This document shows positions 1 to 64,000 of a stretch of DNA of 64,000 nucleotides, piece after piece. This stretch comes from Malacoraja senta. Taxonomy: Eukaryota. Positions within the stretch are counted from its first letter, which is position 1, and the number at the start of each line of letters is the position of its first letter. The notes beneath the pieces are model-generated. The model was not told the DNA's origin, did no database searches, and saw nothing but the letters and a program-made list of their open reading frames with translations. The translations under genes were made by a program, and so were the position numbers. The stretch is taken from positions 41,354,001 through 41,418,000 of the forward strand of contig CM075984.1 of assembly GCA_038087875.1 (NCBI GenBank), in the 5' to 3' direction.

Positions 1-1340
1 CGTTAATCTTCCTGATTTGGGTTTGGGGTGTTAATGTTCATTTAGTGGGGACCCAACCATGCGTGTGGAACACATATTCGGGTTCTGATCTTTTCTGATG
101 TTGTTTTATTTCTTTCGGTGAGGTTAAGGAACAGACAAAGACTTTCACGACGACATTCAACGTGCGGAGTGAACCTGCACTTAAACCGTACACAACAGGA
201 GGCCCTCGTTCCACTGGGAGTGCGATGTCTTTCCACGATATATATCTTAAAATGGAGCTGAAACTATGCACGATTGGTATAGCGAGCCTTTAAATCTTCC
301 ATCCACCAGCTTACGGCGTTAACGTTAAAGCGGCTGCACGGTAGAGGGGGGAAAACGTGCAACAGAACCTGAGCGAACACACAGACATTTCTATTGTATT
401 CCAGTAGCATTTCTAAACAACTTGTGTAGTCATTTTGAGGTTATTTCCAAAGTATGCAAAACACTTTTACTTTGCTTTCAGACGTGTCCTTTAGAACGAG
501 AATGCAGGACAATGTTGTGTGTTTACTGTTCCAATAAAACTGGATAAAACTGGTAGTTATAAAAAGGAGCGATTTACATAATTGATCTGACAAGAGTGTA
601 ATATTTTAGAGGATAAATGACATGCTGATTATGTATCCAGCAAACTCCACTTTTGCCGAAATCAAGGGTTGGATGGGTGTAGTTTGGATATGATAAATAC
701 GACAGATACATGGCACTAGAAGTAAAAGTGGAAAACAAATGAAACAAGACCTAACACCTGTCGCTTGCTCCTTAGAGACAGCCTAATGCTATTAATTGTT
801 TCATTCTGGCGAAGAACTGCAGCTGCTAACTGTCTGCATCATGTTCCATTTCACCTCCATATCCCAAAATAGATTTTCCTCTGAATGTAGTAGAAAGGAC
901 ATTAGAAAAAATCTTTACTTTTCTTACAATCGGCGTTATCTTCTCTTAATAAGTTTTTTTTTGCAATTAAATCTCTCCAATCAACATTTACAATGTAGTT
1001 ATCGTTTCATTTTATTGACACATCTTCCCATGAAATATTTAAAAAACACGTAGATGTGTGTTAATATCTAAAGTGTTTTCATTCCCCGAGACCTTATTGA
1101 TGTCTAAACGCAATGACAAACAATTCCTGTTTGCAGCTCCACCATCTTATGCAGTAAACAGTGAACGCAATTGTCCTCGGATTGGGGTTGTAGGGGAATT
1201 GGCCTGCAGTTGATAGCTAGCGTTTTGGAATGTGAGGACGGAGTGGTGTAATGTTTGGTTCGCCCCTCCAAGAGAGAAAAAAAAGTACAGTTCTGTTGTG
1301 TCGAATTGCATAACAAATAACTTTAAAAGTCCCATTGACT

Positions 1341-1492
1341 CACGTGGCTCGCCGGAGCCTGACAGCAGGCAGAGCGCAGTATTGAGCCCCATACAAAGCG
1401 TTGCACCACCATTGGATAAGCTAATAACCTTTAGGCGTCCTTCGGACGCGCCGCTCCCCCACCATTCAAATGCAAACGAGCGGGTATATATA
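1341..1492 (+). promoter_or_regulatory. HES6 proximal promoter: E-box CACGTG (1341-1346), reverse CCAAT (ATTGG 1411-1415), TATA-like TATATATAG (~1485-1493)
   Basis: Motifs read directly, 150-300 nt upstream of the HES6 ATG; a CAGCTG E-box also lies at 1548-1553. Confidence 0.55.
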
Positions 1493-1643
1493 GAGAGTTT
1501 GCCAACGGCAGGGTTACAGTGAATAAAAAAGGAGATTGTACGCGTACCAGCTGCCAGCAAAACGTGCTTTGGTGGGAGGACTCTTTCTTTGATTTTTTTT
1601 TAAAGAAGAAATATTTGGTAAGGTTGCTGGAATCCTTAACAAT

Positions 1644-1715
1644 ATGGCTCCAGCCTGCAAACCGGGATCTGTCAGGGATGAAGGAGACTTTTATGCAGTC
1701 AAAGAAGATCGCAAG
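1644..1715 (+). CDS. HES6: HES6 coding exon 1 (MAPACKPGSVRDEGDFYAVKEDRK)
   Basis: ATG at 1644, donor AAG|gtaca at 1716, phase 0; ends in the EDRK start of the basic region. Confidence 0.88.
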
Positions 1716-1809
1716 GTACATTTAAAAGGGCAACTTTTAATCGGGGGGCTATGCACGAGACAAAAAAAAAATTCACTCTAACCCGGGGCGTTTCTTTTGC
1801 TAACTGCAG

Positions 1810-1896
1810 ACTCGCAAGCCATTGATCGAGAAGAAGAGGCGAGCCCGCATTAACGAAAGCTTGCAAGAGCTGAGACTGATATTGGCGGATACGGAA
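1810..1896 (+). CDS. HES6: HES6 coding exon 2, basic region and helix 1 (TRKPLIEKKRRARINESLQELRLILADTE)
   Basis: tgcag acceptor, gtgagt donor; Hairy/E(spl) KP..EKKRRARIN motif with the short HES6-type loop. Confidence 0.95.
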
Positions 1897-2005
1897 GTGA
1901 GTTTTTTTTTTAAGCTGTACTGATGGGGGGGGGGGGGGAAATCCCTTCAGATTTCAGTACGTGATTTAAAAAAATAAAAATCTAAAATGTGCTAAATATT
2001 CTCAG

Positions 2006-2087
2006 CTGCAGTCGAAAATGGAGAATGCAGAGGTGCTGGAGATGACGGTGAAACGCGTCCAAAACATACTTTGCAACAGAAATGTTG
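2006..2087 (+). CDS. HES6: HES6 coding exon 3, helix 2 (LQSKMENAEVLEMTVKRVQNILCNRNV)
   Basis: ctcag acceptor, gtgagt donor, 82 nt; K-ENAEVLE is typical of HES6 (HES1 has KLEKADILE). Confidence 0.95.
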
Positions 2088-2266
2088 GTGAGTAGGCAGG
2101 GGAGTGGAAATTGCAGGGAGTTGGGAATCTATTGCAAAATATATACATGTATTGCATAAGCTTTTTTTTTTGCAGAATGCGAACAATATATTTTAATGGC
2201 AATTGTTACGATAGGAAGCTGTTTCTTTTAAGGGAAAAAAACTCTTCCTTCTCTCCTTGTTGGCAG

Positions 2267-2724
2267 AACAGGATAGGTTTAACGAGGAAGCGAATGAGAG
2301 GTTTGCAGCCGGCTACATCCAGTGCATGCACGAGGTCCACACTTTCGTTTCAAACTGTCCGGGGATCGATTCTGCCGTAGCCGCCGATTTACTGAACCAC
2401 CTCCTGGAGTCCATGCCACTGAGCGAAGACCACTTTCAGGATTTACTGGGCGAGTTGATGGCTGAGAGTAGCTCCAGTATATGGTCTGGGCCTGACGATA
2501 TGTGCCTGTTATTGGCGTCCCCCGGAGGTAGAGAACAGCTCTTCTCCCCGGCACTGTCTCCTGTATCCTCTGCCTCCAGCGATGATGCCTGCTCCGATCT
2601 GGACGACGCGGACCCGTCCACTGCTGCACCGGCACCCTTGCTGCAAGATAAAGTGGTAGACAGCTGTCGGACAGAGAACACATCCCCTGCAATGTACTCC
2701 AAGTCGGTCTGGAGGCCGTGGTAA
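2267..2724 (+). CDS. HES6: HES6 coding exon 4: Orange domain, acidic SDLDD (CK2-site-like) motif and terminal WRPW
   Basis: ggcag acceptor after a pyrimidine tract; ERFAAGYIQCMHEVHTFVS...LLNHLLESMP; ends VWRPW-TAA; four exons total 699 nt (232 aa). Confidence 0.97.
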
Positions 2725-3465
2725 TCGAACGGAGCAGGGCCGAAGAGAAGTAACAAAGCTGCCTTGTTTGGGAGCGGGCATTGGCTTTCCCATTAGGAGC
2801 CAGTTGCATGCCATCACTGCCTTCTATGAACAATATCGATCCCATAGCAAATGCAGTAATATGATTTTTTTTTTAAATGGAGAGATATGCTTAAAGAAAC
2901 TGAAAAAAATAGCACTGGGAGTAATACAATACAATTGGGCAATACCCTATTTTAAAGCTTAGCTGTGTTAGATACTATCACGAATTTCTAATTGAGGCCC
3001 TGGGTAAAGAGGTATTCGAATTTCTTAGTAACAGTAAAAAGAGTGAAACAAAGCGCTTCTACAAAGCACAACATGTAACCTTTTTTTAAAAACTTTGTTG
3101 AGGGGAAATAAAATCGTGCACACATGATTAAACATGTAAACACTCTAATTCTACTGGTTAAAAATGTTATAATCCCTTAAAGGGATTGTTTTGGAGTTAG
3201 TTTATACTGGTAACAGGGTCCACAGTATCTACCTTCAGTGAAGGAAGACTGAATTAGAATTGTGCAAAAAAAATAAGGTTAGATGTATATGTACTTATTG
3301 AGCCTAGGAGAATATCTTTTGAAAACTTGTGTACTGATTCCCCCATGCTTCTGTTCACAGTTACATTTGAAATGTCCTGCCAGCACATTAATGTGTTTTG
3401 TTTTCAATTGTGTGTATATTTGTCAGTGATGTAAGTTTGACTTTTGAGTTTTGTCATTTAAAAAA

Positions 3466-3471
3466 AATAAA
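3466..3471 (+). terminator. Candidate HES6 polyadenylation signal AATAAA (alternative at 3107-3112)
   Basis: Motif at the end of an AU-rich 3'UTR-like region; no transcript evidence. Confidence 0.4.
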
Positions 3472-4076
3472 CTTTTACCACTTTTAAATGGCTGTCTACT
3501 AAATTACACATGCTGCCACCTTCCTGCACCGTTAATGGTAACTTTACAATTTATGTTAACAATGCATCTTTTTAAACATGAAATGGTATTCATAATTTGT
3601 ATTACTGCTAAGAGCACCTTTTTTTAAAACCTTTTTTTAATGTCCCAAGATGTTTCATTGGAGCAGTAATAAACAATATTTAACACCAACCTTTTGAAGG
3701 AAATATTAAGGCAAATGACCAAAACTCTTGGTCAGAGACATTAATTTTAATGAACATGTAAAGTATATGGCAAAATTAGGGAGGGGATTCCAGAGGCTTT
3801 TGGACTTGACTACATTATTGGGACCTATATTGTTCGCACTGTATATTATACAAAATCTGCCATAGGAGGATAGAATTGCATCCCTCTTGGTTCTCATGCC
3901 AATTGCTCCACCACAACTATTGTATGATATATTGGGTGCATGTATTCATGATGGACTTAGCCCTCCATATATGGTTTAACAGAAAACAAAACTTTCAAAA
4001 TCTTCTGGATATAATAATATGAATAAAAGTAATACAAGATTTGAATATGGTGGGTAACCAAATTACTAAGTTCCAA

Positions 4077-4290
4077 GTGTGTAAGAAGGAACTGCAGATG
4101 CTGGTTTACATTGACGATAGACACAAAATGCTGGAGTAACTCAGTGGGTCAGGCAGCATCTCTGGAGAAAAGGAATAGCTGATGTTTTGGGTTGACAGTC
4201 TTCATCAGACTACTGTGTATTCCTAAGTATTCCTTTTCTCCAGAGATGCTGCCTGACCCACCGAGTTACTCCAGCATTTTGTGTCTATCT
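4077..4290. mobile_element. Fold-back (palindromic) repeat element, probably derived from Penelope pseudo-LTRs
   Basis: Arm GACACAAAATGCTGGAGTAACTC..GGCAGCATCTCTGGAGAAAAGGAATA and its reverse complement flank a short spacer; the family recurs about 20 times in the window. Confidence 0.7.
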
Positions 4291-5929
4291 ACTAGGTTGT
4301 AAGATCAGCTATAGCATTTCCCAAATAATTCCTCCAGGAACAAGTTGATGATTATTCAAATAAAATCTTGAGTCAGAAATGGGAAATAATTAAAGTATAA
4401 CATTCATGTCAATAAGTTGCAAAAATCTGTTGATTGAATCAGCTGCGATTTATGTCACATTATTTGGAAGAAAGGACACTGCAAATTATTAGTGTGTGAG
4501 TGTACACTATTCTGGGGTGCAATAACATTGTGACTTTTGTCTCAATTCAAAGATTTGGTTGTGAATTGGCACAAAAGATTTGTCAACTCTAATGTCAGTC
4601 TGATTCACAGTGGACAATAGCAACTGTATTCTGCAAAACCAGCCAATGATTATTTGATGTTAGTTTGAAAGTAAGACTTTAAAAGCTAGTCTGTATTTCA
4701 AAGGTTTTGGGAAGTTTGTTTTGACTAAATTTAAAGAGTAAAGCACTTCAGGAGACCAAAGGCTGTGGTTGGCATTATATGAATGCAAGTCGATTTACCT
4801 GGATTACTAATGCAATTTGTATAAATGTTTTGTATGTTTGAATATTCAGTGAAAATAAAGAGTCATACCTGATCTCTTTGTTGTCCATGTCTGTGTGCAT
4901 CTGAGAATAATTGTTTTTGGATGTTTTTTTGGGTGCCCTTGGTGAGATGTGCCATTGGTATTACAAGTATAATCTTCCATTTGCATATTACATCTTGAAT
5001 AATTGGTAAAAAGTGTACTACCTCAGTTTTAAGGAGGTAAATTTGGTAGATAGAACACAAAACTTCAGTGCAATACACATTTGTTCTACACCGCGTGGTG
5101 TTTTCTTTAAATTTTTGCATGCATTTAAAATTTGAAACTTGCACCTGCTTTTATAGCCAGTTGCATAGAAATATCATTTTAAGCATTTATGAATAACACA
5201 GTGATACCAAGGGGAGAAATTGGAGATTGAAAGCTCTGAATTATAACCAGCCAGAAATACATATTCTCATGATGGCTGACAAAAATTATTAATGCAGTAA
5301 CCTAATGTTTTGGTTCTTGTAAATTGACATGTGAGATAAGGAGAGACTTTATAGAATTCCTAGTATGGAGGTTACAGAGAAGGCTATCCTTGGGTTTAAT
5401 AAAGACAAAGGATCTTATATTAAAAGCTTACACCTGTTTTTATCATAGTCGTACAGCATAGAAACAGGCCCTTCAGCCCAACTTGCCCATGCCAACCAAC
5501 ATGTCCCAACTACACTAGTCCCAACTGCCTGCATTTGGGCCTTATCCCTCTAAACCTATCCTATCCATGTACCTGTCGAAATGTTTCTTAAACATTGTGA
5601 TGGTACCTGCCTCAACTATCTCCTCTGGCAGCTCGTAGCATACACCTACCACACTTTATGTAAAAAGTTGCCTCCAGGTTCCTATGAAATCTCCCCCCCC
5701 CCCCCCTCATCTTTGATCAATATCCCCTGTTTCTCTATTCCCCTACTCTGGGTAAAAGACCCACATTAAAAAGTCCAATTGGACTCTGCATTAGTATTCT
5801 GACTTAATATTTGATATTTAATTAAATGCTCGGTCAGGAAGGTAGGTTATGATAATTACGAATAGGAGAAATTGAGAAGAATTTAGAGTGGAGCAAGTGA
5901 GCTCATGATGTAGACAACTGAAGAAAGGA

Positions 5930-6140
5930 GATAATGAGGAATTTCTTTAGTCAGGGTGGTGGATCTGTGGAATTCATTGCCACAGATGTCTGGAGGCCAA
6001 GTGATTGGGTATTTTTTAAAGCGGAGATTGGTAAGGGTGTCGAGGAAGAAGAATGGGGTTGAGAGGGAAAAATAGATCAGCCATGATTGAATGGTTGTGG
6101 AGGCTCGATGGGCTGAATGACCTACTACTGCTCCTATGAC
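5930..6140 (+). mobile_element. CR1-type LINE 3' fragment
   Basis: Same 3' sequence as the 46075-46638 copy (TGTGGAATTC...GATCAGCCATGA...GGCTCGA.GGGC.GAATG.CCTACT.CTGC). Confidence 0.6.
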
Positions 6141-7129
6141 TTTTGCATTTACGAACTGAAAGCACAGCCACCAATAACAATGATGAACATGGGGGAAAAC
6201 TGGTTGAGTTCAGTGGAGTGGAGAAAGTTACAGATACAGAGGACGATGTGTACATGGAGCAATTAAAAATGAATATTAAAAAAAAAATAAAGATATTATC
6301 AAACGGGAACCAAATACAAGGTTGAAAGCATCATGATGGTGGGTGACCACGACTTGATGATAGTAATCTCTTTCTTTACGATCACCAAAAACCTTGCAGT
6401 CACAGGGGAAATTTTCAAAATCCATACAGATAGCACTCCAAGTTAAGATCAAAACTGGATTTTTGGAGTTGAGTGTCAGCACTGTTAACTGGTGTGCCAT
6501 TGTGCCACTCAGTAATTCTAATTCATAAGATCATAAGACATAGGAGCAGAATTGGATCATTCAGCCCATTGAGTCTGCTCCGCCATTCGATCATATATTT
6601 TTCCCTCTCAACCCCATTCTCCGGCCTTCTCACCTTAACCTTTGATGCCCTTACTAGTCAAGAACCCATCAATCTCTGTTTTTAAATATAGCCAATGACT
6701 TGGCCTCCACGGCCATCCATGGCAATGACTTCCACAGATTCACCACCCCAATTCATATATCTAATTCATATTTAGAAATTACTTACAATTCATTATTTGC
6801 AACTTAACCATTGATCAATTTAAATACTTCTTCCATAAAAGGGAATCCCTAAATGCATAAAGAAATACAATTTATCAAGGCAAATATACAGATTGGCACA
6901 TTATCATGTATGCATGGAGGTACCTATTTTATTAATTGATTTTAATTGCTCATTCTTTCTGACTGTAACACAATTTGAGCAGAACATCATAAAATCATCC
7001 TTTATCCGTACACTGTGGATGGCTTGATTTTATTCATGTATAGCCTTTTCTTTGAACAGATAGCAGACAAAAAGCTTTTCACTGTGCACGAGACAACAAT
7101 AAACTAAAATAAAATAAACTAAACTTTGA

Positions 7130-7415
7130 GTGGCACAGTGGCGCAGCAGTGTAGTTGCCGCCTTACAGCGCCAGAGGCCCGGGTTCGATCCTGACTACGG
7201 CAGGTACTGGGTTTTCTCAGGGAGCTCCGGTTTCTTCCCACACTCCAAAGGTTTGTAGGTTAATTGGCTTCAGTAAAAAAAATAGTAAATTGTCCCTGGT
7301 GTGTAGGATTGTGCTAGTGTATGAGATAATTGCTGGTTGGCACAGTCTCGGTGGACCGAAGGACCTGTTTCTGCTGTGTATCTCTAAAGTCTAAACTAAC
7401 TAAACTAAACTAAAC
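7130..7415 (+). mobile_element. HE1-like tRNA-derived V-SINE
   Basis: A-box TGGCGCAGCAG, B-box GGTTCGATCC, V-domain (CCGGTTTCTTCCCACACTCCAAAG), (TAAAC)n tail. Confidence 0.85.
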
Positions 7416-9552
7416 ATTAAGCACTGTATACTTATGGCAATTGTATCATTCCCTCACAGTGCTAAGGAGAGTTTACATGGCAAAAAATAATGTTATGCTC
7501 GGAGAAACTATCTTGAAACCAACCATTTAAAGCTGAATGCAAATACAGGAAAAGATGTGTCATCTGTGAATGGTCAGGTCCCCATTAGAAGAATGGTTGT
7601 TTTTACATCAAAGGCCCGACTTCAATTCATTGCATTAAAGAACCTCTTCACCCTGTCTTTTGTAAAGCTATCACCTTGTCTTGTCCTTGACAAAACGTGC
7701 CAATATTGACACCGATTTTGAAACAAGTGTTAGGGGACAGTAGAGAAACTAGATTATCCTGCCAGGATTCTGTTAAATGGACAAGGGGTGTAGGTACTCC
7801 GTATGATCAGGAGGAAAGAATCACTTGTTTTTAAAAGAAAAGAAGAACTTTACTGCTTCCAACTCACGAGACACTAAACTTCTTGCTGCTTCTGTTTTCT
7901 CAATGTTTGGCTGAAGTCAGTTGGGGAAGACTTTTGACTCATTGAATTAGAGAGAAGCATTTTCTGTTGGGTTCACGAGAGGAGACATAGACAGCATACC
8001 CTCCCCCTCTCCAATTCTGTGGCCGTTTATAAGAAGAGTGAAATTCCCTTATTTTTATTCCACCCATTCCCTTCAAAGTCATTTCAATCTGACTGCAGTA
8101 AACAGATGTCCCTTTTGTGTCGCTTGCACCATAAATTTCTAAGAATTGATGAAAAAAAGAGGCTCTATAGCTTTCCAATGCAATACTTCACACAGTTATA
8201 TATTAAATGTCTCCCTGCTGTCTGATTTACTGCAGTTCCACCACAGTATGATTTTTACAAACTAACTTTAAAAAAAAATTGCGATGAAAAAGTATTCTTA
8301 GGCTACATTGTTCTTGTTTATCCAGAAAAGCTTGACCTGTTAATCAAATGGTGGCAACTTAAAATTCCTGACAGCATAATTCTGTTAACTTTTATTGAAA
8401 GCACAGTAATCGATTAGAAGCACCTAATAATAATTATCTTTATTTTTTCTCCATCAGTTAATGCACCGCAATTAGTTAAATGGTTGAAAATATCAGCAGT
8501 CCAGTCGTGAAAATAATTTGAAGAAAAAGCACACAATACCAAATTCAGGAGAAATGCTGGAACAACTCAGCGAGTCAGACAGCATCTCTGGAGAAAAGAA
8601 GCAGATGACATTTTGGGTCGGAATCCTTCTTCAGACTGAAGAAGGGTTCCTTCCCGAAACGTCTTTGGTATAAACCAGCATCTGCAGTTCCTTCCTACAC
8701 AAGATTTCGGAGAGCTGATTTACCGCTGAGACTCTGCCAATGTTGGTATTGTCAGTTATTTCCCAAATTTGCCCATGGAGCAAGGAAAATGTGATATCGT
8801 ACGTCACCCATACATTGCCACAATGTCCAAATTATGTGAGTCTGATGTCAAGGCAGATGGACACAGTGTTTGCAAACAAAATATAACTAACAAGCTTACA
8901 ATGGAACGCAGTAGCTGTTGGGCAAATGACATACACCAAAAACAACTATAGTACCAGAATGTATCCAGTAAGGAATGAATGCTTCACTGATACTTTATTG
9001 TCACATGTACCTAGGTACAGTGAAATTATTTTGTTGCATACAGTTCAGTAACAATCCTACAGTACATTAGGCACAATCATACTAAGTTCAAGAGTGTAAG
9101 ATAGCGGATCACACAGAGTCAGTACACAAGAGTGGCCATGTTTCAGGCACCATCTTTTACTCTTCAAATCCTAGTTTTTTGCTAGAGTCTTATCTTGGCC
9201 ATAAAGGTATGTAATAGCACAGTAATGAAACTTATCTGCTTTCGAGGGCCTGTGAAGAAAAACATTATATTTTATAGAAAATGATTTCCTATGGTTTAAC
9301 TATGCTGTCACGGATCTCTTGGTTGTTTTTTTTCTAATGTCAAAACCAACATGTAGCAATGTGGAAGAATTAACTGTAGCAGTTGTAGAAATTGAAAACA
9401 ATTTCCATCATTGAAGCACAAGAGACTGCATATGCTGGAATATGGCACAACAAACAGTCTGCTGGAGGAACTCAGTGGGTCCAGCTGCATTTGTAGGTGG
9501 GGGGACGGAATTAGGATGCAGGGTTTTGACTCACAATGTCGCCCACTCTGTA

Positions 9553-9801
9553 GAAACAAAGAATTGCAGATGCTGGTTAATGCACAAAAGGACACAAAGT
9601 GCTGGAGTAACTCAGCCTGTCAGGCGGCATCTCTGGAAAACATGAATAGGTGACGCTTCGGGTTGAGGCTCTCTTTCACACTTCGGTCTACACTCAAAAT
9701 GTCTCCTGTCCATGTTCTCCAGAGATGCTCTCCGACCTGCTGAGTTGCTCCAGCACTTTGTATACTTTTGCATATTAACCAGCATCTGCAATTCTTTGTT
9801 T
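9553..9801. mobile_element. Fold-back repeat element with long inverted arms
   Basis: GAAACAAAGAATTGCAGATGCTGGTTAAT... mirrored by ...ATTAACCAGCATCTGCAATTCTTTGTTTC. Confidence 0.75.
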
Positions 9802-12107
9802 CTTCAATTATACAACATCAGCTGAGCGGTTGCTGTGGGATGTGAACGACAGCACTATCGCAGGTCGACATGTCCGTGGAGTGGGCTGCTGGAGGCCCTG
9901 CAGCAGCCAGGGAATCGCATGGATCAGGTGCCATTGGAGGTCCCACAGAGGTCGGATGAGCAGGTGGACAGGACCAGCCTGCAGTGGCATGAAGCGACGG
10001 AGCAGTGGTGGAGGGTATTGACATCTCCATGCCAATCCCTACATCACTAACCCAGTGCTATTGTTAGGACAATGGGCCATTATGCCCAAAATAAGACATT
10101 ACATTTTTAACAACTTTGAAACTTTAAGGATACAAGATGGCGCTGGAAATGCAGTGACTCTTGCCTCAGTCTGAAAACGGGTCCGGACCTGAAATATCAC
10201 CTATCCATACTACTCCAGAGATACTGTCTGACCCACTGAGTTACTCCAGCACTTTGTGATCTTTTGTGTAAACCAGCATCTGCAGTTCCTCGTTTCTACA
10301 AAGTCACAAGGCTGACACAAAGCCTCACTACACTGCAAGTACTGAAAAATTAAAATAACAACTTACAGCTTGACGGTTGGACTTTTGAGAGGAAGAGCAG
10401 TGTTAATGTTTCAAATCAATGATCTTCCATCAGTACTAATCTCATGGCTTTGCTAACATGAATTATGGAAATAACATTCAAAGCAGTTTGTAAGAATTAA
10501 TTAGCAGGATCCCAAAATACGAATGTTAAGTGCTGTGGTCCAACAGTGGCTTGGTAAGTTTATGCGATGTGGCACTTTGTTAGGTTTATGTAAGATCAAC
10601 TCTGGTGAAGACAAAGGACATGGAAATCTGAAGAAGGGTCTCGACCCAAAATGTCACCCATTATTTCTCTCCAGAGATGCTGCCTGTCCCGCTGAGTTAC
10701 TCCACATTTTTGTGTCTATCTTCGGTTTAAACTAGCATCTGCAGTTCCTTCTAACACATATGTAATAGGTGTCAGTGCCTACAAAAAAGGATTAAAACAA
10801 AGTTGCTGATTAGTTTTGAGCAACTGTTGCTGAAAATGGAATGGAAATATCAATAGAAATAGAAAATATCACTTAATCCATAATATGATTATGGACACAG
10901 TTTGACAAAATTAAATTGAATACTTTATAGTCACATGTGACAAGTCACAGTGAAATTCTTTGCTTACATACCCAAGGTATGCAAATAGTTGCCACATAAA
11001 GGGCGCTGACAATGTGACAAAGTATCCCACGCCGGGTCCTCCTTTGTTCTCCCTCCCACACCCCCCCCCCCTCACCCCCTCCAACAACAGTTTCCCTTCG
11101 CTCCAGGTCCACCTTTGTTCTCCTAACTTCTAACAAAAGTTGTTGAGAAATTTCAGACCAGTCTCGCGAGGGTGTAACACTTCCAACATTTTAAGAAACA
11201 GAAGAAGAAAACATTTGAGAAAGAAACTTGTTTTCAGTACATTTAAGTACAATAATCAACAGCGTTCAAACTTTTTAAGGTGCTATTATTTATTCAAATA
11301 TTTCAAAACAAATATTATTATCATTTATGTAACTTTTTGACTGGATAATATATAATTGGGGTAATTGGTATAAAAGACAAGTATATTGAAATTCAGAGCA
11401 AAAGGGACAATTGAACACTTAAATTTAAAATTAGACACAAGGAGGCCATTTAGCCCATTGCGTTTGTGTCATCCCTCAGAAGATCAACTCCCCTTTAATT
11501 CCTTTCGCCACTAACGTACACTAAGTGGTAATCTACCAATTATCCTACCACCATGTCTTTGAAATGTAGGAGAAAACTGGTGCACCTGTGGTCATGGAGG
11601 AAACGTGCAAACTGTACAGGCAGCACCTGAGTTGGGATCAAACCTGGATATCTGGAGCTGTGAGGCAACAGTACTAACTACTGTACCAATGTGCACCTAT
11701 CTTAGTTCAATGCCATCTGGAATATTGGAATATCTACTCCAATAAAAAAGTTACTATCTTTGTATGAACTTTAGCTGCCCTGTGATACAGATGAAAGACT
11801 TCTGTACACAACATTTGAGTTTCTTGTTCCAGTTTCCTCCCTCTTCTCCAAATGAAAATACAATTCCATGGTATACAGTACATTCAAGGGACCATTCTAC
11901 ACATGAAAACAGACCATCTACCAAAAATTCTGCTTAACTATTCCCCTTTTGGATATCAAACACGTGCCATCATTAGCATTTCAGGGGAAGCACTGATGGT
12001 GGCACATAGAGTCATAGGGTCATCGAGTCATACGGCGCAGAAAAGGGCCCTTCAGCACAAATTGCACATGCCAACCAATATGCCCAATCTACGCTAGTCT
12101 CACCTTT

Positions 12108-12408
12108 TTATAGTTTAGTTTAAAGATACAGAGAGGAAACAGCCCACTGAGTCTGCACCGACCAGCGATCCCTGTACACTATCACTATCCTACACACTAG
12201 GGACAATTTACAATTTTTATCGAAGATAATTAACCTACAAACCTGTATATCTTTTCAGTGTGGGTGGAAACTGGATAACCCGGGGAAAACCCACTCAATG
12301 ATGGGGAGAACGCACAAACTCTGTACAGACAACACCCATAGTCAGGATTGATCCTGGGTCTCTGGCGCTGTATGACTGCAACTCTACTGCTACGCCATCG
12401 TGCCGCCC
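12108..12408 (-). mobile_element. HE1-like SINE nested in a CR1 3' fragment (host about 12005-12105 and 12409-12670)
   Basis: Reverse complement of the SINE consensus; the flanks join up to match the CR1 tail seen at 5450-5760. Confidence 0.7.
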
Positions 12409-13206
12409 CTGCCCACGTTTGGCCTATATCCTCTAAACCTTTCTTATCCATGTACCTATTATTATTATTATCCAATGTTCTTTAAATGTTGTCATAGTAC
12501 TTGTCTCAACTACCTTCTCCGACAGTTCATGCCACATACCTACCACCCTCTGTGTGAAAATAATTCCCCTCTCACCTTAAATCAATGTCCTCTGCTTCTT
12601 GATTCCCCTACTCTGGGTAAAAGACTGTGCTTGCATCCTATCTATTCCCCTCATGATCTTATACACATGCATGATATTAAAAATTAGGACAGTCAAGCAA
12701 CAATCTGAAAAATAATAATGACCATGGTTAACTTTTCACTCCCACGGGGATTTCTGAGGGTTAATTCTCACAGGGATTTTACTTGGTCTGCTGATTACTG
12801 AGTTTCTAGCTAAACCAGACCAGGATGTTGCAAAAAGTAGAACCACTATTGTAATCTTGGGTTGGTGGGAGGAGGGATATTTAAAAACAAATTGTAAATA
12901 TGTACAATAAGAAGATTAGGAGATTGAAAAGTACTGGAGTAACTCAGCGGGTCAAGTAGCATCTCTGGAGAAGATGGATAGGTGATGTTTCCGGTCAGGA
13001 TCCTTCCTGCTGAGTTAGTCCAGCACTTTGTGTCTTATATTTAGAGACACGTTATTTAAATGTAAGAACTATGTATTAACAACAGAGCAAACAGATCTTA
13101 TTGTGTAGGAAGGAACTGCAGATGCTGGTTTACACTGTAGACATGAAATGCTGGAGTAACTCAGCGGAATAGGCAGCATCTCTGGAAAGGAGGAATGGGT
13201 GACATT

Positions 13207-13367
13207 TCTGCTCTACGACCTGGGTAGGTGCTGCCTCTACCCCCTCCCCCTCCCGCTCCACCCCCCCCCCCTCTCTAGCTGTGCCTGCGCAGTTGGGGGT
13301 TATGCGTGAAAGGATAGGGCGGGGGATGGGGTAAAAGGAGCGAATGAATAATATTAATATAATATGG

Positions 13368-13408
<41 letters not shown>

Positions 13409-13470
13409 CGCCGAAGGCCGCCCCCCGCAACGTTGAGGGGACGGGACCCAGTGGGTCCCTCTTGGTCTAG
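13207..13470 (+). mobile_element. Putative non-autonomous Helitron containing a (GT)n microsatellite (13371-13407)
   Basis: Hairpin GGGACCCA-G-TGGGTCCC (13443-13459), then CTAG (13467-13470) 7 nt later, then T; the 5' boundary is approximate. Confidence 0.5.
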
Positions 13471-14121
13471 TACGACAATAAAACACTCTTGACTTGACTC
13501 TTGAGAATCTTTGTCATGATTGGGGTCTCTGTCAAATATACACGATGATGTACTGTACTTTAAAACATGAAAGCCTGAAAATCTCTTGCCCTGTGCAGAT
13601 ATTTGGAACACTTGTTTCAAAAGATCCTGTCTTCACAGACCAGTTTATGCCTCCTCATTGACGTTTTGGTAATAACCAGGATTTAGCATTTTCCTGTCAA
13701 CTCAAAGGATCATTTTCCTTACCGCCTGTGTCAGGATTCACACTTTCTTTCAAAGGACTGGGAAGAGGCGAAAATTTCACATGACTCAAAGTGAGATTTC
13801 ATTAATTTATGAGGCCATTGAAGGAAGCTATGCTGTCTCAAAAAGTCATTCCAACTCTTTGAAGTAGAAAGCAAGGGGCAATAATTTTCTGACCAGAGTT
13901 TCCTTTCTTAAGTTCCCTCTACACTGACTGATGCAATATTACGGAATTTAGCCATTTTTTGTTAAAATAAATTTAGTTTGTGTCTGAAAAGTAAAGGACT
14001 GATTTTTCAGCAGTTTATCTTTCTGATTCTTATCTCATTTTGTTTGGTAATGTTTAATCACATAACGTTAAATCACATAAGTGCAGAGATCTTACTGGAA
14101 AATAAGATAATTGCAGCTACT

Positions 14122-14378
14122 AGTGTAGGAAGGAACTGCAGAGGCTGGTTTAAACCGAGGATAGACACAAAAAGCTGGAATAACTCATTGGGGCAGGCAG
14201 CATCTCTGGAGAGAAGGAATGGATAACGTCTGGAGAGAAGGAATGGATGAAAGAAGGATGTCGTTTCGGGTCGAGACCCTTCTTCAGTTCACACCAGTCT
14301 CGACCTGAAACGTCACCCATTCCTTCTCTCCAGAGATGATGCCTGTTCCGCTGAGTTACTCCAGCTTCTTGTGTCTAT
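14122..14378. mobile_element. Fold-back repeat element with a hammerhead-like core on the minus strand (14260-14287)
   Basis: Inverted arms as at 4077; minus strand reads CTGAAGAAGGGTCTCGACCCGAAACGAC. Confidence 0.7.
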
Positions 14379-16724
14379 CATTGCAACTATTACATTGGTA
14401 TTTATTTTGTAGGGACTGTCACTTGTTCTATTCAGCGACGTGATTTTCTTTATTTTTCCATATATGTGCATTATTCCATATTTATCAGAGATATATATAA
14501 CTAGATCTAAATATAAAAGTACAACCATATAAGTAAATGGATTTTTTTTTTAAATGCTCTTTTACTGTTTTGTATAATTAACTTACAGTCTGTGCATTTA
14601 AAAGCAAAGGTCTGATTCATAAAGTGCCACAGCAACAGGATAGGGGATCTTGTCTTCCATCATTCAGAGCCACCCTTTTTAAAGCACACCAATATCACAA
14701 ATGTCAGTATTTGATATATGTATATTTGATATAAATGTAAAATAATTGTATGGTTTCCCCCCTATTTTTCAATTTTGAACATCAATAAAAACAGGTCACA
14801 GGGAGAACGTACAAATGACAGACCCGTAGTCAGGATCGAAAACAGGCTGTGATGTGAGGCAGCAACTCTACCGCTGCACCACTGTGCCGCTTATTATTAC
14901 TTACTATTACTAAGAATAATTACTATTCTTTCGACATAAGAATTATACCCTCATTACAATCAAATGGCACAATTCTTAAAGCTAATTTATTTCTGATTTT
15001 TATCTTAGCTTGATTGAAGTTGAACACTACCGAATGATAAAGTGCATACTTGATATCAACGTACTATTGGGTGAGGTCCACTAAATCCTACAAGAGATAA
15101 TGCAAATTTAAATAAAAGTGTAACCATTGAAAAATAATTCCCTTCAAAGAATAAAGTGGTTTTGAGAAGCACAAAGTAGTTCACAAAGAACATTCTTTAG
15201 TATATCTTTGGTCAGTGACTTCCTGAACATTTGGAGGCTTTTGACTCAATTGACCGATGAAGGTTCTAAAGACTTAGTGACAAAGACACTGACATCAGTC
15301 TAACGAGGGAAACTTGATAGTTTGGCTAATTGCCACATAAATCAGGGAAGAAGGACTGAGAAGGAGGTACTTTTCACACTGAAATAAGACTAAAGAAGTC
15401 TGTTATAAACATTAATGGGAGCCCGCACACATAGTCAAGCCTATTATCCAGTCAAATACATGGCAGACAGCTCAATTGATACTCACAATAATGGACCCTT
15501 TGCTGAAATGTAGATCCAAAGCATTATTCATGTTTTCTTGAAGATCTAATTATGTCTTGATTGTGCATTGAAAAAAATGCTTTAAAAATATGGGCAATTT
15601 AAATGGTAGACTGTTACATTTGTATTGAATTTGCTGGCAAGCGATTTGTTATTTACTAAATAGAATATCTTGTTTTATGGTATTTAGATGTCTCACAGTG
15701 ATACCAAATGAACGTGTTAATGTTCAGATTTGCAGATTTACATGGAAAGTTTAATCCTGTGATTGAATTAAAATGTAATTATCTGCCTCTGCTGCAGGCA
15801 GACACTGCGATTTGTAAGACACTGCAAGCCAAAGCGATTTGTTTTTCTGTGGGGATGTTGTGCTTAGTATTGTTTAGGGAAGTGAAATGGTGGAGCAACC
15901 TGATAAAATAATCTAGTAAGGACCACGAAAAGTAAAAAGAGTATTGAGACTCAGGTCATGCCAAGTAATTAAGCTTTCAATTACAATGCTACAAACCTGC
16001 TCCTCATTTTTTACATTATTTCAACAAAAGTGCAGTTCTGATCTTAAAGATATATTAAAATATCCGAGAGCTGTTCTGCACCAAAGAGATAGGTCTCTTT
16101 GAATAAATTCATGACAATATTTTAATCCAGAAAATGATGTTAATTTAAAGAAAGCAAACACTTCACGTCTAGTTTGCTTGCAACCTATTTGCTGTTTCCT
16201 ATGTAGAATATCTAATTTAATGATATTTGGACTTTAGTTTAGTTTAGTTTATCATCACTTGTTCTGAGGTACAGTGAAAAGATTTTGTTGCGTGCTGACC
16301 AGTCAGCAGAAAGACAATACGTGATTACAATCGGCCCGTTAAATGTATAGATACATAATGGAATAATGTTTAGTGCAAGGTTAAGACAGCAGAGTCCGAT
16401 CAAGGATAGTCCGAGGGTCACCAATGAGGTAGATAGTAGTTACCACATCCGGATGAGTGAAAGAATTGGGTGCAGCCTGTGGAAGCTGCACATGCGGCAG
16501 TGGACAGAGTCCACCCCTACTTCATCAATCCAGTGCAGCCTGTGGCAGCACTTCATCAAGTAGAGGACACTGGGCCTTCACATGATAAATATAAGAAATT
16601 CCAGATCTCCTTGGCCCATGATCAGACTTTTCAAAGACTTGGAATTTGAAAGATGGCACCAGAATGTGGTAACTCTCTGCATACTGTTCCAGAAGAGGAT
16701 CTATTGTATTCACATATAGTATGA

Positions 16725-17040
16725 TTTAGTTTAGTTTAGTTTAGAGATACAGCGCGGAAACAGGCCATTGGCCCACCGAGTTCGCGCCGACCAGCGATAC
16801 CCGCACATATCCTACACGCACTAGGGACAATTTACACATACACCAAGCCAATTAGCCTACATACCTGTACGTCTTTGGAGTGTGGGAGGAAACCGAAGAT
16901 CTCGGAGAAAACCCACACGGTCACGGGGAGAACGTACAAACTCCATACAGACAGCACCCGTAGTCGGGATCAAACCCGGGTCTCTGGCGCTGCAAGCGCT
17001 GTAAGGCAGCAACTCTACTGCTGTGCCAGCCGTGCCGCCC
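16725..17040 (-). mobile_element. HE1-like SINE, full length
   Basis: Reverse complement of tRNA head, V-domain and (TAAAC)n tail. Confidence 0.88.
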
Positions 17041-18286
17041 GATTTGATTGGATAGCATGCAGAACAAGCATTTCTCTGTATCTCTGTATACATGATAATA
17101 AATCAACTAACCAACCAACGGACATCCTTACTCCTAGTGCATGCTTTGTGCTTCTTTCAAGTGTTTAGCTTTCATTTACAAGCCAAGTTTGCAACAAGGA
17201 AACATTCCCAGACATTCAATAATCAAGAGTGCTTAATTGTCATTTGCACTTGGAACAGAACAATGACATTTCTACTGGATACAGCTTTACAGGCACAAAG
17301 AACGAGTCTGGTTAGAGATGGTACACTACCTGAGCAGACAGTTAAAGTGGGAGATGGCAGAGGGCTTGCACTAGCTTTGTGCCAAAAACACCCGACTGCA
17401 GAATCTTGGTGCACACAAGGCTATGGTGCTGCTGTGATTGCCCGAGTGCACAAAGGTCTTCCAAGATTAGCTGCTGTCACTAGCAGACCAGAGGAAGTAG
17501 ACTGGACTGCAGAGTGTGGTGCTGTGTGTAAACAGGAATAGGGTCAAGGCTTCGGACATAGAATTGTAGTTAGCTGTAGTTGTGAGTTGTGGTTGAGTTG
17601 TGGTTGAGTAGCAATGAGTTGTGGTTGTGTCGAGATGACGGGCTGGGATCCCTCAGTCAGTCTGAAAGGATCAGGCTGGAACATGGGTCTTGTACAGAGT
17701 AGGAGAGGGAAAGACAAAGTGCTGAAGGAACATACCAGGACAGGCGAAATTTCTGGAGAACATAGATAGGTGACATCTCGGGTCGAGACCCTTCTTCAGA
17801 CTGGACCCCGAACGTCACCTATCCATATTCTCCAGAGATGCGGCCCAATCTGCTGAGTTACTCCAGCACTTAATGTCCTTTTGTGTATGAACCAACATCT
17901 GCAGTTCTTTGTTTCAGCAATTTGGGTGGACCAAACTGGAAAAATTGCAGTGGTTCAAGTCAACACATCACTATTATCTTCCCATGGGCAAGAAATGTTG
18001 ACATTGTCAGCGATGCCTGCATCCAAGCAATGAATAATGTGCAGACACCATTTACTGAACCAAGTGTAGCTAGGCCTCAATTATATACATTTGGCCTTAT
18101 TTTTAGTGGTTGTCCAAATATGGAAAATCGTTCTTGGAAATTTAGGCTTTGTTTTATGCAAGCCATGTAACGTTTCAAATGATCTCCCAGGCTGTAATTA
18201 TTTTTCTATCTGGTCTTGCACCGTTAATTTATCACTGCTCCATATGAGTAATGTCAAGTGTTTTATTTTCATATGTCCCAGAACTA

Positions 18287-18998
18287 TGAGTGCTGTCTGT
18301 ATGGAGTTTGTACGTTCTTCCCGTGACCTGCGTGGGTTTTCCTCGGGTGCTCCGGTTTCCTCCCACACTCCAAAGACGTATATCGGTTTGTAGGCTAATT
18401 GGCTTGGTAAATGTAAAAATTGTCCCTAGTGGGTGTAGGATGGTGTTAATGTGCCGGGATCGCTGGTCGGCGCGGACCCAGTGGGCTGAAGGGCCTGTTT
18501 CCACGCTGTATCTCTAAACTAAACTAAACTAAACAATGAAATTCTTACTTGCAGCAGTACAACAGAATATGCAAACATACTCTGTAAAGAATATAATAAA
18601 TGAGAAAAAAAATCAGTATTTATACACACACACAATAAAAAACAAAAATGGTGGAAAAAGGGCAGCACAGTTGCAGTGAACTATTGCTCTTTGGAAAGGA
18701 AGCAGAGATGAGTTGCTGCCTTACAGCGCCAGAGACTCGGGTTCAATCCTGATTGCGGGTGCTGTCAGTATGGAGTTTGTACGTTCTCCCCGTGACCTGC
18801 GTAGGTTTTCCTCAGGTTATCCGGTTTCCGCCCACACTCCAAAGACATATATCGGTTTGTAGGCTAATTGGCTTGGTAAAACTGTAGATTGTCCAGAGTG
18901 TGTGTAGAATAGTGTTAATGTACAGAGTGATCGCTGGTCAGCGTGGACTTGGTGGGCTGAAGAGCCCGTTTCTGCGCTGTATCTCTAAACTAAACTAA
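18287..18998 (+). mobile_element. Two tandem HE1-like SINE copies (about 18287-18534, 5'-truncated; about 18660-18998)
   Basis: Both share the V-domain and the GAAG.GCC.GTTTC..CGCTGTATCTCTAAACTAAAC tail. Confidence 0.8.
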
Positions 18999-19799
18999 AA
19001 ACAATAAAGACAAAACCAATGCCCCAAAATCTATGTAGTTCAGAGCTTGTAAACATTTATGAAGTACAAGTACATAAGAACATTAAAAGCTGGTGCAAAT
19101 ATATTGATCATGTGTGTCTTAAACGTATAGACCTTTTTTTGTAGCCTTCCAGAAGCTTGATCATACCAGATATCTGTGTTTCTTCAACTGTTACTGATAT
19201 TTTAGAACACTTATGTAATAGCTATAGTGGGCCACTCGGCCCCTCGAGCCTGCCCTGTCATTCAATACCATTATGGGTGATCATCCCCAAGCCTTCTCCA
19301 CATTAGTTTCCTCTCCCCTCCTGATTACCAGCATATTATGAAAAAGGGGGAAAACTATTTAGATTTACTCACTTCTACAGTGTCAGTCTGTCCAGTGGTG
19401 ATGCGAGAATTCTTTTTCCACAGCTGACTATGTCAATCAGGAAAGCACTGACAAATTCAAAGCTCATTTCACAAGGAAATGGATAACATATTCAAAGGGA
19501 AATGTTTGGATATTTCTTTGAATTCATTAACACAGGGTCAGTGGGGCTTGTTTTCTCCTTCAGTGGCGGAAGGTTACATGATTCTCGAACAATACATTTA
19601 TTGGTTACTTCATGCATGGGAGCATAAATTAACATTCAAAATCCATGTCAAATAGCAAAATAAGTCATGTTTGTAACATTACATTGCACATCACGTAAAG
19701 AAAATGTGAGAACTTTCCAAATTCCCAGCATTTGTGAACCTGGTATAGGGAAAGTCCATGTGACAGCTTGGAAAGACAGCTGATAGGAGGGAATAGACT

Positions 19800-22700
19800 C
19801 TGCTGGAGCTGTTAAGGGTTAGCATCGCATTGCAGCAGTGGCGAAGATTGTACACAGTCTCGCTGCACCCCTAAAACGATATGACAAATAAAAGAAAGAT
19901 ACCCCTAGAGTCTGCGAGAGCGGGGGCGGAAGATGACTCACAGATGGATTACCCAGCTACAGACCATGGAACGGAAAAGACTATGAGTAGCATTAGCTCA
20001 TCAATGAAGGACAGTGGCTCAGTGGTAGAGGGAAAGAAGTTCCAGGTCTGTTCTTGTGGTTGGCAGAAAGTAACAACAGCAAAGGGCCTCAGAATACAGC
20101 AGGGAAAGAAGAAGTGCTTATCAGAGGGAGTGCAGGGAAATCGCATTGAGCAGTACTTCTTGAGAAGTCAGTTGTGAAGTCCAGCGACGGGTAGAAAACC
20201 ACAGTTCGCAGGATATCATTACCCCTGTTGCTGATGAGGAGGGAACAAGCGCTGTAGAGGAGGATGTAGGTGGTGGTGAGGTTAATCTGCCAGTCAGGGA
20301 GAAGAATGGTGGGCTGAAACGTAGAGTTAAATGGCCTAGGCAAGTGAAAGAAAGGAATGGGAAAATGTTAATGTAGATTTGGTAAAGGCGCTAGAGAGTC
20401 TGAAAGGGACAGTGGAAAACAAGTTAGCTAAGATGGGAGAGTTTATTTATCAATATGGTGCGGACAGGTTTAGTGTCATTGTGAAAAAGGTGCTGGCTTT
20501 ACTGGTGGTTAGATCTAGACACGAGAGAGAAATCAAGAGATTAGAGAAGGAGAGGAGACAGTTGAGAAAGCAGTGGAGAAAATCTACAGTTGATGAGAGG
20601 GACTTAATGTTTTGCAAGAAGAGTTAAGAAATCGGTTAGCAATATTAAGGAAGGCAGAACACCTTAGGAAGAAGAGAAAGAAGAAGGAGCGAGTCAGGTC
20701 AGCATTTTATAGGGATCCATTTAAATTTGTTAAAAGAATGTTTAGTCAGGAAAAAAGTGGAAAGCTCAAAGCTTCAAAGGAAGAGTTAGAGGAATATTTT
20801 AAAAGGGCATACTCAGATCCAGAAAGTAAAAGGGGAATGGGTTTCCCTCCCTCATGAGAGATAGAGTATAAGTTAGATGTTTTGCTACCAAAGTGGAAGG
20901 GTGGAAGCTGTAATAAAGCGGGCAAAGGCTTCTTTGGCTCCAGGGCCGAATGGTCCCTTACCGGGTATATAAAAGTGCACCTGATGCGCTTAGATTCTTG
21001 TGGAGGCTCTTGCGAATAGTTTGGGAGAAGCAGGTCATACCAAGGGTTTGGTGTAGAGCAGGGGGGATTTTCATTCCCAAGGAGAGTCTTCAGTTAAGTC
21101 AGTTTAGGCCTATATGTCTCCTAAATGTAGAAGGCAAGATTTTCTTTGGCATAGCGGCACAGAGGCTGGCAAGTTATTTAGAAAGGAATAGGTTAATAGA
21201 TACCACAGTGCAGAAAGTGGGAATCCCAGGTTTCGCTGGATGCTTAGTGTAATTTGGCACCAGATTCAGACAGCCAAGCTCGAGAAGAGATTTGTATGCA
21301 GTGTTTATGGACCTGGCAAATGCATTTTGGATCTGTGCCACATAGTTTTATTTGGATTGCTTTTGATTTCTTTAGAGCTCCAGGAGCAATAGTAAATTTA
21401 GTGAAAGCATATTCCCAAGATGTCCAAATGTGTTTTCATACAGCAGACTTTACGACAGCATGGCAGACAAGAGATGGGCATTATGGCAGGGTGTACTATT
21501 TCCCCATTAGCGTTTACAATGGCGATGGAGCTAGTAATTAGAGTATCACGGTGGGTCATCGGCAGGGAGAGACGTCACGGCAGATTGCGTCTCCCTCCAA
21601 TCAGGACCTATATGGATGATATGACCTTGGTAACCACAACATCAGCTTGTACAAGAAGGTTGTTAGAGAAGTTAAATGATAATCTTAAATGGGCTAGATT
21701 GAAGATTATGCCGAGTAAGTCACGGAGTAGCTCTTTGACAAGAGGAACGGTAGTAGAGAAAAGGTTCTGTGTAGATGAAGAAGAAATCCCGTCTATAATG
21801 GAGAAACCAGTTAAAGGTTTGGGTAGGTGGTTTAACAGGAAGTTGGATGACACTGAACTGGTTCAACAACTTAGAAAGGATGTTCCTGATGGCTTAGAAA
21901 GGATAGAGAAGTCAGGGCATCTAGGCAAGTTGAAGTTGTGGTGTTTGCAGTTTGGGCTATTCCCTAGGTTGGTGTGGCCATTGACAGTATATGAGGTGCC
22001 AAGTTCTAAGGTGGAAAGGTTAGAGAGATTGGTTAGTTAATATATTAGGAAATGGTTAGGAGTTCCATGGTGTCTTAGTATGGGAAAGGTATTCACCATT
22101 TACCATTGTCAAGCCTAACAGAGGAGTTTAAGTGTGATAAGGTGAGGTTAGTGTTGCAATTATCAGGGAGTAAGGATACCTAAGTTAGTAATCTGGTACC
22201 AAGTGTAACTAGAGGGAGGAAGTGGAACTCAGTCGAAGAAACACAAGCAGCTCTGAGGCATACAGACATTGTTGGTAGGGTGCAACGAGGGAAAGGAGGC
22301 TTAGGGCTCAGCACAGGGAAACCAGTGTGGAGTAAGGCAGGTCCAACAGAGAGGAGGAAATTTGTTGTCAAGCAGTTACATCGTTAGGAGGAAGCAGTGA
22401 GATGTGTAAGGGCAGTAGCTCAGGTTAAACAGGGACAGTGGATGAACTGGGGAAGTGTAGAAAAGAGGTTTAGCTGGAGGGAGCTGTGGTGTATGGAGGC
22501 AGGTCATGTAAGTTTCCTTATAAGGGCTATTTATGATGGGCTGCCATCACCGCAGAATCTCAAACAATGGGTAGATGGGGACCCGGCGTGTCCCTTGGGT
22601 TCAGAGGTGGCAACGTTGAGGCATATTTTGTCAGGATGTAGGACTAGTCTTTCTCAGGATCGGTATACTTGGCTGCATAACTAGATATTGAAGTGCGTAG

Positions 22701-23250
22701 CTGCAACAATTGAGAGGAGAGTACAGGTGAATTCAGCAGGCATCAGGACTGGGAGTGTAGCAATTCATTTTGTCCGTGAGGGAGAGAAAGGTAGAGGGGG
22801 GGGAGTTTGCAGACAGATCAGTTACGGGGAGCCAATGATTGGGAAATGTGGGTAGATTTAGGAGGAAAGCTTGTTGTTCCGCAGGAAATAATCACTACTA
22901 GTTTGAGGCCTGATATAGTGTTATGGTCAGTTAGTCAGTGGATAGTGTATTTTATAGAACTGACAGTGCCTTGGGAGAACTTAGTGGATGAGGCTTGTGC
23001 TGCAGCAAGTAAGATTTTAATTGTTCTATCTGGGACACATGACAATAAAACATTCTTGACTCTCTCTCTCTCTCTCTCTCTCTCTCGACTCTCTTGAGTA
23101 TGTCCGGCAGAGGTGGGTACTGGACGCCGGAACCAACTGTTGAGCCTTCCCGAGGTGTTGTGGGCCTAACTCAACGAAAGACCAATGAAGGGAGGTGCCC
23201 ACTTGATAACCCTACTTGCATCTACAGGAGAAGTTTAAAAAAAAAAAAAA
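19800..23250 (+). mobile_element. Decayed, near full-length non-LTR retrotransposon with restriction-like endonuclease (Hero/R2-NeSL group)
   Basis: Frameshifted ORF pieces in order: N-terminal zinc-finger-like CSCG..GLRI; RT motifs QFRPICLLNVEGKIFF, HFGSVPH, GIMAGCTISPLAF, YMDD; CCHC remnant CPLG..TLRHILSGC; RLE motif LRPDIVLWS..IELTVPWE; A-run at about 23237-23250; many stops; 5' boundary approximate. Confidence 0.88.
23059..23086. repeat. (TC)n microsatellite at the tail of a small insertion interrupting the retrotransposon 3' end
   Basis: Direct reading. Confidence 0.85.
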
Positions 23251-24523
23251 TTTTTTAAAGAGAAATAATTAATATGTAGGTAGCTGGGTTTTTTTGCATA
23301 TGGAGTCATTTACTGTAAGTTGGTGTATTTAGTTAGATAATACTTTGGTTATGGGCTTGGTTTTCTTAGTTGACGCTTATCCTGGCATTATAGCACAAGT
23401 ACTTTGTGTTTTATTTGTAATTTATACTTTATGAATAGAATGCCTTTTATCGTCATTCAAACAGCTTGGTTTGAACGAAATTGCATTTTCTACAGTCTTA
23501 ACAATTACAAAAACAGAGGAGCCACAGAACTGACAAATAGGGCGGTTTGTGAGAAACAACTTAAAAAAAAGACATACTGAGAAGTTGAGAACATTGTATG
23601 TTTTGTCAAGAGACACTGTGCATAATCAAGATCTGTTACTTTGCCTTTGACACCCAGCAATTGCATCACTGCCTTTCATTAAAAAATAGCTTTAATGTAG
23701 AGGATTTAATGAAGTCTGGACCTTATGATAACTTTAAAATCGGGACAAATGATCTCTAAACAGCTTTGTTGGTTTATTTTTATATTTCTAATGCTCTCTG
23801 TTTATTGCTTTCATCCAAAATCACAAAGATTAGCTTCCATTCATCAGTGTTTACATTTCTGGACTTTGGATCTGATTGGAATACACCAAAAATGTTAAAG
23901 TTCCAATCTTAGTACATATTCAAATTGGTGTCCACAATTTAGAATGAGTTAGAGTGAATAGCTGAAATGCTAGGTCCAGCAATCTGCATGCATTTTGTTT
24001 GAACTTATAATTATTATTATAACCTATTAAAAAAAAAAATCTCTTGTGTACATCTCCACACAGTGGAACATTCTGTTAAATTGTCTGTCCTAATGAATGT
24101 GACAACAAAACTATACTGGCAGTGGAAACTTTGTAAATTGGATTACAAACCTCCACATGGATATTTATCTAGAAGCTGAAATGAACAAGCATCAAGTGAC
24201 TATAAAATTAATTTTATGGCTAGATTATTGAAAAATGCCGATTCATTTACAACAGACATTGATACTTTGAAAGATTCCAAGAATATCAGATATAATAATA
24301 CTGGATTCCATGAACATGTACATTAAAAGAACTGTAGATAGTCATAAGTAGTTCAACCTGACGCAACACAATTTATGCTATTAAATAACAACGGTTTTTT
24401 TCCAAAAAATCTTCAAACTGTAATTTCTTCGACTTAAGGTGAGATGAAATTTTCATCAACTCCCAAAGAGCTCTGTGCATTCATACCAAGAAAGCATGTG
24501 TCCGTTTGTACATGATAAAGACC

Positions 24524-24736
24524 TCAACTTGCAGAGTTTCCAAATGTGTTTGTTTCTACTGCCAGGTTGGGGTCTGCATTTTCTGAAGGGTTTTGCCCTT
24601 CATTTGCAATGTTCGTGGCCTGAAAGCCAACATCGTGTCCTGGCTCATTCAGTCCACTAAACTCCAGATTATGGATTTCCATATCCAATGCTGACAAAAT
24701 GTTCTGTGATGCATTTTTCTCAGAGAAGATTCTATC
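24524..24736 (-). CDS. PER2: PER2 last exon 23 (DRIFSEKNASQNILSALDMEIHNLEFSG...NSAS*)
   Basis: ttaatttag acceptor, phase 0 matching exon 22, 70 codons then TGA; positional similarity to human ECVYCENKEKGNI...EEDIPSLGLSEV. Confidence 0.78.
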   Translation of the reverse strand, partial: DRIFSEKNASQNILSALDMEIHNLEFSGLNEPGHDVGFQATNIANEGQNPSENADPNLAVETNTFGNSAS

Positions 24737-25574
24737 CTAAATTAAGAAGAATTACAATCAAATATATACACGACAAATTCCACACCTTCCATAAAAACAA
24801 AATCATTAAGAGTACAAGCAGTGTCATATATTATTTCCATTTTATTCTTACCATTACATTCTAATTTTTATGAGTCATAAGGAACAATCCCAAAATTAGT
24901 TGTCATTTTTTTTAATTATAGCCAACATTAGCCTCAAAAGGAATCACAATAAAACTTGCTGATTCTAAGTCTATATTCAGTTAAAACATGAAAGCCAATT
25001 GTCCATGTTAACATTTGATTTGTGGAAACAAAGAACTGCAGCTGCTGGTTTACCAAGGAATGACAGAACATACTGGAGTTACTCAGTGGGTCAGGCAGCA
25101 CCCCTAGAGAACGTGGATAGGTGACATTTCAGTCTGAAAAAGAGTCCCGATCCGACCCGAAACATCGCTTATCCAGGATGCTGACCGGAGTCTAACCTTA
25201 ATAATTAATTTTCTTGTCTGCCAAAAAGTTGCAGACCCGGCGGCTATTTATTTTACCAATTGTACAATACTGAACTAAATGCTGCAGGAAAGCTGTGAAT
25301 GAAAAGATTCAACAGGCAGACAATTATGTGTAGGAGAGAACTGCAGATGCTGGTTTAAATCTAAGGTAGACACAAAATGCTGGAGTAACTCCGCAGGTCA
25401 GGCAGCATCTCTGGAGAGAAGGAATGGGTGACGTTAAGGGTCAAGACCCTTCTTCAGACAATTATAATGGTTGCTTTGTAAAGTCCAATGCTTATTGGAA
25501 GTTATCACAGCTTTATTTGATCATCTCCCTACTCCCCAATTATATATATGTGCACTAAATGCATTTTCCAATTA

Positions 25575-26775
25575 TTATTATTTTTTTAAAATTTTTATTT
25601 ATTAGAAGTACATTACATTACAACCACATACATTAGTACTCATCATTTATATCTTCTTACAATTAATGTACTCCATTTATTTTTTACAGTAGAAAAGGAA
25701 AAGATTGAAAGAAAGAAGAAAGTGAAGGAAAAAGTGAAAGTGTAGGAAATGTGACAACAAAAAAGGACGAAGACCCTATAAGAGCAAAATTAAAAACAAA
25801 AGAAAAAGAGTTAAGAAATAGACCCTAGGAAAGAAAGAGAGAGAGAGAAAGAGGAAAAAGAGAGAAACAGATATTTTTATGAGCATTACGTAAATGGGAC
25901 ATACCAACTCTTCAACTATCATCCCCCCTTACCTGATAATTCTATAAATGCAGACCACGTCAGGTGGAAGTGATCTGGTTTACCTGCTAGGAGGAGTCTT
26001 ATCTCTTCTAGGTGTAATGTTTCAAACATATTTGAAATCCACATATTTATAGTTGGTATTGGAGCCTTCTTCCAAAATTTTAGAATTAGCTTTTTTCCAA
26101 TTATTAACCCATAGTCCATTAGTTTCTTTTGAAACACATTTAGTTCTGGACCATCTTCCGTTATACCGAAGATAATCCATTCTGCTTTGGGTATCAGTCT
26201 TGTTTTAAATAACTTTGTAAAGATTTCAAAAATTTCATTCCAAAATTTTTGAATTTTTGTACAGAAAACGAATGAGTGTGCTATAGTAGCTTCTTGGGAT
26301 TGACATTTATCACAAATAGATGATACATTTGGGAAAATTTTATGAATTTTAGTTTTTGAATAATATAATCTATGTAAAATTTTAAATTGTATTAAAGTGT
26401 GTCTTACATTAATCGAGCATTTATGCACGTTTAATATGTATTCATTCCAACTTTCCTTTGAAATTTTAATAGCTAACTCTTGTTCCCAGTCTCTTCTGAT
26501 ACCCTCCGTAGGTGGTATTTGTACATTTAAGATAATATTATACAAATATGATATTAAGTTTGCTGATTCCGCTTTTATCTGCATTGCCTCGTCCAATACA
26601 TCTACTGGGTTATTATCTTTTGTATTTTTTTCAAATAGTCGCATATTTGAAAATATTTAAAATATTGATTATTTCCGAGTTTATATTTTATTTGTAATTG
26701 TTGAAATGAAAGTAATTTTCCAGTTTCATACAAGTTTTCCAATTTTTCGAATTTTTATTTTGTTAATAAACAATT
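25575..26775 (-). mobile_element. L1/Tx1-type LINE 3' fragment (ORF2 C-terminus, 3'UTR, A-rich tail) in the last PER2 intron, sense to PER2
   Basis: ORF 25919-26644 has the zf-RVT signature IQFKILHRLYYS..CDKC..ATIAHSFVFC..FW; AATAAA and A-run on the minus strand at about 25581-25603. Confidence 0.85.
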
Positions 26776-27745
26776 ACATTAAATTGAGAGCCCAGTCCAC
26801 TCATGACAAAATTCCTAGTCCACATTTATTATTACCATTTAGTTTTCTTCAGTGATGTGTCACAAGGGGACAGGTCAAATTTGTCTTGGTATAAAAAGGT
26901 GTTTAGTTTTACTTGCATACCTATATGCTATAATAAATTATATAATAAATATAGAATGCTATAATAAATTCTGCACACTTTAAATTTTATGGCATTTCAA
27001 ACAAGAAGTTGGGAATTGATCCCAACTTGCTTTTAATGGGTGATTCACAAAGAGCACTGCAAAGTCTCGGATTCTTAAAATAACAGCTTGAGGATATTTA
27101 AATACAAAACAGATCAGAGTGCTGTCAGTTTTATTGCTCTTGCAGAGCAGGCTTGTTGTATTTTCTTTATGGATGAACCCCCCCCCCCCCCCCCCATCAC
27201 AATGGTAAATGTTGCACGCTGGTTTGGTTCAAATCTATGTTCAGACACTTCAGTTGAAATATTCATACTGTGGGCGATTTTTACTGCTTCATGGGTGTCA
27301 CATAAGCAGACCCAAACACAAATGTCGTGTTTGTAAGGAGGGTCTCAACCCGTAATGTCACCCATTCCTTCTCTCCAGAGATGCTGCCTAACCCGCTGAG
27401 TTACTCCAGCATTTTGTGTCTATCTTCGTATTTGTGAGTGTTCTACAATTTGTGTGGAACAAGACAATTTGTGTGTTTTACAAATGTGTGGGAGTAAATT
27501 AAAATGTTGGTGCAACGCGATTTAGGCAGCATCTAGAACTAATATTTTAGGCTATGAATCATTCATCACAACTTTTAAGAAGAGAGCTATTAGACCTTAA
27601 AGTGCAGAAGGGGAGAGGTGTGAAGCTTAAGGCAGAGAGGAGAGACTACGCACAATCGATCTGTGTTTGTGAAGCATCAAGACCTAAATTCTTGATAAAA
27701 CAACATTGACCTGAAACATAAAGCACAAATTTCTCTCTCCACAAG

Positions 27746-28026
27746 GGGCAGCACAATGGCGCAACGGCAGAACTGCTGCCTTACAGCGCCAGGGACTCAG
27801 GTTCGATCCCGACATCGGGTGCTATCTGTAAGAAGTTTGTAAGTTCTACCTGCGACCGTGTGATTTTTTTTTGCACATTCCAAGGCCGTGCTGGTTTGTA
27901 GGTTAATTGGCTTCTCCAAAATTGTCCCTATGTGTGTAGGATAGATCTAGTGTATGGGTGATCATTGGTCGGCACGGACTCGGTGGGACAAAGGGCCTGT
28001 TTCCACGGTGCATCTCTAAACTAAAC
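27746..28026 (+). mobile_element. HE1-like SINE
   Basis: tRNA head GGTTCGATCCC and CTCTAAACTAAAC tail. Confidence 0.8.
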
Positions 28027-28874
28027 TCTTAAGTTGAGTTTCCACAAATTTCTCTTTTTGCTCAGATTTCCAGCATTCATTCACACTGCACCACTTTTCC
28101 AAAAGTTTGGAAATGTTCAAATATATAAAACATTTTTCATGCTTTATATCACTCAAATAATTAGTTTCTACGATTGATGCATTTTACTTCATTTGGAATT
28201 TATTTGGAAGGAGGTAGGGGATATACATTAAATCCTGCCATTATTATTATGGGAAATTGCCTCAGTTTCAGAGTATGTGCTCCTATAAAAACTGTAGAAC
28301 CACCTGCTTAAGAAGCTTTTCATTTCTGAAATTTAATCCACGTCTGAGTGCAAATGAAGTATTATATTAAAACTTGGATAATATTAAAACTTGGGACAAT
28401 AATATAAATTGAGCGATTAGATCACAACTCAAATTGTCAAACAGAGTTCATACAGTTGAGAAAGCTAAAAAGGGGGTTCTGAAGAAGGGTCTCGACCCAA
28501 AACGTCCCCCTTTCCTTCTCTCCACAGATGCTGCCAGTCCCACGGAGTTACTCCAGCATTTTATGTCTATCTTAAACATAAAATAAGTTTGGAAACAACA
28601 ATACTCAATTGCAAAACATGGCCTTTAATTTAACCCCATTGTTGGCAGTCCAACACAGGGCAGACAAAGGCTGGTTTGTAGCAGAGCTATTAAAAATTCC
28701 CATGGTGCAGTCAATGATGTTCAAGAAATAGGATTTGCAATATATTGTTGAGCCATACAAGCAGCAGCTTTATCAGGTAATATGGAATGCATGTGATAAA
28801 AATGGGTGCAGATTTTATCATGAAAATATAATTCATTTCTCCTGCCAAGTTCAGGAAGTTAAAAATGGACTTAC

Positions 28875-29016
28875 CATGATGCCAATGGTTTTTTGTGCTG
28901 CACCCGTTTTAAAGACCTCAGCAATTTCTTTTCTTTGTTTCTCTGTGAATTTGGGTTGGTTTCTCTGCAACACTTTCAGCTTTACCCTGTCCTCCTTCAA
29001 AACTGTTACAATGTCC
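28875..29016 (-). CDS. PER2: PER2 exon 22, CRY-binding coiled region (RDIVTVLKEDRVKLKVLQRNQPKFTEKQRKEIAEVFKTGAAQKTIGIM)
   Basis: aatcag acceptor, gtaagt donor, 142 nt; VLKEDR..L..LQ..QP.FTE.Q..E Period_C motif. Confidence 0.93.
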
Positions 29017-31171
29017 CTGATTTGTAAGAAAGAAAGGCATGCTGATTATACTGCACTGGGAGATAATAAATATTATAAAAAAAACATCAGCAATACATGT
29101 GCTTGACATATGAATCTCAGCCATCTCTCTACAAAATGATTGGTATCAAGGTAAGGCAAAGTCACTCAGAACTAGAATTTCACTGCACAATCCATGCATG
29201 GTGGTTAATGCATTTTTCATTTTAATGACCGTGTAACCCATTTAAAACAATCAGTTAATGCTCCAGATAAAGTGAAGAATAAACCTGAAGAGAATTGGAA
29301 GCAGACGAACACATTAAATGTTCAAATACTGGAATCACACTTAAGCACATCTTAAATTCAGGATTGTTGCTTAGGGTTAGGAATCAGTTTAAGTCAAAAG
29401 GTTGAGGGTGATGGGTAATTAGAACTAGCGGCAAGCTAAAAGATGGGCACCAGAGCTTTGAGCAGCCCAGTTTAAAAAGAGTCGAGGGAAATGCTGTCCT
29501 GATGACATAGGAAAAGTTAATTTGTATGAGCGTTTCAGTAGCAGATGGACTGCTACTCGAGTAACGTAAAGAGTTGGAAACAGGAAGCCCACTGATGGCA
29601 CAGAGATACAAGGTCTCAGGATCAAATTCCAGATAAAATTGACCTTTTATGCAGCAGTGTTTCTATTTCATGGGCCAAAGACTGGGTTATTAACTTTAAT
29701 GGTTAATGTTGGCTGAAAAGTAGTGCAGAAATCAGACATACAGCTACAGTACATATAATTTATTATGAAATAGATAGTGCAGAATGATTCTCTTGTCTTT
29801 AGATTTCAGAGGGCTATGAATTATTTAATGTTATGCTGGATCTTTGTATTATCTGAAACCCAAAGATCAGATTACAGGTCTTGCAATTAGATTATTACCT
29901 TGTAAATACAATTGGGCATCTTTTACTCTTCGGACAAAATTGGACTCGGAGATTAAATTATTTAATCACTGCCAGGATTAGAAATCCCGTAAGGTCCCCC
30001 GACAGAATAGTGTTACTGACGCAAACCTTGAACCTTAAAATAATTAGTTGATCTCACCCAGGGCAAAGGCTGAAGCACCACAAACATGGAGAGGTCCTCG
30101 AGGGCAATGAAGTAGAACTTTCAAAATAGCTCAGAGATACATCCACTAATTGTCATTTGGTGAACTTGGCCTTGAGTGTGCATGTGGGATGAAAACTAGA
30201 CTCGACTTAGATTGGATGTCCTCCATGGTTGAACAAACTACCAGCCACCTACCAGCTAAACCACATGCCAGTGTGTAATAAGTTAATGTAATAAGAGAAC
30301 TGCTAGCAATCGAGGAGACGTACTACAGAAAGGAAAAGCACCTTCACCACAAGGGGAAAAGTGGAGATTGAATTAAAAATTCTATTGAAGTGCAACTCTG
30401 ATAACCTGCCATCTAATTCCTGGATTCACCAACATCATTGCTCACCAGGCCCAGACTCCCATGCTCTCTTTACTTTCAGATTCCCAATTCCCTTTTAAAA
30501 CTCACAGGGTTCACTGGAAAAATTATGCCACTATGTGACATCCAAAACAAGTGAAGTGTTTTGAGGTAATAATGAGAGTGATATCCAAAAGAAAAATCTC
30601 AATCTAGCACCAAGTTCCAACTGTGCTGTATTAACAAAGTTTTATTGTATTCGAAGCACTGCCCAGAAAACATGAACCAAGGCCATACTATAAATACGTT
30701 CTTTCTGGTCAGTGCAATTCCAATTCTCATACCCTCAAAATGAATACTTTTGAGTATTCTCCCTGTAGGTTTTCCCTGCATTAAACTAAACTTCTTGTTC
30801 TTCTTTCCTTTCTGCAGCCACGACTTTGTTGAACATGGGCCTTGGCGGGTCAGATGGCATCATTGATTGTCTGCCTGCCTATTATTGTATGGGCTTTACT
30901 TTTATTTCTGTGGAGTCAACAGGAATAGAAAGTGAGCTAACCATGTGGGACTAGCCCAGAAGCAAGCGATAACTGAAAACTCTCTCCATACAAATGATAT
31001 AAATATTTCTGCCAGTGGCTACCAATTGCTTCCCACCATGTCCTAGGATACACTTGGTCTGGTCCCGGGGATTTTTCTTCTTTTGTATGTATTAACACCA
31101 CAGGCACCTTCTCTTCTGTAATGCAGATCTCTCGAAGAGATCATTACTAACCTCTCTAGCATCTTTCCACC

Positions 31172-31893
31172 AGGGGCGCCAGGGCGATGGCTGCCCTGCC
31201 GGCAGTCTGTTCGTTTTTCCATTCTTTTTGTTATTTTTTAGTGTTTAAAGTTTGTTTGAATGTTCTTCGGTTTGTTTTATGTGGGGGAGGGGGGAGGGGA
31301 TCGGGTGATTTTTTTTTTCAAGTTCCTACCTTGCCGGAGATGTGGTTAATTTTCAGATCACATTCTCTGGCGTGTTCTGTGGCCTTCCATCGCTGGAGCT
31401 GGAAGCCTCCTCGGACTGTGAGCCCCACCGCAGGGCGCGGACTTAACATCGGAGCTGATCCCTTGCCTGGGATCGCTCCCACCGCAGACTTTACCATCAA
31501 GAGCTTGCAGTCGGGAGAGGCTGGTCGGGAGCTCCAACGTCACAGAAGGTTCGACCAACCCCGACGCGAAGTTCGATCGCCCAGCGCGGGGGAGCTGACA
31601 CCCCCCCCAATGCAGGAGCTGATCGCCTCGACGCAGAGGGCCCGAACGCCGCCGGCTACGGGAGTCAAGATCGTCCCGTCAACGGGGGCTCGAGGCCCAA
31701 GACCGAGGAAGAACTAAGGGAAGGGACTTGTATTTCGCCAATGAGGAATGTGTAGGAGTCACTGTGGTGGATGTTCATGTTAAAATGTGTTTTTGAGTGA
31801 TCTGTTGCTTTTAAGTGTATGACTGACCTGGCCAATGAAATTCCTCGTATGTTGCAAAACATACTTGGCGAATAAAGTGTGATTCTGATTCTA
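31172..31893 (+). mobile_element. Unclassified interspersed repeat with GC-rich body and AATAAA/(TGATTC)n tail; related copy at about 54510-55345
   Basis: Shared 5' GGGGCGCC..TGGCTGC, T-rich tract, TTATGTGG..GGGGG..GGGG and GC-rich body in both copies. Confidence 0.5.
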
Positions 31894-32079
31894 TGTCTTT
31901 CTACATTGTGAAGCCAAACAGCAAATATTCATTGAACACCTCACCCATTTCTTTGGTTCGATGCGTACATGACCTTATTGATCTTTAACCTCTCCCTAGG
32001 TACTCTTTCGCCTTAAGACAGAACAATATGGAGAGCCTTTGAAGTTGGAGTCAACACAATTGGGATTTTGGGCACTTAC

Positions 32080-32179
32080 CTGAATGGTAGTTGATAGGTC
32101 ATCATGGTTCTCGCGTCTATTTTTTCATTGTCAGAGTCGTTGCTTCCAAAATATTTGCTGCTGCTCAAGCAGCTACTAC
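32080..32179 (-). CDS. PER2: PER2 exon 21, shortened (GSSCLSSSKYFGSNDSDNEKIDARTMMTYQLPFR)
   Basis: attag acceptor, gtaagt donor, 100 nt with phases 1 and 2 correct; SKYFGS and MMTYQLP Period motifs. Confidence 0.92.
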
Positions 32180-32504
32180 CTAATCATGACAAACAAAGAA
32201 AAACAAAGGCAAGATAAGCATCTATTGCCTCCCCCAAATTGATCTGGAGAATTAGGCTCTCCACCTTTCACTTTATTTGGCTCTCCACTTGAGCCACCTT
32301 CTGGAACTGTTGCAGTCCTTCTGGTTTGGTTTATTTTGGAGATACAGCATGTTCACAGGCCCTTTGGCCCGAGTCCATGCCAAGCATTGATCACCCGTAC
32401 ATACTAGTTGCACGGTATTCCACTTCCCCATCCACTCCCTACATATTAGCTGCAAGTTTACAAAGGCCAGTTAACGTACAAGCCCACATGTCTTTGGTGA
32501 ATAT

Positions 32505-33228
32505 CAGGGTTTGTACACTTGGAACAGCTTTAAATTCGAGGACTTTAAGGACTTAAGGTCCAAAAATCCAATCTTCAAGGACCAAAATCCAGCAAACATT
32601 GATGGTTTATTGGAGACTTTTATATAAATTGCTTCGTATTGGATGATTTGATTCTGTACCAAATAAAAGTAAGAAAGAAGGTTGGTTGGTCTCCATCTCA
32701 AATTTGATTGAAAATCATGTTTTGCACACCTCTGGTACAAAAAGCACAGCAGAAAAATCAACTTTCAATTCAAAGTTCCTTCGAAGTCATGAATATAGCT
32801 CGAATTATTGCCAAATGCCTATTGGAATTTGGAGTTGAGACCTTGTTTTCTGTTGTGTTACTTGTGTGCTCTGATGTACAGACACTGATTTTCAGGGAAA
32901 TCTGAGAAGGTGATCAGTCAATCCATTAGTCCTGGTTGCAGAGAACGACACTAAACTACATAATAATTACACACAAGATGGTTAACCTATCTATATTCGT
33001 ACTTCAATAGAGCACTGATGGTCCATTTACTCATCTCTTGGTTGTTCAATCTGAAACCATAATGGAAAACTTTGTTTTTCAACGAGTCCCTGCAAACCTG
33101 TACTGTCCCTGCCTGCTTCAAAGTCTCCACTATTTCAATGACTTTCAAGGACCCATGATAAATCCAAGGACTTAAGGCCTTGAAAACAGATTCAAATTCC
33201 AGGACTTTCAAGGACCATACGAGCCTTG
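32505..33228. mobile_element. Degenerate non-autonomous DNA transposon (hAT-like ends) with subterminal AGGACTT(T/C)AAGG repeats
   Basis: CAGGGTTTGTAC at the left end, decayed ATACGAGCCTTG at the right end, repeated subterminal motifs at both ends. Confidence 0.4.
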
Positions 33229-33529
33229 GAAAATGCTTTGCCATCTCCAACCATTGCCAGAGTGTTGCCATGGTCGGAGATGTATTCTATTAAACAGGTT
33301 AACTCCTTCCAGAGCAATAGATGGTCTGATCTAATGTGCTGTTTATTTATTTTTGTCACCCAACCCCAAGCAAAAGCAACCCATCAGTTAACTTACACAA
33401 GCTCTTAAGCAAAGAAAACCATGGGCGACATGGATCTTTTGTTTAAAAAAAAAGAATAGATCCACTGATAATTCAGACAGTTGTTAGTGTTACATTATGG
33501 GTTAGGTTAAGACAAAAGGACAAAGTTAC

Positions 33530-33704
33530 CTGTGTCAGTTCCGGACATTCCACAACCATTGGACGGAGAGCCCGAGGAGCCGGACCTTGTCGATTCCATA
33601 CTCCCCGAGCCGGCAGAGCCGACGTCTGACTGCAATAACAGCTTCAGCATGTCAGTAGAAGTGGAGTGAGAGTCACTGTTCTGGGCTTCAGTAGGGGATT
33701 CATT
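33530..33704 (-). CDS. PER2: PER2 exon 20 (NESPTEAQNSDSHSTSTDMLKLLLQSDVGSAGSGS...)
   Basis: ctaaag acceptor, gtaact donor, 175 nt; QNSD..STS..LLxLLL and SG-rich tract. Confidence 0.92.
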
Positions 33705-34731
33705 CTTTAGAGAGCAAAAAAAAACCATACAATATGTTCACACCAGACAGGCAATATATTATTAATTAAAATGTCAAATTGCTGCATAGTGAATTAAAAG
33801 AATAAAAGAATTGCTACAGACATTTTGGACATGGTATACAGCACATGGCGTTACTGAGTAATGGGGTATCAGTCTTGTGTATCGTCAGGATAATGTAGGC
33901 TAACAATACTGTCTAGGAGACAATACGATGGACCACAAGTTAATGGCAAATGTCTAAACATTGTTGCTTATTCATCTTCTCACCATGAAAAAACAAAGTA
34001 CGGGGAAGGGGGGGGTTGGAGGAAGTGAATTAAAAAGGGTGCAACATATGCAATTTAAAAATAACGCAGGAAATTATAATGGAGAAGTATGGATGACATT
34101 TTTTTTTAAATGGGTCAATTTTAAATCCTTGTCCCATTTAAGAGTTTTTCCAGACACAATGTTTTCTCCCCACTTTATTCTGGGACAAAGAGCTTTAGAG
34201 ACTGGGCAATTGGCATCATGCGCCATTGCAGTCGATTGCTGACAGCCAGGGGATCAGTTGGTGTGAGTGGCATGGAAGTGTCAGGTCTATAGATTAGTGG
34301 TTGAATGTAGAGTCGTTGGAAGATGGCAATGGGGGATGGGTGCTAGAATTGAGGGAGTGAATTGGATCGGGAACAGGTAGGGGAGGGAATGAAAGGGTTA
34401 CAATGAAGGAGTGGGCAAGTTCAAATCTGTTTCCAGAACAGGACCTCACAGATTGGGAGTGGTCCCCTTGGCTAATGCTGAAGACCTCAGGAGTACGATG
34501 AATATCTTCTTCTAAACAAGCGCTCACATCTATGGGTGAGCAGGCGCACATCAAAATCCCCCTAGTAGAAGTGGCAGCCAGGCACAATTCATGCACAAAT
34601 GTATCAGATGCAGGGAGGGCCCAGAAGGAAAGCTCAGAGACTTTATTCTATTTACACTGTCCTCAATTTTCTCGATTTATTTTTCTCAGAAATTTAATCC
34701 AATTATTGTTTATAATTTGTACGCCACTTAC

Positions 34732-35426
34732 AAGATCTGCTTCGTCCTTTGCAATGGTGCCCACATTTGTACCGTTCATGTTGCTTGTCATTACTCTTCG
34801 GTCCGCCATTAATTCATTTCCAGCTACAAGTCCAATTGCTTTCGTAGATCCGGGCCCCACATCCAGAAGGTTCAGCTGCAAAGGTGAAATGGACCTAGAA
34901 TGGAAATTTGGAGGGGAAGTGTGGCCTTGTTGCCCTTGACTCCCTGGTGCAGGCTGGTCACGATACTGCGGTGCAAAGGCTGGCGGAGCCTTGAATAAAT
35001 TCCATGCAGGTAAAAAGTTTGGTTGCGAAGGGAATGGCGGCTTACTTGCAAAAATTGGCTGGTGCGCCGTCTCGGGTCCCGGAGACATGATGTAATTGGG
35101 CAACACAACTGCCACCAGCGGGGATACGAGTGGCGCGGAAAATGGTGGAGTCTGAGGATTGTAATGAAGAGCCTGAGCAGCAAAGTTGGCCAGAGATGGG
35201 TCAGCTGCAAAAGGCATGCCTCCAGGGGTTGGAAACATCGGCAGCTGGTAGGTAGGTATGAGTGCAGTAATTGGTGCGGGCCAAGGGTGGAGTCTATGAT
35301 TGGTTCTTCCGCTTGCCGCGCCATCAGATGATCCTTGCTGCTTGATGCGCTTCGTTTTAGGCTTCCTATTCTTCCCGCTTTTTTTGTGCCCGGGCTCTCC
35401 ACGGTTCCACGCAAATCCTCGAGAGG
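34732..35426 (-). CDS. PER2: PER2 exon 19: NLS (KKSGKNRKPKTKRIK), proline-rich region, SRSISPLQLNLL
   Basis: tttgtag acceptor, gtaagt donor, 695 nt, phase 1 to 0. Confidence 0.93.
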
Positions 35427-35869
35427 CTACAAAGGAAACAAATGGGACTTGTAAGTATTTGCTTCTAACCTTATTCTGGACATTTTTATATTGAAAGGTT
35501 GATGAAAGGAGTGACATAGATATTGGTCCCACAACTCCTGAAATTAACTGTTTAAAATTGAAGCTCAAACAAAGATTCTCCACAATTCAAACTTATTTTA
35601 GCAATCAGAGACAAGACATTGGCAGATCGTCCAAGAAGCAGTTTATAAAAGTTCCATGAAGGCAACTGGAATGACTATAACAGGCAAGGCTACATGAGAA
35701 TTTAACAAAACAAAAACAAAAACCATAGGATAATATGCTAAATTTAGCCCGAAATGAAACATGGTACATTGATCCTCAATTGCCTCTTCTCGTAGATAAT
35801 ATACAGCAACACATTTTGTATGCTTACAAGTAAAATTAATTTAAAAACCCCTTATTTGTAAAATCTTAC

Positions 35870-36136
35870 CACGATCCCTTGAATATTCTTTGTGCCGATA
35901 TTGCAAAGAGGATTTGCAAGTAGCTCCAAATGGTTTTAGTTTACTCAACTCCTTGAACTTGCTCAAAAATATCTGCTCTTCTTTCTGTGTATGAGCAGCT
36001 AGAACTTCTTTGGTGAGACCGAGTTTCTTGAATGCTTCCTTTTCCAGGTTCACAGAAGATGCTGTGGTGACCAGCGTAGCAGATGTCATGTTCTCTGCTG
36101 GATCTGCAATGCCAAGTCCATCCTCCAATAGGATTT
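35870..36136 (-). CDS. PER2: PER2 exon 18 with CK1-binding motif B (FKKLGLTKEVLAAHTQKEEQIFL)
   Basis: gacag acceptor, gtaaga donor, 267 nt. Confidence 0.96.
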
Positions 36137-37209
36137 CTGTCAAGATTTTAAGTTTAAAATTGTATGCGTAAGAGGGTGTTTTTTCTGCATGAAGGCAAGT
36201 GCATCAACTATAATGGCATAATAACTCCCCTAATGAGCAAGTGCTCCAGTTGGTCAGGCATGAGTTTGACCGTGGTAGCATTGCTGGAATTAGCAACCAC
36301 ACATCTGGGCATAGGAGTGGGGAAACAAATACACGTGTTGCGTGTACACACATAAGTAGCATTCAGAAACATTGTGGTATAGCCTGTGGAGCTAATATTG
36401 TTTCTTCAGAAGGGCACCTCAATTGGGAAATACAAATTACTTATGCCTCAAGAACTTACATTTTTTTAACCATAAATCACACTAAATAGCCATCACAGGG
36501 CTAAAATCACAGTAAGTTCTGTTCATTCACCATCTCGGTGCCTGATAATCTACATTGGAACCTGGCTCGCTAATAGTTCAAATTTAAAACTTTAGTTCTT
36601 CCACACAGTCTTTTCCACCTCTGTAGTCTCCTCTGGCATATTTTCCATAGTAATCCATGCTCCTCTAATTTTGGTGCTTCATTGCTCCATGTTGGAAGAC
36701 CATGTGTTCAGCTGCCAAGGCCCTAACCCATGGAACTAAAACTCTCCACCTCCATTCCAGTTTCCTAACTTAACATGTTCACAACATCTAGAAACAAGGA
36801 GCTGCAAATGCTGGTTTATACACAAAAGGACACAAAGTGCTGGAGTAACTCAGCATGTCTGCCTGACCTGCCGAGTTACTCCAGCACTCTGTGTCCTTCA
36901 CAAACTCTACCTTTTAGACAAAGCTTCTGAGCTATGGCCCTACCATCTCTTTATGTGGCCTACAATTAATGACATTTTAATCCTGTGAGATACTGCAAAA
37001 TGATTTTGCTACGTCAAGTGTGCTAAAAAAAAAAGTTGTGGGTGCTGTGAAATTATTAAATATCGCATTTATTGGTCACTAAAAATCAATATTCTTCTCC
37101 TTCCATGCTCAGGTCAGGACATTGAAGCTTCACAGAAATGCTTGCAGTGCGTGTATTAACCAACTTGCACCTCCTCTTGAGAGATCTTTTAGAACGTGAA
37201 TTTCAGTAC

Positions 37210-37368
37210 CTGCATCTGCCTGCGGTTTCTTGTCTCCCACATGAACAATGGTGCTGCTGTAACTTCCTCGACTGGTGACGCTCGCTGCCTTCCTTCGCAA
37301 GGCGCGTGGTGCCAGAAGTGTGCCAACAACTGCTCCAGAAGGCATCTTCTTTGCAGACTTTAATGGAG
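37210..37368 (-). CDS. PER2: PER2 exon 17, FASP region (ALRRKAASVTSRGSYSSTIVHVGDKKPQ)
   Basis: cttgtag acceptor, gtactg donor, 159 nt; SYSSTIVHVGDKKPQ is PER2-like. Confidence 0.95.
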
Positions 37369-37849
37369 CTACAAGGAAAGCAATTCCGCAGGTCAAATAC
37401 TCGCATTTATACTTTATCTCCGATGGATGACTTTGTGAAACATACCGAATTTGGCTTTCGATAAACACTCAGTGGTTACTAAATGACTAAGATATGTTGG
37501 GCAAAAAAATATATATATATATACAAAACTAAATAATGGAAATATTTAATAAATCAGGCAGCATTCTTGGAGATAGAAACAGAGTTAATTTTTCAGATCT
37601 TGATCAGAACTGGAATAATAATTGTTTCTTTCTTCAGAGATGCTGCGTGACATTCTGTGACCTCCAACATTTTGTTTCTAGCATCTGGGTTTGTTTTTAA
37701 AGCAATAAAGATAGGCTAATAAGCCTCAGAAACCTCATGGCACCATACAGATTAAATCTTTGAATCAAGTCAGACGTTCCGTACATTCTGTAGCTTGGTA
37801 GGTAATTTGAAACAAAACTAAACACCTCAATTTCAGACTTGGTAAATAC

Positions 37850-37956
37850 CTTTACAATCATTCACGATATCAACTTTTCGTTTGTCGTCATCCGATGGCG
37901 ATGAAGAACCACACTTCCGTTTTGTAGTCCACGGAATATTGTAGCTATCCAGATAT
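37850..37956 (-). CDS. PER2: PER2 exon 16 (RYLDSYNIPWTTKRKCGSSSPSDDDKRKV...)
   Basis: tttgcag acceptor, gtattt donor, 107 nt; RYLxS..KRKC motif. Confidence 0.9.
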
Positions 37957-38587
37957 CTGCAAAAATACCAAAGTAACAAAAATCAACGAGGTAACAGAAA
38001 AGAGAGAAACAGACTCATTCGACATATTATTTAATCATTTTTCTCTCAACTTTAAAGCAGTATTCTGGTGTATCTAAAAAGGGCACAAGACAAAAGTGTG
38101 TATGTGCGTTTTAAACAGTGATGAAGCAAATATTTTCTGATCTTACAAGTCAAAAGGGTCAATGTGGCTCAATGGTGCCGTCTCGCCCGACTCAGCAGGC
38201 CATCAGGCTAACTTCTGAACATAGTTGATGCTTCAGTGTGGCATTGAAAGTGTGCCACACTGTCGAACGTGACTTGTTTCAGGTAAAGCAATAAACCTTG
38301 GATGTAAAAGATGCCGTGCATTTTTTACACTGAAATAGCAGAGGATATCCAAATCTATATACCTGCCACCTTCACATGAGCAAAAGGATTGATACATTTG
38401 CCGAAAAGTCAACTACCATGATTCAAAGGAGGCTCAATATGTGTATGTTTCAACTTTTACGTCGCATGCTACAATATTTAAGCTGATTAAAACTTGTGTT
38501 TTATTTTAAACTTTCTTGTTTGAGCTCTGGGTACTCAGCCTGCTGGTTGCCATTACTATTGCTGAGCCCAAGATTTCTACTGGAGCT

Positions 38588-38845
38588 GGTTTTAGTTTTA
38601 AGATGCAGCACGGCAACAGGCCCTTCGGGCCACCGAGTCCAAACTGACCAGTGATCACTCATACCCTCGTTCTATCCTGCACACAAGGGGGGGAATTTAC
38701 AGAAGCCAATTAATCTGCAAACTCGCACGTCTTTGGAATGTGGGAGGAAACCGGAGCACCCGGAGAGAACCCATGTCGTGTCAGGCAGAACGTCCAAACT
38801 CCATGCAGACGGTACCCAAGGTCAGGATCGATCCAGGTCACTGGG
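38588..38845 (-). mobile_element. Diverged HE1-like SINE
   Basis: V-domain GTCTTTGGAATGTGGGAGGAAACCGGAGCACCCGGAG on the plus strand. Confidence 0.7.
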
Positions 38846-39042
38846 GCTGGCTGGTGTCAGTTAGCAACCTATGTTAGGAAAGATGAAATGTACTTCACAG
38901 AGATCCAAGTATCTCTGTGGCTGCTTTCTTAAAGGCCATTCATGAGAGTTGTCACTTCACAACTGATGATAAAATCCAGGTCAACAAATAAAGCCTTGTA
39001 GTTTTGGTAAATACATTTGTTCAGGTCCAGAATGCCACTCAC

Positions 39043-39208
39043 CTTATTACACTATCCAGACAATTGATTTGCTGATAGCAATATCCAGCATGTTCCTCAC
39101 ATCTTGGTTCATCCACGAGCATGTTCTTTCCAGCACTACTTGTTCCAGTACCCTTGGATGGGCTGGCTTTAACATCTTTAGTCTGTTTACTTGTCTCTTT
39201 TTGTGTTC
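39043..39208 (-). CDS. PER2: PER2 exon 15 with CK1-binding motif A (YQQINCLDSVIR)
   Basis: tttgcag acceptor, gtgagt donor, 166 nt. Confidence 0.93.
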
Positions 39209-39702
39209 CTGCAAAATATATGCCCTTCTACAATGAGAACAATGCGTAAAATTCTGAAGTAAGGAGAGATCAAGTCTTTTGTTAGTTTTCCCTTAATTTA
39301 AAAAAAAAACAGGTCATATTTATTTAAATTGGCTTTTCAAATACTTCAGTCAAAATGAAGCTAGATGTATTATAGCCAGACTCCCTTCGTCTTATTCTTA
39401 TCTGGTTCTCAAAAATGGTAGGAACTGAATATTGAAAAAGTATACATATTCAAGTAAAATTGTAGTCCCAAAGTATTTAAAGGCAAATAGCAACATGTTT
39501 ACATTGTTCCTTACATTGATGTTTTCTATGTAAATCCAAATGACTACATCAGGTCCATATTCACAGAATAAGAGTGAATGAAACAAGCACAGCTGTAATG
39601 GCAAATGTCATTCTTGGACTCATGGTGCTTTTCACTCAGAATTTGTTTAAATCATTTACGTATATGCCTAGATAATGACTGCAAAATAATTAAGTCTATT
39701 AC

Positions 39703-39805
39703 CAGTTCTGTGTCTGCACTTTGATTCACTCTTTATTTTGTTGAATTCTGTCTGTCCTCGAATTCTTCCTGTGTGGGGATCTTTACCAGCTTTCCAAACC
39801 ACCAT
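39703..39805 (-). CDS. PER2: PER2 exon 14, poorly conserved linker (MVVWKAGKDPHTGRIRGQTEFNKIKSESKCRHRT)
   Basis: ctttctttcag acceptor, gtaata donor, 103 nt; supplies the needed phase 0 to 1 bridge. Confidence 0.75.
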
Positions 39806-40180
39806 CTGAAAGAAAGAGACAAGGGACTAAAGGTTAATGATTTCCTCCCAAAATTAATGACTGCTCAAGAGCAGACTCTGCTTTTGAGTCACAAAAAAAC
39901 TAGATAGTGAATTCAGGATGTACTAGGCCAACTGCTGAATGAACTAATGATGGCAGAAAATTGTTAAAGCAGTATTTTCAACTGCATTCAAAGAGTAAAT
40001 GAAAATATTATTAACTCCAGTGCTCCATTTTCTATATGGGAGCTGACAAACTTGTTTCGGTGGTATCATTAGAGTCTCAAAGCCAAATGTTCTCAAAACC
40101 AAGTGCCACCCTTTAACGTAATCTAAAACAACATTTCCATACATTAGTAAGGGAGAGCTTCACAGTCAAAAGACACCTTC

Positions 40181-40225
40181 CCATGGGCATTTAAATTGAG
40201 CCCATCTCAATTTAAATGCCCATGG
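40181..40225. repeat. Perfect 20-bp inverted repeat with 5-nt loop
   Basis: CCATGGGCATTTAAATTGAG-CCCAT-CTCAATTTAAATGCCCATGG. Confidence 0.95.
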
Positions 40226-41052
40226 AAAGGCAAAACTATGTCTCTTGGCAAACGATTCCTTGCATTTTTCAAAGAATAACACAGGTGCCCAGCCATTTTT
40301 TGGCTCAGTCAACATCACTAAACTAGATTATTTCCATATGTTTCTCACTGCCACTTTTGTGCAAAGCTAACTGCTATCTTCTCCTACAATACACTTTTCC
40401 TGCAATACATCACGTTAAAAATAATTTAATTGATTTCAAAGTAATTCGGAATATCTGGAGATCACCAAAAGGCGCTATACAAATGCAAATCCTTTAGAGA
40501 GTCACTATGACTCACGATCAGACATCTTTGTAATTCTTAAGAGTTTTACAAAGAGCAAATATTTATTTGTCTACAAAGCTATATTCATTTAATTGGCTCT
40601 TTCTACTTGTTTTAAGAGCAACAATTTCAGGCTTATCGATGGACAACATCACCTACATGTTATTGTCTGATTATAAGCATTAATTAATAATCATTAAAGA
40701 TCAATAAAGAAATAAATGTAATTCCTACTGAACAAATACGAAATGAATACAAAGCCCCACGATACTGCAGTTTGGAGAATTGAAATTACAAATTTAAGGA
40801 CCGTATATCCTAACTAAACTAAAATAGAGACCCATAAAATCTGGGATACAGAATAAAAATTACTCTAACGAGATTTATATGCAATAAAAATAAACGCACA
40901 ATTTTTTTTCAACTTGCATTTCTGATGTCTGCGTAGATGCAGCCTCGCATTAAGCTGCGATACCAAACATTTCTAGGAGCATAACCCCTGATTTATGCAT
41001 GATAATCAACATATTTGTTTGCATGAATTAGCTTGTGGAAGAGATGACTTAC

Positions 41053-41184
41053 AGGTTTGTGCAGTTGTCTCTCTTCATTGATGTTGCCATTAGTATCAAT
41101 GGAAGAGGCAACACTGATGATCTGTGCATGGGATCTACTACTGACCAAACTTCCATACCCACTGGAACGATTATTGTAAACAGG
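41053..41184 (-). CDS. PER2: PER2 exon 13 with beta-TrCP phosphodegron SSGYGS (41149-41166)
   Basis: ttttag acceptor, gtaagt donor, 132 nt; PVYNNRSSGYGSLVSSRSH. Confidence 0.94.
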
Positions 41185-41287
41185 CTAAAATAAGAAAGCA
41201 TAACTGTCTTAATAGAATTTAAAGCACTGAATTAGACACAAATTGCATTTAAATCTGAAAACACTCATCAATGTGAATTAGTTTTAC

Positions 41288-41396
41288 CTGCAGCAAGAGC
41301 TGTTGAATCTGCTCAGTGATGGTCTGTATTTCAGGATGAAATGCCTTCAATTCACTACAGCCCGGAGCAGCAAACACATCTTCATTCAAAGGACCT
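41288..41396 (-). CDS. PER2: PER2 exon 12 (GPLNEDVFAA...ITEQIQQLLLQ, NES)
   Basis: atgtag acceptor, gtaaaa donor, 109 nt. Confidence 0.95.
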
Positions 41397-41902
41397 CTAC
41401 ATATCAGAAGTTGAAGGGGAGATACAAGACTGAGTACCCATTTTACATCTGTCATCATTTAATATATGTGATTATGAATATGTACAATTTCAAAGATTAT
41501 GTTGCTATGGCCCATTATTTGACAGGCAAATATTCATAATAATAGTTCCAATTTTGTTTTTTGAATACTAGGGCAGTAACTGCAGTCAGATCGACTGGAT
41601 TCACAAAATAATCACTTCATAATTTCAGTCCCTATCATCACCCTGATTAATTAAAAGTATTTAAAATAATTCATAATTTTAGGATACATTTTTTTCCTCT
41701 ACATTAACACCCTTAGTTCTGCACATCCTTGCTACATCTTTTTTCTTTAAACAATCCCTGTTCACCTCTCAGTTAAAAATGATATTAAAAAGACACTGAA
41801 ATAATACCACAACATCAAATCAGTAACTGCTAGATACAATTCTAATTTGTTGCAAAATGTCTAAATTGATCAATCTTCATGATAATAATCCAAAGCACTT
41901 AC

Positions 41903-42056
41903 CTTCGGACTTTGTGTCTTCCGATAATGAAGGATACTTTTCTGCTCCAGGGATTGACAAAACTGGACCAACTGGTGTCAATTGTGATGTATTCACCACT
42001 TTGTGTGCAGAAACGGACTGGTGAATGTTCAAAAGGTTGCCCAGCATTTTTCAGTA
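41903..42056 (-). CDS. PER2: PER2 exon 11, PAS-B/PAC ([30 protein letters not shown])
   Basis: ctttcag acceptor, gtaagt donor, 154 nt; dimerisation Trp of PWSRK is intact. Confidence 0.97.
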
Positions 42057-42230
42057 CTGAAAGAATAAAAAATAATCAAGTAGCAGTTATCTATGTCTGA
42101 AGAAAGTTCCCAATCTGAAACATCACCCATCCTTTTTCTCTAGAGATGTTACCCGACCCACTGTTATCCATGCTGGAAAAAATGACCATCAGATAATAAT
42201 AATAATTAAATATTGCATCTACAAACTTAC

Positions 42231-42337
42231 TTTTTTTATGAATGCTTAGCATGAGAGGTTGATCATCAGGGTGTAGATGCATCATTACAGGCATTCCTAT
42301 GAGATCCTGAGGCAAATAACCTAATAGAGGAACAGCC
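42231..42337 (-). CDS. PER2: PER2 exon 10, PAS-B ([36 protein letters not shown])
   Basis: tcacag acceptor, gtaagt donor, 107 nt. Confidence 0.97.
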
Positions 42338-42680
42338 CTGTGAAAGAAAATGGAATGATTCAATAATTTGCACAATGCAATTTACAATAAGATATTAAAA
42401 ACGCATTGAGTCAAATACAAGGCTGTTTTAAAAATAAAGTTAAACAAAAAAAAACAGAACTATTACCCAAAACGTACTAACTGAAGCATTTAACTGAATT
42501 TAGGTAAATATCATTTGCCCTGTAGGGGGTGAAACCTAGCTTTTAAAACAATTTTGTTCATGTTTCAAGAATGGTAATTTTATTTGGAATTTAATTTTAC
42601 ACAAGGTTTAATACAATTTAGATTAAAAACAAATTGTTTCTTTCCGCCATTGCTGCGAAAATACTTAGTTCTCCACATAC

Positions 42681-42759
42681 CTCTCTTCAATGTCCTGAAA
42701 CACACAGCTGGGTGAGTGAGTGGTGGTAAACACCCTCTTATCATGGGGAATCTTTGGCG
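42681..42759 (-). CDS. PER2: PER2 exon 9 (APKIPHDKRVFTTTHSPSCVFQDIEE)
   Basis: tatcag acceptor, gtatgt donor, 79 nt. Confidence 0.95.
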
Positions 42760-43487
42760 CTGATAAAACATAAAACAAAATGAAACAATTTTAAAAATGT
42801 GCTGTCTAATCAAATTTTCCCTTTTAATCGGTTAAATTAGCCTTGGATCTTTCCAATGGCATCTATTAAGTTAAAAACTTCAAAGCATAATGCTCAGTCT
42901 GCTAATTCTCACACTCAATGTAGTCAACTACAAACGGTGTGCTATGCTTTGAACCAGGTCATACAGCTTCTTAGAATTTCAATATATTAATAACTATCAA
43001 TTTGGTTTTACATATAAATGCACAAGAACTGCAAATGCTGGTTATTACACAAAAGTACACAAAGTGCTGGAGCAACTCGGCAGGTCAGGTAGCATCTCTG
43101 GAGAACATGGATAGTTGACTTTTCGGGAGAAGGGTCTCAACCCAGGACGTCACCTTTCCATGTTCTCCACAGATGCTGCCTGACCTGCCGAGTTGCTCCA
43201 GTACTTTGTGTACGTTAGCTTCTAACAAATATCGTACTCTGAAGAGTACATGCAGTCAGCCTGGCATTAGGGGGCTGTCCAGGCTGCCTTTAAATTAAAA
43301 ATAAGTTCTAATCACTCATTATCTGACTCGTTCTTCCAGTTTTCCAGCTAGCCAGAAAAAATTGGTTGAATTTGGTTGAAGGATGTTACATCATTTAATA
43401 ACAAATATGATTTTGCAGATTTGGGGTGAGGAGAAAACACAATGAGTGTTTCCTTGCGAAAGATAATTTTGTTGATCATAATCTCAC

Positions 43488-43630
43488 CTTCATATCCCGA
43501 ATGCACCCTTTCAGCAAGCATCAGGCAGCATAGTTGGTCATCGTCATCATCAGATGCCCGAACCTTTGTAAGATAAGGCGTCACATGAAACGGATAGTAA
43601 TGGGTGCTCCGATCTCGCTGTTGGTTTCCA
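43488..43630 (-). CDS. PER2: PER2 exon 8, end of PAS-A (YYPFHVTPYLTKV...LCCLMLAERVHSGYE)
   Basis: tcacag acceptor, gtgaga donor, 143 nt. Confidence 0.96.
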
Positions 43631-45207
43631 CTGTGAAATGGATGGTGACAGTAAAGTTCAGAGTCAGACCAAAAATAGTGAAAACAGGTGACTTGCTCCA
43701 GCAGTGCACAACTGAAAGGGCACTGGCACGGCATGAAATTATGGCAACAAACAGTTTCACATCACTCTGGTTATTCCACCAGGTTCTTTCTGGTGTGTTA
43801 TGAGTTTTGCATCAGATGAACCCAAGGGGTGACAATTCACATGAAATGTTCTTTTCGGGGATTGTGAAGGAAATTAGCCCACATTGTCCTGACAGTGACC
43901 AACATGTTTTTACCCGACTGAAACACCATTAAGGTAATTGCAAAAGTTACCATTGGCCTTCAGACCCACAAACCTCTCAGTACAATCTAATCCTCTCCCG
44001 CGCCCAACCCATCAATATCACATATTGAAGATTGGCTCAGGCACCAACTCTCTGCTCACTTGGCAGTCCGATCCCCAAATCTCCACCCAGATTTCCTTCC
44101 TCTACCAACTACTGACCCTCCAATTTCCAACACTCCTTCTTGAGTCTAGTTCTATGACGACTGATCTCTGAATCTACTCCATACTCCTTCTCCAATTAGA
44201 CTCTCTATACTGACCACTGATCATTCATTCACACTAGTTCTCCATTACCCTACTTTGTCATTCACTCCCTACACACTAGCGGCAATTTACAGAGGCCATT
44301 TAACCTATGAACCCGCATGTTTTGGGGCTATGGGAGAAATCCAAAGGTTCAGGTACACTGAAAAGCGCAGAGTCTTAGGCAACAGTCAAGCAGTCTGGAA
44401 GCAGATTTGAAAGTTGGGTTCAAGGTGTTAGATTAGGAGGATTAGCTGGCTCCTGATTGGTACTGCGGTGACAGGGGAGAATGACCAGGTCCAAGGATGG
44501 CAGATGAGGAATGTGAACTCAGCGCTTAAGTGCTCTTAAGGATCTTAGAGGAAAGTGGTGGGCTCCAAAGGATTAGAAGGAATTGAAGGAAATGGAGCTT
44601 TGCAAATTTGTGGTTTGGGCCTAGGGTGGCAGTAGTGATGGGAGAAGGTGTAGTTTGGGCACAAACAGAACTCAATGATGAAAGACAGGTATTGAGAAGC
44701 CCTAGGCCTGCTCAAGAGTGGCCACACACAGGACAATGTGGTCCACATTCACTTGAATTGCTTCCAAAGGATCAGTGCATTGGGAATTACATCAAGGACA
44801 CGACGGGCAAATCACTACCAGGGTTGCCTGGGCAAACATCTGGAGAAACTCAATGTTAATTGTGCATTTCACTCCAGGACAAATTGATTTCATATTGCAT
44901 GGTGCTGGAAAAACAGAATTATGCAATTGAACTTCTGGGTCGATATTTCTATCAATTTTTTAAAAAAGCTGTTTTTTTTGCACAACTTAATGGTTTGGGA
45001 TTTTCTCTGAAGTCTACAGAGCCAGTCATTTTCATAAAGTCCAATCCAGAGCTCCCAAGTACTAGCAAGTTCCTCACAGGTTATATGGGTGATGATCATC
45101 ATACAGATCAGGTCAATGCTCTTGTGTACAGGACCCAGTACCACGATCTTCCCCACACAACCCTTTCACTCGTTGGTTCATTCCTCTCCAACCTTTCCAG
45201 TACTCAC

Positions 45208-45259
45208 CTAATCCGACAGAAGAAGGACTTCTCCTGCATACAATCGAAAGGGGATGAAC
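45208..45259 (-). CDS. PER2: PER2 exon 7 (SSPFDCMQEKSFFCRI)
   Basis: ctttcag acceptor, gtgagt donor, 52 nt. Confidence 0.93.
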
Positions 45260-45537
45260 CTGAAAGACAGCAACAGTAACAAGTTAAGCAATTGCACTTA
45301 ATGGAGATAGACAAAATCTAAGTATCTGCTCATACAGTTAAACACCACATTATTAATTAATGGAGTCTTTTGTGAAGACAAAAGTGTGCAAAAAGATCAA
45401 ATATGATGTTGTCATATTTGGTAACAGTTTTATCAAATGGTGTGATAATCTTCCTGGTATATTCTGCACGACTAAACAAGGTTCTGCCAAGTTTAGAAAT
45501 AACACATGGTTAATAATCTCTAAATGAGAGGGAAAAC

Positions 45538-45592
45538 AGAAACCACATCTTCGACTGCTGAGGCGAGAAACCACATCTTCGACTGCTGAGGC
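45538..45592. repeat. Exact 27-bp tandem duplication (period 28)
   Basis: AGAAACCACATCTTCGACTGCTGAGGC at 45538-45564 and 45566-45592. Confidence 0.9.
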
Positions 45593-46074
45593 CTCAACCT
45601 CAAAATTCCCACTGCAAATGGAGCTAAAAGAAAGCATATTCAGACCATTTCATCCTCAACGTGAACTTTGGGTCCAAGGATCTTCAGTTGCCATCTCGTC
45701 TGGAGTCTTTGACATTCTCACGTTGACAGTGCCATTCTGAGTGAGACGCAATAGGGAGGCGATGGTCAGCTCAAACAAGGTGTGATGCACATCTTCTTCT
45801 GGGAGGATAAGGAAGAAGGGGAACGCAGTCTTCCTGGGGTGGGTTTCTCCACCAAGAATGAACTATGTTGGATCTGCGTGGCTCTCCCTGTGGGATAAAT
45901 GATGCTCACAGCCCTCAGACTCACTCTAATGCAGAATCAACACATTACATTAACCAGTGCATGTGTCCTAATTAAGAAGAGTGTTTGCAGCAATCTTGAG
46001 AAAACCTTGACCATTGAAATAAAATTGTCAGCAAGCTCAATCCACCAGTTTCTCATGCTGTTCAGTGAAGACCA

Positions 46075-46638
46075 GTGCCCGCAGAGATGATGTATAGGGC
46101 CCCAGTGAGACCACACCTGGAGTATTGTGTGCTGTTTTGGTCCCCTAATTTGAGGAAGGACATTCTTGCTATTGAGGGAGTGCAGCGTATGTTTACATGG
46201 TTAATTCCCGGGATGGCGGGACTATCATATGCTGACAGAATGGAGCGGCTGGGCTTGTATACTCTGGAGTTTAGGATGAGAGATCTTATTGAAACATACA
46301 AGATCATTAAGAGTTTGGACACGCTAGAGGCAGGAAACATGTTCCCGAAGTTGAGGGAGTTTAAGAAAAAGGGGCAAGCCATTAAGAATGGAGACGAGGA
46401 AACACTTTTTTCACACAGAGAGTTGTGAGTGTGGAATTCTCTGCCTCAGAGGGCGGGGGAGGCCAGTTCTCTGGACAATTTCAAGAGAGCGCTAGATAGG
46501 GCTCTTAAAGATAGTCAGGGGATATGGGGAGAAGGCAGGAACGGGGAACTGATTGTGGATGATCAGCCATGACCACATTGAATGGTGGTGCTGGCTCGAA
46601 GGGCCGAATGGCCTACTCCTGCACCTATTGTCTATTGA
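46075..46638 (+). mobile_element. CR1-type LINE 3' fragment (ORF2 C-terminus and 3'UTR)
   Basis: YRAPVRPHLEYCVLFWSP..IEGVQR..LGLYTLEFR..DLIETYKI; (CTATTG)n tail. Confidence 0.9.
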
Positions 46639-48074
46639 GAGACTGGAGCAATAAAATCAACAGGTAGATCGACTTACAAGCATGAAAATTATTAAACTGG
46701 TGTCATCAAATAATGCTAGCATGATTTAATCGCATAATGCAAGATCAATAGGGTTGGAATTTGTCATGGTGGCATCTGCTTTGTTATGAAAAGTACACAA
46801 TTTTGGGCAAGCAACCATTATGCCAAAATTGATCAGTCATTCAGCCACTGAGTCTGCCTTGACTATTAAGCACCCATTTACATTAATCCCACTTTATTCC
46901 TTCCATCGTACCATCAACTCCCTGACCCCCCAGGTTTTTTCCCAATAAGGGCAATCTACAGCAGGCCATTAACCTATCATCAGCATATCTTTGATATCAG
47001 AGGTGGAATGTGTAAACGCCACGCAAACTGCTCAAGGTTGACCCTAGGTTGCCGGAGCATGATGTAGCAACTCTAATAGCCATGCCATTGCAGTTTAACC
47101 TGGGAATTATTCTGGGATTAGGAAATCTAAACCATGAAAATTTAAGACATGGTCATTGCTAAAGTAGACAAAAGCAGCCTACATACCTGCTAGCAGTATA
47201 AGTGCTTCTCCCTCATATTAATCTTGCATTTCTTTAAACAAATCAATGGAACAGTCAGTTCTGCAATTGAGTTACTTCCAGTGCATGGTTTCTCAACTAC
47301 GATACCCACCCCAGGAAGACGGCATTCCTTTTCTAATTGGCCATGCCTGAAGACTGTGTGCTGAGCATCTTGTTCTTTGTTAAGATGCCGAGCACACCAA
47401 GGATCATTCAATGTAAGAATGTCTAGGTCTCCAAGCATTGATCACAAATCTGAGCTCCCCAACAAATTTATATAACCCCCCTACTCATCATTTTTTCAAT
47501 GAGAAATGGCCTATTTAACCCTCCTCTTAAAATGCACAACTTAAATATGCGGAAAATCATTTACTGATCTCACACACACACACTCATACCATAAAATGTA
47601 TTAATGCTTTCTTTTAATAGGTCACAGTGGTCCAAGTTTAAACAAAAATCTGCTTATGGGGGACGGTGGAAGCAGGGAAACAATAAGAAAGAAAGAAAAA
47701 GTCTGTTGTTTCTAATAGGGCAGAATTGTAATAATGGATAATTAGCTCACAGCTTTGCTCAATTAATTTTATGAATTAGAGACAGCTCAGAGAGAAATTA
47801 ATACGCAAATGGTCATGGCAGAATGAAGAACAGACACAGTTGATAATATACGATTCATCCATGGAAAAAGTAATAAATGATCTATATTTTACTGTTTTCA
47901 TCTAGGATCATTTGGAAAATTGATTAGAAAAGTTATGTAACTAGACAGCTATACTTCTCCAATCTATGAGCAAAATAACTGCTACGAGAAGAGCACTTTT
48001 TAATGGAGACCATTATATAACAGTATCTCACCCAAAGGCTGTAATAGGATCTGCTGATATCACGATGCACTCAC

Positions 48075-48276
48075 CAGCAGCTTGGCACATGTTCCACAAA
48101 GGAAGTTGAGAAGGCTTTGTAGAGCTGTAGAAAATTCCAATATCTTGTGGAGCAAGGAGTTCTGTGAACTTCTTGCTTTTGAAGACTTCATTATTACAGT
48201 TCAGAATATAGGCGGCTTGGTCAGAGATGTATACAATCTCACCCGTGATTAGGGAAACAGTAACAGCAAAGATATC
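48075..48276 (-). CDS. PER2: PER2 exon 6, PAS-A (DIFAVTVSLITGEIVYISDQAAYIL...ELLAPQDIGIF...LPLW)
   Basis: ttacag acceptor, gtgagt donor, 202 nt. Confidence 0.97.
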
Positions 48277-49379
48277 CTGTAAAACAGAAAATTATTATTT
48301 TTAAAATTAAATATTTATGAATTCTGTATTGATTATATAGAAATGAAGGTCGAGTCATAAACAAACTGAAGTCATTGGCATAGTAGTGTGTATCCTATGC
48401 TGTTAGTTCCAATATACGGTGTAGAAAGGAACTGCAGATGCTGGTTTACACCAAAGATAGACACAAAATGCTGGAGTAACTCAGCGGGTTAGGCAGCATC
48501 TCTGGATAAAAGGAACAGGTGGCGTTTCGGGTCAAGAAAGGTGTCAACCTGAAACGTTCCCTGTTCCTTTTCTCCAGAGATGCTGCCTGACCCGCTGAGT
48601 TACTCCAGCAGTTTGTGTGTAGTTCCAATATACTTTTACAATTAGAGGAACAAATTTTCCTCAGAACTTGTACTGATCTGCATTGCAACACTAAATGGAT
48701 TTTAGCACTCTGCCTGCTTGCATCTCTCATGGGCATTTCAGCTAGCTTCCGATACAGAATTCAAATTATGAACTTTAATCTCAGTAATCCATCATTTGAG
48801 AGAACCCTCTTCAAATAAGAAGATTTTTTGCCCATTCCAGGACTATGAGCACTTAATTCTAAGCATATACCTCAACGGAGCAACAAGGGAGCACACATCC
48901 TCTTGGAAGTATCATTTTGAAGTGGGAAATTAAACCAAGGCCTTGTTTGCTCTCTCAGTTGAACACAAAAGATCACAAGGCATTGTTTAGGCGAAGTACA
49001 AGGAGTTATTCAGTATCCTGATCAGGATTTATCCCTCAGTTATTATTTCTAAAATATCCTCATAACTGCCACTTATGGAAATTTGCTTTGGTGTGTTTCC
49101 AAAAATAACAATAACTGTTACGGAGGTCATGAAAGGAATATGAAAGCAGCTATATAATAGCAAATCTTTCTCTTTCAATCTTGTTGACTTGTAGCTTTAC
49201 CCAACTAACTTGGTTTCTTCTCCTTCAAAGAGGCAACTAATTTTGAACAACCTCAAACTTGCTTGGCTTTCTTAATTGTTAACCATTGACAGGATTTGCA
49301 TTTGACTCTGCATATGAAACACTTCATGCTCAAAGCTATTACAGTTTATGTACTGAACATATTTTTTAAAGCAACTTAC

Positions 49380-49501
49380 AGCATTCTTTGAGGTGTATTC
49401 AGAAATAATATTTTCTACTTCATCAATGGTGAAGGATTTCATGTTCAAGCTATTTGATTCAGTGTCATCATTCATGAGGAACTTGTAGTATTCTTCATTA
49501 G
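49380..49501 (-). CDS. PER2: PER2 exon 5 (ANEEYYKFLMNDD...IISEYTSKNA)
   Basis: ctgcag acceptor, gtaagt donor, 122 nt. Confidence 0.94.
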
Positions 49502-49952
49502 CTGCAGAATGAATTGACAGACATTGTTACAAAATATTTAAATATGGCCAATATTATGCAATTATTTTAAAGAAAAAGCCCAGTTAAAATCTCAAAATGT
49601 TCACAAAACAAGAACCATCTCAAGCCATTATCAGACTTTTACTCTAAAATGAATACATTATCAGACATTGAGGGGGATCCAGCCAAATTGTAGTAATGAA
49701 GTGAAACCTGGAATATTTAATACACTCTTCCATTGAAATAAGAGAGAGAATGGAGACTACTGAAAAACAAAATGCAAATGACGGAAACAGAAATAAAAAC
49801 TAGAAAATACTCAGGTATTTCATATTAAAGATCCTTCATCACAAATGGGAAAGATATAACTGGCTAGTTTTAAGTTGTAGAAAGGATGAAGGTTGGATAG
49901 GACAAAGGGATTTTCTCTACTAAATTGAGGGTTGGGTTCACCTCATTTCATA

Positions 49953-49954
<2 letters not shown>

Positions 49955-49989
<35 letters not shown>
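49955..49989. repeat. (CT)n microsatellite
   Basis: Direct reading. Confidence 0.9.
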
Positions 49990-49992
<3 letters not shown>

Positions 49993-50161
49993 CTGCTCCC
50001 ATTAACCGAAGGACCTAATTTCTTTCAGAGGCAGGTAGGTTTTCTTATTTCAAATATTCTTATGAATGTGTTTTTCTAGCTGGATTGGATACACATAACA
50101 ATGTCTTTCTCATGCCCACCACTTCAAATATGGATTCTCTTTAGAAGTATTAGAAGCCTAC

Positions 50162-50316
50162 CTTGCACTTGTTTTATGCACTGCAATGCATATTTCAGTG
50201 TAGAAAGTGTCCTAGATTTTCCTTTGGCCATCATTTCAGAAGGCAAGTGCTTTTTTAAGCCTGTAAATGCTTTTAGCAACTCTTTCTGTGTCTTTGCTTT
50301 AGCAGATTGGTCGCTA
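50162..50316 (-). CDS. PER2: PER2 exon 4 (SDQSAKAKTQKELLKAF..LKKHLP..KGKSRTLSTLKYALQCIKQVQ)
   Basis: ttgcag acceptor, gtaggc donor, 155 nt. Confidence 0.96.
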
Positions 50317-50654
50317 CTGCAATATAAAAAGATAAACGTACAGCTTTAATTTCATTTTCAAAATAGTTTCAGACAAATGTTCATCGTTATCACAAGCTAC
50401 AATCTTGTATATCGTTGGCTTTTCACAGGTTTCTTTTGAGTTGGCCTTATTTGGTTCAGTAAACTCAACTTTGAGGAGAAAATGCAAAAGTTTATGGAAC
50501 TGTCTTTTATTGATTAGTAGCACTCAATTACACAGAGGAAAAAAAACAACAGCTCCCTAAATGTTTACTTAGATTAAATTAGGCATGCATATCAGCAATA
50601 GTCTATTTTCTTCTCCTGTATCCCTGGGTCAATTGGAGGTAGTAAAACTCATAA

Positions 50655-50854
50655 AGGGCCTGTCCCACTTGCCGATTTTTTTCAGCAACTGCCGGCGTCA
50701 TATCAGTGTCGCCAAAAGATTTAACATTTCAAAATCGCGTCATACATCATCACGCCGCGTCACACGTCATCACGCCACGTATTTTTCTGTGACCTGATGC
50801 GTCAGTCAATGATGCCGGCAGTCGCCGAAAAAATCCCCAAGTTGGACAGGCCCT
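50655..50854. mobile_element. PIF/Harbinger-type MITE, 200 bp, TAA target-site duplication
   Basis: TIRs AGGGCCTGTCCCACTT...AAGTTGGACAGGCCCT flanked by TAA (50652-50654 and 50855-50857). Confidence 0.85.
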
Positions 50855-51282
50855 TAAAGCTCTTCAAAGGAAGGTGAATGGAAAAAAAAGTATCTTGCTA
50901 TTAAACTGCCTCAATCAGCTTGGTAAATAACTTGCTTGCACTGCTTAGAGAAGGAACTAACCCACTTTACTGTGGCGATGAAAAAAAAATAGCACACAAG
51001 CCAAGGAAGGAATTTGTACTCATTAGGGCATTCAGCACAAATAAAAAATATAATCTGCTTGAAATAAAAAGAATGTATCATAATTGTAGAATAGATTGGG
51101 TCAAGCCAGCAAATAAAAAGAATAGCATCCAACATAGGAATAAAGCATGTAAAATATCTAGTGTAATTGTAATAAATCAATATAGGGCCTTTCTTTGTGA
51201 CGATAAAGTTCTAACTTCAATGCATTGCTGAAAGCACGCAAAAGATAGGTTTCCTTTCTTTCTTTCTTCTTCCCCCCCACAT

Positions 51283-51412
51283 CAGTCTGAAGAAGGGTCT
51301 CGACCCGAAACGTCGCCTATTTCCTTCGCTCCATAGATGCTGCCTCACCCACTGAGTTTCTCCAGCATTTTTGTCTACCTTCGATTTTCCAGCATCTGCA
51401 GTTCATTTCTTA
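51283..51412 (+). mobile_element. Single arm of the fold-back family, with the best-preserved hammerhead-like core (51287-51314)
   Basis: CTGAAGA-A-GGGT(CTCG)ACCC-GAAA-CGTC followed by the family arm. Confidence 0.7.
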
Positions 51413-52514
51413 AACAAAAGATACTTTTGTATCTGTACAAATGTATCACCAGCTTTTGATCAAAGTTAATCCATTGTCCAGATCTAAGGATGAGTGAGGA
51501 CAGGGTATGGCAACATAGTGAAAGGAGAAGGGAAATAAATACACAAGAGACCAGGTCTACAAACTTGTTAAACTCATATTTGATTCAATTGATAATCTTC
51601 TGTCACCAAAAGCCCGCAGGAACAGTACACTGCAGAACATTAATTTTCTGTAGTTTATTACCTGCCGAGATTCCCATTTATTGTCAATACTCAACTACCG
51701 TTGTGAAGATAGTGGTGACTGCTTTCTTGCAGCAGTCCATCTGGTCAAGGAACTAGCACAATTCTGCTTGGTAATGAGTTCTAGGCCCAATGAGTATGAA
51801 CAGCAAACATATTTATAATCAGGATGGTAGGCGACTTTGAAAGTTTCTGCAGATAATGGCATCCCATCCCAACACCTTAACCATTCTAGTGGTAGAGGTT
51901 GAGAGTATGGGAGTTGCTGTTGGAGTGACCCAAGCACTTCTCAGAGTATTTTCCCAAAGGGCACATTCTGCAGGCACGGTGCCACGGAATTAGACATCAT
52001 GGGCTGCTTTCTATTGGATGGTGCCGGGTTATCTCAGTACATTTGGAAGCTGCACCTACCTAGCCAAATGGAGTGACGTGCTGTGTAGATAGTGGAAAAA
52101 GTTTCAGTGTATCAGAAGGCAAGAGGCTCAGAGCCGGGCACTCAGCCTCCAACCAACTCCTGCGGCTACAGGATCAGTCCAGCTTCTGATGATTGGAATT
52201 CCCCCAGGATGAAGATGGCAGCGGGTGGAAAAGGTGGTGTGAATGACCTTACCTGGCAGGAAAAGTGTAGGAAGCAGAAAGCATGGGGAGCAAGGAAAGA
52301 TTTTTCAGGAAATTGGTTCAAGCAAATGGCGAGTGGATTAGAAGGAACTTTATATTTTGAAAATTTAGTGCACCTAACCAACAAAAGTTTAAACCTTGCC
52401 AAAACCTCGCAATCAAAAACAGGGAATGTTTTATCACTTTGAAGAGCACAATTACCTTGAAACGTTACAACTGGACGGTTAGTGAGGATAGGGACTGGGG
52501 AATGTGACACCTAC

Positions 52515-52604
52515 CTGCAGCCACTTGTTGAAGGGTTGTCCTGTTCTGAGCTAGCACTGATGAGGCTGAATCCATTTGAGCTGCAGTGGCTCTGAAAATT
52601 GGAG
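52515..52604 (-). CDS. PER2: PER2 exon 3 (SNFQSHCSSNGFSLISASSEQDNPSTSGC), includes the N-terminal TSGCS degron
   Basis: atacag acceptor giving phase 2 to 2, gtaggt donor, 90 nt. Confidence 0.9.
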
Positions 52605-53805
52605 CTGTATAACAAAAAGTAAAATTGTCTTAGTTTTGATTTGAAGGTCAACAATCATTCATGCTATAAATGCCTGAAAGGGAAAAAAAATCAACATTTT
52701 GGAGACACAAGAAACTTGGAATCTTCAGCAAAACACAAGTGCTGATTAAAACAGCAGGTCAAGTAGCATCTGTGGAGAGGGGATGAACAAATTACATTTT
52801 GGGTCGCGACCCTTCTTCAGGCTGATTGAATCAAACTGCAGAAGGCTCCCGACCTGAAATGCCTTCTGCCCATTCCTCTCCCTTCCCCCACACAGATGCT
52901 GCCTGACTGCCAAAACACTTCCTTTCACTTGATTCACACTGAATATTACCAACACAAAGTTTATGCAAGCAAGTTTTAAGGAGGGGGTGCACAGGCTGCT
53001 GATGAAAGTTTCTGTCTATCTTACAAATAAAACCACAGACATTCATGGTCAAAATACACTTTACCATCATCTCAAGTTCATTAGGGCATGGCAAAGCAAT
53101 TTTCCACTACAAACAGGTCGAGAAATACAAAATGGCAATAAAAGCAAGGGGCTATTGCCTATTTGGGATCATATTTATTCAGGAAGACTGAGTGAAAATC
53201 AAATACACCGCCAGAATTATCTGAGAGAAACAAACATAATTGAATCTCAATGAAATGCAGCAAAAATACCACAACTCCTGTGCAGTTCAACAGCCAGTGG
53301 AACAGTTTCACAAATCTAACCCTTGAACTGAAAGTTCATCAACATTCTTCTAGAATTGAAGCAAATACCCATTTCAGAATAGGTTTCTTCTCCACACCAA
53401 CAGAAAAAGGATTCTAGGAATTCATGACTTTGCAGCTTGAGCGAAGGTTTTCCTTGTATGTTTAATCGCCCCATTTCCTTGTATATCATGCCATTTCTAC
53501 CATACATCCAATTGGGGGAAAAGAAAAATCACACAGAGCAAACCCATAAATTAGTAGGTACTTCAAATTATGCGGAGAAGAATGCTAATGGTAGACAAGC
53601 TTTGTTACAAATTTTTTAATGCGTTGGAAACCAATCCAGTTAGGTACAGTGTTGCAACAGTACATTTATTGAGGAGTTGTGTGCATGTTACATATGGAGT
53701 AAGACAAGTGTGGAGATCTAGATTAGATTACTCTGAAGTAAAACATTAGTCAGTACAATTTTAAATGTTGTTTTGTCAGATGGCCCAATTATTACAACAG
53801 TAAAT

Positions 53806-54126
53806 AGGGCAGTCACGGTGGCGCAGTGGTAGAGTTGTTGCCTTACAGCGAATGCAGCAACGGAGACCCGGGTTCGATCCCAACTACGGGCGCTGTCGGT
53901 ACGGAGTTCGTACGATCTCCCCGTGACCTGCGTGGGTTTTCTTCGAGATCTTCGGTTTCCTCCCACACTCAAAAGATGTACAGGTTTGTAGGTTAATTGG
54001 CTTGGTAAATGTAAAAATTGTCCCTAGTGGGTGCAGGATAGTGTTAATGCGCGGGAATCGCTGGTCGGCGCGGACCTGGTGGGCCGAAGGGCCTGTTTCC
54101 GCGCTGTATCTCTGAACTAAACTAAA
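53806..54126 (+). mobile_element. HE1-like SINE, full length
   Basis: A-box TGGCGCAGTGG, B-box GGTTCGATCC, V-domain, TAAAC tail. Confidence 0.88.
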
Positions 54127-55347
54127 AAAAACCTATATAGGAAAATTTAGAACAAGCACATCAACTTTTATATAGACACACAAGATATTGCAGATGCTAG
54201 AATCTTGAGCAAAACAAAAACAGCTGGAGGAGCTCAGAGGGTCAAGCAGCATCTGTGGAGGGAAACAGGTAGATGGCTTTTCGGGTCCTGACCCAGGACG
54301 TTGTCTGACAATTTCCCTCCATAGATGTTGCCATACCTGCTGAGTTCCTCCAATACTTGTTTTTTTGCTCAGACAATAGATGCAGGAGTAGGCCATTCCG
54401 CCCTTCGAGCCAGCACCGCCATTCAATGTGATCATGCCTGATCATCCCCAATCAGCACCCTGTTCCTGCCTTCTCCCCATATCCCCTGACTCCACTATCT
54501 TTAAGAGCCCTACTGCAGGAGTGGGGCGCCGTTGTGTGGCTGCTCTCCCTGCAGTCCGTCCTTTCACCCTTTTTTATTTTTATTTTTAGTCCTGTCAAAA
54601 AACAAATGTTAGTTGGAGGTCTTTTATGTGGTGGGTGGGAGGAGGGGAAGGGGGAAACTTTATTTCTTAGTCCCCTACCTGGTCAGAGAGGCGGCTTCCC
54701 TCCGAGCTGTTTCTTCACCCCTTCCTCGCGGCCTACCATTGGACTGGAGCGGCGTTTCCTGTCGGGACCGGCCGGGACTACAGCTTCGGTGGCGGCACAG
54801 CGCTGGGACACCAACACGGAGCAGGCGATGCCTTACCGGGCCGCTGTGCGGTAAGCTCCGGAGTGCGGTGACCGCCGACTCCAACATCGAGGAGCTGTGG
54901 CTGCGAGCCAGGGGTCCAAGATCGCCAGAGTCAGAGCTCCAACCAGCGCGGCCTGAGGACTACGGGCGCCGTGGTCTCCGGGGAGGGAGCGGCCGCTCCA
55001 GACATTCTCCAAGCCGCTGAGGAGTGTTCCCCCAACGGCGGAGTTCCAGCTTTCCGGCAAAGAGGGCCTGAAAACATCAGACTGGCTGTGGAGGCCACAA
55101 ATAGGCCCCGACCTCAGGTGTTTCACAGAGGATGAGGACTTATCTTTTTGTTGCCTTTCCCCACAGTGGAAAATTTTGATTCTGTTGTGGCGGGATGTTC
55201 TTGTTGAATTCTATAATGTTATGTCATTTTTCTGATTTTTAATTTTTCTATGGATGTACGGAAACTTAAGTATTTCTTTTATTATTTCTTTTATGTAAAG
55301 CACTTTGGTTTCAACGCGAGTTGATTTAAACGTGCTATATAAATAAA

Positions 55348-55745
55348 ATTTACTTACTTACTTACTTACTATCTAGCTCTCTCTTGAAAGTATCCAGAGA
55401 ACTGGCCTCCACCGCCCTCTGAGGCAGAGAATTCCACAAACTCACAACTCTCTGTGTGAAAAAGTGTTTCCTCATCTCCGTTCTAAATGGCTTACCCCTT
55501 ATTCTTAAACAGTAGCCCCTGGTTCTGGACTCCCCCAACACGGGGAACATGTTTCCTGCCTCTAGCGTGTCCAAACCCTTAATAATCTTATGTTTCAATA
55601 AGATCCCCTCTCGTTCTTCTAAACTCCAGAGTATACAAGCCCAGCCGCTCCATTCACTCAGCATATGACAGTCCCACCATCCCGGGAATTAACCTTGTAA
55701 ACCTACGCTGCACTCCCTCAATAGCAATAATGTCCTTCCTCATAA
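55348..55745 (-). mobile_element. CR1-type LINE fragment ending in (TAAG)n
   Basis: Highly similar to the 46075-46638 copy (KGLDTLEAGNMFP..FRTEMRKHFFTQRVVSLWNSLP). Confidence 0.88.
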
Positions 55746-57694
55746 TTTGTTTATATAATTGATAGCAACACTAATTCCTGTTAAACTGCTCTTGACAACT
55801 TATATAACATAGTTGCAACACATACGAAGCCTGGTGATTAGCCTCGAGCACTGAAAGTACATGTGAGCGCTAATGTTATGTAACTAGGATTAGGTGTTCC
55901 TGCGGTTGCTTCCTGACCATTCCAATCAGTTTTAGGTTTAGAAACTGCTCATATAACCTTCATTTCAAGAATCAAATCTTACATCAGTAATATTTTCCAA
56001 ACCAGAAGAAATATTATATTTTTGAATGAGCGAAGCAAGACAATAGCTGCTTTAATGCAAGACCTATAAAATCCAAAGCACCCCACCCAACCACTTGAGA
56101 ACAGGGAGAGCCAGTGAATCAACATATTGCAATGGTAATGATAATTATGCCGTCAACAATTGGTTTAACATCCATGATACAGATCTTCATAAACAGGGCG
56201 CCATGTTATTTCAGAAGAGTTATTTTATAATTATGAATTCAAGAAATATTAGAAGAGCATCCACTTTAGGAAGGTGTGTGCTTTAGTCCAACACCACACC
56301 AGGCAGTGTTTGCGAGGCTCAATGATAGGATAAGCTTAGGGAAAGAGATATTAAGCGACTCTACAATTCTAATCTTCATCCAGTGACCAAAACTTGCAGA
56401 GATGCTGAAAGAGTCTCAATTGTGATTCTCGCCCTACAGGTTATAGAAAATAGGTGCAGGAGGAGGTCATTTGGCTCTTCGATTCATTGTGATCAGGGCT
56501 GATCATCCACAATTCATGGCTGATCATCCGCATTGTCTGGTCGATACTACCAGTTGCCAACTGATGCAAGGATACACAGACATTTGGGTGAGGGGCTATC
56601 AAGGGAACTAAAAACCCACAACTAACTAAATAAATTCAATGATATATTCATGAATAGAATAGGCTACTAAATTAGCAAGAATAACAAAGGTATAGCTCTC
56701 CAAAACAAGCTCATCCATATTGAAAATTCAAAAAAAGTCTTGATAACTTCCCACAACTGTACATATTGTTGGGGCGACCATATTTAAAGGTTGGACAAAA
56801 GATGTCAACCAAACGGGAAAGTACCAAACCTCAATATTGTACACCCATATTACTTTAAATACACAAGTAGAAATTACTTGGAACCAACCTGCCAGTAGGC
56901 AATTTTTTTTCAAATGAGAGAGACATGAAAGGAAGCCTCTTATTTCGCGTATATACTTCAGCAATTTTCTGTTTTCTTTTCTTTGTATTAGTACTTTAGA
57001 AATTACACAGTAAATATAAGAATGTCATAATTTGTAAGTTTACACATAATAATACCGTTTATTAATTGTAATTTTTTAGCCATTGCAGTCATGCATCCAA
57101 TTTTAAATTTATACAAATAAATGTTTTCTTATTTCATTTGGTATGTTAGTTCACCAAGCTATGAATTTGGATATCTCACATGACAATTCAGTTCAAATGT
57201 ATCTCCAATACATGCAGCAAGCACATTACTGCCAAAATGCCACTGCTGAGCAGCACTGGAAAAGACCATTGAAAACACTTCAGCCAAAAAATATTTGGCT
57301 GAAGTGACTAAAAAGTCCTTAATAATTAATATGTCAGCTCCAAAAATGAAAAACTGGAGATCCATAAAGTAAATAATAGCCAAACAGCACAAGGTCAACA
57401 TAAACACACAATGGGGATAGGGTATTTTTTTTGGAGTGAAGTGCAAAGCATTTCTCTTTTTCTTCCTTTGTTTCCCTATATTGTTGAACTGCTGGGGCAC
57501 TTGAGGCTTCTCCAATAACATCTCATTAGGAAGTGTCAGATCATCGAAGATGGTGTAAATCTCAGCTGCTTTCTTTGTGTGGAAAAGTGCAAAGTCCACT
57601 CAACATAGATGGAACACTCAACATCTGACTATATGTTGTGCCACAAGAGGGGAGAAAGTTGGTGCGGTTCACAGCGACACCAAACTACTCTTCA

Positions 57695-57879
57695 GGGGCC
57701 TGTCCCACTTAGGCGACTACCAGGGACTAGTTTTAATGGAATTCACCTACGGAAGCACCTATGTCAACCTACGACAGCAAAATTTGTCGCCACTGTCGCC
57801 TAAAATATTTCAACATGCTGAAAATTTTGCAGCAGTCGCCTATAGTCGCCAAAAAAATCGTCCAAGGGGGACAGGCCCA
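57695..57879. mobile_element. PIF/Harbinger-type MITE, same TIR family as 50655
   Basis: GGGCCTGTCCCACTT...AAGGGGGACAGGCCC with imperfect TCA/TTA flanks. Confidence 0.75.
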
Positions 57880-58809
57880 TTAGACATTCATTATGCACTT
57901 CATTATGTGTGATAAATAAATACAATAATACATTATCAAATATTCAATCAACATCATATTGAAAAAGATAACGTTATCCACTGTACATCTGTCAGTATGA
58001 AGCTACATTAGCTATTAAATTTTAATGTGCTTACATTAAATTTCATATTTTAGTCGTTTTAACAATTACATTATGTTCATAGTGTCAGATGCACATATTC
58101 CAAAGACACACACCAAAACAAAACACAGACTGTGTAGAGAACATACATTTTGTTGTGTGTCAAACACAAGAATTACTGGTGAAATTTCCAAGACATGAAT
58201 CCATGTCAGGGAAATCATTCAAATTATTATCCAAATACTAGCTCGCAATGATACTTTGTATATTCTGTAAAATTTACTTTCCCCATTGCTAACTAGCAAG
58301 AATCCCTCCGTTGCCCTACACAAAATCAAGGTAGTAAGTGAAAGGCAATAGCTTGTCAATGGTATTTATTCACCAGTAAAACAAGTGGAGCAACACATGT
58401 GAAAGACAGGAGAATAATGGAGGGTTTGAGCTGAATTTTTGCAAAAACTTCAGTGTAAACTAAAATATGCACTACTATTAAAAACAAAAACAAAAAATCA
58501 TACGACTTCTACTTCAGTCTTTTATTTAGCTCAGAGATTAAAAGTGTCAAACAAAAGCCTAGGAATTTGTGATGAAAGCCACTTGTCAAATAGCATTTTT
58601 TGAAATGTATTCAGTGTATTTCCAAAAATGAAGGTAACCTGCTCATTTTCATAATACAAGTCCAGTAGACACTGGTTTCATTATCAATAGGATATGCGAT
58701 TGGATTGTCATGCAGAGATGATGGACGGCACAACCGAATTACCAATTTTGGTTGCCCAGCACAAACGCTGGAGCAGCCAGAACATTTATATCAAGTACAA
58801 TTTTCCTAC

Positions 58810-59057
58810 CTTTGGCTGCTCTTTACTGAATCCAAGTGCAAAGCGGAATCTTTCTCATTATGGCTGGCAATACTGCGTGAACTCTCCGAAAACTCATTCC
58901 CATTTGAACCAGTTCCACTTGAGCCATTGCTTTTCATCTCCACATCATCGTGCATCTGCTGCCCTTCTTGATCCGGTGTTTGATTCTGAATATTGCCGCT
59001 TCTTAAATGCAGCACCAATTCGGCCTCTTGGAATCCAGGCTCTGAGTAAGTGGCCAT
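58810..59057 (-). CDS. PER2: PER2 exon 2, first coding exon (MATYSEPGFQ...DDVEMKSNGSSGTGSNGNE...)
   Basis: atacag acceptor at 59068-59069, 10 nt of UTR, AGAATGG start context, gtagga donor; DVxM.SxGSSG motif; all 22 coding exons join into a 3720-nt open frame. Confidence 0.9.
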
Positions 59058-59124
59058 TCTCTGGAGTCTGTATAAAAATGAGAAAGCATAGGAATCATAA
59101 CCAAAACATTGAGTACGAGTCAGG

Positions 59125-59718
59125 AAATCACTTTTTGCCACATTGGTTAAGCTGCATTTGGAATATTGATTGCTCTTCTGGTCACCCCATTACAGGAAGG
59201 ATGGTGAGGCTTTGGAGAGGGTGAATAGGTTTACCAGAATGATGCCTGGATTAGGAGGCTTTAGCTACTTGGAGAGGTTGAATACACTTGGATTGTTTCC
59301 TCTGGAACGCTGGAGATGGAGGTGAGACCTGACAGAATTGCATAAAATTATGAGAGGCATAGATAGGGTTGACAGTCATAACCTTTATCCCAGGATAGAA
59401 ATATCAAATACAGGAGGGCATAGTTTTTAGGTAAGGGGGGGTAATGTGAAAAGGAGATGGAGGGGGGGGGGGGTTGCCCCCCCTATATCTTCACAGAGAG
59501 TGATGTACCTGGAATGAGCTGCCAGGGGTAGTGATGGGGGCAGCAGATACGTTAGTCACATTTAAGAGAGTTTTTGGATACGTACATAAATTTGCAGGGA
59601 ATGAATGGATGGATATAGATCACATGCAGTCAGCTCAAAGCTGGTCTTGGCATCATGTTTGGCAAAGACATTGTGGGCCAAAGGGTTTGTTCCTGTGCTG
59701 TACAGTTCTACTGTTCTA
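59125..59718 (+). mobile_element. Old CR1-type LINE 3' fragment in PER2 intron 1
   Basis: Degenerate WSP..RKD..LER..RFTRMMPGL coding remnants and a GGGCC.AAGGG..TGTTCCTGTGCTGTAC tail. Confidence 0.65.
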
Positions 59719-61101
59719 AATATCATATTCATGACAGATTAAAATAATGCAATCATTCTTGCCAACATTTATATACATGTTTCAACAGTATTAACCAAAT
59801 ATAACTTTGAGCATAGATGATAACTGGTTAAATGGTGATTGGCCATCCAGGGTACAAAATTTGGCTCCAATTGCTAGGGTGCTATGGGAGCAAAGGTAGC
59901 TCCACTTTGGTGATCAATGCAAGTGGCATATGTGTAGCGAGAGTCCATTGTTTGCCATGCTGGGAAAAGCCCAGGCGAGTGTGGCACTGATGTAGCATTT
60001 GGCAGCACCTGGACTATTTAACGGAATTATGAATTATCTGAAGGCTTGTAATAAATGATTTATAGATTGCTGCCTCCATAATGTACAAGTCAGGGGTTTC
60101 TCCCCTGTGGTACCAAAACATTACTGGTCAAATTCAAATACACCCATTCAAGGTGAGGATAGGTCAGGTTTGGCAATGGGATTCGTTGAACAGGTGAGCA
60201 CAGGAATAGTGGACCGAATGGCATCCTTTCTGCTGTTGGGATTCTTTGAATGCTCCAAACTGCGGCTTATCTGTTCAGAATATTTTTTCTAAATACTGTA
60301 TTTTTCTACTCGTTTGTTTTCTCACATTTCTTACACTGCATTGGCTCCGGTTGTAACGCTGCAACTACACGACAAAAAAAACACCGAGTTTCACAATAAA
60401 CTTAATCATCGGGTGTCAGAAAACTGCAGGAAACCATCACGATTTCATGTTCCTGATAACTTTTGTTTAAACCAGCAGGGCAAAGACATTTATCAGAACA
60501 ATTAAAGTCTCGTCTTTCGGCGCCGGCTGAAATGTTACAGTTAAATGGAAAAAACTTAGGAAACCAAAATCGATCAAAGCTATAGCTTGACAACTGAGCA
60601 CGACAGAAAGGCGTAGCATTTTGCAACTGGGCTGTATACCGGGTCGCTTTAACTTACCTCGCTGCGTGTTCAACGCAGATCACTTCACGGTGAATATAAC
60701 ACCACCACTGTATAGGACCAGATCACCTAATCTCTCTCCAAACACATTTCTCATAACAAGTTTCCCCGGCACCAGAGGGATTACATCACTGATCTACACA
60801 ATAGATCTACTGATTAAAAGCCACGAGTTGAAGACCTGAAGTGATTAAGACCTTAAGATTGAAGGTCTGAAGGGTCTCGACTCGAAATGTCACTCATTCC
60901 CTTCTCTCCAGAGACGTTGCCTGTACCGCTGAATTACTCCAACATATCTTCGGTGTAAACCGGCACACTCAGCTCCTTCCCACACCTTAATCATTCTGAC
61001 CGCAGTGAATTAAATCCTTGTATATGAAAACCGCGACACCTATTCATCGGGTGAACCGCGATCTATCCAGAGGCTCGGAAATATAGCAGGCGATTTCTTA
61101 C

Positions 61102-61460
61102 CCCGTTTTCAGGGAGGTGAGAAGAAACTCTTGGAAGAAGCAGAGCAAGTGAAGCGACACTCCTGTAGGGCAGCGCTACGACTGCTGCCGGCCGGCCGAC
61201 CGATCGACGGACTGACGGACGGCTGCGAACTGAGGCAATGGCTACTGCTCGCTACACTCGCCCCAACTCGGGCTGCTGCAACTCGACCCACTGTTGCAAC
61301 TCGGCCCGCTGTTGTGCAACTCGGCTGCTCGCTACATTCAGGTCGCTGTTGCAACTCGACTGCTCACTACATTCAGGTCGCTGTTACAACTCGACCCACT
61401 GTAACAACCAAAGATCCTTTGGTAACAACTCGACTGCTGCCGTTCGCTACATTCGCGTCG
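61102..61460 (-). other. PER2: Predicted non-coding PER2 exon 1 (5'UTR)
   Basis: CpG-rich; donor GG|gtaaga at 61101; TSS inferred about 20 nt downstream of the CACGTT E'-box by analogy to mammalian Per2. Confidence 0.65.
61245..61460. repeat. Imperfect tandem repeat (CAACTCG and CTACATTC modules) inside the PER2 5'UTR
   Basis: CAACTCG occurs 7 times; CTACATTC occurs 3 times plus one CTACACTC. Confidence 0.85.
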
Positions 61461-61463
61461 CTG

Positions 61464-61632
61464 CACACACCACAGAACGTGACGGGCCCCGCCTCCGCCC
61501 CATTGGCCGGCGGCTCCCGCGGAGAACCACCCCCTCCATTGTTACGTCGGTCCCAGCGGGCGGCGGCGCGCCGCCATTGGCCGGCGAACCTGCCCATCGG
61601 CCGATGGCTACAAGCCTCACGTGGAATCCAAT
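61464..61632 (-). promoter_or_regulatory. PER2: PER2 CpG-island promoter: E'-box CACGTT (61476-61481) with partner TGTGTG, GC boxes (61487-61500), CCAAT boxes (61502-61506, 61576-61580), canonical E-box CACGTG (61618-61623)
   Basis: Motifs read directly in a CpG-rich island immediately upstream of the predicted exon 1. Confidence 0.75.
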
Positions 61633-62185
61633 GTGTGTTGTGTGTCCGCGCTGTAAATCCCCGCCGCAGGCGCACACCACCGCCCCGCCGTTAAGTATTT
61701 GCTCTTTAAAAAAATATATATATATATCTCGCAGTGGGGCTGTAACATAGGCCGCCCAATCACACGGTCGTGTAAGCATGGGTGCGGTTTCTGTCGTGTG
61801 GCTGGCACTGTGGTGAGAGATAATATGCAGACAAAACAATGGCCTAGAATTTGGTCCCAGGTTCCCAAGTGAATATCCTGGGAGTGTTATCCTGGGAGCT
61901 GCGTATCCCTTCTGATTCGAGGAATAATTTGCAGTTAAGAGAATCAAAGAGAATAATGTCATAAAAAAATAATAATAGAGGCGCGATGTTTCAACCGTTA
62001 AGAAACAATTAGTCAAGTCAAGTCACATTTATTTATATAGCACATTTAAAAAACAACTCTCGTTGGCCAAAGTGCTTTGCATTTGTTATAAGAATAGCAC
62101 AAACAAAACAAACTACATACATATATACATGTAACCCTCACTCAGAGGACGTCAGGAAAGGCTTGGGAGTATAGATAAGTCTTTA

Positions 62186-62452
62186 AACCCCTGTCTCACT
62201 GTGCGAGCTGACCCACGAGGTACCCCGAGCTTAAAACAAATTTAACTCGTGGTAATCACGTACGATAAACGTAGCGGGAACGTCGGAACTCGTGGACGCA
62301 ACTTAGCGACTCTTGAAAAAATTCAAACATGTTTAAACTTTTCCACGAGTAAAATATACTCTTGAGGTTAAAATTTGAAACATTTAAACACGTTGTAAGA
62401 ACGCAGTGGCCCGTGCGTTTACCTTAGTGACTCGTGAGTCTACCGTGGGAAC
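62186..62452. mobile_element. Truncated Harbinger-type MITE
   Basis: TTAA followed by ACCCCTGTCTCACT (TIR-like); right end missing. Confidence 0.4.
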
Positions 62453-62520
62453 TCTTTAACTCAGCGGGCAGGCAGCATCTCTGGAGAGAAGGAATGGGTG
62501 ATGGGATGACATTTCCAAAT

Positions 62521-63350
62521 TGGGGGGGAGTGGGGGGTTGGAGGAGGGAGGGGGGGGGTTGGAGGAGGGAGGGGGGGTGGAGGAGAGAGGGTGGAGAGTG
62601 GAGGGAGAGGAGGGGGAGACAGATGGGGGTGTCTTCATTCACTAGCGGCGGGTGCCGGTCACTGAAACAGGCAGATGAGATTTCACATCCACCTGTGTGT
62701 GTGTGTGTCTCTCTCCCTCCCTGCCTCTCACACAGGCTGAGAGACTCTGCCTCTGTGAGTGTACGTCTCTTTCTCCCCCTCTCCCACACACAGTAAGACC
62801 AAGGTAAGTCCATCTGTGTAAGGCCATCTGTGTCTCCCACATACACAGTAAAACTCTGCTTTGTGTGTATATACGTCTCCCCCATTTCTCTCTTCCCCCC
62901 CACCTCTCTCTCTCCCCCACACACAATAAGACCGATGTATTCTGCTTAGTCTCTCTTCCCTCCCACACACACAGATAGACCGAGGTCCTGTGCGCTCTTT
63001 CTCTCCCCCCCACAGTCACGCCGAAGTACACCACACTGCCTCTGTGCCTCTCTCTCTCTCTCTATCTCTCTCCCCATCTCCTTCATACACAGTCAGTGGT
63101 CCACACTGTCTCTGTGTCTCTCTCTCCCCTACACACACACACAGACTGAGGTACACACTGCCCGTTGTGTGTGTGTGTCTGCCTCTGTCTCTCTCCCACA
63201 CACACAGTTAAAGGTACTCCACGCTGCCTGTGTGTGTGTGTGTCTCTCTCTCTCTCTCTGTCCCACCCCCCACACCCACACACAGTCAGTCAGTCAGAGG
63301 AACTCCACACTGTGTGTGTGTGCGCCTCTGTCTCTCCCTATCACAGTCAG
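62521..63350. repeat. G-rich tract (62521-62630) followed by a (CA)n/(CT)n/(GT)n mosaic low-complexity region
   Basis: GGAGGAGGGAGGGGGGG repeats, then repeated CTCTCTCCCACACACAG modules. Confidence 0.85.
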
Positions 63351-64000
63351 AGTGAGATACTCCCCCCGCAGTCTCTCCGCGGGCTCTCCCCGGCAGGGTG
63401 CATCTGCCTCCCTCAGGCTGCCCAGGCAGTCTGACTCGACTCCGGTGGCGGGCTCCATGCACAGCTCCTGCCGGCCGGCTGGGAGCGGCGACAGAGGACA
63501 GGGGGAAGTTGGCCACCAGCGGGGCAGTCTCGGCTCTCCATGCAGTCCGAGTCTCGCTGGATCCTCGTAATCCTCTGCCTCTGTCAAATGGGTGAGTTTA
63601 ACCTGACCCCCCCCCCCCCCCAACCTCCCTCCACCTCAACTCACGCCTGGGCACCAAAGGAGCTCAGGAGGCGAACATTGAGGTCCGTCTCCCAACAATC
63701 TGATGTGCGCATCCGTCCACATTCAAAGATTTCATCTCCAGTCTCCCCGCAGTGTGTAGACCTGGCAGTAAATTCAATTAAAATATAGCAAACCTCCGCC
63801 TGCTGGTCTTCTAACTACGTGATGTGTGTTTCAAACAAATCATCAGTATAACTGCCCTGGCACTGGACAGTGCGCATTTTCCCTTTGTAGGTCACATCAA
63901 TAGATGCGGCCGTGCTGAATTCTATCTTTAACTCAAAGCCGCAGGATGGAGATGTTGCTTATTAAAACAGACCTTCATTGAAGGTTGGATCAAGAGTAAC

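What the first reader, a model, noticed from the sequence alone, without database searches (positions are those of the whole stretch)
24524..32179. PER2 with an eroded CRY-binding domain but an otherwise intact frame: a candidate CRY-independent PER2
Seen in sequence: the 22 coding exons form an open 1239-aa frame keeping PAS-A/B, PWSRK, both CK1-binding motifs, the NLS, and the TSGCS and SSGYGS degrons. The last three exons carry three separate in-frame lesions, listed separately below. Established: in mammals the C-terminal ~100 aa of PER2 (QDPIWLL through CxxC) wraps around CRY1/2, blocks FBXL3 and shares a zinc ion with CRY. Inference: lesions concentrated in one interface of a conserved protein suggest lineage-specific loss or remodelling of PER2-CRY binding. 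This PER2 might then act as a CK1 scaffold or PAS partner, or as a light/temperature input factor, rather than a CRY co-repressor.
Basis: partly seen in the sequence, partly recalled or inferred. Interest (0 to 1): 0.92.

Follow-up and report, generated by a model that had tools for sequence, protein, structure and literature searches.

The report
Skate PER2 with pared-down CRY-binding domain
This is the intact clock gene PER2 of a skate whose cryptochrome-binding tail has lost its tryptophan anchor and zinc-clasp cysteines but keeps the central clamp that in mouse is required for binding, so it looks like a slimmed-down PER-CRY interface, not a CRY-free PER2.

Summary
The window carries a minus-strand PER2 gene: 22 coding exons, all GT-AG, 1239 aa, no internal stop. 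All three C-terminal lesions are in the DNA.

They are of different ages:
- The canonical first zinc cysteine (mouse C1210) is absent from all 21 cartilaginous-fish PER2 sequences examined. Skates have no cysteine left in the motif.
- The 57-nt deletion that removes the QDPIWLL/Trp1139 anchor is shared by all five other skate sequences, two of them mRNA assemblies.
- Only the 9-nt deletion of the (S/F)PW tripeptide and a cluster of six replacements in that exon are private to this window. One of the six changes the Asp1206 equivalent to Gly.

"CRY-independent PER2" is not supported:
- The window keeps QPKF and QRKEI, the equivalents of the two stretches whose joint alanine mutation abolishes CRY1 binding in mouse.
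- Alanine mutation of the QDPIWLL region does not abolish binding in mouse.
- This exon is under strong purifying selection in the other skates.
- The PAS region is strongly constrained, so the gene is not decaying as a whole.

I found no PER1 or PER3 from cartilaginous fish, so this may be their only PER.

The scan noted the same reading on another piece of this genome (s1-200016, s1-200051).

The parts
24524..59057 (-). PER2 coding region: 22 coding exons, 1239 aa
   Evidence: Spliced model with all GT-AG introns and one terminal stop. Collinear with skate mRNA contig L001. Sits inside the PER2 clade, sister to Amblyraja and the Logan skate, with 100% support.
61102..61312 (-). 5'UTR exon (approximate ends)
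   Evidence: blastn of the L001 5'UTR, 77% identity.
41903..50316 (-). Exons 3-10 encoding the bHLH-like, PAS-A and PAS-B domains
   Evidence: Pfam PF23170 (E 9e-20), PF21353 (E 5e-29 and 9e-11), PF08447/PF14598 on exon translations. Omega 0.13-0.19 against other skates for exons 3-12.
32080..32179 (-). It holds the junction of a 57-nt in-frame deletion at 32118|32117, which removes the QDPIWLL / Trp1139 anchor.
   Evidence: 100 nt in the window, Amblyraja and Rhinoraja genomes; 157 nt in Hypanus. Codon alignment. The same deletion is present in mRNA contigs L001 and L002.
28875..29016 (-).
   Evidence: phmmer hits to PER2 CBD chains 4u8h_B, 4ct0_B and 6of7_B, E about 2e-9. Pfam Period_C positions 121-155.
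28947..28958 (-). QPKF, equivalent to mouse QPRF (first half of mutB)
   Evidence: Alignment. mutB definition in Nangle 2014 source data.
28923..28937 (-). QRKEI, equivalent to mouse QRREL (second half of mutB)
   Evidence: As above.
28913..28914 (-). Junction of a window-private 9-nt deletion. The ancestral TTT/TCx-CCC-TGG, flanked by a TTT repeat, is gone. This removes (S/F)PW, equivalent to mouse H1193-P1194-W1195.
   Evidence: Exon is 142 nt against 151 nt in five other batoids. Codon alignment. The Trp is present in 126 of 128 PER1/PER2 sequences surveyed.
28881..28883 (-). GGC (Gly) where other skates, rays and mouse have Asp (mouse Asp1206)
   Evidence: Window-private GAC to GGC. Asp1206 forms a salt bridge with CRY2 Lys503 (PMC4157330) and is the conserved Asp of the WDR5-binding motif IDVTG (PMC13649712).
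24524..24736 (-). Last coding exon with stop codon. Codons 24733-24722 read R-I-F-S at the position of the bony-vertebrate C-x-x-C.
   Evidence: Sequence. Alignments. Omega about 0.8 against the ray and above 1 among some skate pairs.

Best explanation
The window holds the intact PER2 ortholog of a skate (Rajiformes; about 91% amino-acid identity to Amblyraja radiata PER2). Its CRY-binding domain has been reduced in steps to its central clamp.

Shown:
1. The first zinc cysteine (mouse C1210) is missing in every cartilaginous fish examined. Sharks and chimaera keep Cys at the 1212 position, with or without 1213. Sawfish and manta keep only 1213. Skates, stingrays and the electric ray keep none.
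2. A 57-nt in-frame deletion in the skate stem removed the alpha1 Trp anchor (QDPIW1139LL).
3. In this window's lineage, a 9-nt deletion removed the near-invariant (H/F/S)PW, and Asp1206 became Gly. Six of 29 private replacements fall in this one exon, which evolves at about the intronic rate.
4. The elements needed for CRY1 binding in mouse are kept: the Asp1167 equivalent, helix alpha3 LK(L/V)L, QP(R/K)F and QR(R/K)E(L/I).

Inferred: the protein still clamps the CRY C-terminal helix and competes with FBXL3. It probably does so more weakly. It lacks zinc/redox sensitivity, cannot retune the CRY serine loop and hence CRY affinity for CLOCK:BMAL1, and in this species has lost the WDR5 WBM aspartate.
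For: Intact 22-exon ORF. PER2 orthology from the tree and Pfam. PDB hits to the PER2 CBD.

Layering of the lesions: 26-species C-terminal alignment; exon lengths 100 vs 157 nt and 142 vs 151 nt; codon alignment; cysteine survey with 102 of 107 bony-vertebrate PER1/PER2 carrying C1210+C1213 and 0 of 21 chondrichthyan sequences carrying C1210. The skate deletion is seen in two mRNA assemblies.

Constraint: exon 21 omega 0.08-0.26 among other skates and the ray; PAS region 0.13-0.19.

Window-private cluster: 6 nonsynonymous and 0 synonymous changes in exon 21, out of 29 and 12 gene-wide, p = 6.7e-4. Exon identity to Amblyraja is 0.930, against 0.936 for the flanking intron.

Literature: mutB but not mutA abolishes CRY1 binding (PMC4157330). 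Asp1167 and Asp1206 form salt bridges. Zinc-ligand knock-in mice keep most PER-CRY binding (PMC11645128). Q1135/D1136 contact the serine loop and shift CRY affinity for CLOCK:BMAL1 2-3 fold (PMC7064333). D1206A abolishes WDR5 binding with a minor effect on CRY1 (PMC13649712).
Against: No binding data exist for any chondrichthyan PER2 or CRY.

In overexpression co-IP, mouse PER1/PER2 with both cysteines changed to Ala lose most CRY binding (PMC11645128), and PER2 CBD lacking CxxC binds CRY2 much less well in vitro (PMC4157330). A protein lacking the clasp, the Trp anchor, Asp1206 and the HPW Trp all at once could therefore fall below useful affinity.

The window-private changes rest on one assembly. 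The exon-level enrichment test was run after the exon had been flagged; Bonferroni correction over 22 exons gives about 0.015. I could not inspect the skate CRY zinc ligands.
Confidence: 0.6

Rival explanations
1. CRY-uncoupled PER2. The combined loss of the Trp anchor, the zinc clasp, Asp1206 and the HPW Trp drops CRY affinity so far that this PER2 acts through its PAS, CK1 or other partners instead of as a CRY co-repressor.
For: Four interface elements are gone at once in this species. Cys-to-Ala or delta-CxxC mutants lose much binding in co-IP and pull-down. Exon 21 evolves at about the neutral rate in this lineage, with 6 nonsynonymous and 0 synonymous changes and identity equal to the flanking intron. 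Pfam Period_C score falls from 279 bits (coelacanth) to 165 (ray) to 97 (skate).
Against: The mutB-equivalent residues, Asp1167 and helix alpha3 are intact. Strong purifying selection acts on the same exon in the other skates, which already lack the anchor and all the cysteines. If PER2 is the only PER in these fishes, complete uncoupling would remove PER-CRY complexes altogether, which is a large claim without any data behind it.
Confidence: 0.17
2. Compensated, co-evolved interface. Chondrichthyan CRYs changed in step, for example altered zinc ligands or new contacts with the elasmobranch-specific conserved tail, so affinity and function are fully retained by different residues.
For: The C1210 loss is ancient and universal in the clade, yet the CBD core stays conserved. 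The extreme C-terminus (...FGNSAS) and the D-x-E-I-H-N-L-E block are conserved across elasmobranchs. Sharks keep Cys at 1212/1213, which could still bind metal.
Against: No CRY sequence could be examined here. The last exon as a whole has omega about 0.8 or higher. Skates keep no Cys at all.
Confidence: 0.15
3. Artefact or decay. The lesions come from mis-assembly, a mis-called exon structure or a gene turning into a pseudogene.
For: The 9-nt deletion and the six private replacements are seen only in this assembly.
Against: Open 1239-aa frame with 22 canonical introns. The same exon structure and the 57-nt deletion are found in three skate genomes and two mRNA assemblies. Flanking introns have normal identity of 0.91-0.95. 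The 9-nt loss is in frame and flanked by a TTT microhomology. PAS omega is 0.13-0.19. Excluding exon 21, the private N:S ratio (23:12) matches Rhinoraja (105:55) and the Amblyraja stem (38:20).
Confidence: 0.05

Closest known systems
Mouse/human PER2 CRY-binding domain in complex with CRY1/CRY2 (PDB 4CT0, 4U8H, 6OF7)
   Same: Homologous C-terminal domain. The alpha3 helix (KEDxxKLKxxQ), QP(R/K)F, QR(R/K)E(L/I), MMTYQLP and the Asp1167 equivalent are conserved. phmmer E about 2e-9 for one 47-aa exon.
   Different: No alpha1 anchor (QDPIW1139LL). No C1210/C1213. In this species, no H1193-P1194-W1195 equivalent and Gly instead of Asp1206.
PER2 of other skates (Amblyraja radiata XP_032886980.1, Rhinoraja longicauda XP_078266149.1, two Logan mRNA contigs)
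   Same: Same 22-exon structure. Same 57-nt deletion. No Cys in the zinc motif ([R/K]IF[P/S]). About 85-91% identity.
   Different: They keep EV(S/F)PWF, TIDIM and DIETV...DREKL. The window has a 3-aa deletion and six private replacements in that exon.
Mouse Per1/Per2 zinc-ligand (Cys-to-Ala) knock-ins (Kawabe et al. 2024, PMC11645128)
   Same: PER without the zinc-coordinating cysteines: an engineered analogue of the natural chondrichthyan state.
   Different: The mice keep the Trp anchor, HPW and Asp1206. Phenotype is a shorter period, less robust rhythms and a shorter PER half-life, with PER-CRY binding only partly impaired.
Reindeer PER2 interface substitution (tested in mouse in PMC11645128)
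   Same: A natural lineage-specific change in the PER2-CRY interface.
   Different: A single substitution with a minor effect in mouse. Here whole modules are deleted and the change spans an entire order or class.

Membership tests
Vertebrate PERIOD family | bHLH-like region plus tandem PAS-A and PAS-B domains | tested here: met
   Pfam PF23170 (70.6 bits), PF21353 (101.4 and 42.3 bits) and PF08447/PF14598 on exon translations.
Vertebrate PERIOD family | Period_C (C-terminal CRY-binding region) | tested here: met
   PF12114, 41.4 bits on exon 21 alone, profile positions 121-155 of 171. Only the central part matches. The close skate P0275 scores 97 bits, against 165 for a ray and 279 for coelacanth.
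Vertebrate PERIOD family | CK1-binding blocks, phosphodegron and FASP-type serine cluster | tested here: met
   QINCLDSVIRYL, KKLGLTKEVLAAHTQKEEQ, TSGCS, SSGYGS and SYSSTIVHVGDKK were read in the translation. This is motif presence only; no functional test was done.
PER2 orthology group | Groups with PER2 and not with PER1 or PER3 in a tree | tested here: met
   IQ-TREE: the PER2 clade has 100/99 support. The window is nested as (Rhinoraja,(window,(Logan skate, Amblyraja))) at 100%.
PER2 orthology group | HES6 neighbourhood (the expected synteny is from my own knowledge of tetrapod genomes) | tested here: inconclusive
   A Hairy_orange-domain ORF lies at 2215-2721 (+), E 1e-14. Its orthology to HES6 was not tested.
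Canonical PER2 CRY-binding domain (as in 4U8H/4CT0) | alpha3 helix with Asp1167 and residues 1171-1174, plus QPRF and QRREL (mutB), needed for CRY binding | tested here: met
   KEDRVKLKVLQRNQPKFTEKQRKEI in the window. Definition from PMC4157330.
Canonical PER2 CRY-binding domain (as in 4U8H/4CT0) | N-terminal alpha1 anchor QDPIW1139LL at the CRY secondary pocket / serine loop | tested here: not met
   Deleted (57 nt) in the window and all five other skate sequences. No such motif in any frame between 23 and 36 kb.
Canonical PER2 CRY-binding domain (as in 4U8H/4CT0) | CxxC (C1210, C1213), which supplies two ligands of the CCCH intermolecular zinc finger | tested here: not met
   R-I-F-S in the window. 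0 of 21 chondrichthyan sequences have C1210, against 102 of 107 bony-vertebrate PER1/PER2 with both Cys.
Canonical PER2 CRY-binding domain (as in 4U8H/4CT0) | Asp1206 (salt bridge to CRY2 Lys503; Asp of the WDR5 WBM motif IDVTG) | tested here: not met
   GGC (Gly) at 28883-28881. Other skates and rays have Asp. Birds and Anolis also lack this Asp.
Canonical PER2 CRY-binding domain (as in 4U8H/4CT0) | Actual binding to CRY and competition with FBXL3 | not testable with these tools
   Needs co-IP, ITC or complex modelling with the species' CRYs.

The most novel reading that the evidence does not exclude
Cartilaginous fishes appear to have PER2 as their only PER paralog. In skates, and most extremely in this species, that single PER cannot form the canonical zinc-clasped, Trp-anchored PER-CRY complex. 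Skates would then be the first vertebrates shown to run a clock with a minimal or functionally uncoupled PER-CRY interface.
Probability: 0.15. Interest if true: 0.85.

Novelty: new variant of a known kind. Interest (0 to 1): 0.55.

Why it matters
The PER-CRY zinc finger has been described as strictly conserved across vertebrates (Nangle 2014, PMC4157330). That does not hold for cartilaginous fishes.

This clade offers a graded natural series for the interface:
- sharks and chimaera keep 1-2 Cys;
- rays keep 0-1 Cys;
- skates keep no Cys and no Trp anchor;
- this species has also lost HPW and Asp1206.

The series separates the three modules of the PER2 CBD: the serine-loop tuner, the central clamp and the zinc clasp. 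Mouse mutagenesis has had to separate them artificially. If PER2 is indeed the only PER in these animals, there is no paralog to mask the effects. Binding and period measurements on these natural variants would then directly test how much of the interface a working vertebrate clock needs.

Tried and rejected
- I first aligned CxxC with H-N-L-E further into the last exon. I dropped this once the multi-species alignment placed the motif at R-I-F-S.
- The last exon alone gives no PDB hit.
- I looked for alternative exons that could restore the motifs. No QDPIWL-like peptide exists in any frame. One CxxC-type match at 24770-24784 lies in the intron, is followed by stops, and is one of eight chance matches.
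- I looked for chondrichthyan PER1 and PER3 with three database searches. None appeared among the 120 listed hits of each. The PER1 PAS search is weak evidence, because rank 120 was still at 73% identity. The look-up of encoding contigs had no record for Pristis PER2.
- Literature searches for shark or skate clock genes gave only the G3 2024 gene-count table.
- CRY zinc ligands could not be checked. No CRY sequence was obtainable by reference, and I did not type one from memory.
- I skipped structure prediction, because a single extended peptide without CRY would not be informative.
- N/S within exon 21 against the rest of the gene is not significant on its own (Fisher p = 0.16). The signal is the clustering of replacements, not the ratio.
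Full report
**What is there**

The window carries a vertebrate PER2 gene on the minus strand.

- The model has 22 coding exons from 59057 to 24524, all with AG/GT borders.
- The CDS is 3720 nt and encodes 1239 aa, with one stop at the end.
- A 5'UTR exon lies near 61312-61102.
- Pfam recognises bHLH_PER, PER PAS-A, PAS_3/PAS_11 and Period_C on individual exon translations.
- The central C-terminal exon hits the PER2 chains of the PER2-CRY crystal structures 4U8H, 4CT0 and 6OF7.

**Whose gene it is**

- A whole-library search with the PAS-A exon and a word-indexed search with the closest full-length hit returned PER2 from 17 named cartilaginous-fish species.
- The nearest are Amblyraja radiata, two unnamed Logan mRNA assemblies and Rhinoraja longicauda. 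Identity is about 85-91% and none is identical. The window therefore comes from another skate.
- A maximum-likelihood tree places it inside the PER2 clade as (Rhinoraja,(window,(Logan skate, Amblyraja))) with 100% support.
- A Hairy_orange-domain ORF at 2215-2721 lies beyond the 3' end.

**The three lesions are real but of different ages**

I aligned the C-termini of 26 species. I also rebuilt exact coding sequences from the Amblyraja, Rhinoraja and Hypanus genomic loci and from the two mRNA contigs.

1. Zinc motif.
   - Of 107 bony-vertebrate PER1/PER2 sequences, 102 have both C1210 and C1213.
   - The exceptions are paddlefish (C-L-C-S) and four truncated bird isoforms.
   - None of 21 chondrichthyan sequences has C1210.
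   - Chimaera reads P-F-C-C. Sharks read L-[VA]-C-[CW]. Sawfish and manta read I-F-C. Stingrays read I-F-G and the electric ray I-F-F. Skates read I-F-[P/S].
   - Lamprey, gar, bichir and coelacanth carry a Cys at position 1212. The ancestral motif was therefore probably C-x-C-C, and different lineages kept different cysteines.
2. Trp anchor.
   - The exon is 157 nt in the stingray and 100 nt in all three skate genomes.
   - The 57-nt gap is internal, and both exon ends are retained.
   - It removes the equivalent of mouse residues about 1127-1145, including Q1135, D1136 and W1139.
   - It is present in both mRNA assemblies, so it is expressed as such.
- Batoids as a group also lack about 12 codons just upstream.
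3. (S/F)PW.
   - Only the window has a 142-nt exon instead of 151 nt. The 9 lost bases sit between TTT repeats.
   - The Trp removed is present in 126 of 128 sequences surveyed. Anolis has Leu.

**Selection**

- Pairwise Nei-Gojobori estimates give omega 0.13-0.19 for the PAS to CK1BD-A exons between the window and other skates. The gene is not decaying.
- The CBD core exon has omega 0.08-0.26 among the other skates and the ray. It stayed constrained after the anchor and the cysteines were gone.
- The last exon is close to neutral in all batoids (omega about 0.8 against the ray, above 1 between some skates).
- I counted codons where the window differs from four other skates that agree with one another.
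  - There are 29 replacements and 12 silent changes gene-wide.
  - Six replacements and no silent changes fall in the 47-codon core exon.
  - Binomial p = 6.7e-4. Fisher p = 0.0018 against 4 of 143 in the other lineages.
  - After Bonferroni correction over 22 exons this is about 0.015, and the exon had been flagged beforehand.
- Outside that exon, the window's N:S ratio (23:12) equals that of Rhinoraja (105:55) and of the Amblyraja stem (38:20).
- The exon's nucleotide identity to Amblyraja (0.930) equals that of the flanking intron (0.936). That is what relaxed constraint would give.
- The private changes are E to V twice, M to L (the mouse state), PP to AQ, and D to G at the Asp1206 equivalent. 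Most of these positions vary somewhere among bony vertebrates.

**What the literature says these elements do**

- In mouse PER2, single alanine blocks through the CBD, including VLQDP, IW and LLM, and the N-terminal combination mutA do not disturb CRY1 binding. Only mutB (QPRF plus QRREL) abolishes it. So does charge insertion at residues 1171-1174 of helix alpha3 (PMC4157330).
- Asp1167 and Asp1206 form salt bridges with CRY2 Arg501 and Lys503.
- Removing CxxC weakens binding in pull-down and co-IP. Knock-in mice lacking the PER1/PER2 zinc cysteines keep most PER-CRY association. They show a shorter period, lower robustness and a shorter PER half-life (PMC11645128).
- I1205-D1206-V1207 is also a WDR5-binding motif. 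D1206A abolishes WDR5 binding with little effect on CRY1 (PMC13649712).

**Reading**

- The window keeps every element that mouse mutagenesis shows to be necessary for binding: QPKF, QRKEI, the Asp1167 equivalent and LKVL. It lacks the accessory modules.
[quoted passage not shown] It would still be able to compete with FBXL3. It would probably have lower affinity, no zinc or redox control and no serine-loop tuning. In this species it would also lack the WBM aspartate.
- This is inference; nothing here measures binding. It is most plausible for this species, which has stacked four losses, but the retained and constrained core argues against it.

**Is PER2 the only PER?**

- No chondrichthyan PER1 or PER3 appeared among the 120 listed hits of any of three searches. 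These were a ray PER2 CBD query that did retrieve squamate and teleost PER1, a coelacanth PER1 PAS query and a caecilian PER3 CBD query that retrieved gar, lungfish and teleost PER3.
- The supplementary table of a 2024 survey lists Callorhinchus with Per1/Per2/Per3 = 0/1/0 (PMC11457068).
- This is suggestive, not proof. If it is true, no paralog can cover for the reduced CBD.

**Novelty**

- The proteins of related skates are in public databases under the ordinary name.
- I found no paper that notes the missing zinc ligands in cartilaginous fishes or the skate deletion.
- The structural paper states that the ligands are conserved throughout vertebrates.
- I class the finding as a new variant of a known kind.
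- The scan recorded the same reading on another piece of this genome (s1-200016, s1-200051). I could not inspect that piece.

Noticed in passing
window 56889-56993 (-): An intact, in-frame 105-nt cassette exon candidate with AG/GT borders. It encodes STNTKKRKQKIAEVYTRNKRLPFMSLSFEKKLPTG, which includes a basic KKRK run. It is 76% identical to an exon used in stingray PER2 isoform X1 (P0001 aa 76-109). It is absent from the two skate mRNA contigs and from the NCBI skate models.
   Followed up: partly
window 2215-2721 (+): ORF with a Hairy_orange domain (Pfam E 1e-14), a HES-family exon about 21 kb beyond the PER2 3' end. It may be the HES6 neighbour known next to PER2 in tetrapods. It is in convergent orientation here.
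   Followed up: partly
window 25922-26656 (-): 245-aa open frame inside the last PER2 intron with a weak zf-RVT match (E 1.4e-4). Probably a retroelement fragment.
   Followed up: partly
window 19875-24000: Long + strand open frames with LINE-like basic/coiled text, and a strong positive GC skew (0.26-0.34) just beyond the PER2 3'UTR. Probably a retrotransposon insertion.
   Followed up: no
window 24527-24600 (-) and the C-termini of P0001, P0156-P0170: The extreme C-terminus (N-L-x-x-x-T-x-x-F-G-N-S-A-S, then stop) is conserved in amino acids, and largely in nucleotides, across skates, rays and sharks. It is absent from chimaera and bony vertebrates. It looks like an elasmobranch-specific tail motif of unknown role.
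   Followed up: partly
all skate branches of the PER2 coding alignment: Parsimony N:S ratios of about 2:1 on all three skate branches imply omega near 0.5, higher than the 0.25 seen in skate-ray pairwise comparisons. This may be a bias of the counting method or a mild skate-wide relaxation of PER2.
   Followed up: no
window 61102-61312 (-): The 5'UTR exon is only 77% identical to the other skate's mRNA, against 93-100% for most coding exons.
   Followed up: no

What the first reader, a model, noticed from the sequence alone, without database searches (positions are those of the whole stretch)
24719..24736. Zinc-ligand CxxC replaced by RxxS at the start of the last exon
Seen: the final exon begins GAT AGA ATC TTC TCT GAG (D-R-I-F-S-E), in register with human E-C-V-Y-C-E. 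Downstream similarity (NI..DMEIHNLEFSGL versus NI..EEDIPSLGLSEV) supports the alignment. Established: these two cysteines (mouse C1210/C1213) form the intermolecular zinc site with CRY1. Both are substituted while their neighbours stay similar.
Basis: partly seen in the sequence, partly recalled or inferred. Interest (0 to 1): 0.8.

Follow-up and report, generated by a model that had tools for sequence, protein, structure and literature searches.

The report
Skate PER2 lacks zinc-clasp cysteines
The only Period clock gene of this skate really lacks both cysteines that in mouse PER2 hold a zinc ion shared with cryptochrome, and the first has been missing in all cartilaginous fishes sampled, so a site described as strictly conserved in vertebrates is not.

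Summary
On the minus strand, the last coding exon of an intact 22-exon PER2 gene begins GAT AGA ATC TTC TCT GAG (D-R-I-F-S-E) directly after a ttag acceptor. This is the position where bony vertebrates have E-C-x-x-C-E.

- **Splice:** a spliced transcript contig from a related skate joins 28875 to 24736 exactly.
- **Not an assembly error:** a second assembled copy of the locus, 99.67% identical, carries the same codons.
- **No alternative exon:** no other exon encoding a PER-like CxxC exists in the intron or downstream.

The change is not private to this genome.
- The first cysteine is absent from all 17 chondrichthyan PER2 proteins examined: chimaera, sharks, rays and skates.
- The second survives in some lineages and was lost several times.
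- All three skates have no cysteine at all in the motif.

The elasmobranch tail after the motif is conserved to the C-terminus, unlike the tail in bony vertebrates. The genome shows only one PER locus. Its CRY1-like gene keeps Cys414 and His473.

The most likely reading is an ancient loss of the PER half of the zinc clasp. PER2-CRY binding, if kept, would then be zinc-free. The binding itself was not tested.

The scan had already reached a matching reading on the other copy of this locus (s1-200016).

The parts
24719..24736 (-). Codons D-R-I-F-S-E at the position of the PER2 zinc-ligand motif E-C-x-x-C-E; R replaces the first Cys and S the second
24524..24736 (-). Last coding exon (exon 22): 70 codons plus a TGA stop, ending ...FGNSAS as in other elasmobranchs
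24737..28874 (-). Last intron (gtaagt...atttag), 4138 bases, holding an L1-like ORF2 fragment and SINE-like repeats; it contains no PER-like exon
28875..29016 (-). Exon 21, the core helices of the CRY-binding domain (VLKEDRVKLKVLQRNQPKFTEKQRKEIAEV); it lacks the PWF tripeptide found in all relatives
32080..32179 (-). Exon 20, the start of the CRY-binding region; all three skates lack the QDPIWLL-type helix here
24524..59057 (-). Complete PER2 coding region: 22 exons, all AG/GT, open frame of 1236 aa

Best explanation
The window holds the PER2 gene of a skate (Rajiformes-like elasmobranch), apparently the only Period gene in this genome. It encodes D-R-I-F-S-E where bony vertebrates have E-C-x-x-C-E.

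Shown:
- The PER half of the intermolecular Cys2-Cys-His zinc site is absent.
- The gene is intact and under purifying selection.
- The first cysteine is absent in every cartilaginous fish sampled.
- The second cysteine is lost in all skates and in several other lineages.
- This animal's CRY1-like gene still has Cys414 and His473.

Inferred:
- The first cysteine was lost once, on the chondrichthyan stem, and later constraint on the second cysteine was relaxed.
- PER2 in skates can no longer share a zinc ion with CRY in the mammalian manner. Any PER2-CRY association must rest on the conserved helical core (VLKEDxxKLKxxQRNQPKFTExQxKE) alone.
- By analogy with mouse Per1/Per2 Cys-to-Ala knock-ins, the result would be weaker binding and faster PER turnover, not loss of rhythm.
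- The elasmobranch-specific tail, conserved right to the C-terminus, may partly compensate.
For: - **Sequence and splice sites:**
- **Gene model:** intact, 22 exons, 1236 aa.
- **Transcript support:** contig L020 from run SRR5172149 (a related skate, about 95% nucleotide identity) aligns exon by exon and joins 28875 to 24736, reading DRIFPE.
- **Second copy:** contig C2227, 99.67% identical, has the same codons.
- **No other exon:** no CxxC exon with PER similarity lies in 18000-28874, and only this exon matches PER tails.
- **Motif census:**
  - bony vertebrates: ECxxCE or ECxCCE
  - Callorhinchus: APFCCG
  - sharks: DLVCCE or DLVCWE
  - Pristis: DKIFCE; Mobula: DNIFCE
  - stingrays: DNIFGE; Narcine: DKIFFE
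  - skates: DKIFSA, DRIFPE and DRIFSE (this window)
- **Selection:** dN/dS against the related skate is 0.34 overall and 0.45 in the last exon. The last exon has no window-specific change when Rhinoraja is used as outgroup.
- **Tail conservation:** 47-93% identity to the window within elasmobranchs, against 10-20% to bony vertebrates.
- **CRY side:** the CRY1-like gene at C3:72.12 Mb keeps Cys412, Cys414 and His473 in mouse CRY1 numbering. The second CRY keeps the CYC and NH residues.
- **One PER locus:** six own-genome six-frame searches, three with PER2 exons, one with a PER1 PAS-region query and two with the Pfam models PF12114 and PF21353, hit only this locus and its duplicate.
- **Elephant shark:** listed with Per1=0, Per2=1, Per3=0 (PMC11457068 supplement).
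- **Mouse CACA knock-ins:** still rhythmic, with shorter period, faster PER2 decay and residual CRY1 binding (PMC11645128).
Against: - There is no RNA from this species itself. The splice therefore rests on an ortholog's transcript and on canonical splice sites.
- PER-CRY binding and zinc content were not measured or modelled here.
- The single-PER conclusion depends on a six-frame first-look search of one assembly with 6182 contigs. Paralogs in unassembled GC-rich regions cannot be excluded.
- Asp and Glu flank the motif and a conserved His lies 24 residues downstream, so a zinc site with other ligands cannot be ruled out from sequence.
Confidence: 0.85

Rival explanations
1. Skate PER2 no longer binds CRY at all. 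After losing the QDPIWLL helix and both cysteines, and in this species also PWF and several core residues, it acts on the clock independently of CRY.
For: All three skates lack the helix at the start of the CRY-binding domain and both cysteines. Exon 21 holds 6 of the 32 window-specific substitutions in only 47 sites, plus a 3-residue deletion at positions invariant elsewhere.
Against: The central helices whose combined mutation abolishes binding in mouse (Nangle et al.) are still recognisably conserved (E = 3e-9 to mouse PER2 CBD). dN/dS in exons 21 and 22 is below 1. Mouse PER2 without the cysteines still binds CRY1 detectably.
Confidence: 0.15
2. A zinc bridge to CRY persists with substitute PER ligands, such as the flanking Asp and Glu of D-R-I-F-S-E or the conserved His of EIHNLE.
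For: The CRY side keeps Cys414 and His473. D and E flanking the motif are conserved in about 80% of elasmobranchs, and EIHNLE in nearly all.
Against: The CRY residues may be kept for other reasons. The four inner motif positions vary freely among elasmobranchs (L, K, N or R at the first; C, W, G, F, S or P at the fourth), as expected for relaxed positions. No tool result supports metal binding.
Confidence: 0.08
3. The true terminal exon encodes CxxC and was missed, or the RxxS reading is an assembly or sequencing error.
For: There is no direct RNA evidence from this species.
Against: Two assembled copies agree. The related skate's transcript uses this exact junction. Sixteen annotated chondrichthyan PER2 proteins use the homologous exon. 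No PER-like CxxC open frame lies in 18000-28874 on the minus strand, and tblastn with PER tails over the whole window on both strands gives no significant hit other than this exon.
Confidence: 0.02

Closest known systems
Mammalian PER2 CRY-binding domain with the intermolecular CCCH zinc finger (mouse PER2 C1210/C1213 with CRY1 C414/H473 or CRY2 C432/H491; PDB 4CT0, 4U8H)
   Same: It is an orthologous gene with the same exon layout at the 3' end. The core CBD helices are conserved. The CRY partner keeps its two ligands.
   Different: Both PER-side cysteines are replaced (R and S). The N-terminal CBD helix (QDPIWLL) and the PW motif are also missing. The tail after the motif is conserved within elasmobranchs, whereas in bony vertebrates conservation ends at the CXXC.
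Mouse Per1/Per2 C-to-A ('CACA') knock-in alleles (PMC11645128)
   Same: In both, the PER protein lacks its two zinc-coordinating cysteines while the rest is intact.
   Different: The mouse alleles are engineered and recent. The skate state is natural, hundreds of millions of years old, sits in what appears to be the only PER gene, and comes with further CBD changes that may compensate or erode further.
PER2 of other cartilaginous fishes (Callorhinchus, sharks, rays)
   Same: All lack the first cysteine, and elasmobranchs share the conserved C-terminal tail ending FGNSAS.
   Different: Chimaera and squalomorph sharks keep an adjacent CC pair. Galeomorph sharks, Pristis and Mobula keep one cysteine. 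Skates, stingrays and Narcine keep none. This window additionally lacks PWF.

Membership tests
Vertebrate PER2 (Period family) | PAS-A and PAS-B/PAC domains | tested here: met
   PF21353 matches window exons at 99 and 40.8 bits. The exons align at 90-97% identity to a skate PER2 that carries PF23170, PF21353, PF14598, PF08447 and PF12114.
Vertebrate PER2 (Period family) | Period_C / CRY-binding region | tested here: met
   PF12114 scores 40.6 and 32 bits, above the 25-bit cut-off, on exons at window 28908-29024 and 33528-33680. There is a PDB match to the PER2 CBD.
Vertebrate PER2 (Period family) | Orthology to PER2 rather than PER1 or PER3 | tested here: met
   The nearest proteins are all annotated PER2: rays, sharks, coelacanth and gar. 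No tree was built.
PER-CRY intermolecular CCCH zinc finger | Two cysteines in a CXXC motif at the end of the PER CRY-binding domain | tested here: not met
   The motif is D-R-I-F-S-E, and there is no cysteine anywhere in the last two exons.
PER-CRY intermolecular CCCH zinc finger | CRY-side ligands Cys414 and His473 (mouse CRY1 numbering) | tested here: met
   Exons of the CRY1-like gene align to 4K0R/5T5X with C at position 414 and H at position 473.
PER-CRY intermolecular CCCH zinc finger | A zinc ion bound between the two proteins | not testable with these tools
   This needs metal analysis or a crystal structure of the skate complex.

The most novel reading that the evidence does not exclude
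Cartilaginous fishes, which appear to have a single Period gene, run the vertebrate PER/CRY clock without the zinc clasp. In elasmobranchs a lineage-specific tail (EKNASQ...EIHNLELNGL...FGNSAS), conserved to the C-terminus, would have taken over as the clamp on CRY or on another partner. In skates the erosion of the CRY-binding domain may have gone far enough for PER2 to work largely uncoupled from CRY.
Probability: 0.25. Interest if true: 0.75.

Novelty: new variant of a known kind. Interest (0 to 1): 0.5.

Why it matters
The CXXC of PER1/PER2 was described as strictly conserved across vertebrates and as a possible zinc- or redox-sensing clasp on the PER-CRY repressor. Here a whole vertebrate class lacks the first ligand and several lineages lack both, in what appears to be their only PER gene. 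This is a natural counterpart of the mouse CACA knock-ins.

It lets three questions be tested in a living system: whether the clasp is dispensable, what compensates for it, and whether zinc or redox input to the clock arose or was kept only in bony vertebrates. It also warns against annotating clock function in sharks and rays from mammalian rules.

Tried and rejected
- **RNA evidence from this species.** Two run searches found no run recorded as RNA; the only full holders are the two runs of organism D, kind not recorded and probably the assembly's own DNA. I used a Logan transcript contig of a related skate instead.
- **PDB search with the last exon alone.** It found nothing, as expected for a tail that is not conserved with mammals.
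- **Own-genome search with a full-length PER1.** It failed with a server error and worked when repeated with the PAS region.
- **C-G-I-C open frame at 24784.** It lies 48 bases upstream of the acceptor, is in another frame, stops after 8 codons and has no PER similarity. CxxC occurs 14 times by chance in this stretch. Rejected.
- **Pseudogene reading.** Rejected because the frame is intact, splice sites are canonical and dN/dS is 0.34.
- **Literature.** Searches found no report of this loss in cartilaginous fishes within the held library.

Full report
**What is in the sequence**

Read on the minus strand, bases 24736 to 24719 are GAT AGA ATC TTC TCT GAG (D-R-I-F-S-E). They follow a pyrimidine-rich tract and a ttag acceptor. 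The open frame continues for 70 codons to a TGA stop at 24526-24524. The preceding exon ends ...GGC ATC ATG, followed by gtaagt at 28875/28874, in phase 0.

**Which gene and which animal**

The exon before the last intron matches the CRY-binding domain of mouse and human PER2 in PDB entries 4U8H, 4CT0 and 6OF7 (E = 3e-9 to 5e-8). It also scores above the Pfam Period_C cut-off.

A search with the largest exon against 1.8 billion representative proteins gave 8 hits. The best is the PER2 cluster of rays, at 64% identity, followed by coelacanth PER2. Searches with ray and shark PER2 then returned PER2 from 16 further cartilaginous fishes. The nearest are two skates: Rhinoraja longicauda and an unnamed transcript from run SRR5172149. 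The window is therefore a skate-like elasmobranch PER2.

Guided by that transcript, I built a model of 22 coding exons (59057 to 24524, minus strand). Every intron is AG/GT and the frame is open for 1236 residues.

**Is the exon real and the splice right?**

Several indirect lines agree.

- Contig L020 is 4029 bases long and holds a 3717-base coding sequence, so it is a spliced transcript. It aligns to the window in blocks that end at my exon boundaries. It passes from window 28874/28875 straight to 24737/24736 and reads ...ATC ATG GAT AGG ATC TTC CCT GAG.
- A second assembled copy of the locus (contig C2227, 99.67% identical over 5.7 kb) has the same 18 bases.
- A scan of all three minus-strand frames from 28874 down to 18000 found 14 CxxC strings, none in an open frame resembling PER.
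- tblastn with C-terminal tails of ten PER1 and PER2 proteins hit only the exon at 24736 with any significance (Pristis 1e-22, Heterodontus 3e-15, Falco 0.003).
- Alternative isoforms in Mobula, Pygocentrus and Anas diverge exactly one residue before the motif. That is what an intron at this conserved position would give.

**Is the alignment to the zinc ligands right?**

In a 28-species alignment, the stretch from QPKFTE to the D-x-E-I-H-x-L-E motif has no gaps except the window's own 3-residue deletion. The six motif columns read as follows.

| Group | Motif |
|---|---|
| Tetrapods | E-C-(I/V)-(Y/F)-C-(E/G) |
| Coelacanth, gar, bowfin, bichir | E-C-x-C-C-(E/G) |
| Sturgeon, lungfish | (E/D)-C-x-C-S |
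| Chimaera (Callorhinchus) | A-P-F-C-C-G |
| Heptranchias | T-L-V-C-C-E |
| Pristiophorus, Heterodontus | D-L-V-C-C-E |
| Galeomorph sharks | (D/E)-L-(V/A)-C-W-(E/K/G) |
| Pristis | D-K-I-F-C-E |
| Mobula | D-N-I-F-C-E |
| Two stingrays | D-N-I-F-G-E |
| Narcine | D-K-I-F-F-E |
| Skates | D-K-I-F-S-A, D-R-I-F-P-E, D-R-I-F-S-E (window) |

The position of mouse C1210 is not cysteine in any of 17 cartilaginous fishes. The position of C1213 is cysteine in some and not in others. Nearly all exceptions are cartilaginous fishes, truncated isoforms, or proteins in which my search pattern did not find the anchor motif.

**Evolutionary reading (inference on the accepted phylogeny)**

PER1 and PER2 of bony vertebrates both carry the CXXC, so the common ancestor had it.

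- One loss of the first cysteine on the chondrichthyan stem explains all 17 sequences.
- The second cysteine was then lost at least four times: in most galeomorph sharks, in skates, in Narcine and in stingrays. It survives in Pristis and Mobula.
- This repeated loss is the pattern expected once the site no longer worked as a pair.

With Rhinoraja as outgroup, the window's last exon has no change of its own, and the serine is shared with Rhinoraja. R-x-x-S is therefore close to the ancestral skate state.

**Is the gene still constrained?**

Between the window and the related skate, dN/dS is 0.34 over the whole coding sequence and 0.45 in the last exon, which has 5 non-synonymous and 3 synonymous differences.

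More telling, the tail after the motif is conserved across elasmobranchs right to the final FGNSAS (47-93% identity to the window). The same region is 10-20% identical to bony vertebrates. Nangle et al. state that in bony-vertebrate PER1/2 conservation ends at the CXXC. Within the motif, the flanking D and E are kept in about 80% of elasmobranchs, while the four inner positions vary. The exon is clearly functional, but constraint has moved off the former ligand positions and onto the tail.

**The partner and the paralogs**

The genome has two CRY1/2-type genes on contig C3.

- The CRY1-like gene aligns to mouse CRY1 (4K0R, 5T5X) with cysteines at 412 and 414 and histidine at 473.
- The second gene also keeps C-Y-C and N-H.

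The CRY half-site therefore remains.

Six six-frame searches of the 1.94-Gb assembly hit only this locus and its duplicate contig. Three used PER2 exons, one used a PER1 PAS region, and two used the Pfam models PF12114 and PF21353. The same kind of search did pick up BMAL1 at 35% identity. A published survey lists the elephant shark with no Per1, one Per2 and no Per3 (PMC11457068 supplement). No cartilaginous-fish PER1 or PER3 appeared among the database hits. The caveat is that this is one assembly with 6182 contigs and the search uses a heuristic first pass.

**How it most likely works**

Shown: the PER side of the Cys2-Cys-His site is gone in skates.

Inferred: PER2 and CRY cannot share a zinc ion in the mammalian way. 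Any association must rely on the conserved helices encoded by exon 21.

In mouse, deleting or mutating the CXXC weakens CRY binding but does not abolish it. Knock-in mice with both cysteines changed in Per1 and Per2 show the following (PMC11645128):
- they stay rhythmic;
- the free-running period is about 0.7 h shorter;
- PER2 decays faster;
- peripheral clocks are damped;
- endogenous PER2-CRY1 binding remains detectable.

By analogy, the skate protein would bind CRY more weakly or more transiently, unless the conserved tail or other changes compensate.

Skates also lack the QDPIWLL helix at the start of the domain. This species alone lacks PWF and has changed several otherwise invariant residues in exon 21: 6 of its 32 private substitutions fall in 47 sites. 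A fully CRY-uncoupled PER2 therefore cannot be dismissed. I give that reading about 15%.

**Comparison with what is known, and novelty**

The gene is a member of the PER2 family by domain content and nearest relatives. It fails the one defining feature of the PER-CRY zinc finger that can be read from sequence. Literature searches in the held library found no report of this loss in cartilaginous fishes. The structural paper calls the ligands strictly conserved across vertebrates. I class this as a new variant of a known kind.

An earlier follow-up of this scan, on the other assembled copy of the locus, reached the same stepwise-erosion reading (s1-200016). My results were obtained before I saw it, and they agree.

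**Verdict**

The loss is real, old and shared. Its functional consequence is inferred, not measured. Interest is moderate, 0.5.

Noticed in passing
G000 contig C2227 (L013 = C2227:28800-34500) versus window 23400-29200: A 620-kb contig carries a second copy of the PER2 locus in the opposite orientation, 99.67% identical over 5.7 kb. It is most likely an unmerged haplotype, not a gene duplicate.
   Followed up: partly
window 32080-32179 (exon 20, minus strand): All three skates (window, SRR5172149 transcript, Rhinoraja) lack about 20 residues that hold the QDPIWLL-type helix at the start of the CRY-binding domain. Rays, sharks, chimaera and bony vertebrates keep it.
   Followed up: partly
window 28875-28925 (end of exon 21, minus strand): This genome alone lacks the PWF tripeptide (HPW in bony vertebrates). 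It also has E-to-V (twice), M-to-L, PP-to-AQ and D-to-G changes at positions conserved in all other species. Six of its 32 private substitutions lie in this 47-site exon.
   Followed up: partly
window 24527-24718 (minus strand) and the homologous tails of P0001, P0019-P0033: The tail after the former CxxC is conserved across elasmobranchs to the last residues (FGNSAS). It contains L/F-xxx-I-xx-L-x-(F/L), a pattern resembling a class 1a nuclear export signal. This is a pattern match only.
   Followed up: no
whole genome G000: Only one Period locus was found, with no PER1 or PER3. This matches a published count for the elephant shark (Per1=0, Per2=1, Per3=0).
   Followed up: partly
window 25922-26656 (minus strand), inside the last intron: There is a 245-codon open frame resembling the C-terminal part of a LINE-1 ORF2. 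SINE-like repeats that translate as ...FSPEMLPDPLSYSS... are scattered through the introns.
   Followed up: no
G000:C3:8311554-8314386 (L015, L018, L019): The second CRY gene is more divergent than the first (for example LDADF for LDADW and FLPCYC for FFHCYC). Its Pfam matches were flagged with stop codons inside, probably where the match runs into introns. Its integrity was not checked.
   Followed up: no
proteins P0113 (Acipenser) and P0118 (Protopterus): Sturgeon and lungfish PER2 read E-C-L-C-S and D-C-M-C-S. They keep the first and a middle cysteine but not the canonical second one, so the ligand pair may also differ among bony fishes.
   Followed up: no

What the first reader, a model, noticed from the sequence alone, without database searches (positions are those of the whole stretch)
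32080..32179. About 31 codons deleted inside exon 21, removing the QDPIWLL motif
Seen: the exon is 100 nt and runs SKYFGSNDSDNEK directly into IDARTMMTYQLPF (junction near 32120), with good splice sites and correct phases. From recalled human PER2, the orthologous stretch is 63 codons and includes HFIKCVLQDPIWLLMA between these anchors; here it is 32 codons. Both anchors lie in one contiguous exon, so the missing part cannot be a separate exon that I overlooked. QDPIW marks the start of the CRY-binding domain in vertebrate PER proteins.
Basis: partly seen in the sequence, partly recalled or inferred. Interest (0 to 1): 0.85.

Follow-up and report, generated by a model that had tools for sequence, protein, structure and literature searches.

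The report
Skate PER2 lacks its cryptochrome-docking helix
This is the clock gene PER2 of a skate, and a real in-frame deletion shared by all sampled skates has removed the short tryptophan helix with which PER proteins from lamprey to human dock beside a regulatory pocket of their partner cryptochrome, giving a natural test of what that contact is for.

Summary
Exon 32080-32179 on the minus strand is 100 nt. It has consensus splice sites and reads SSKYFGSNDSDNEKIDARTMMTYQLPF. No QDPIW-like motif occurs in any frame of the window.

The gene is PER2 by phylogeny, sister to Amblyraja radiata PER2.

The missing stretch is 30 codons, not 31, and it was lost in two steps:
- 33 nt are missing in all batoids (rays and skates).
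- A further 57 nt are missing, with identical ends, in every skate sequence examined. These are the window, the Amblyraja and Rhinoraja genomes, and an intronless RNA-seq contig. A second RNA-derived skate protein has the same short form.

This rules out an assembly collapse or a private mutation. The short exon is also derived, not ancestral. Among 359 full-length PER1/2/3 proteins, only skate PER2 lacks the tryptophan.

On mouse PER2 the loss covers about residues 1115-1144. That is the whole alpha1 helix, including Trp1139, which docks next to cryptochrome's serine loop.

My inference is that skate PER2 keeps the C-terminal clamp on CRY but has lost the serine-loop contact. In this species the remaining domain shows further erosion.

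An earlier follow-up of this scan, on another piece of the same genome, reached the same reading.

I could not retrieve skate PER1, PER3 or CRY.

The parts
32080..32179 (-). PER2 coding exon 20 (exon 21 if the non-coding first exon is counted). It is 100 nt and encodes ..SSKYFGSNDSDNEK|IDARTMMTYQLPF. This is the shortened start of the CRY-binding domain.
   Evidence: sequence, splice sites, frame. (colinear tblastn with skate PER2). (DNA alignment with the 100-nt exon of other skates, 157 nt in Narcine, 190 nt in Heptranchias). The exon ends match the spliced RNA contig L001.
32116..32119 (-). Junction of the skate-specific 57-nt (19-codon) deletion. The deletion removed the codons for GQSNKYMRQDPIWLEMANA, as still present in rays. 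The breakpoint is ambiguous by a shared AG.
   Evidence: Alignment A1: the gap has identical ends in the window, Amblyraja L002, Rhinoraja L003 and RNA contig L001, and is absent in Narcine L004 and Heptranchias L005.
32132..32133 (-). Junction of the older 33-nt (11-codon) loss shared by all batoids. It lies in the poorly conserved linker (shark ..SENDHKSKIR..).
   Evidence: Alignments A1 and A2: the gap is shared by 4 rays and 5 skate sequences and is absent in sharks, chimaera, bony vertebrates and lamprey.
28875..29016 (-). Next exon, which holds the remaining core of the CRY-binding domain (RDIVTVLKEDRVKLKVLQRNQPKF...KTIGIM). It matches Pfam Period_C. It carries changes private to this species: loss of 3 codons (PWF in other skates), Asp-to-Gly at the mouse D1206 position, and Glu-to-Val at the mouse E1169 position.
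   Evidence: sequence. (PF12114, E=2e-11, profile positions 117-155). (comparison with other skates).
24524..24736 (-). Last coding exon with the stop codon. It begins DRIFSE where bony vertebrates have the zinc-ligand motif CxxCE.
   Evidence: sequence. (comparison: sharks LVCWE/LVCCE, rays NIFGE/KIFCE/KIFFE, skates RIFPE/KIFSA).
33530..33704 (-). Preceding coding exon (NESPTEAQ...GTDTG). It joins exon 32179-32080 in phase 1.
24524..59057 (-). Whole PER2 coding region: ATG at 59057, stop at 24526-24524, 22 coding exons, no frame break seen.
   Evidence: all segments of three batoid PER2 proteins found in order. (tree).

Best explanation
Shown: this is the single-copy-type PER2 orthologue of a skate (order Rajiformes). 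A fixed, ancient, in-frame 57-bp deletion arose on the skate stem, on top of a 33-bp contraction that arose on the batoid stem. Together they removed the entire alpha1 helix of the CRY-binding domain, the QDPIWLLMAN motif. This corresponds to mouse PER2 residues about 1115-1144 and includes Trp1139. The gene is otherwise intact and, in close relatives, transcribed. Inferred: in mammals this helix is buried in the cleft beside CRY's secondary pocket, where it reshapes the 'serine loop' that tunes CRY binding to CLOCK:BMAL1. The C-terminal half of the domain (alpha3 LKLL, Asp1167, Asp1206) clamps CRY's C-terminal helix and is the part whose mutation abolishes binding. Skate PER2 keeps that C-terminal half, with LK[VL][ML] and Asp1167 present. 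It therefore most likely still binds CRY and still competes with FBXL3 there. It would do so without the serine-loop/secondary-pocket contact and without the zinc clasp, which elasmobranch PER2 had already lost. That would mean a weaker or differently regulated PER2-CRY complex. In the species of this window the remaining domain has eroded further, which suggests that constraint on PER2-CRY coupling is relaxed here.
For: Sequence and frame. No motif anywhere in the window. PER2 orthology and skate placement: tree, (PER2 clade 100/100, batoids 100/100, skates 100/100, sister to Amblyraja 100/100). The nearest database proteins are named PER2 of rays and skates. The short form is shared by Amblyraja radiata (XP_032886980.1), Rhinoraja longicauda, and two Logan RNA-seq-derived proteins, one from a 4029-nt intronless contig. 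DNA alignment shows the identical 57-nt gap in all skates and a 33-nt gap in all batoids. The protein alignment agrees. Rarity: of 359 full-length PER1/2/3 proteins, only the 4 skate PER2 lack a Trp within 25 residues upstream of MMTYQ. The YFGS-to-MMTYQ spacing is 12 in skates, 31 in rays and 35-49 in the other 351. Mapping to mouse numbering uses 4U8H_B = residues 1095-1215. Roles: alpha1 and Trp1139 are buried next to the serine loop, binding is lost only on mutating the C-terminal half, and CxxC forms the zinc clasp (PMC4157330). CRY2 S64 bonds to PER2 residues 1135/1136, and the CBD remodels the serine loop to raise the affinity of CRY2 for CLOCK:BMAL1 (PMC7064333). Remaining domain: dN/dS is 0.15-0.22 for skates versus Narcine. 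Pfam Period_C scores fall stepwise: platypus 287, shark 212, ray 154, skates 103-114 bits, and the match splits at profile position about 104 in skates. Extra erosion on the window's own branch: 8 unique residue changes in 69 codons of the remaining domain against 25 in 1158 elsewhere (p=0.0003), while sister skates show 2 and 1.
Against: No binding or clock data exist for any skate protein, so the functional part is inference from mouse and human structures. Within skates, dN/dS of the remaining domain is no lower than the gene average (0.45 versus 0.48 for Amblyraja-Rhinoraja; 0.74 versus 0.45 for window-Amblyraja). The counts are small, about 12 non-synonymous and 4-7 synonymous differences. 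The clamp may therefore also be under weakened constraint. The window species has lost the Asp equivalent to D1206 and three residues at the HPW position, which argues against a fully working clamp here. Skate PER1, PER3 and CRY could not be retrieved, so compensation or co-evolution is untested. The raw reads of this assembly were not examined.
Confidence: 0.7

Rival explanations
1. CRY-uncoupled PER2. In skates, or at least in this species, the C-terminal domain no longer binds cryptochrome. The residual conservation would serve another partner or none, and PER2 would act in the clock independently of direct CRY contact.
For: Three separate interface elements are gone or damaged here. The alpha1 helix is gone. 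Both zinc-ligand cysteines are gone. In this species there is also the D1206-equivalent Asp-to-Gly change, the E1169-equivalent Glu-to-Val change and a 3-residue loss. Residue changes on the window's branch are enriched in the remaining domain (p=0.0003). Mouse knock-ins of the zinc ligands alone already shorten the period and reduce robustness (PMC11645128).
Against: In mouse, single changes, including D1206A (KD 69 nM against 35 nM for wild type, PMC13649712) and loss of CxxC (PMC4157330), weaken binding but do not abolish it. Only mutation of the alpha3 region abolished it, and that region (LKVL, Asp1167) is kept here. The remaining domain stayed recognisably conserved across more than one skate family.
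Confidence: 0.2
2. Functionally neutral trimming. The alpha1 contact adds little, or PER1/PER3 supply it, so its loss in PER2 has no consequence for the skate clock.
For: Alanine scanning of single stretches of the mouse domain did not disrupt binding (PMC4157330). Rays already show decay of the helix flanks (FIKYVL replaced by SNKYMR; D-to-N in stingrays) before the deletion. This suggests constraint had already dropped.
Against: The motif and its Trp are otherwise kept in every one of 355 non-skate PER1/2/3 proteins sampled, from lamprey to mammals. Such conservation is hard to square with a dispensable contact. Skate PER1 and PER3 were not found, so compensation is unsupported.
Confidence: 0.08
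3. Artefact: an assembly collapse, a mis-joined exon, or an unseen alternative exon or isoform that carries the motif.
For: None was found. The reads of this assembly were not inspected.
Against: The same 57-nt gap with identical ends is present in two other skate genome assemblies and in a spliced RNA contig, and a second RNA-derived skate protein has the same short form. Both anchors lie in one exon with consensus splice sites. No relic of the piece exists in three skate loci.
Confidence: 0.02

Closest known systems
Mammalian PER2 CRY-binding domain (mouse 1095-1215 / 1132-1252; PDB 4U8H, 4CT0, 6OF7)
   Same: It is the orthologous gene and domain. The KYFGS anchor, MMTYQLP, VLKEDxxKLK (alpha3), QPKF and the TIDx stretch are all recognisable. 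Exon 22 hits Pfam Period_C.
   Different: It lacks the whole alpha1 helix with Trp1139 (about residues 1115-1144) and both zinc-ligand cysteines (C1210, C1213). The window species also lacks the HPW-position residues and the Asp of the IDVT motif.
PER2 of rays (Narcine, Pristis, Hemitrygon, Hypanus)
   Same: Same batoid clade. They share the 11-codon linker loss and the loss of the CxxC pair.
   Different: Rays keep Q[DN]PIWL and a 157-nt exon. Skates have 19 fewer codons.
PER2 of other skates (Amblyraja radiata XP_032886980.1; Rhinoraja longicauda XP_078266149.1; two RNA-seq assemblies)
   Same: Identical 100-nt exon and the same deletion ends. About 91% protein identity to Amblyraja.
   Different: Other skates keep the [FS]PWF residues and the Asp of TIDIM. 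The window has 8 private substitutions in the remaining domain.
Engineered and natural PER-CRY interface variants in mammals (zinc-ligand knock-in mice; reindeer-specific PER2 substitution)
   Same: These are changes at the PER2-CRY interface that leave the gene intact. In mice they shorten the period and reduce robustness (PMC11645128).
   Different: Those are point substitutions in the C-terminal half. Here a 30-residue block that includes a whole helix is missing, together with the zinc ligands, and it is fixed across an order of fishes.

Membership tests
Vertebrate PER2 (period circadian protein homolog 2) | Groups with PER2, not PER1 or PER3, in a family tree | tested here: met
   IQ-TREE on 27 PER proteins. 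The PER2 clade has 100/100 support and the window sits inside chondrichthyan, batoid and skate PER2, sister to Amblyraja (all 100/100).
Vertebrate PER2 (period circadian protein homolog 2) | Full PER architecture (bHLH-like, PAS-A, PAS-B, CK1-binding middle, Period_C) in an open frame | tested here: met
   All segments of three batoid PER2 proteins map colinearly to 22 exons without a frame break. The nearest proteins carry PF23170, PF21353, PF14598, PF08447 and PF12114. Exon 22 hits PF12114.
Vertebrate PER2 (period circadian protein homolog 2) | Neighbourhood: a HES-family gene next to PER2 (HES6-PER2 in human, from my own knowledge) | tested here: inconclusive
   A Hairy_orange ORF ending in WRPW lies at 2215-2721(+), downstream and convergent. 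Which HES paralogue it is was not determined.
PER CRY-binding domain as defined by the PER2-CRY crystal structures | N-terminal alpha1 helix with the buried Trp (QDPIWLLMAN) | tested here: not met
   Absent from the exon and from all six frames of the window. It is absent in all skate PER2 and present in the other 355 PER proteins sampled.
PER CRY-binding domain as defined by the PER2-CRY crystal structures | C-terminal clamp: alpha3 hydrophobic LKLL, Asp1167 and Asp1206 | tested here: inconclusive
   LKVL and the Asp1167 equivalent are present. The Asp1206 equivalent is Gly in the window but Asp in other skates. Binding itself cannot be tested here.
PER CRY-binding domain as defined by the PER2-CRY crystal structures | CxxC pair forming the intermolecular zinc finger with CRY | tested here: not met
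   The window has RIFS at these positions. The first Cys is absent in all chondrichthyan PER2 sampled, and both are absent in skates.
Pfam PF12114 Period_C | Match above the gathering score over the whole profile | tested here: met
   Skate C-termini score 103-114 bits (cut-off 25), but the match splits into two stretches, the best covering profile 104-169 only. Ray, shark and platypus match 1-169 or 3-171 in one stretch, with 154, 212 and 287 bits.

The most novel reading that the evidence does not exclude
Skates, and this species most of all, run a vertebrate circadian oscillator in which PER2 no longer engages cryptochrome's secondary-pocket/serine-loop region or the zinc clasp. PER2-CRY coupling would then be largely or wholly lost or rewired. 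This would be a natural 'CRY-uncoupled PER2' kept intact for tens of millions of years. It would show which parts of the PER-CRY interface the vertebrate clock can dispense with.
Probability: 0.25. Interest if true: 0.75.

Novelty: new variant of a known kind. Interest (0 to 1): 0.55.

Why it matters
The QDPIWLLMAN helix and its tryptophan are conserved in PER1, PER2 and PER3 from lamprey to human. Structural work assigns this helix the contact that reshapes cryptochrome's serine loop and so tunes how tightly CRY holds CLOCK:BMAL1. A whole order of fishes has lived without it, and without the zinc clasp, in an otherwise intact and expressed PER2. That is a ready-made natural deletion series: shark (full helix), ray (shortened), skate (helix gone), this species (clamp also eroding). 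The series can separate the roles of the N-terminal contact, the zinc finger and the C-terminal clamp in PER-CRY function. The short proteins are already in public databases as automatic annotations. I found no paper describing the deletion in the searchable library.

Tried and rejected
1. I first translated the plus strand and got only stops. The gene is on the minus strand.

2. I looked for the lost motif elsewhere, as an overlooked exon or an intronic relic. Regular-expression scans of six frames, and relaxed tblastn and blastn-short with ray, shark, chimaera and coelacanth versions, gave only chance hits. One weak hit was conserved among skates. It is an out-of-frame reading of the FASP exon near 37305-37349 and has no meaning.

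3. I tried to find skate or any chondrichthyan PER1 and PER3, to ask whether paralogues keep the helix. Searches with coelacanth PER1 and reedfish (Erpetoichthys) PER3 listed only bony vertebrates in their top 120. This is uninformative, not evidence of absence. The cluster look-ups of representatives likewise gave no chondrichthyan PER1 or PER3.

4. Genomic DNA could not be fetched for Pristis (no exact record) or Hemitrygon (file too large). Narcine served as the ray reference instead.

5. Literature searches for elasmobranch clock proteins or for Trp1139 mutants found nothing specific.

6. I did not predict the structure of the isolated domain.

7. Formal branch models (codeml, RELAX) were not available. 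I used pairwise Nei-Gojobori estimates and parsimony counts instead. These rest on small numbers.

Full report
WHAT IS THERE. The finding lies on the minus strand. Read 5'->3', the stretch 32179->32080 follows a pyrimidine-rich tract and an AG acceptor, and it ends at CAG|gtaagt. In the frame set by the flanking exons it reads SSCLSSSKYFGSNDSDNEKIDARTMMTYQLPF, with one and two bases shared with the neighbouring codons. The exon before it is 33704-33530 and the exon after it is 29016-28875. Both join in frame. tblastn with three batoid PER2 proteins recovers 22 colinear coding exons, from the ATG at 59057 to the stop at 24526-24524, without a frame break. No DP[IVLM]W or QDP.W motif exists in any of the six frames of the 64 kb window.

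WHICH GENE AND WHOSE. An exhaustive profile search with the PAS-A exon returned PER proteins. The closest representative is stingray PER2. A second search from it listed PER2 of rays, sharks and skates as the best hits, followed by coelacanth PER2. A maximum-likelihood tree of 27 PER1, PER2, PER3 and lamprey PER proteins places the window's product inside PER2 (100/100). Within PER2 it falls in batoids (100/100) and skates (100/100), sister to Amblyraja radiata PER2 with about 91% identity. The organism is therefore a skate of the order Rajiformes. It is close to Amblyraja but not the same species.

IS THE DELETION REAL, AND HOW OLD IS IT. I measured the spacing between the YFGS and MMTYQ anchors:
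- It is 42-45 residues in coelacanth, gar, bichir, caecilian and platypus.
- It is 42 in the chimaera Callorhinchus.
- It is 41-42 in ten shark PER2 sequences.
- It is 31 in four rays (Narcine, Pristis, Hemitrygon, Hypanus).
- It is 12 in the window and in four other skate sequences: the Amblyraja radiata genome annotation, Rhinoraja longicauda, and two proteins from RNA-seq assemblies.

One of the RNA-derived proteins comes from a 4029-nt contig with an uninterrupted 1239-codon ORF, so it is a spliced transcript. Its sequence runs straight from the preceding exon into this exon and on into the next, at exactly the boundaries predicted for the window.

I fetched the genomic loci of Amblyraja, Rhinoraja, the electric ray Narcine and the sevengill shark Heptranchias and aligned the exon with its intron edges. 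The exon is 100 nt in all skates, 157 nt in Narcine and 190 nt in Heptranchias, and the splice sites are conserved. A 57-nt gap with identical ends is shared by the window, both skate genomes and the skate transcript. A separate 33-nt gap is shared by all batoids.

The 30 missing codons are therefore the sum of two events. The first is an 11-codon loss in a poorly conserved linker on the batoid stem. The second is a 19-codon loss on the skate stem, which took out GQSNKYMRQDPIWLEMANA as rays still have it. The skates sampled include Amblyraja and the more distant Rhinoraja. From my own knowledge these represent two families, Rajidae and Arhynchobatidae. The deletion therefore predates the split between them.

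An assembly collapse or an overlooked exon is excluded for practical purposes. No relic of the piece is detectable in any of three skate loci.

HOW UNUSUAL IS IT. The session's searches retrieved 359 PER1, PER2 and PER3 proteins of at least 900 residues that carry the MMTYQ-type anchor. They range from lamprey to mammals. Only the four skate PER2 lack a tryptophan in the 25 residues upstream. The anchor spacing is 12 in skates, 31 in rays and 35-49 in the other 351. Pfam's Period_C profile tells the same stepwise story. Platypus scores 287 bits, shark 212 and ray 154, each in one stretch over the whole profile. Skates score 103-114 bits, split in two, with the main match starting only at profile position about 104.

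WHAT THE LOST PIECE DOES IN KNOWN PER2. The crystallised mouse fragment 4U8H_B spans residues 1095-1215, which fixes the numbering. The skate loss corresponds to about His1115-Asn1144, and this includes Gln1135-Asp1136-Pro-Ile-Trp1139.

Nangle et al. (PMC4157330) report several points:
- This highly conserved N-terminal end is embedded in a V-shaped cleft between the two lobes of CRY2 and buries Trp1139.
- One wall of that cleft is the 'serine loop' that borders the secondary pocket needed for CLOCK:BMAL1 binding.
- PER2 binding forces the loop into a distinct conformation.
- No single alanine-scan block abolished binding. Only changes in the C-terminal half did (alpha3 residues 1171-1174, and the region clamping the CRY C-terminal helix with salt bridges from Asp1167 and Asp1206).
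- Cys1210 and Cys1213 form an intermolecular zinc finger that strengthens the complex.

Fribourgh et al. (PMC7064333) show hydrogen bonds from CRY2 Ser64 to PER2 residues 1135/1136. They also show that the domain remodels the CRY2 serine loop and so raises its affinity for the CLOCK:BMAL1 PAS core.

WHAT REMAINS IN SKATES. The C-terminal half is still recognisable: MMTYQLP.RD, VLKEDxxKLK with LK[VL][ML] at 1171-1174, Asp1167, QPKF and TIDIM. Against the ray Narcine, its dN/dS is 0.15-0.22, close to the ray-shark value of 0.20. Within skates the estimates are higher. Amblyraja-Rhinoraja gives 0.45, about the gene average. These rest on about a dozen substitutions, so partial relaxation can be neither shown nor excluded.

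The zinc ligands were lost earlier. The first cysteine is absent in chimaera and all elasmobranch PER2 sampled. Sharks have LVCWE or LVCCE, rays have NIFGE, KIFCE or KIFFE, and skates have RIFPE or KIFSA.

THIS SPECIES GOES FURTHER. Using Rhinoraja as outgroup, the window's own branch carries 8 private residue changes in the 69 aligned codons of the remaining domain. It carries 25 in the other 1158 codons (Fisher p=0.0003). The two sister skate sequences have 2 and 1 such changes in the domain. The private changes include Gly for the Asp1206 equivalent. That Asp belongs to the IDVT motif, which in mouse also binds WDR5 (PMC13649712). They also include Val for the Glu1169 equivalent. In addition, three codons (PWF in other skates, HPW in mouse) are missing.

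MOST LIKELY MECHANISM. Shown: a fixed in-frame loss of the alpha1 helix in an intact and, in close relatives, transcribed PER2. Inferred: skate PER2 still docks on the C-terminal helix of CRY. It would therefore still compete with FBXL3 there. It cannot insert beside the secondary pocket, cannot shape the serine loop and has no zinc clasp. Mouse zinc-ligand knock-ins show a shorter period, lower robustness and a shorter PER half-life without gross loss of binding (PMC11645128). By analogy I expect a weaker or differently regulated PER2-CRY complex rather than none.

The main rival is that binding is lost altogether, at least in this species, where the clamp is also eroding. I give it about 0.2. 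A neutral loss gets about 0.08 and an artefact about 0.02.

COMPARISON WITH WHAT IS KNOWN, AND NOVELTY. The gene is an ordinary member of PER2 by tree and architecture. It fails two defining features of the crystallographic CRY-binding domain, the Trp helix and the CxxC pair. The short proteins are already in public databases as automatic predictions. Four literature searches found no description of the deletion or of elasmobranch PER-CRY interfaces. The one comparative paper that mentions cartilaginous fishes only counts gene copies (PMC11457068). I class it as a new variant of a known kind. An earlier follow-up of this scan, on another piece of the same genome, reached the same stepwise-erosion reading. 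My analysis was done before I read it, and the two agree.

LIMITS. I found no skate PER1, PER3 or CRY sequences. No reads of this assembly were examined. No formal branch models were run. All functional statements are extrapolated from mammalian structures and mutants.

Noticed in passing
window 28875-29016 (-): Private to this species, against four other skate sequences. Three codons are missing (other skates ..EV[SF]PWFKTG.., here ..EVFKTG..). The Asp1206 equivalent is Gly (TIDIM becomes TIGIM, hitting the IDVT/WDR5-binding Asp). The Glu1169 equivalent is Val. There are 8 private substitutions in 69 codons of the remaining CRY-binding domain against 25 in 1158 elsewhere (p=0.0003).
   Followed up: partly
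window 24719-24736 (-); P0003, P0138-P0147, P0001, P0135-P0137: The 'strictly conserved' PER2 CxxC zinc-ligand pair is not conserved in cartilaginous fishes. The first Cys is absent in chimaera and in all sharks, rays and skates sampled. Some sharks keep adjacent CC, and skates have no Cys at either position.
   Followed up: partly
window 2215-2721 (+): Last exon of a HES-family gene (Pfam Hairy_orange, E=1e-14, ending in WRPW). It is convergent with PER2, about 22 kb downstream of the PER2 stop. This is consistent with a HES-PER neighbourhood. The paralogue was not identified.
   Followed up: partly
window 56906-56995 (-): A 30-codon open stretch in the PER2 intron after the first coding exon. 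It matches residues 76-105 of stingray PER2 isoform X1 at 83% identity. The skate PER2 proteins in the databases lack this segment, so it may be a conserved alternative exon.
   Followed up: no
window 19875-22700 (+) and 25922-26656 (-): Long ORFs that look retrotransposon-derived. One has a reverse-transcriptase-like stretch with YMDD. A 245-codon ORF lies inside the last PER2 intron. They look like LINE-type insertions.
   Followed up: no
window 62400-63650: A low-complexity, microsatellite-like block (CA/GA-rich, open in several frames) lies upstream of the PER2 5' region.
   Followed up: no
whole PER2 CDS, window versus L001/L002: Whole-gene dN/dS is higher for the window against Amblyraja or the RNA contig (0.45 and 0.33) than between those two (0.23). 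The window has 33 private residue changes against 16 and 19, while its private synonymous changes are not elevated (12 against 11 and 29).
   Followed up: partly

What the first reader, a model, noticed from the sequence alone, without database searches (positions are those of the whole stretch)
37250..37300. FASP phosphoswitch cluster shortened by one SxxS unit and given a basic N-terminal flank
Seen: ALRRKAASVTSRGSYSSTIVH. Human is ALPGKAESVASLTSQCSYSSTIVH with five serines spaced i+3 (S662-S674). Here there are four (S-VT-S-RG-S-YS-S), a 3-aa deletion, and KAES becomes RRKAAS. Established: CK1 priming at S662 and sequential FASP phosphorylation stabilise PER2, oppose the degron and contribute to period length and temperature compensation; S662G causes familial advanced sleep phase. 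Inference: with the SSGYGS degron intact, the stability balance may be shifted, and R(-5)/K(-3) could hand priming to a basophilic kinase (Akt/PKA/RSK class).
Basis: partly seen in the sequence, partly recalled or inferred. Interest (0 to 1): 0.75.

Follow-up and report, generated by a model that had tools for sequence, protein, structure and literature searches.

The report
Four-serine PER2 phosphoswitch of sharks and rays
This skate's PER2 clock gene does have a stabilising serine cluster one unit short, but every shark, ray and skate sampled shares the deletion, so it is an old clade-wide variant and not a peculiarity of this genome.

Summary
On the minus strand, exon 37368..37210 of a complete PER2 gene encodes ALRRKAASVTSRGSYSSTIVH. 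It has four serines at i+3 spacing and lacks three residues found in the five-serine form. Spliced RNA contigs from two related species and an identical DNA contig rule out an artefact.

The feature is not special to this genome. All 17 elasmobranch PER2 sequences carry the same 3-residue gap. The chimaera Callorhinchus and 265 bony-vertebrate PER1/PER2 proteins keep five serines. The deletion therefore dates to the elasmobranch stem. It removes exactly the human A664-S665-L666 equivalent.

The "basic flank" is a mix of ages. K(-3) is universal in vertebrates. R(-4) is shared by all cartilaginous fishes, including the five-serine chimaera. Only R(-5) is skate-specific.

The four in-register serines are invariant in elasmobranchs, while all six intervening positions vary. 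This argues that the pSxxS relay is still under selection. The degron and both CK1-docking motifs are intact.

Published CK1 work predicts weaker product inhibition from four sites. The proposed hand-over of priming to a basophilic kinase has no support: the Akt/RSK and PKA consensus residues are not met. A cyprinid per2 paralogue lost one unit independently.

The finding is moderately interesting as a natural experiment. This holds especially if PER2 is the only PER gene in these fishes, which is only partly tested.

The parts
37210..37368 (-). PER2 exon (the equivalent of human exon 17). It is 159 nt, phase 1/1, and encodes the FASP region.
   Evidence: ORF and splice signals. Spliced RNA contigs join 36136|37210 and 37368|37850. 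tblastn to skate PER2 gives 89-92% identity.
37241..37303 (-).
   Evidence: Translation and coordinate map.
37253..37282 (-). Four-serine FASP cluster SVTSRGSYSS. In-register serines are at 37282-80, 37273-71, 37264-62 and 37255-53.
   Evidence: The four serines are invariant in 17 elasmobranch sequences while all 6 intervening positions vary.
37289..37297 (-). Basic patch R(-5) R(-4) K(-3) before the priming serine.
   Evidence: K(-3) is universal, R(-4) is chondrichthyan-wide, and R(-5) is found only in the 5 skate sequences among 285 proteins.
37938..39077 (-). CK1-binding motif A (YQQINCLDSVIRYLDSYN), split over exons 39209..39043 and 37956..37850.
   Evidence: Spliced translation through RNA-supported joints.
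35946..36023 (-). CK1-binding motif B (LGLTKEVLAAHTQKEEQIFLSKFKEL) in exon 36136..35869.
41149..41166 (-). Beta-TrCP phosphodegron SSGYGS, the opposing arm of the phosphoswitch. It is intact.
   Evidence: Translation.
24527..59057 (-). The whole PER2 coding region, about 22 coding exons.
   Evidence: tblastn with four chondrichthyan PER2 proteins. Pfam Per3-like_PAS-A, PAS_3/PAS_11 and Period_C on exons. Tree placement.

Best explanation
The exon encodes the FASP serine cluster of the skate's PER2. The cluster lies between the two CK1-docking motifs.

Shown:
- A clean in-frame loss of three residues, the equivalents of human A664-S665-L666, happened once on the elasmobranch stem. This was after the split from chimaeras and before sharks and rays diverged. 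It has been kept ever since.
- The cluster is now S-x-x-S-x-x-S-x-x-S, that is, human S662, S668, S671 and S674 in an unbroken i+3 register.
- Skates later added Arg at -5. Most also have Arg at +1 of the second serine.

Inferred:
- CK1 delta/epsilon anchored on the docking motifs still primes the first serine slowly, then runs down the pSxxS relay.
- The phosphorylated cluster folds back into the kinase's anion sites 1 and 2. This restrains phosphorylation of the SSGYGS degron and so stabilises PER2.
- With four sites there are two binding registers instead of three. The unit whose +1 Leu/Ile fills the small hydrophobic +1 pocket is gone, with Gln in sharks and Arg or Pro in skates in its place. 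Product inhibition of CK1 should therefore be weaker, unless it is compensated elsewhere.
- The RRK patch most likely modulates CK1 priming instead of recruiting another kinase.
For: - Gene identity: the gene spans 59057..24527 and matches skate PER2 exon by exon. It has PAS and Period_C domains. It nests with 100% support in skates, then batoids, then elasmobranchs, then with Callorhinchus, inside PER2 with PER1 as outgroup.
- Distribution: 17 of 17 elasmobranch sequences have the short form. Callorhinchus has PRKAESIVSFTSQCSYRS with five in-register serines. 265 of 285 PER1/PER2 proteins have five.
- Nature of the deletion: removing V-S-I from the bony-fish consensus SVVSITSQC gives exactly the shark SVTSQC.
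- Selection on the relay: 4 of 4 in-register serines are invariant against 0 of 6 intervening positions (Fisher p=0.005). STxVHVGDKK, both CK1 motifs and the degron are intact.
- The feature is real and expressed: spliced RNA contigs and an identical DNA contig.
- Mechanistic expectation, from Philpott et al. (bioRxiv 10.1101/2022.06.24.497549): stepwise loss of FASP sites raises priming rate and lowers inhibition. S671A and S674A shorten PER2::LUC half-life. [quoted passage not shown] They count 3p, 4p and 5p as 1, 2 and 3 microstates.
Against: - No phosphorylation, kinase or stability data exist for any elasmobranch PER2. The functional consequence is extrapolated from human peptides and cells.
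- Compensation is untested. It could come from CK1 itself, phosphatases, the degron context or low body temperature.
- The invariance test uses related sequences and only ten columns.
- PER3 was not in the tree, so PER2-versus-PER3 orthology rests on database names, topology and a HES6-like neighbour that is only a lead.
Confidence: 0.8

Rival explanations
1. One reading: the basic residues before the first serine (R-5, R-4, K-3) pass priming of the cluster from CK1 to a basophilic kinase of the Akt/PKA/RSK class. This would uncouple priming from CK1.
For: Skates alone among 285 PER proteins have three consecutive basic residues directly before the priming serine. R at -5 together with a hydrophobic +1 (Val) fits part of the Akt/RSK pattern (own knowledge of consensus motifs).
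Against: - K(-3) is present in essentially all vertebrate PER1/PER2, where CK1 is the demonstrated priming kinase (PMC6003379).
- R(-4) is present in the five-serine chimaera and in all sharks, so the flank did not arise with the deletion.
- Akt, RSK, S6K, CaMK and PKD motifs need Arg at -3. PKA needs Arg at -3 and -2. Here these positions are Lys and Ala (textbook consensus, not computed here).
- CK1 primed a FASP peptide that carried an added N-terminal polybasic RKKK tag.
Confidence: 0.07
2. Relaxed constraint: the cluster is decaying in skates as part of a general loosening of PER2. The remaining serines would have little function.
For: Batoid and skate PER2 lie on longer branches than shark PER2 (stems 0.17 and 0.13 against 0.02-0.05). 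Skates vary most inside the cluster (SRG or SPG, Y to C, S to R). Earlier notes of this scan report losses in the CRY-binding tail of the same gene (unchecked here).
Against: All four in-register serines, the RK, the STxVHVGDKK block, both CK1 motifs and the degron are kept in every elasmobranch sequence, including all five skates. The exon is included in transcripts. The reading frame is open throughout.
Confidence: 0.1
3. Artefact: an assembly error or a wrong splice choice produces an apparent 9-nt deletion.
For: None found.
Against: A DNA-run contig is identical over 36869..38645. RNA contigs from two other species cover the exon without gaps and with the same joints. The same gap is present in independently assembled genomes of 15 other species.
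Confidence: 0.01

Closest known systems
FASP serine cluster of mammalian PER2 and PER1 (human S662-S674), the stabilising arm of the CK1 phosphoswitch
   Same: Same position between the two CK1-docking motifs. Same first serine with +1 Val and K at -3. Same i+3 spacing. Same downstream SYSSTIVHVGDKK block. Same opposing SSGYGS degron.
   Different: It has four in-register serines, not five. The S665 unit with its +1 Leu/Ile is missing. Ala replaces Glu at -1 (also seen in coelacanth and tilapia). Arg sits at -4, and at -5 in skates.
Priming-intact in-frame FASP deletions made by CRISPR in human U2OS PER2::LUC cells (clones P2E17-25 and P2E17-36), and the S671A/S674A mutants (Philpott et al., bioRxiv 10.1101/2022.06.24.497549)
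   Same: The priming serine is kept and one or more downstream sites are removed. This is the laboratory counterpart of the elasmobranch allele.
   Different: The laboratory alleles shorten period and half-life in a human background. The natural allele has been fixed for the whole history of sharks and rays, and its effect is unknown. The exact residues removed in the clones were not available in the text read.
Cyprinid per2 paralogue (Phoxinus phoxinus KAK7156922, Onychostoma macrolepis KAF4103855)
   Same: It independently lost one SxxS unit, giving SVVSQCSYSS. This has the same architecture as the shark SVTSQCSYSS.
   Different: It lies in a teleost PER2 duplicate. In Onychostoma it coexists with a five-serine per2 (P0204). 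It keeps the ordinary PSKAD flank.
Callorhinchus milii (chimaera) PER2
   Same: It is the closest five-serine relative and already has the PRK flank.
   Different: It keeps the S-F-T unit and Glu at -1. Arg replaces the out-of-register serine (SYRS).
Drosophila PER per-Short domain (S589/S596)
   Same: It is a CK1/DBT-dependent phosphoserine region next to the kinase-docking motifs. It feeds back on the kinase through anion site 1.
   Different: It has a different sequence and no SxxS relay, and it is primed by NEMO. The resemblance is in how it works, not in homology of the cluster.

Membership tests
Vertebrate PERIOD 2 (PER2) | PAS-A and PAS-B domains and the Period C-terminal domain | tested here: met
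   Pfam on single exons gives Per3-like_PAS-A at 1e-29 and 6e-11, Period_C at 2e-11, and PAS_3/PAS_11 just under the cutoff on a 51-aa piece.
Vertebrate PERIOD 2 (PER2) | Groups with PER2 and not PER1 in a tree | tested here: met
   The PER2 clade, including the window, is separated from three PER1 proteins with 100% SH-aLRT support. The window sits in the skate clade.
Vertebrate PERIOD 2 (PER2) | Distinct from PER3 | tested here: inconclusive
   No PER3 sequence was obtained for the tree. Support comes only from database names, species-like topology within PER2 and a HES-6-like neighbour at 2215-2721 (the atlas score of 0.87 is a lead only).
FASP phosphoswitch cluster | Lies between CK1-binding motifs A and B | tested here: met
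   Motif A is at 39077..37938, the cluster at 37282..37253 and motif B at 36023..35946, in one open spliced frame.
FASP phosphoswitch cluster | Non-consensus priming serine with small hydrophobic +1, followed by serines at i+3 | tested here: met
   S-V-T-S-R-G-S-Y-S-S. The register is unbroken.
FASP phosphoswitch cluster | Five serines in register | tested here: not met
   There are four here and in all 17 elasmobranch sequences, against five in 265 other PER1/PER2 proteins.
FASP phosphoswitch cluster | Sequential phosphorylation by CK1 delta/epsilon and feedback inhibition of the kinase | not testable with these tools
   This needs kinase assays. It is inferred from the conserved register and docking motifs.
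Beta-TrCP phosphodegron of PER2 | SSGYGS motif downstream of PAS-B | tested here: met
   41166..41149 translates to SSGYGS within PVYNNRSSGYGSLVSS.
Akt/RSK/S6K-type basophilic site (R-x-R-x-x-S) | Arg at -5 and Arg at -3 | tested here: not met
   R(-5) is present, but -3 is Lys, as in all vertebrates. The consensus is from established knowledge. No kinome scoring matrix was run.
PKA-type site (R-R-x-S) | Arg at -3 and -2 | tested here: not met
   Position -3 is Lys and -2 is Ala.

The most novel reading that the evidence does not exclude
Sharks, rays and skates run their clock on a single PER protein whose CK1-restraining cluster has lacked the S665-L666 unit since the elasmobranch stem. CK1 product inhibition would then be intrinsically weaker or differently registered than in bony vertebrates. 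Skates would have retuned the rate-limiting priming step further with a unique RRK patch, alongside their pared-down cryptochrome-binding tail. That would make elasmobranch PER2 a natural minimal phosphoswitch. It would show how many FASP sites are really needed for period setting and temperature compensation in an ectotherm.
Probability: 0.15. Interest if true: 0.7.

Novelty: new variant of a known kind. Interest (0 to 1): 0.45.

Why it matters
The number of FASP phosphoserines has been shown in human peptides and cells to set how strongly PER2 inhibits its own kinase, and thereby PER2 half-life and period. A whole vertebrate clade has kept a four-serine version with the +1-Leu unit removed. 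Possibly it has no PER1 or PER3 to fall back on. That makes it a ready-made natural test of the model:
- If elasmobranch peptides inhibit CK1 less, something else must compensate, and finding it would be informative.
- If they inhibit equally, the microstate model needs revising.

For genome annotation, the finding also corrects the impression that this is a skate oddity, and it dates each change in the flank.

I found no paper in the searchable library that describes the elasmobranch form. This is weak evidence that it is unreported.

Tried and rejected
- Solved structures: a search with the 52-aa exon peptide gave no match, even at E=10. The FASP peptides in CK1 complexes are probably under the 20-residue limit.
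- DNA-level comparison: the look-up of encoding contigs for Callorhinchus P0146 and Heterodontus P0035 found nothing on record. The 9-nt deletion could therefore not be aligned at the DNA level and is inferred from the protein alignment.
- PER1 in cartilaginous fishes: a full-length search with Ambystoma PER1 listed Latimeria, Polypterus and Lepisosteus PER1, but no chondrichthyan PER1 among the best 120.
- Literature: searches for elasmobranch clock genes or a shark FASP gave nothing relevant.
- Rhincodon model P0043, which lacks the cluster (LSLPKILLED): not treated as a real loss. It looks like an annotation gap and was not checked.
- A 14-3-3 or NLS reading of RRK was considered and dropped. 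The patterns do not fit (no Pro at +2, no K-K/R-x-K/R).

Full report
**1. What is in the sequence**

The minus strand between 37468 and 37130 is one open frame. Within it, an exon runs from 37368 (after an AG) to 37210 (before a GT). It is 159 nt long, in phase 1 at both ends.

Its translation is PLKSAKKMPSGAVVGTLLAPRALRRKAASVTSRGSYSSTIVHVGDKKPQADA. The RRK patch is at 37297..37289. The ten-residue cluster SVTSRGSYSS is at 37282..37253.

Reads were laid on 34700-39300:
- RNA contigs from two related species (5-8% of sampled words, several per cent divergent) join 36136 to 37210 and 37368 to 37850.
- They also join 37956 to 39043 and 35425 to 35869.
- One 2238-nt RNA contig covers the whole exon with 7 substitutions and no gap.
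- A DNA-run contig is identical to the window over 36869..38645.

The exon, its borders and its length are therefore real. Translating the five RNA-supported exons in series gives one open frame.

**2. Which gene**

tblastn with four cartilaginous-fish PER2 proteins lays about 22 coding exons on the minus strand from 59057 to 24527. Identity to skate PER2 is 85-97% in most exons. Single exons hit Pfam Per3-like_PAS-A, PAS_3/PAS_11 and Period_C.

I built a maximum-likelihood tree of 39 proteins. The stitched window protein is sister to P0031 (91% identity). P0031 is the representative of a 90% cluster that includes Amblyraja radiata PER2. These two group with Rhinoraja longicauda, then inside batoids, then inside elasmobranchs, then with Callorhinchus. 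Each step has 100% support. The whole group sits within PER2, with PER1 as outgroup.

No PER3 was available, so that distinction rests on names, topology and a HES-family gene at 2215-2721 (+). That gene has a Hairy_orange domain, and its nearest named atlas clusters are HES-6-like (a lead only). From my own knowledge, HES6 neighbours PER2 in human.

The other parts of the phosphoswitch are intact:
- the degron SSGYGS at 41166..41149;
- CK1-docking motif A, YQQINCLDSVIRYLDSYN;
- CK1-docking motif B, LGLTKEVLAAHTQKEEQIFLSKFKEL.

**3. How widespread the short form is**

Three searches supplied the sequences:
- The exon peptide was searched against 1.84 billion representatives.
- Two homology searches were seeded with ray and shark PER2.
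- One homology search was seeded with salamander PER1.

Together with 9 cluster members listed, these make 333 stored proteins. The count, made on the 324 stored at that point, found 285 with a recognisable cluster. Of those, 265 have five in-register serines, 19 have four and one was not parsed.

The four-serine set falls into two groups:
- The first holds every elasmobranch. Seven galeomorph and sawshark species have PRKAASVTSQCSYSS. Heptranchias has PRKAESVTSRCSYSS. Narcine, Pristis, Hemitrygon and Hypanus have PRKAASV[TI]SQGSYSS. The skates have RRKAAS[VI][TI]S[RP]GS[YC][SR]S.
- The second is a cyprinid per2 paralogue (Phoxinus, Onychostoma and unnamed fragments) with PSKADSVVSQCSYSS. This falls in a teleost PER2 duplicate clade. 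In Onychostoma it coexists with a five-serine per2.

The chimaera Callorhinchus has PRKAESIVSFTSQCSYRS, with five in-register serines. Removing V-S-I from the bony-fish consensus SVVSITSQC yields exactly the shark SVTSQC. The event is therefore a clean three-codon loss of the human A664-S665-L666 equivalent.

Mapped on the tree, the changes fall in this order:

| Change | Where it arose |
|---|---|
| Ser to Arg at -4 | chondrichthyan stem |
| The deletion, and Glu to Ala at -1 (reverted or retained as Glu in Heptranchias; Ala also in coelacanth and tilapia) | elasmobranch stem |
| Cys to Gly | batoids |
| Pro to Arg at -5 | skates only; found in no other of the 285 proteins |

K at -3 is present in essentially all of them.

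**4. Is the shortened relay still under selection?**

Across 17 elasmobranch sequences, all four in-register serines are invariant and all six positions between them vary (Fisher one-sided p = 0.005). The sequences are related and the columns few. Even so, the pattern is what a pSxxS relay predicts and what decay does not. The RK before the cluster and the STxVHVGDKK after it are also invariant.

**5. What it should do**

CK1 delta/epsilon is the priming kinase of mouse PER2. It primes the first serine slowly and then phosphorylates the downstream serines in order (PMC6003379).

Philpott et al. (bioRxiv 10.1101/2022.06.24.497549) report the following:
- The phosphorylated cluster binds back to CK1. 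pS662 sits in anion Site 1, pS665 at the active site with L666 in a small hydrophobic +1 pocket, and pS668 in Site 2.
- Limiting the number of sites step by step raises the priming rate and lowers inhibition.
- S671A or S674A shortens PER2::LUC half-life.
- CRISPR in-frame deletions that spare the priming serine but remove downstream serines shorten period, though less than loss of priming.
- They count one, two and three binding registers for three, four and five phosphates.

By inference, the elasmobranch cluster offers two registers. It has also lost the very unit seen in the crystal register. The residue after the second serine is Gln in sharks and Arg or Pro in skates, not Leu or Ile. I therefore expect weaker or differently registered product inhibition of CK1, and a shift toward degron phosphorylation unless it is compensated. 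None of this was measured.

**6. The basophilic-kinase idea**

The flank R-R-K-A-A-S matches neither R-x-R-x-x-S (Lys, not Arg, at -3) nor R-R-x-S (Lys and Ala at -3 and -2). These consensus motifs come from established knowledge, and no kinome matrix could be run here.

The only residue at the key -3 position is the Lys that human PER2 also has. R(-4) predates the deletion. A FASP peptide carrying an added polybasic tag was still primed by CK1. I rate the hand-over at under 10%. A modulating effect of RRK on CK1 priming is more likely, for instance through charge repulsion near the basic Site 1. That is also pure inference.

**7. Is PER2 the only PER here?**

Three pieces of evidence bear on it:
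- The supplementary table of PMC11457068 lists Callorhinchus with Per1/Per2/Per3 = 0/1/0.
- My PER1 search returned coelacanth, bichir and gar PER1, but no cartilaginous-fish PER1 among the best 120.
- PER3 was not searched.

A single PER is plausible but not shown. If true, the four-serine cluster is the only FASP in these clocks.

**8. Verdict**

The feature is an ancient, conserved, clade-wide variant of a well-known regulatory cluster, and only Arg(-5) is particular to skates. It is a new variant of a known kind. I found no description of it in the searchable literature. Its value is as a natural counterpart of laboratory FASP truncations.

Noticed in passing
window 2215-2721 (+): An open frame carries a Hairy_orange domain (Pfam 1e-14). 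Its nearest named atlas clusters are HES-6-like. It is probably the last exon of a HES6 orthologue downstream of PER2, in line with the HES6-PER2 neighbourhood of other vertebrates.
   Followed up: partly
window 36790-36895 and 38608-38773 (introns flanking the FASP exon and the exon before it): Two short stretches have enormous summed contig depth in DNA and RNA runs (10^4 to 10^6 against about 28 elsewhere). Many loose ends and joints link them to each other. They look like copies of a very abundant interspersed repeat (SINE-like).
   Followed up: no
window 37497-37536: An A-run followed by a (TA)n microsatellite lies in the intron just upstream of the FASP exon. Reads appear cut there.
   Followed up: no
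Proteins P0177, P0182, P0185-P0187, P0160, P0238-P0240 and others (39 of 324 without the motif): Many annotated 'isoform X2' PER1/PER2 models of turtles, birds, squamates, frogs and paddlefish skip the whole FASP exon. Two were read: P0182 and P0160. The exon is 159 nt in phase 1/1, so skipping keeps the frame. A FASP-less PER isoform may be widespread if these models reflect real transcripts. The skate RNA contigs include the exon.
   Followed up: partly
P0043 (Rhincodon typus PER2 model): The model jumps from LSLP to KILLED and lacks the serine cluster and STIVHVGDKK. Its close relative Stegostoma has them. This is probably an annotation or assembly gap, not a real loss.
   Followed up: no
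P0325 (Amblyraja radiata PER2, XP_032886980.1): This skate has RRKAASIISPGSYRS. Pro is at +1 of the second serine and Arg replaces the out-of-register serine, yet all four in-register serines are kept.
   Followed up: yes
P0001, P0029, P0030 against the window exon end 37210-37225: Stingray and sawfish models read GDKKQEILLED or GDKKPEILLED. Skates, Narcine and sharks read GDKK-x-QADAEILLED. The exon's 3' end is 3-4 codons shorter in those models, which could be an alternative donor or a lineage difference.
   Followed up: no
tree: Batoid PER2, and skate PER2 in particular, sits on much longer branches than shark PER2 (stems 0.17 and 0.13 against 0.02-0.05). This points to faster protein evolution of PER2 in rays and skates.
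   Followed up: no

What the first reader, a model, noticed from the sequence alone, without database searches (positions are those of the whole stretch)
61252..61452. Three AUG-UAG start-stop minimal uORFs in the PER2 5'UTR, multiplied by a tandem repeat
Seen: on the minus strand the predicted 5'UTR (exon 1 plus 10 nt of exon 2) contains only three ATGs. Each is immediately followed by TAG (GAATGTAG; plus-strand CTACAT at 61447-61452, 61367-61372, 61332-61337). A fourth repeat unit reads GTGTAG (61252-61257). Established (recalled): mouse Per2 has one start-stop minimal uORF in exon 1, overlapping a D-box, which represses translation and mediates temperature-dependent PER2 synthesis. Inference: the element may be conserved from cartilaginous fish to mammals and amplified here into a copy-number translational rheostat in an ectotherm, while the D-box consensus TTATGTAA is lost at these sites.
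Basis: partly seen in the sequence, partly recalled or inferred. Interest (0 to 1): 0.85.

Follow-up and report, generated by a model that had tools for sequence, protein, structure and literature searches.

The report
Repeated start-stop codons, skate PER2 leader
The untranslated leader of a skate's PER2 clock gene really carries three start codons each followed at once by a stop, multiplied by a small tandem repeat, but they arose within skates and do not descend from the similar mammalian Per2 element, so a regulatory role is only plausible.

Summary
On the minus strand, ATGTAG sits at 61452-61447, 61372-61367 and 61337-61332, and GTGTAG at 61257-61252. These are the only ATGs between the E'-box and the PER2 start codon, and copies 2 and 3 lie in a 35-nt tandem duplication.

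The gene is PER2. The exon 1 to exon 2 junction (61102|59067) is confirmed by spliced RNA contigs from four runs of related skates. One contig carries at least 305 nt of exon 1 and runs through a 35-nt-type unit.

The evolutionary reading fails:
- By the papers held here, the mammalian Per2 minimal uORF is most likely ATGTGA, inside the second half of the E'-box tandem element, not in a D-box.
- At that position the skate has TGTGTGC.
- Sawfish, whale shark, chimaera and gar have no start-stop in the leader.
- A second skate genus has two copies.

The ATG-TAG is therefore a skate-lineage gain, probably a one-base change from a GTGTAG-type unit, then copied by repeat expansion.

All three uAUGs are in weak context (pyrimidine at -3, U at +4), while the main AUG is strong. 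One start-stop arises by chance in about 9% of shuffles.

My best reading is a lineage-specific minisatellite in the leader that may mildly and additively damp PER2 translation. Function is untested. Interest is modest.

The parts
61618..61623 (-). Canonical E-box CACGTG of the PER2 promoter
   Evidence: Motif scan. The flank ATTCCACGTGAGG is conserved in Rhinoraja, Pristis, Rhincodon and Callorhinchus.
61539..61548 (-). D-box/CRE-like site CCGACGTAAC between two CCAAT boxes (61576-61580 and 61502-61506). Likely counterpart of the D-box in the promoter's E-box/D-box/CCAAT module.
   Evidence: Identical in Rhinoraja. The order E-box, D-box, CCAAT matches the light-responsive module of PMC2759001. 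Gar has CATGG-CATGTG-TTACATAA-ATTGG about 150 nt upstream of its E'-box.
61464..61481 (-). E'-box tandem (EE) element: CACGTT, 6-nt spacer CTGTGG, then TGTGTG. The mammalian minimal uORF sits in the second half of this element; the skate has no ATG here.
   Evidence: Mammalian sequence CACGTTttccacTATGTGa from PMC2254435 and PMC11457068. uORF location from PMC10556633.
61447..61452 (-). ATGTAG copy 1, 24 nt after the E'-box. It would be about +10 if the start site sits as in mouse, so transcription is uncertain. Context: C at -3, T at +4.
   Evidence: Conserved in Rhinoraja inside a 92%-identical core-promoter block. Pristis and Rhincodon have CCAAGCG/CCAAGTG at the aligned position.
61367..61372 (-). 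ATGTAG copy 2, in the first 35-nt unit. Context: T at -3, T at +4.
   Evidence: Rhinoraja has one ATGTAG in the array.
61332..61337 (-). ATGTAG copy 3, in the second 35-nt unit. This duplication is absent from Rhinoraja.
   Evidence: An RNA contig of a related skate aligns over 61317-61358.
61252..61257 (-). GTGTAG unit (GAGTGTAGCGAGC), probably the ancestral form of the repeated motif
   Evidence: The same GTGTAG unit is present in Pristis and in the two skate mRNA contigs; Rhinoraja has GTACAG.
61241..61464 (-). Compound GC-rich minisatellite in exon 1: 18-nt units (CAGYGGGYCGAGTTGCAA) and 35-nt units that add CGACCTGAATGTAGYGAG. It includes a 21-nt insert with the palindrome CCAAAGGATCTTTGG (61408-61422).
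   Evidence: This is the least conserved part of exon 1 (79% identity with indels against Rhinoraja). The Pristis exon 1 has a single unit.
61102..61461 (-). PER2 exon 1 (5' untranslated). The 3' end is shown; the 5' end is inferred.
   Evidence: The junction 61102|59067 appears in mRNA contigs L001 and L008 and in RNA runs X2 and X3. The 5' end is inferred from the mouse E'-box at -20/-15 (PMC6561950). The X3 contig carries at least 305 nt of exon 1.
58810..59067 (-). PER2 exon 2: 10 nt of leader, then the start codon at 59057-59055 in strong context (A at -3, G at +4)
60780..60789 (-). Intron-1 D-box-like site GTGATGTAAT (it contains ATGTAA) in a block conserved among batoids. It is spliced out of the observed mRNAs.
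   Evidence: Pristis has GTTACGTAAT, Rhinoraja GTTACGCAAT and Rhincodon GTTACATAAT, so the ATG is not conserved.

Best explanation
Exon 1 of skate PER2 (the 5' untranslated leader) contains a lineage-specific GC-rich minisatellite. It was built from motifs already present once in other cartilaginous fishes (GAGTTGCAAC-like and GAGTGTAGCGAGC).

In the skate lineage a unit acquired ATG-TAG. In the array this is most simply a single G-to-A change in GTGTAG; at the copy 1 position sawfish and whale shark carry CCAAG instead. Replication slippage or unequal exchange then copied the unit. That gave two ATGTAG in Rhinoraja and three in this species, whose extra copy comes from a 35-nt duplication.

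Copies 2 and 3 are very probably in the mature mRNA; copy 1 sits at or just after the start site. As AUG-UAG start-stops in weak initiation context they would capture only a fraction of scanning ribosomes. They lie about 240-280 nt upstream of a strong main AUG, so any effect should be a mild, additive damping of PER2 translation.

They are not homologous to the mammalian Per2 minimal uORF, which lies inside the E'-box tandem element, and they were never D-boxes.

Shown: sequence, repeat structure, splice junction, presence or absence across species, and contexts. Inferred: start site, order of mutational events, and any effect on translation.
For: - Sequence and repeat anatomy.
- Gene identity: the best relatives are named PER2 of rays, sharks and skates.
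- Splice junction 61102|59067: seen in four RNA contigs from different runs of related skates.
- Transcript reach: the X3 contig (1655 nt, depth 106) has at least 305 nt of exon 1. It aligns over 61317-61358 and continues 27 nt further.
- Other skate: Rhinoraja longicauda has ATGTAG at +24 and +83 from the E'-box and lacks the 35-nt duplication.
- Outgroups: Pristis, Rhincodon, Callorhinchus and Lepisosteus have no start-stop in the leader. They carry ordinary short uORFs or none. Pristis and the fourth skate unit read GTGTAG.
- Contexts: uAUGs have C or T at -3 and T at +4; the main AUG has A at -3 and G at +4.
- Dose effect: repression of a Per2-promoter reporter increases with the number of synthetic uORFs (PMC10556633).
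Against: - There are no RNA reads from this species itself.
- The start site is inferred by analogy.
- The two full-length mRNA contigs (L001, L008) both stop at the homologue of about 61312, downstream of all three ATGTAG. This could be a real start site rather than an assembly break in the repeat.
- The letters of the X3 contig over the ATGTAG homologue were not shown (5 mismatches in 42 nt), so the hexamer itself is not confirmed in any transcript.
- Retention of two ATGTAG in two skate genera gives weak evidence of constraint, which a purely neutral by-product would not predict. By chance, a hexamer survives intact about 0.24 of the time at 79% identity.
Confidence: 0.6

Rival explanations
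1. The start-stops are a selected, convergent counterpart of the mammalian Per2 minimal uORF. Skates independently evolved AUG-stop elements just downstream of the E'-box, and copy number tunes PER2 synthesis, possibly in response to temperature or signalling.
For: - ATGTAG is kept in at least two copies in two skate genera despite 79% identity and indels in the array.
- Copy 1 lies only 16 nt from the position of the mammalian uORF, in the same core-promoter block (PMC10556633).
- uORF number gives graded repression on a Per2 reporter (PMC10556633).
- The mouse uORF is reported to mediate temperature-dependent PER2 translation (Miyake 2023, as summarised in PMC13022746 and PMC11570493).
Against: - All three have weak Kozak contexts.
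- Conservation of copy 1 is explained by the 92%-identical core promoter.
- uORF content of this leader turns over freely among relatives. A 7-codon uORF appears in the L001/L008 species. Pristis has 10- and 4-codon uORFs plus an 18-codon ORF at the E'-box tandem, and Callorhinchus has a 30-codon uORF.
- A single start-stop arises by chance in 9% of shuffles.
- There are no functional data.
Confidence: 0.18
2. The hexamers are mostly outside the mature mRNA. The main start site lies within or downstream of the repeat array, near the homologue of 61312 where two mRNA contigs end, so the leader has no uORF.
For: - L001 and L008, from different runs, start within 2 nt of each other at the homologue of about 61312.
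- Initiator-like TCAGTYC motifs lie at 61233 and 61215.
Against: - The X3 contig of another skate runs about 100 nt further 5', through a 35-nt-type unit.
- De Bruijn contigs are expected to break in such repeats.
- The E'-box, CCAAT and GC-box architecture places the core promoter upstream of the array. In mouse the start site is 15-20 nt after the E'-box or further upstream (PMC6561950, PMC2254435).
Confidence: 0.15
3. The repeat works at the DNA level, as reiterated binding sites or a structured region downstream of the start site that modulates transcription. The ATG-TAG letters are incidental.
For: - Each unit carries the palindrome GTTGCAAC or a near variant, and a related GTGCAACATTGCAAG is present in whale shark exon 1.
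- The leader folds strongly (-145 kcal/mol, z = -2.4).
Against: - No known factor motif was recognised.
- The array is the least conserved part of exon 1.
- Rfam finds nothing.
Confidence: 0.07

Closest known systems
Mammalian Per2 minimal (start-stop) uORF
   Same: - A one-codon AUG-stop in the leader of the same gene.
- It lies within about 25 nt downstream of the CACGTT E'-box (copy 1) or further into exon 1 (copies 2 and 3).
- In mouse it represses reporter output (PMC10556633) and is reported to mediate temperature-dependent PER2 translation (PMC13022746, PMC11570493).
   Different: - The mammalian hexamer is most likely ATGTGA inside the second half of the EE-element (CACGTTttccacTATGTGa). 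The skate has TGTGTGC there.
- The skate hexamers are ATGTAG, 16 to 131 nt further downstream, in 2-3 copies on a tandem repeat, and in weaker context (pyrimidine at -3 against A at -3 in mouse).
- They are absent from sawfish, whale shark, chimaera and gar, so they are not orthologous.
Start-stop uORFs in general (for example plant NIP5;1 AUGUAA and human start-stop elements; from my own knowledge, not checked here)
   Same: An AUG directly followed by a stop. No peptide is made, and ribosomes can stall or reinitiate.
   Different: No ribosome-occupancy or reporter data exist here. Multiplication on a minisatellite is unusual, but its function is unproven.
D-box (PAR bZIP / E4BP4 site, RTTAYGTAAY) of Per2
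   Same: It shares the core letters ATGTA.
   Different: - The ATGTAG sites match only 6 of 10 consensus positions, and their ancestors read GTGTAG or CCAAGCG, never a D-box.
- D-box-like sites of this gene lie elsewhere, at 61548-61539 upstream of the E'-box and at 60789-60780 in intron 1.
Minisatellites in 5' leaders
   Same: GC-rich 18/35-nt units, indel-rich between species, with copy number differing between genera.
   Different: No within-species polymorphism was seen. One DNA run has the same copy number, and it may come from the assembled individual.

Membership tests
Start-stop (minimal) uORF | AUG immediately followed in frame by a stop codon | tested here: met
   Three ATGTAG at 61452, 61372 and 61337.
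Start-stop (minimal) uORF | Lies in the transcribed 5' leader, upstream of the main AUG | tested here: inconclusive
   Exon 1 and its junction are confirmed by RNA contigs of related skates. One contig covers the homologue of 61317-61358 and beyond, but two others stop at about 61312. No RNA from this species was available, and copy 1 is only about +10 from the inferred start site.
Start-stop (minimal) uORF | Initiation context good enough to be recognised | tested here: not met
   Position -3 is C (copy 1) or T (copies 2 and 3), and +4 is T in all. The main AUG has A at -3 and G at +4.
Start-stop (minimal) uORF | Ribosome occupancy on the AUG-stop and an effect on main-ORF output | not testable with these tools
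   This needs ribosome profiling or reporters.
Orthologue of the mammalian Per2 minimal uORF | Hexamer inside the E2 half of the EE-element, 7 nt after CACGTT | tested here: not met
   The skate reads CACGTT-CTGTGG-TGTGTG-C. The mammalian sequence is in PMC2254435 and PMC11457068, and the uORF location in PMC10556633.
Orthologue of the mammalian Per2 minimal uORF | Continuity through intermediate lineages | tested here: not met
   No start-stop in the leaders of Pristis, Rhincodon, Callorhinchus or Lepisosteus.
D-box (RTTAYGTAAY) | Match to the consensus at the ATGTAG sites | tested here: not met
   CGAATGTAGC and TGAATGTAGY match 6 of 10 positions (read). No TTAYGTAA occurs within the promoter or exon 1.
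PER2 gene | Coding exons orthologous to vertebrate PER2 | tested here: met
   A 306-aa exon finds stingray PER2 at E = 7e-64. Relatives are named PER2. Skate mRNA contigs align exon by exon at 85-99% identity. Exon-by-exon protein identity to Amblyraja PER2 is mostly 75-97%.
Tandem repeat / minisatellite | Head-to-tail units with species-specific copy number | tested here: met
   Tandem Repeats Finder periods of 35 and 18 nt, repeat families D1-D4, and differing numbers in Rhinoraja, the mRNA contigs and Pristis.

The most novel reading that the evidence does not exclude
Skates independently evolved a multi-copy AUG-UAG module in the PER2 leader. It does the same job as the mammalian Per2 minimal uORF, namely signal- or temperature-dependent gating of PER2 synthesis, with repeat copy number setting the gain. 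That would be convergent translational control of the same clock gene in an ectotherm.
Probability: 0.12. Interest if true: 0.7.

Novelty: new member of a known kind. Interest (0 to 1): 0.3.

Why it matters
Function would make this a second, independent origin of start-stop control on PER2. That would argue that damping PER2 translation through a peptide-less uORF is a recurrent solution, not a mammalian peculiarity tied to body-temperature cycles. It would also offer a natural copy-number series (2 in Rhinoraja, 3 here) to test dose dependence.

Without function, it is an ordinary example of uORF turnover riding on a minisatellite.

The comparison also corrects a premise. The mammalian element sits in the E'-box tandem, not a D-box. 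The E-box / D-box-like / CCAAT / E'-box order of the PER2 promoter is conserved between the two skates. Sawfish, whale shark and chimaera also keep the E-box-to-E'-box arrangement with CCAAT boxes between.

Tried and rejected
- **RNA from this species.** The two run searches found only DNA runs of the same organism (X1, X8) and small RNA runs of related organisms. X8 did not cover the array, so copy number among individuals could not be compared.
- **Fetching the X3 contig.** I searched for its partial protein and found no skate fragment.
- **Loci that could not be used.** Hemitrygon and Hemiscyllium gave no DNA because the files are too large. Isoform X2 proteins of Pristis and Scyliorhinus are not on record. 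In the emu locus the promoter lies more than 10 kb from the coding start.
- **A false lead of my own.** For a while I took the intron-1 D-box-like ATGTAA (60789-60780) as the counterpart of the mammalian uORF. I dropped this once PMC10556633 and the published EE-element sequence placed the mammalian uORF next to the E'-box.
- **ATG depletion in the leader as a sign of selection.** Not significant: shuffles give 2.0 ATGs against 3 observed.
- **Rfam.** Nothing.
- **Miyake et al. 2023.** The paper is not held, so its claims are cited only through reviews.
- **A discrepancy in the literature.** PMC10556633 prints ATGTAA in one figure legend and ATGTGA in its discussion. I follow ATGTGA because it matches the published sequence.

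Full report
**1. What is in the sequence**

Read on the minus strand, 61700-61100 is a CpG-rich promoter followed by a repeat-rich exon. Its landmarks:
- a canonical E-box CACGTG at 61623-61618;
- CCAAT boxes at 61580 and 61506;
- a D-box/CRE-like CCGACGTAAC at 61548-61539;
- the non-canonical E'-box CACGTT at 61481-61476, followed by a 6-nt spacer and TGTGTG.

ATGTAG occurs at 61452, 61372 and 61337. GTGTAG occurs at 61257.

For any start site between 61500 and 61453, the leader holds exactly these three ATGs, each followed by TAG. The leader here means exon 1 down to the GG|GTAAGA donor at 61102, plus the 10 nt of exon 2 before the ATG at 59057.

Tandem Repeats Finder reports a 35-nt period at 61315-61395 (93% matches) and an 18-nt period at 61273-61325. 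The repeat finder links copy 1 to the same family at 69% identity.

**2. Is it more than chance?**

The three hexamers are copies of one repeat unit, so they count as one origin event. In 5000 dinucleotide-preserving shuffles of the 379-nt leader, at least one start-stop appears in 9.4%. The mean ATG count is 2.0, so the leader is not significantly depleted of other ATGs. ATGTAG is not enriched window-wide. The multiplicity is explained by tandem duplication, not by repeated selection.

**3. Gene and exon structure**

- A 306-aa exon translation finds a stingray PER2 at E = 7e-64. That protein's relatives are PER2 of rays, sharks, skates, chimaera and bony vertebrates.
- Two Logan mRNA contigs from related skates (L001 and L008, about 95% identical in coding exons) align exon by exon to the window. 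Both join 61102 directly to 59067.
- RNA runs of two further organisms show the same junction. The loose ends at 61102 are the reverse complement of the exon 2 start.

Exon 1, its donor and the 10-nt exon 2 leader are therefore established, though in relatives and not in this species.

**4. How far 5' does the transcript reach?**

- L001 and L008 both stop at the homologue of about 61312, inside the repeat. This may be an assembly break or a real start site.
- A 1655-nt contig of run X3 (depth 106) carries at least 305 nt of exon 1. It aligns to 61102-61260, then has 81 nt where the window has 56. It then aligns to 61317-61358 with 5 mismatches and continues for 27 nt more. That stretch is a 35-nt-type unit, the kind that carries ATGTAG here. 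The tool did not print its letters, so the hexamer itself is not confirmed in RNA.
- In mouse the E'-box lies at -20/-15 from the classical start site (PMC6561950) or -23 (PMC2254435). RefSeq starts further upstream. By that analogy the skate start site is near 61461. That would place copies 2 and 3 at about +90 and +125, and copy 1 at about +10, which is too close to the cap to be read well, if it is transcribed at all.

**5. Comparison with other species**

I fetched the PER2 loci of Rhinoraja longicauda (a second skate genus), Pristis pectinata, Rhincodon typus, Callorhinchus milii and Lepisosteus oculatus.

The E-box-to-E'-box promoter architecture with CCAAT boxes between is shared by all four cartilaginous fishes fetched. 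The gar keeps an E'-box with an E-box/D-box/CCAAT module about 150 nt upstream.

Start-stops and other upstream ORFs within 900 nt after the E'-box:

| Species | Start-stops | Other upstream ORFs |
|---|---|---|
| This window | +24, +104, +139 in exon 1; +690 in intron 1 | none in exon 1 |
| Rhinoraja | +24, +83 | not examined here |
| Pristis | none | 18, 10 and 4 codons |
| Callorhinchus | none | 30 codons |
| Rhincodon | none | one ATG in the E'-box tandem |
| Lepisosteus (gar) | only ATGTAA of a D-box at +443, whose transcript status is unknown | not examined here |

At the position of copy 1, Pristis and Rhincodon read CCAAGCG and CCAAGTG. Pristis, the fourth skate unit and both mRNA contigs carry GAGTGTAGCGAGC, one transition away from GAATGTAG. 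The Pristis exon 1 is about 155 nt with a single unit. The skate exon 1 is about 360 nt because the units multiplied.

Between the two skates, the block from the E'-box to copy 1 is 92% identical. The array is 79% identical with many indels. So ATG-TAG is a skate-lineage novelty, and the third copy is specific to this species' lineage.

**6. What the mammalian element really is**

- PMC10556633 states that the Per2 uORF is only a start and a stop codon, is conserved among 22 mammals and represses reporter output. [quoted passage not shown] One figure legend prints ATGTAA.
- The published EE-element is cgcggtCACGTTttccacTATGTGacagcg in mouse and human (PMC2254435, PMC11457068). It contains ATGTGA 7 nt after CACGTT.
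- The Per2 D-box TTATGTAA / CTTATGTAAA is a separate element of the promoter's E-box/D-box/CCAAT module (PMC2759001, PMC3001056).

The skate has TGTGTGC at the truly homologous place. The skate's own D-box-like sites are at 61548-61539 and, in a block conserved among batoids, at 60789-60780 in intron 1. In that intron block the central letters vary (TG, CG, CA) and the ATG is not conserved.

**7. Likely mechanism**

Positions -3/+4 are C/T for copy 1 and T/T for copies 2 and 3. The main AUG has A/G. Most scanning 40S subunits should therefore leak past each uAUG. Those that initiate terminate at once, and they have 240-280 nt in which to reinitiate.

The expected effect is a small, roughly additive reduction of PER2 synthesis. 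This is in line with the graded repression seen when synthetic uORFs are added to a Per2-promoter reporter (PMC10556633).

The leader is also strongly structured (-145 kcal/mol, z = -2.4), which by itself would lower translation. Nothing here bears on temperature dependence.

uORF content in this leader turns over freely among relatives. The L001/L008 species and Pristis each have a short uORF near the 3' end of exon 1 that this species lacks. That fits weak constraint on which uORF is present.

**8. Verdict**

- The claims of deep conservation and of a D-box relationship are rejected.
- This is a new, non-orthologous instance of a known kind of element, with unproven and probably modest function.

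Noticed in passing
window 60639-60796 (minus strand), intron 1: This block is conserved in Rhinoraja (80% over 294 nt) and Pristis (76% over 168 nt). It holds a D-box-like site (GTGATGTAAT here, GTTACGTAAT in Pristis, GTTACATAAT in whale shark). About 120 nt downstream is a conserved donor-like GAG|GTAAGT near 60667. It could be an intronic enhancer comparable to the mouse +197 E4BP4 site (PMC3001056), or an alternative first exon.
   Followed up: partly
window 61502-61623 (minus strand): The order is E-box, CCAAT, CCGACGTAAC, CCAAT, then the E'-box. This resembles the E-box/D-box/CCAAT light-responsive module of zebrafish per2 (PMC2759001). Gar shows CATGG-CATGTG-TTACATAA-ATTGG about 150 nt upstream of its E'-box (L006:1213-1260).
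   Followed up: partly
window 61408-61422 (minus strand): A perfect palindrome CCAAAGGATCTTTGG lies inside a 21-nt insert that Rhinoraja lacks. It forms the tightest hairpin in the predicted fold of the leader.
   Followed up: no
window 59128-59769 and 60840-60946: Intron 1 holds high-copy interspersed repeats. Word depth in the DNA run X1 reaches 7,000-44,000 there, against about 25 elsewhere. Copies of the 60869-60945 piece recur in the Rhinoraja locus.
   Followed up: no
L001:157-180 and L008 (homologue of window about 61133): The related skates' mRNA has CCATGAG where this window has CCAAGAG, which creates a 7-codon uORF near the end of exon 1. Pristis has a 4-codon uORF at the same place.
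   Followed up: partly
window 61237 and 61572: The DNA run X1 of the same organism differs from the assembly at two sites in the promoter and exon 1 (A>G and C>T on the plus strand). It has the same repeat copy number.
   Followed up: no
L003:3995-4000 and L005:5983-5988: Sawfish and whale shark each have an ATG straddling the spacer and second half of the E'-box tandem, opening 18- and 28-codon ORFs. An ATG at this element is therefore common, but only mammals have it as a start-stop.
   Followed up: partly
literature: PMC10556633 gives the mouse Per2 uORF as ATGTAA in the legend of Fig. 3C and as ATGTGA in its discussion. The published EE-element sequence agrees with ATGTGA.
   Followed up: yes
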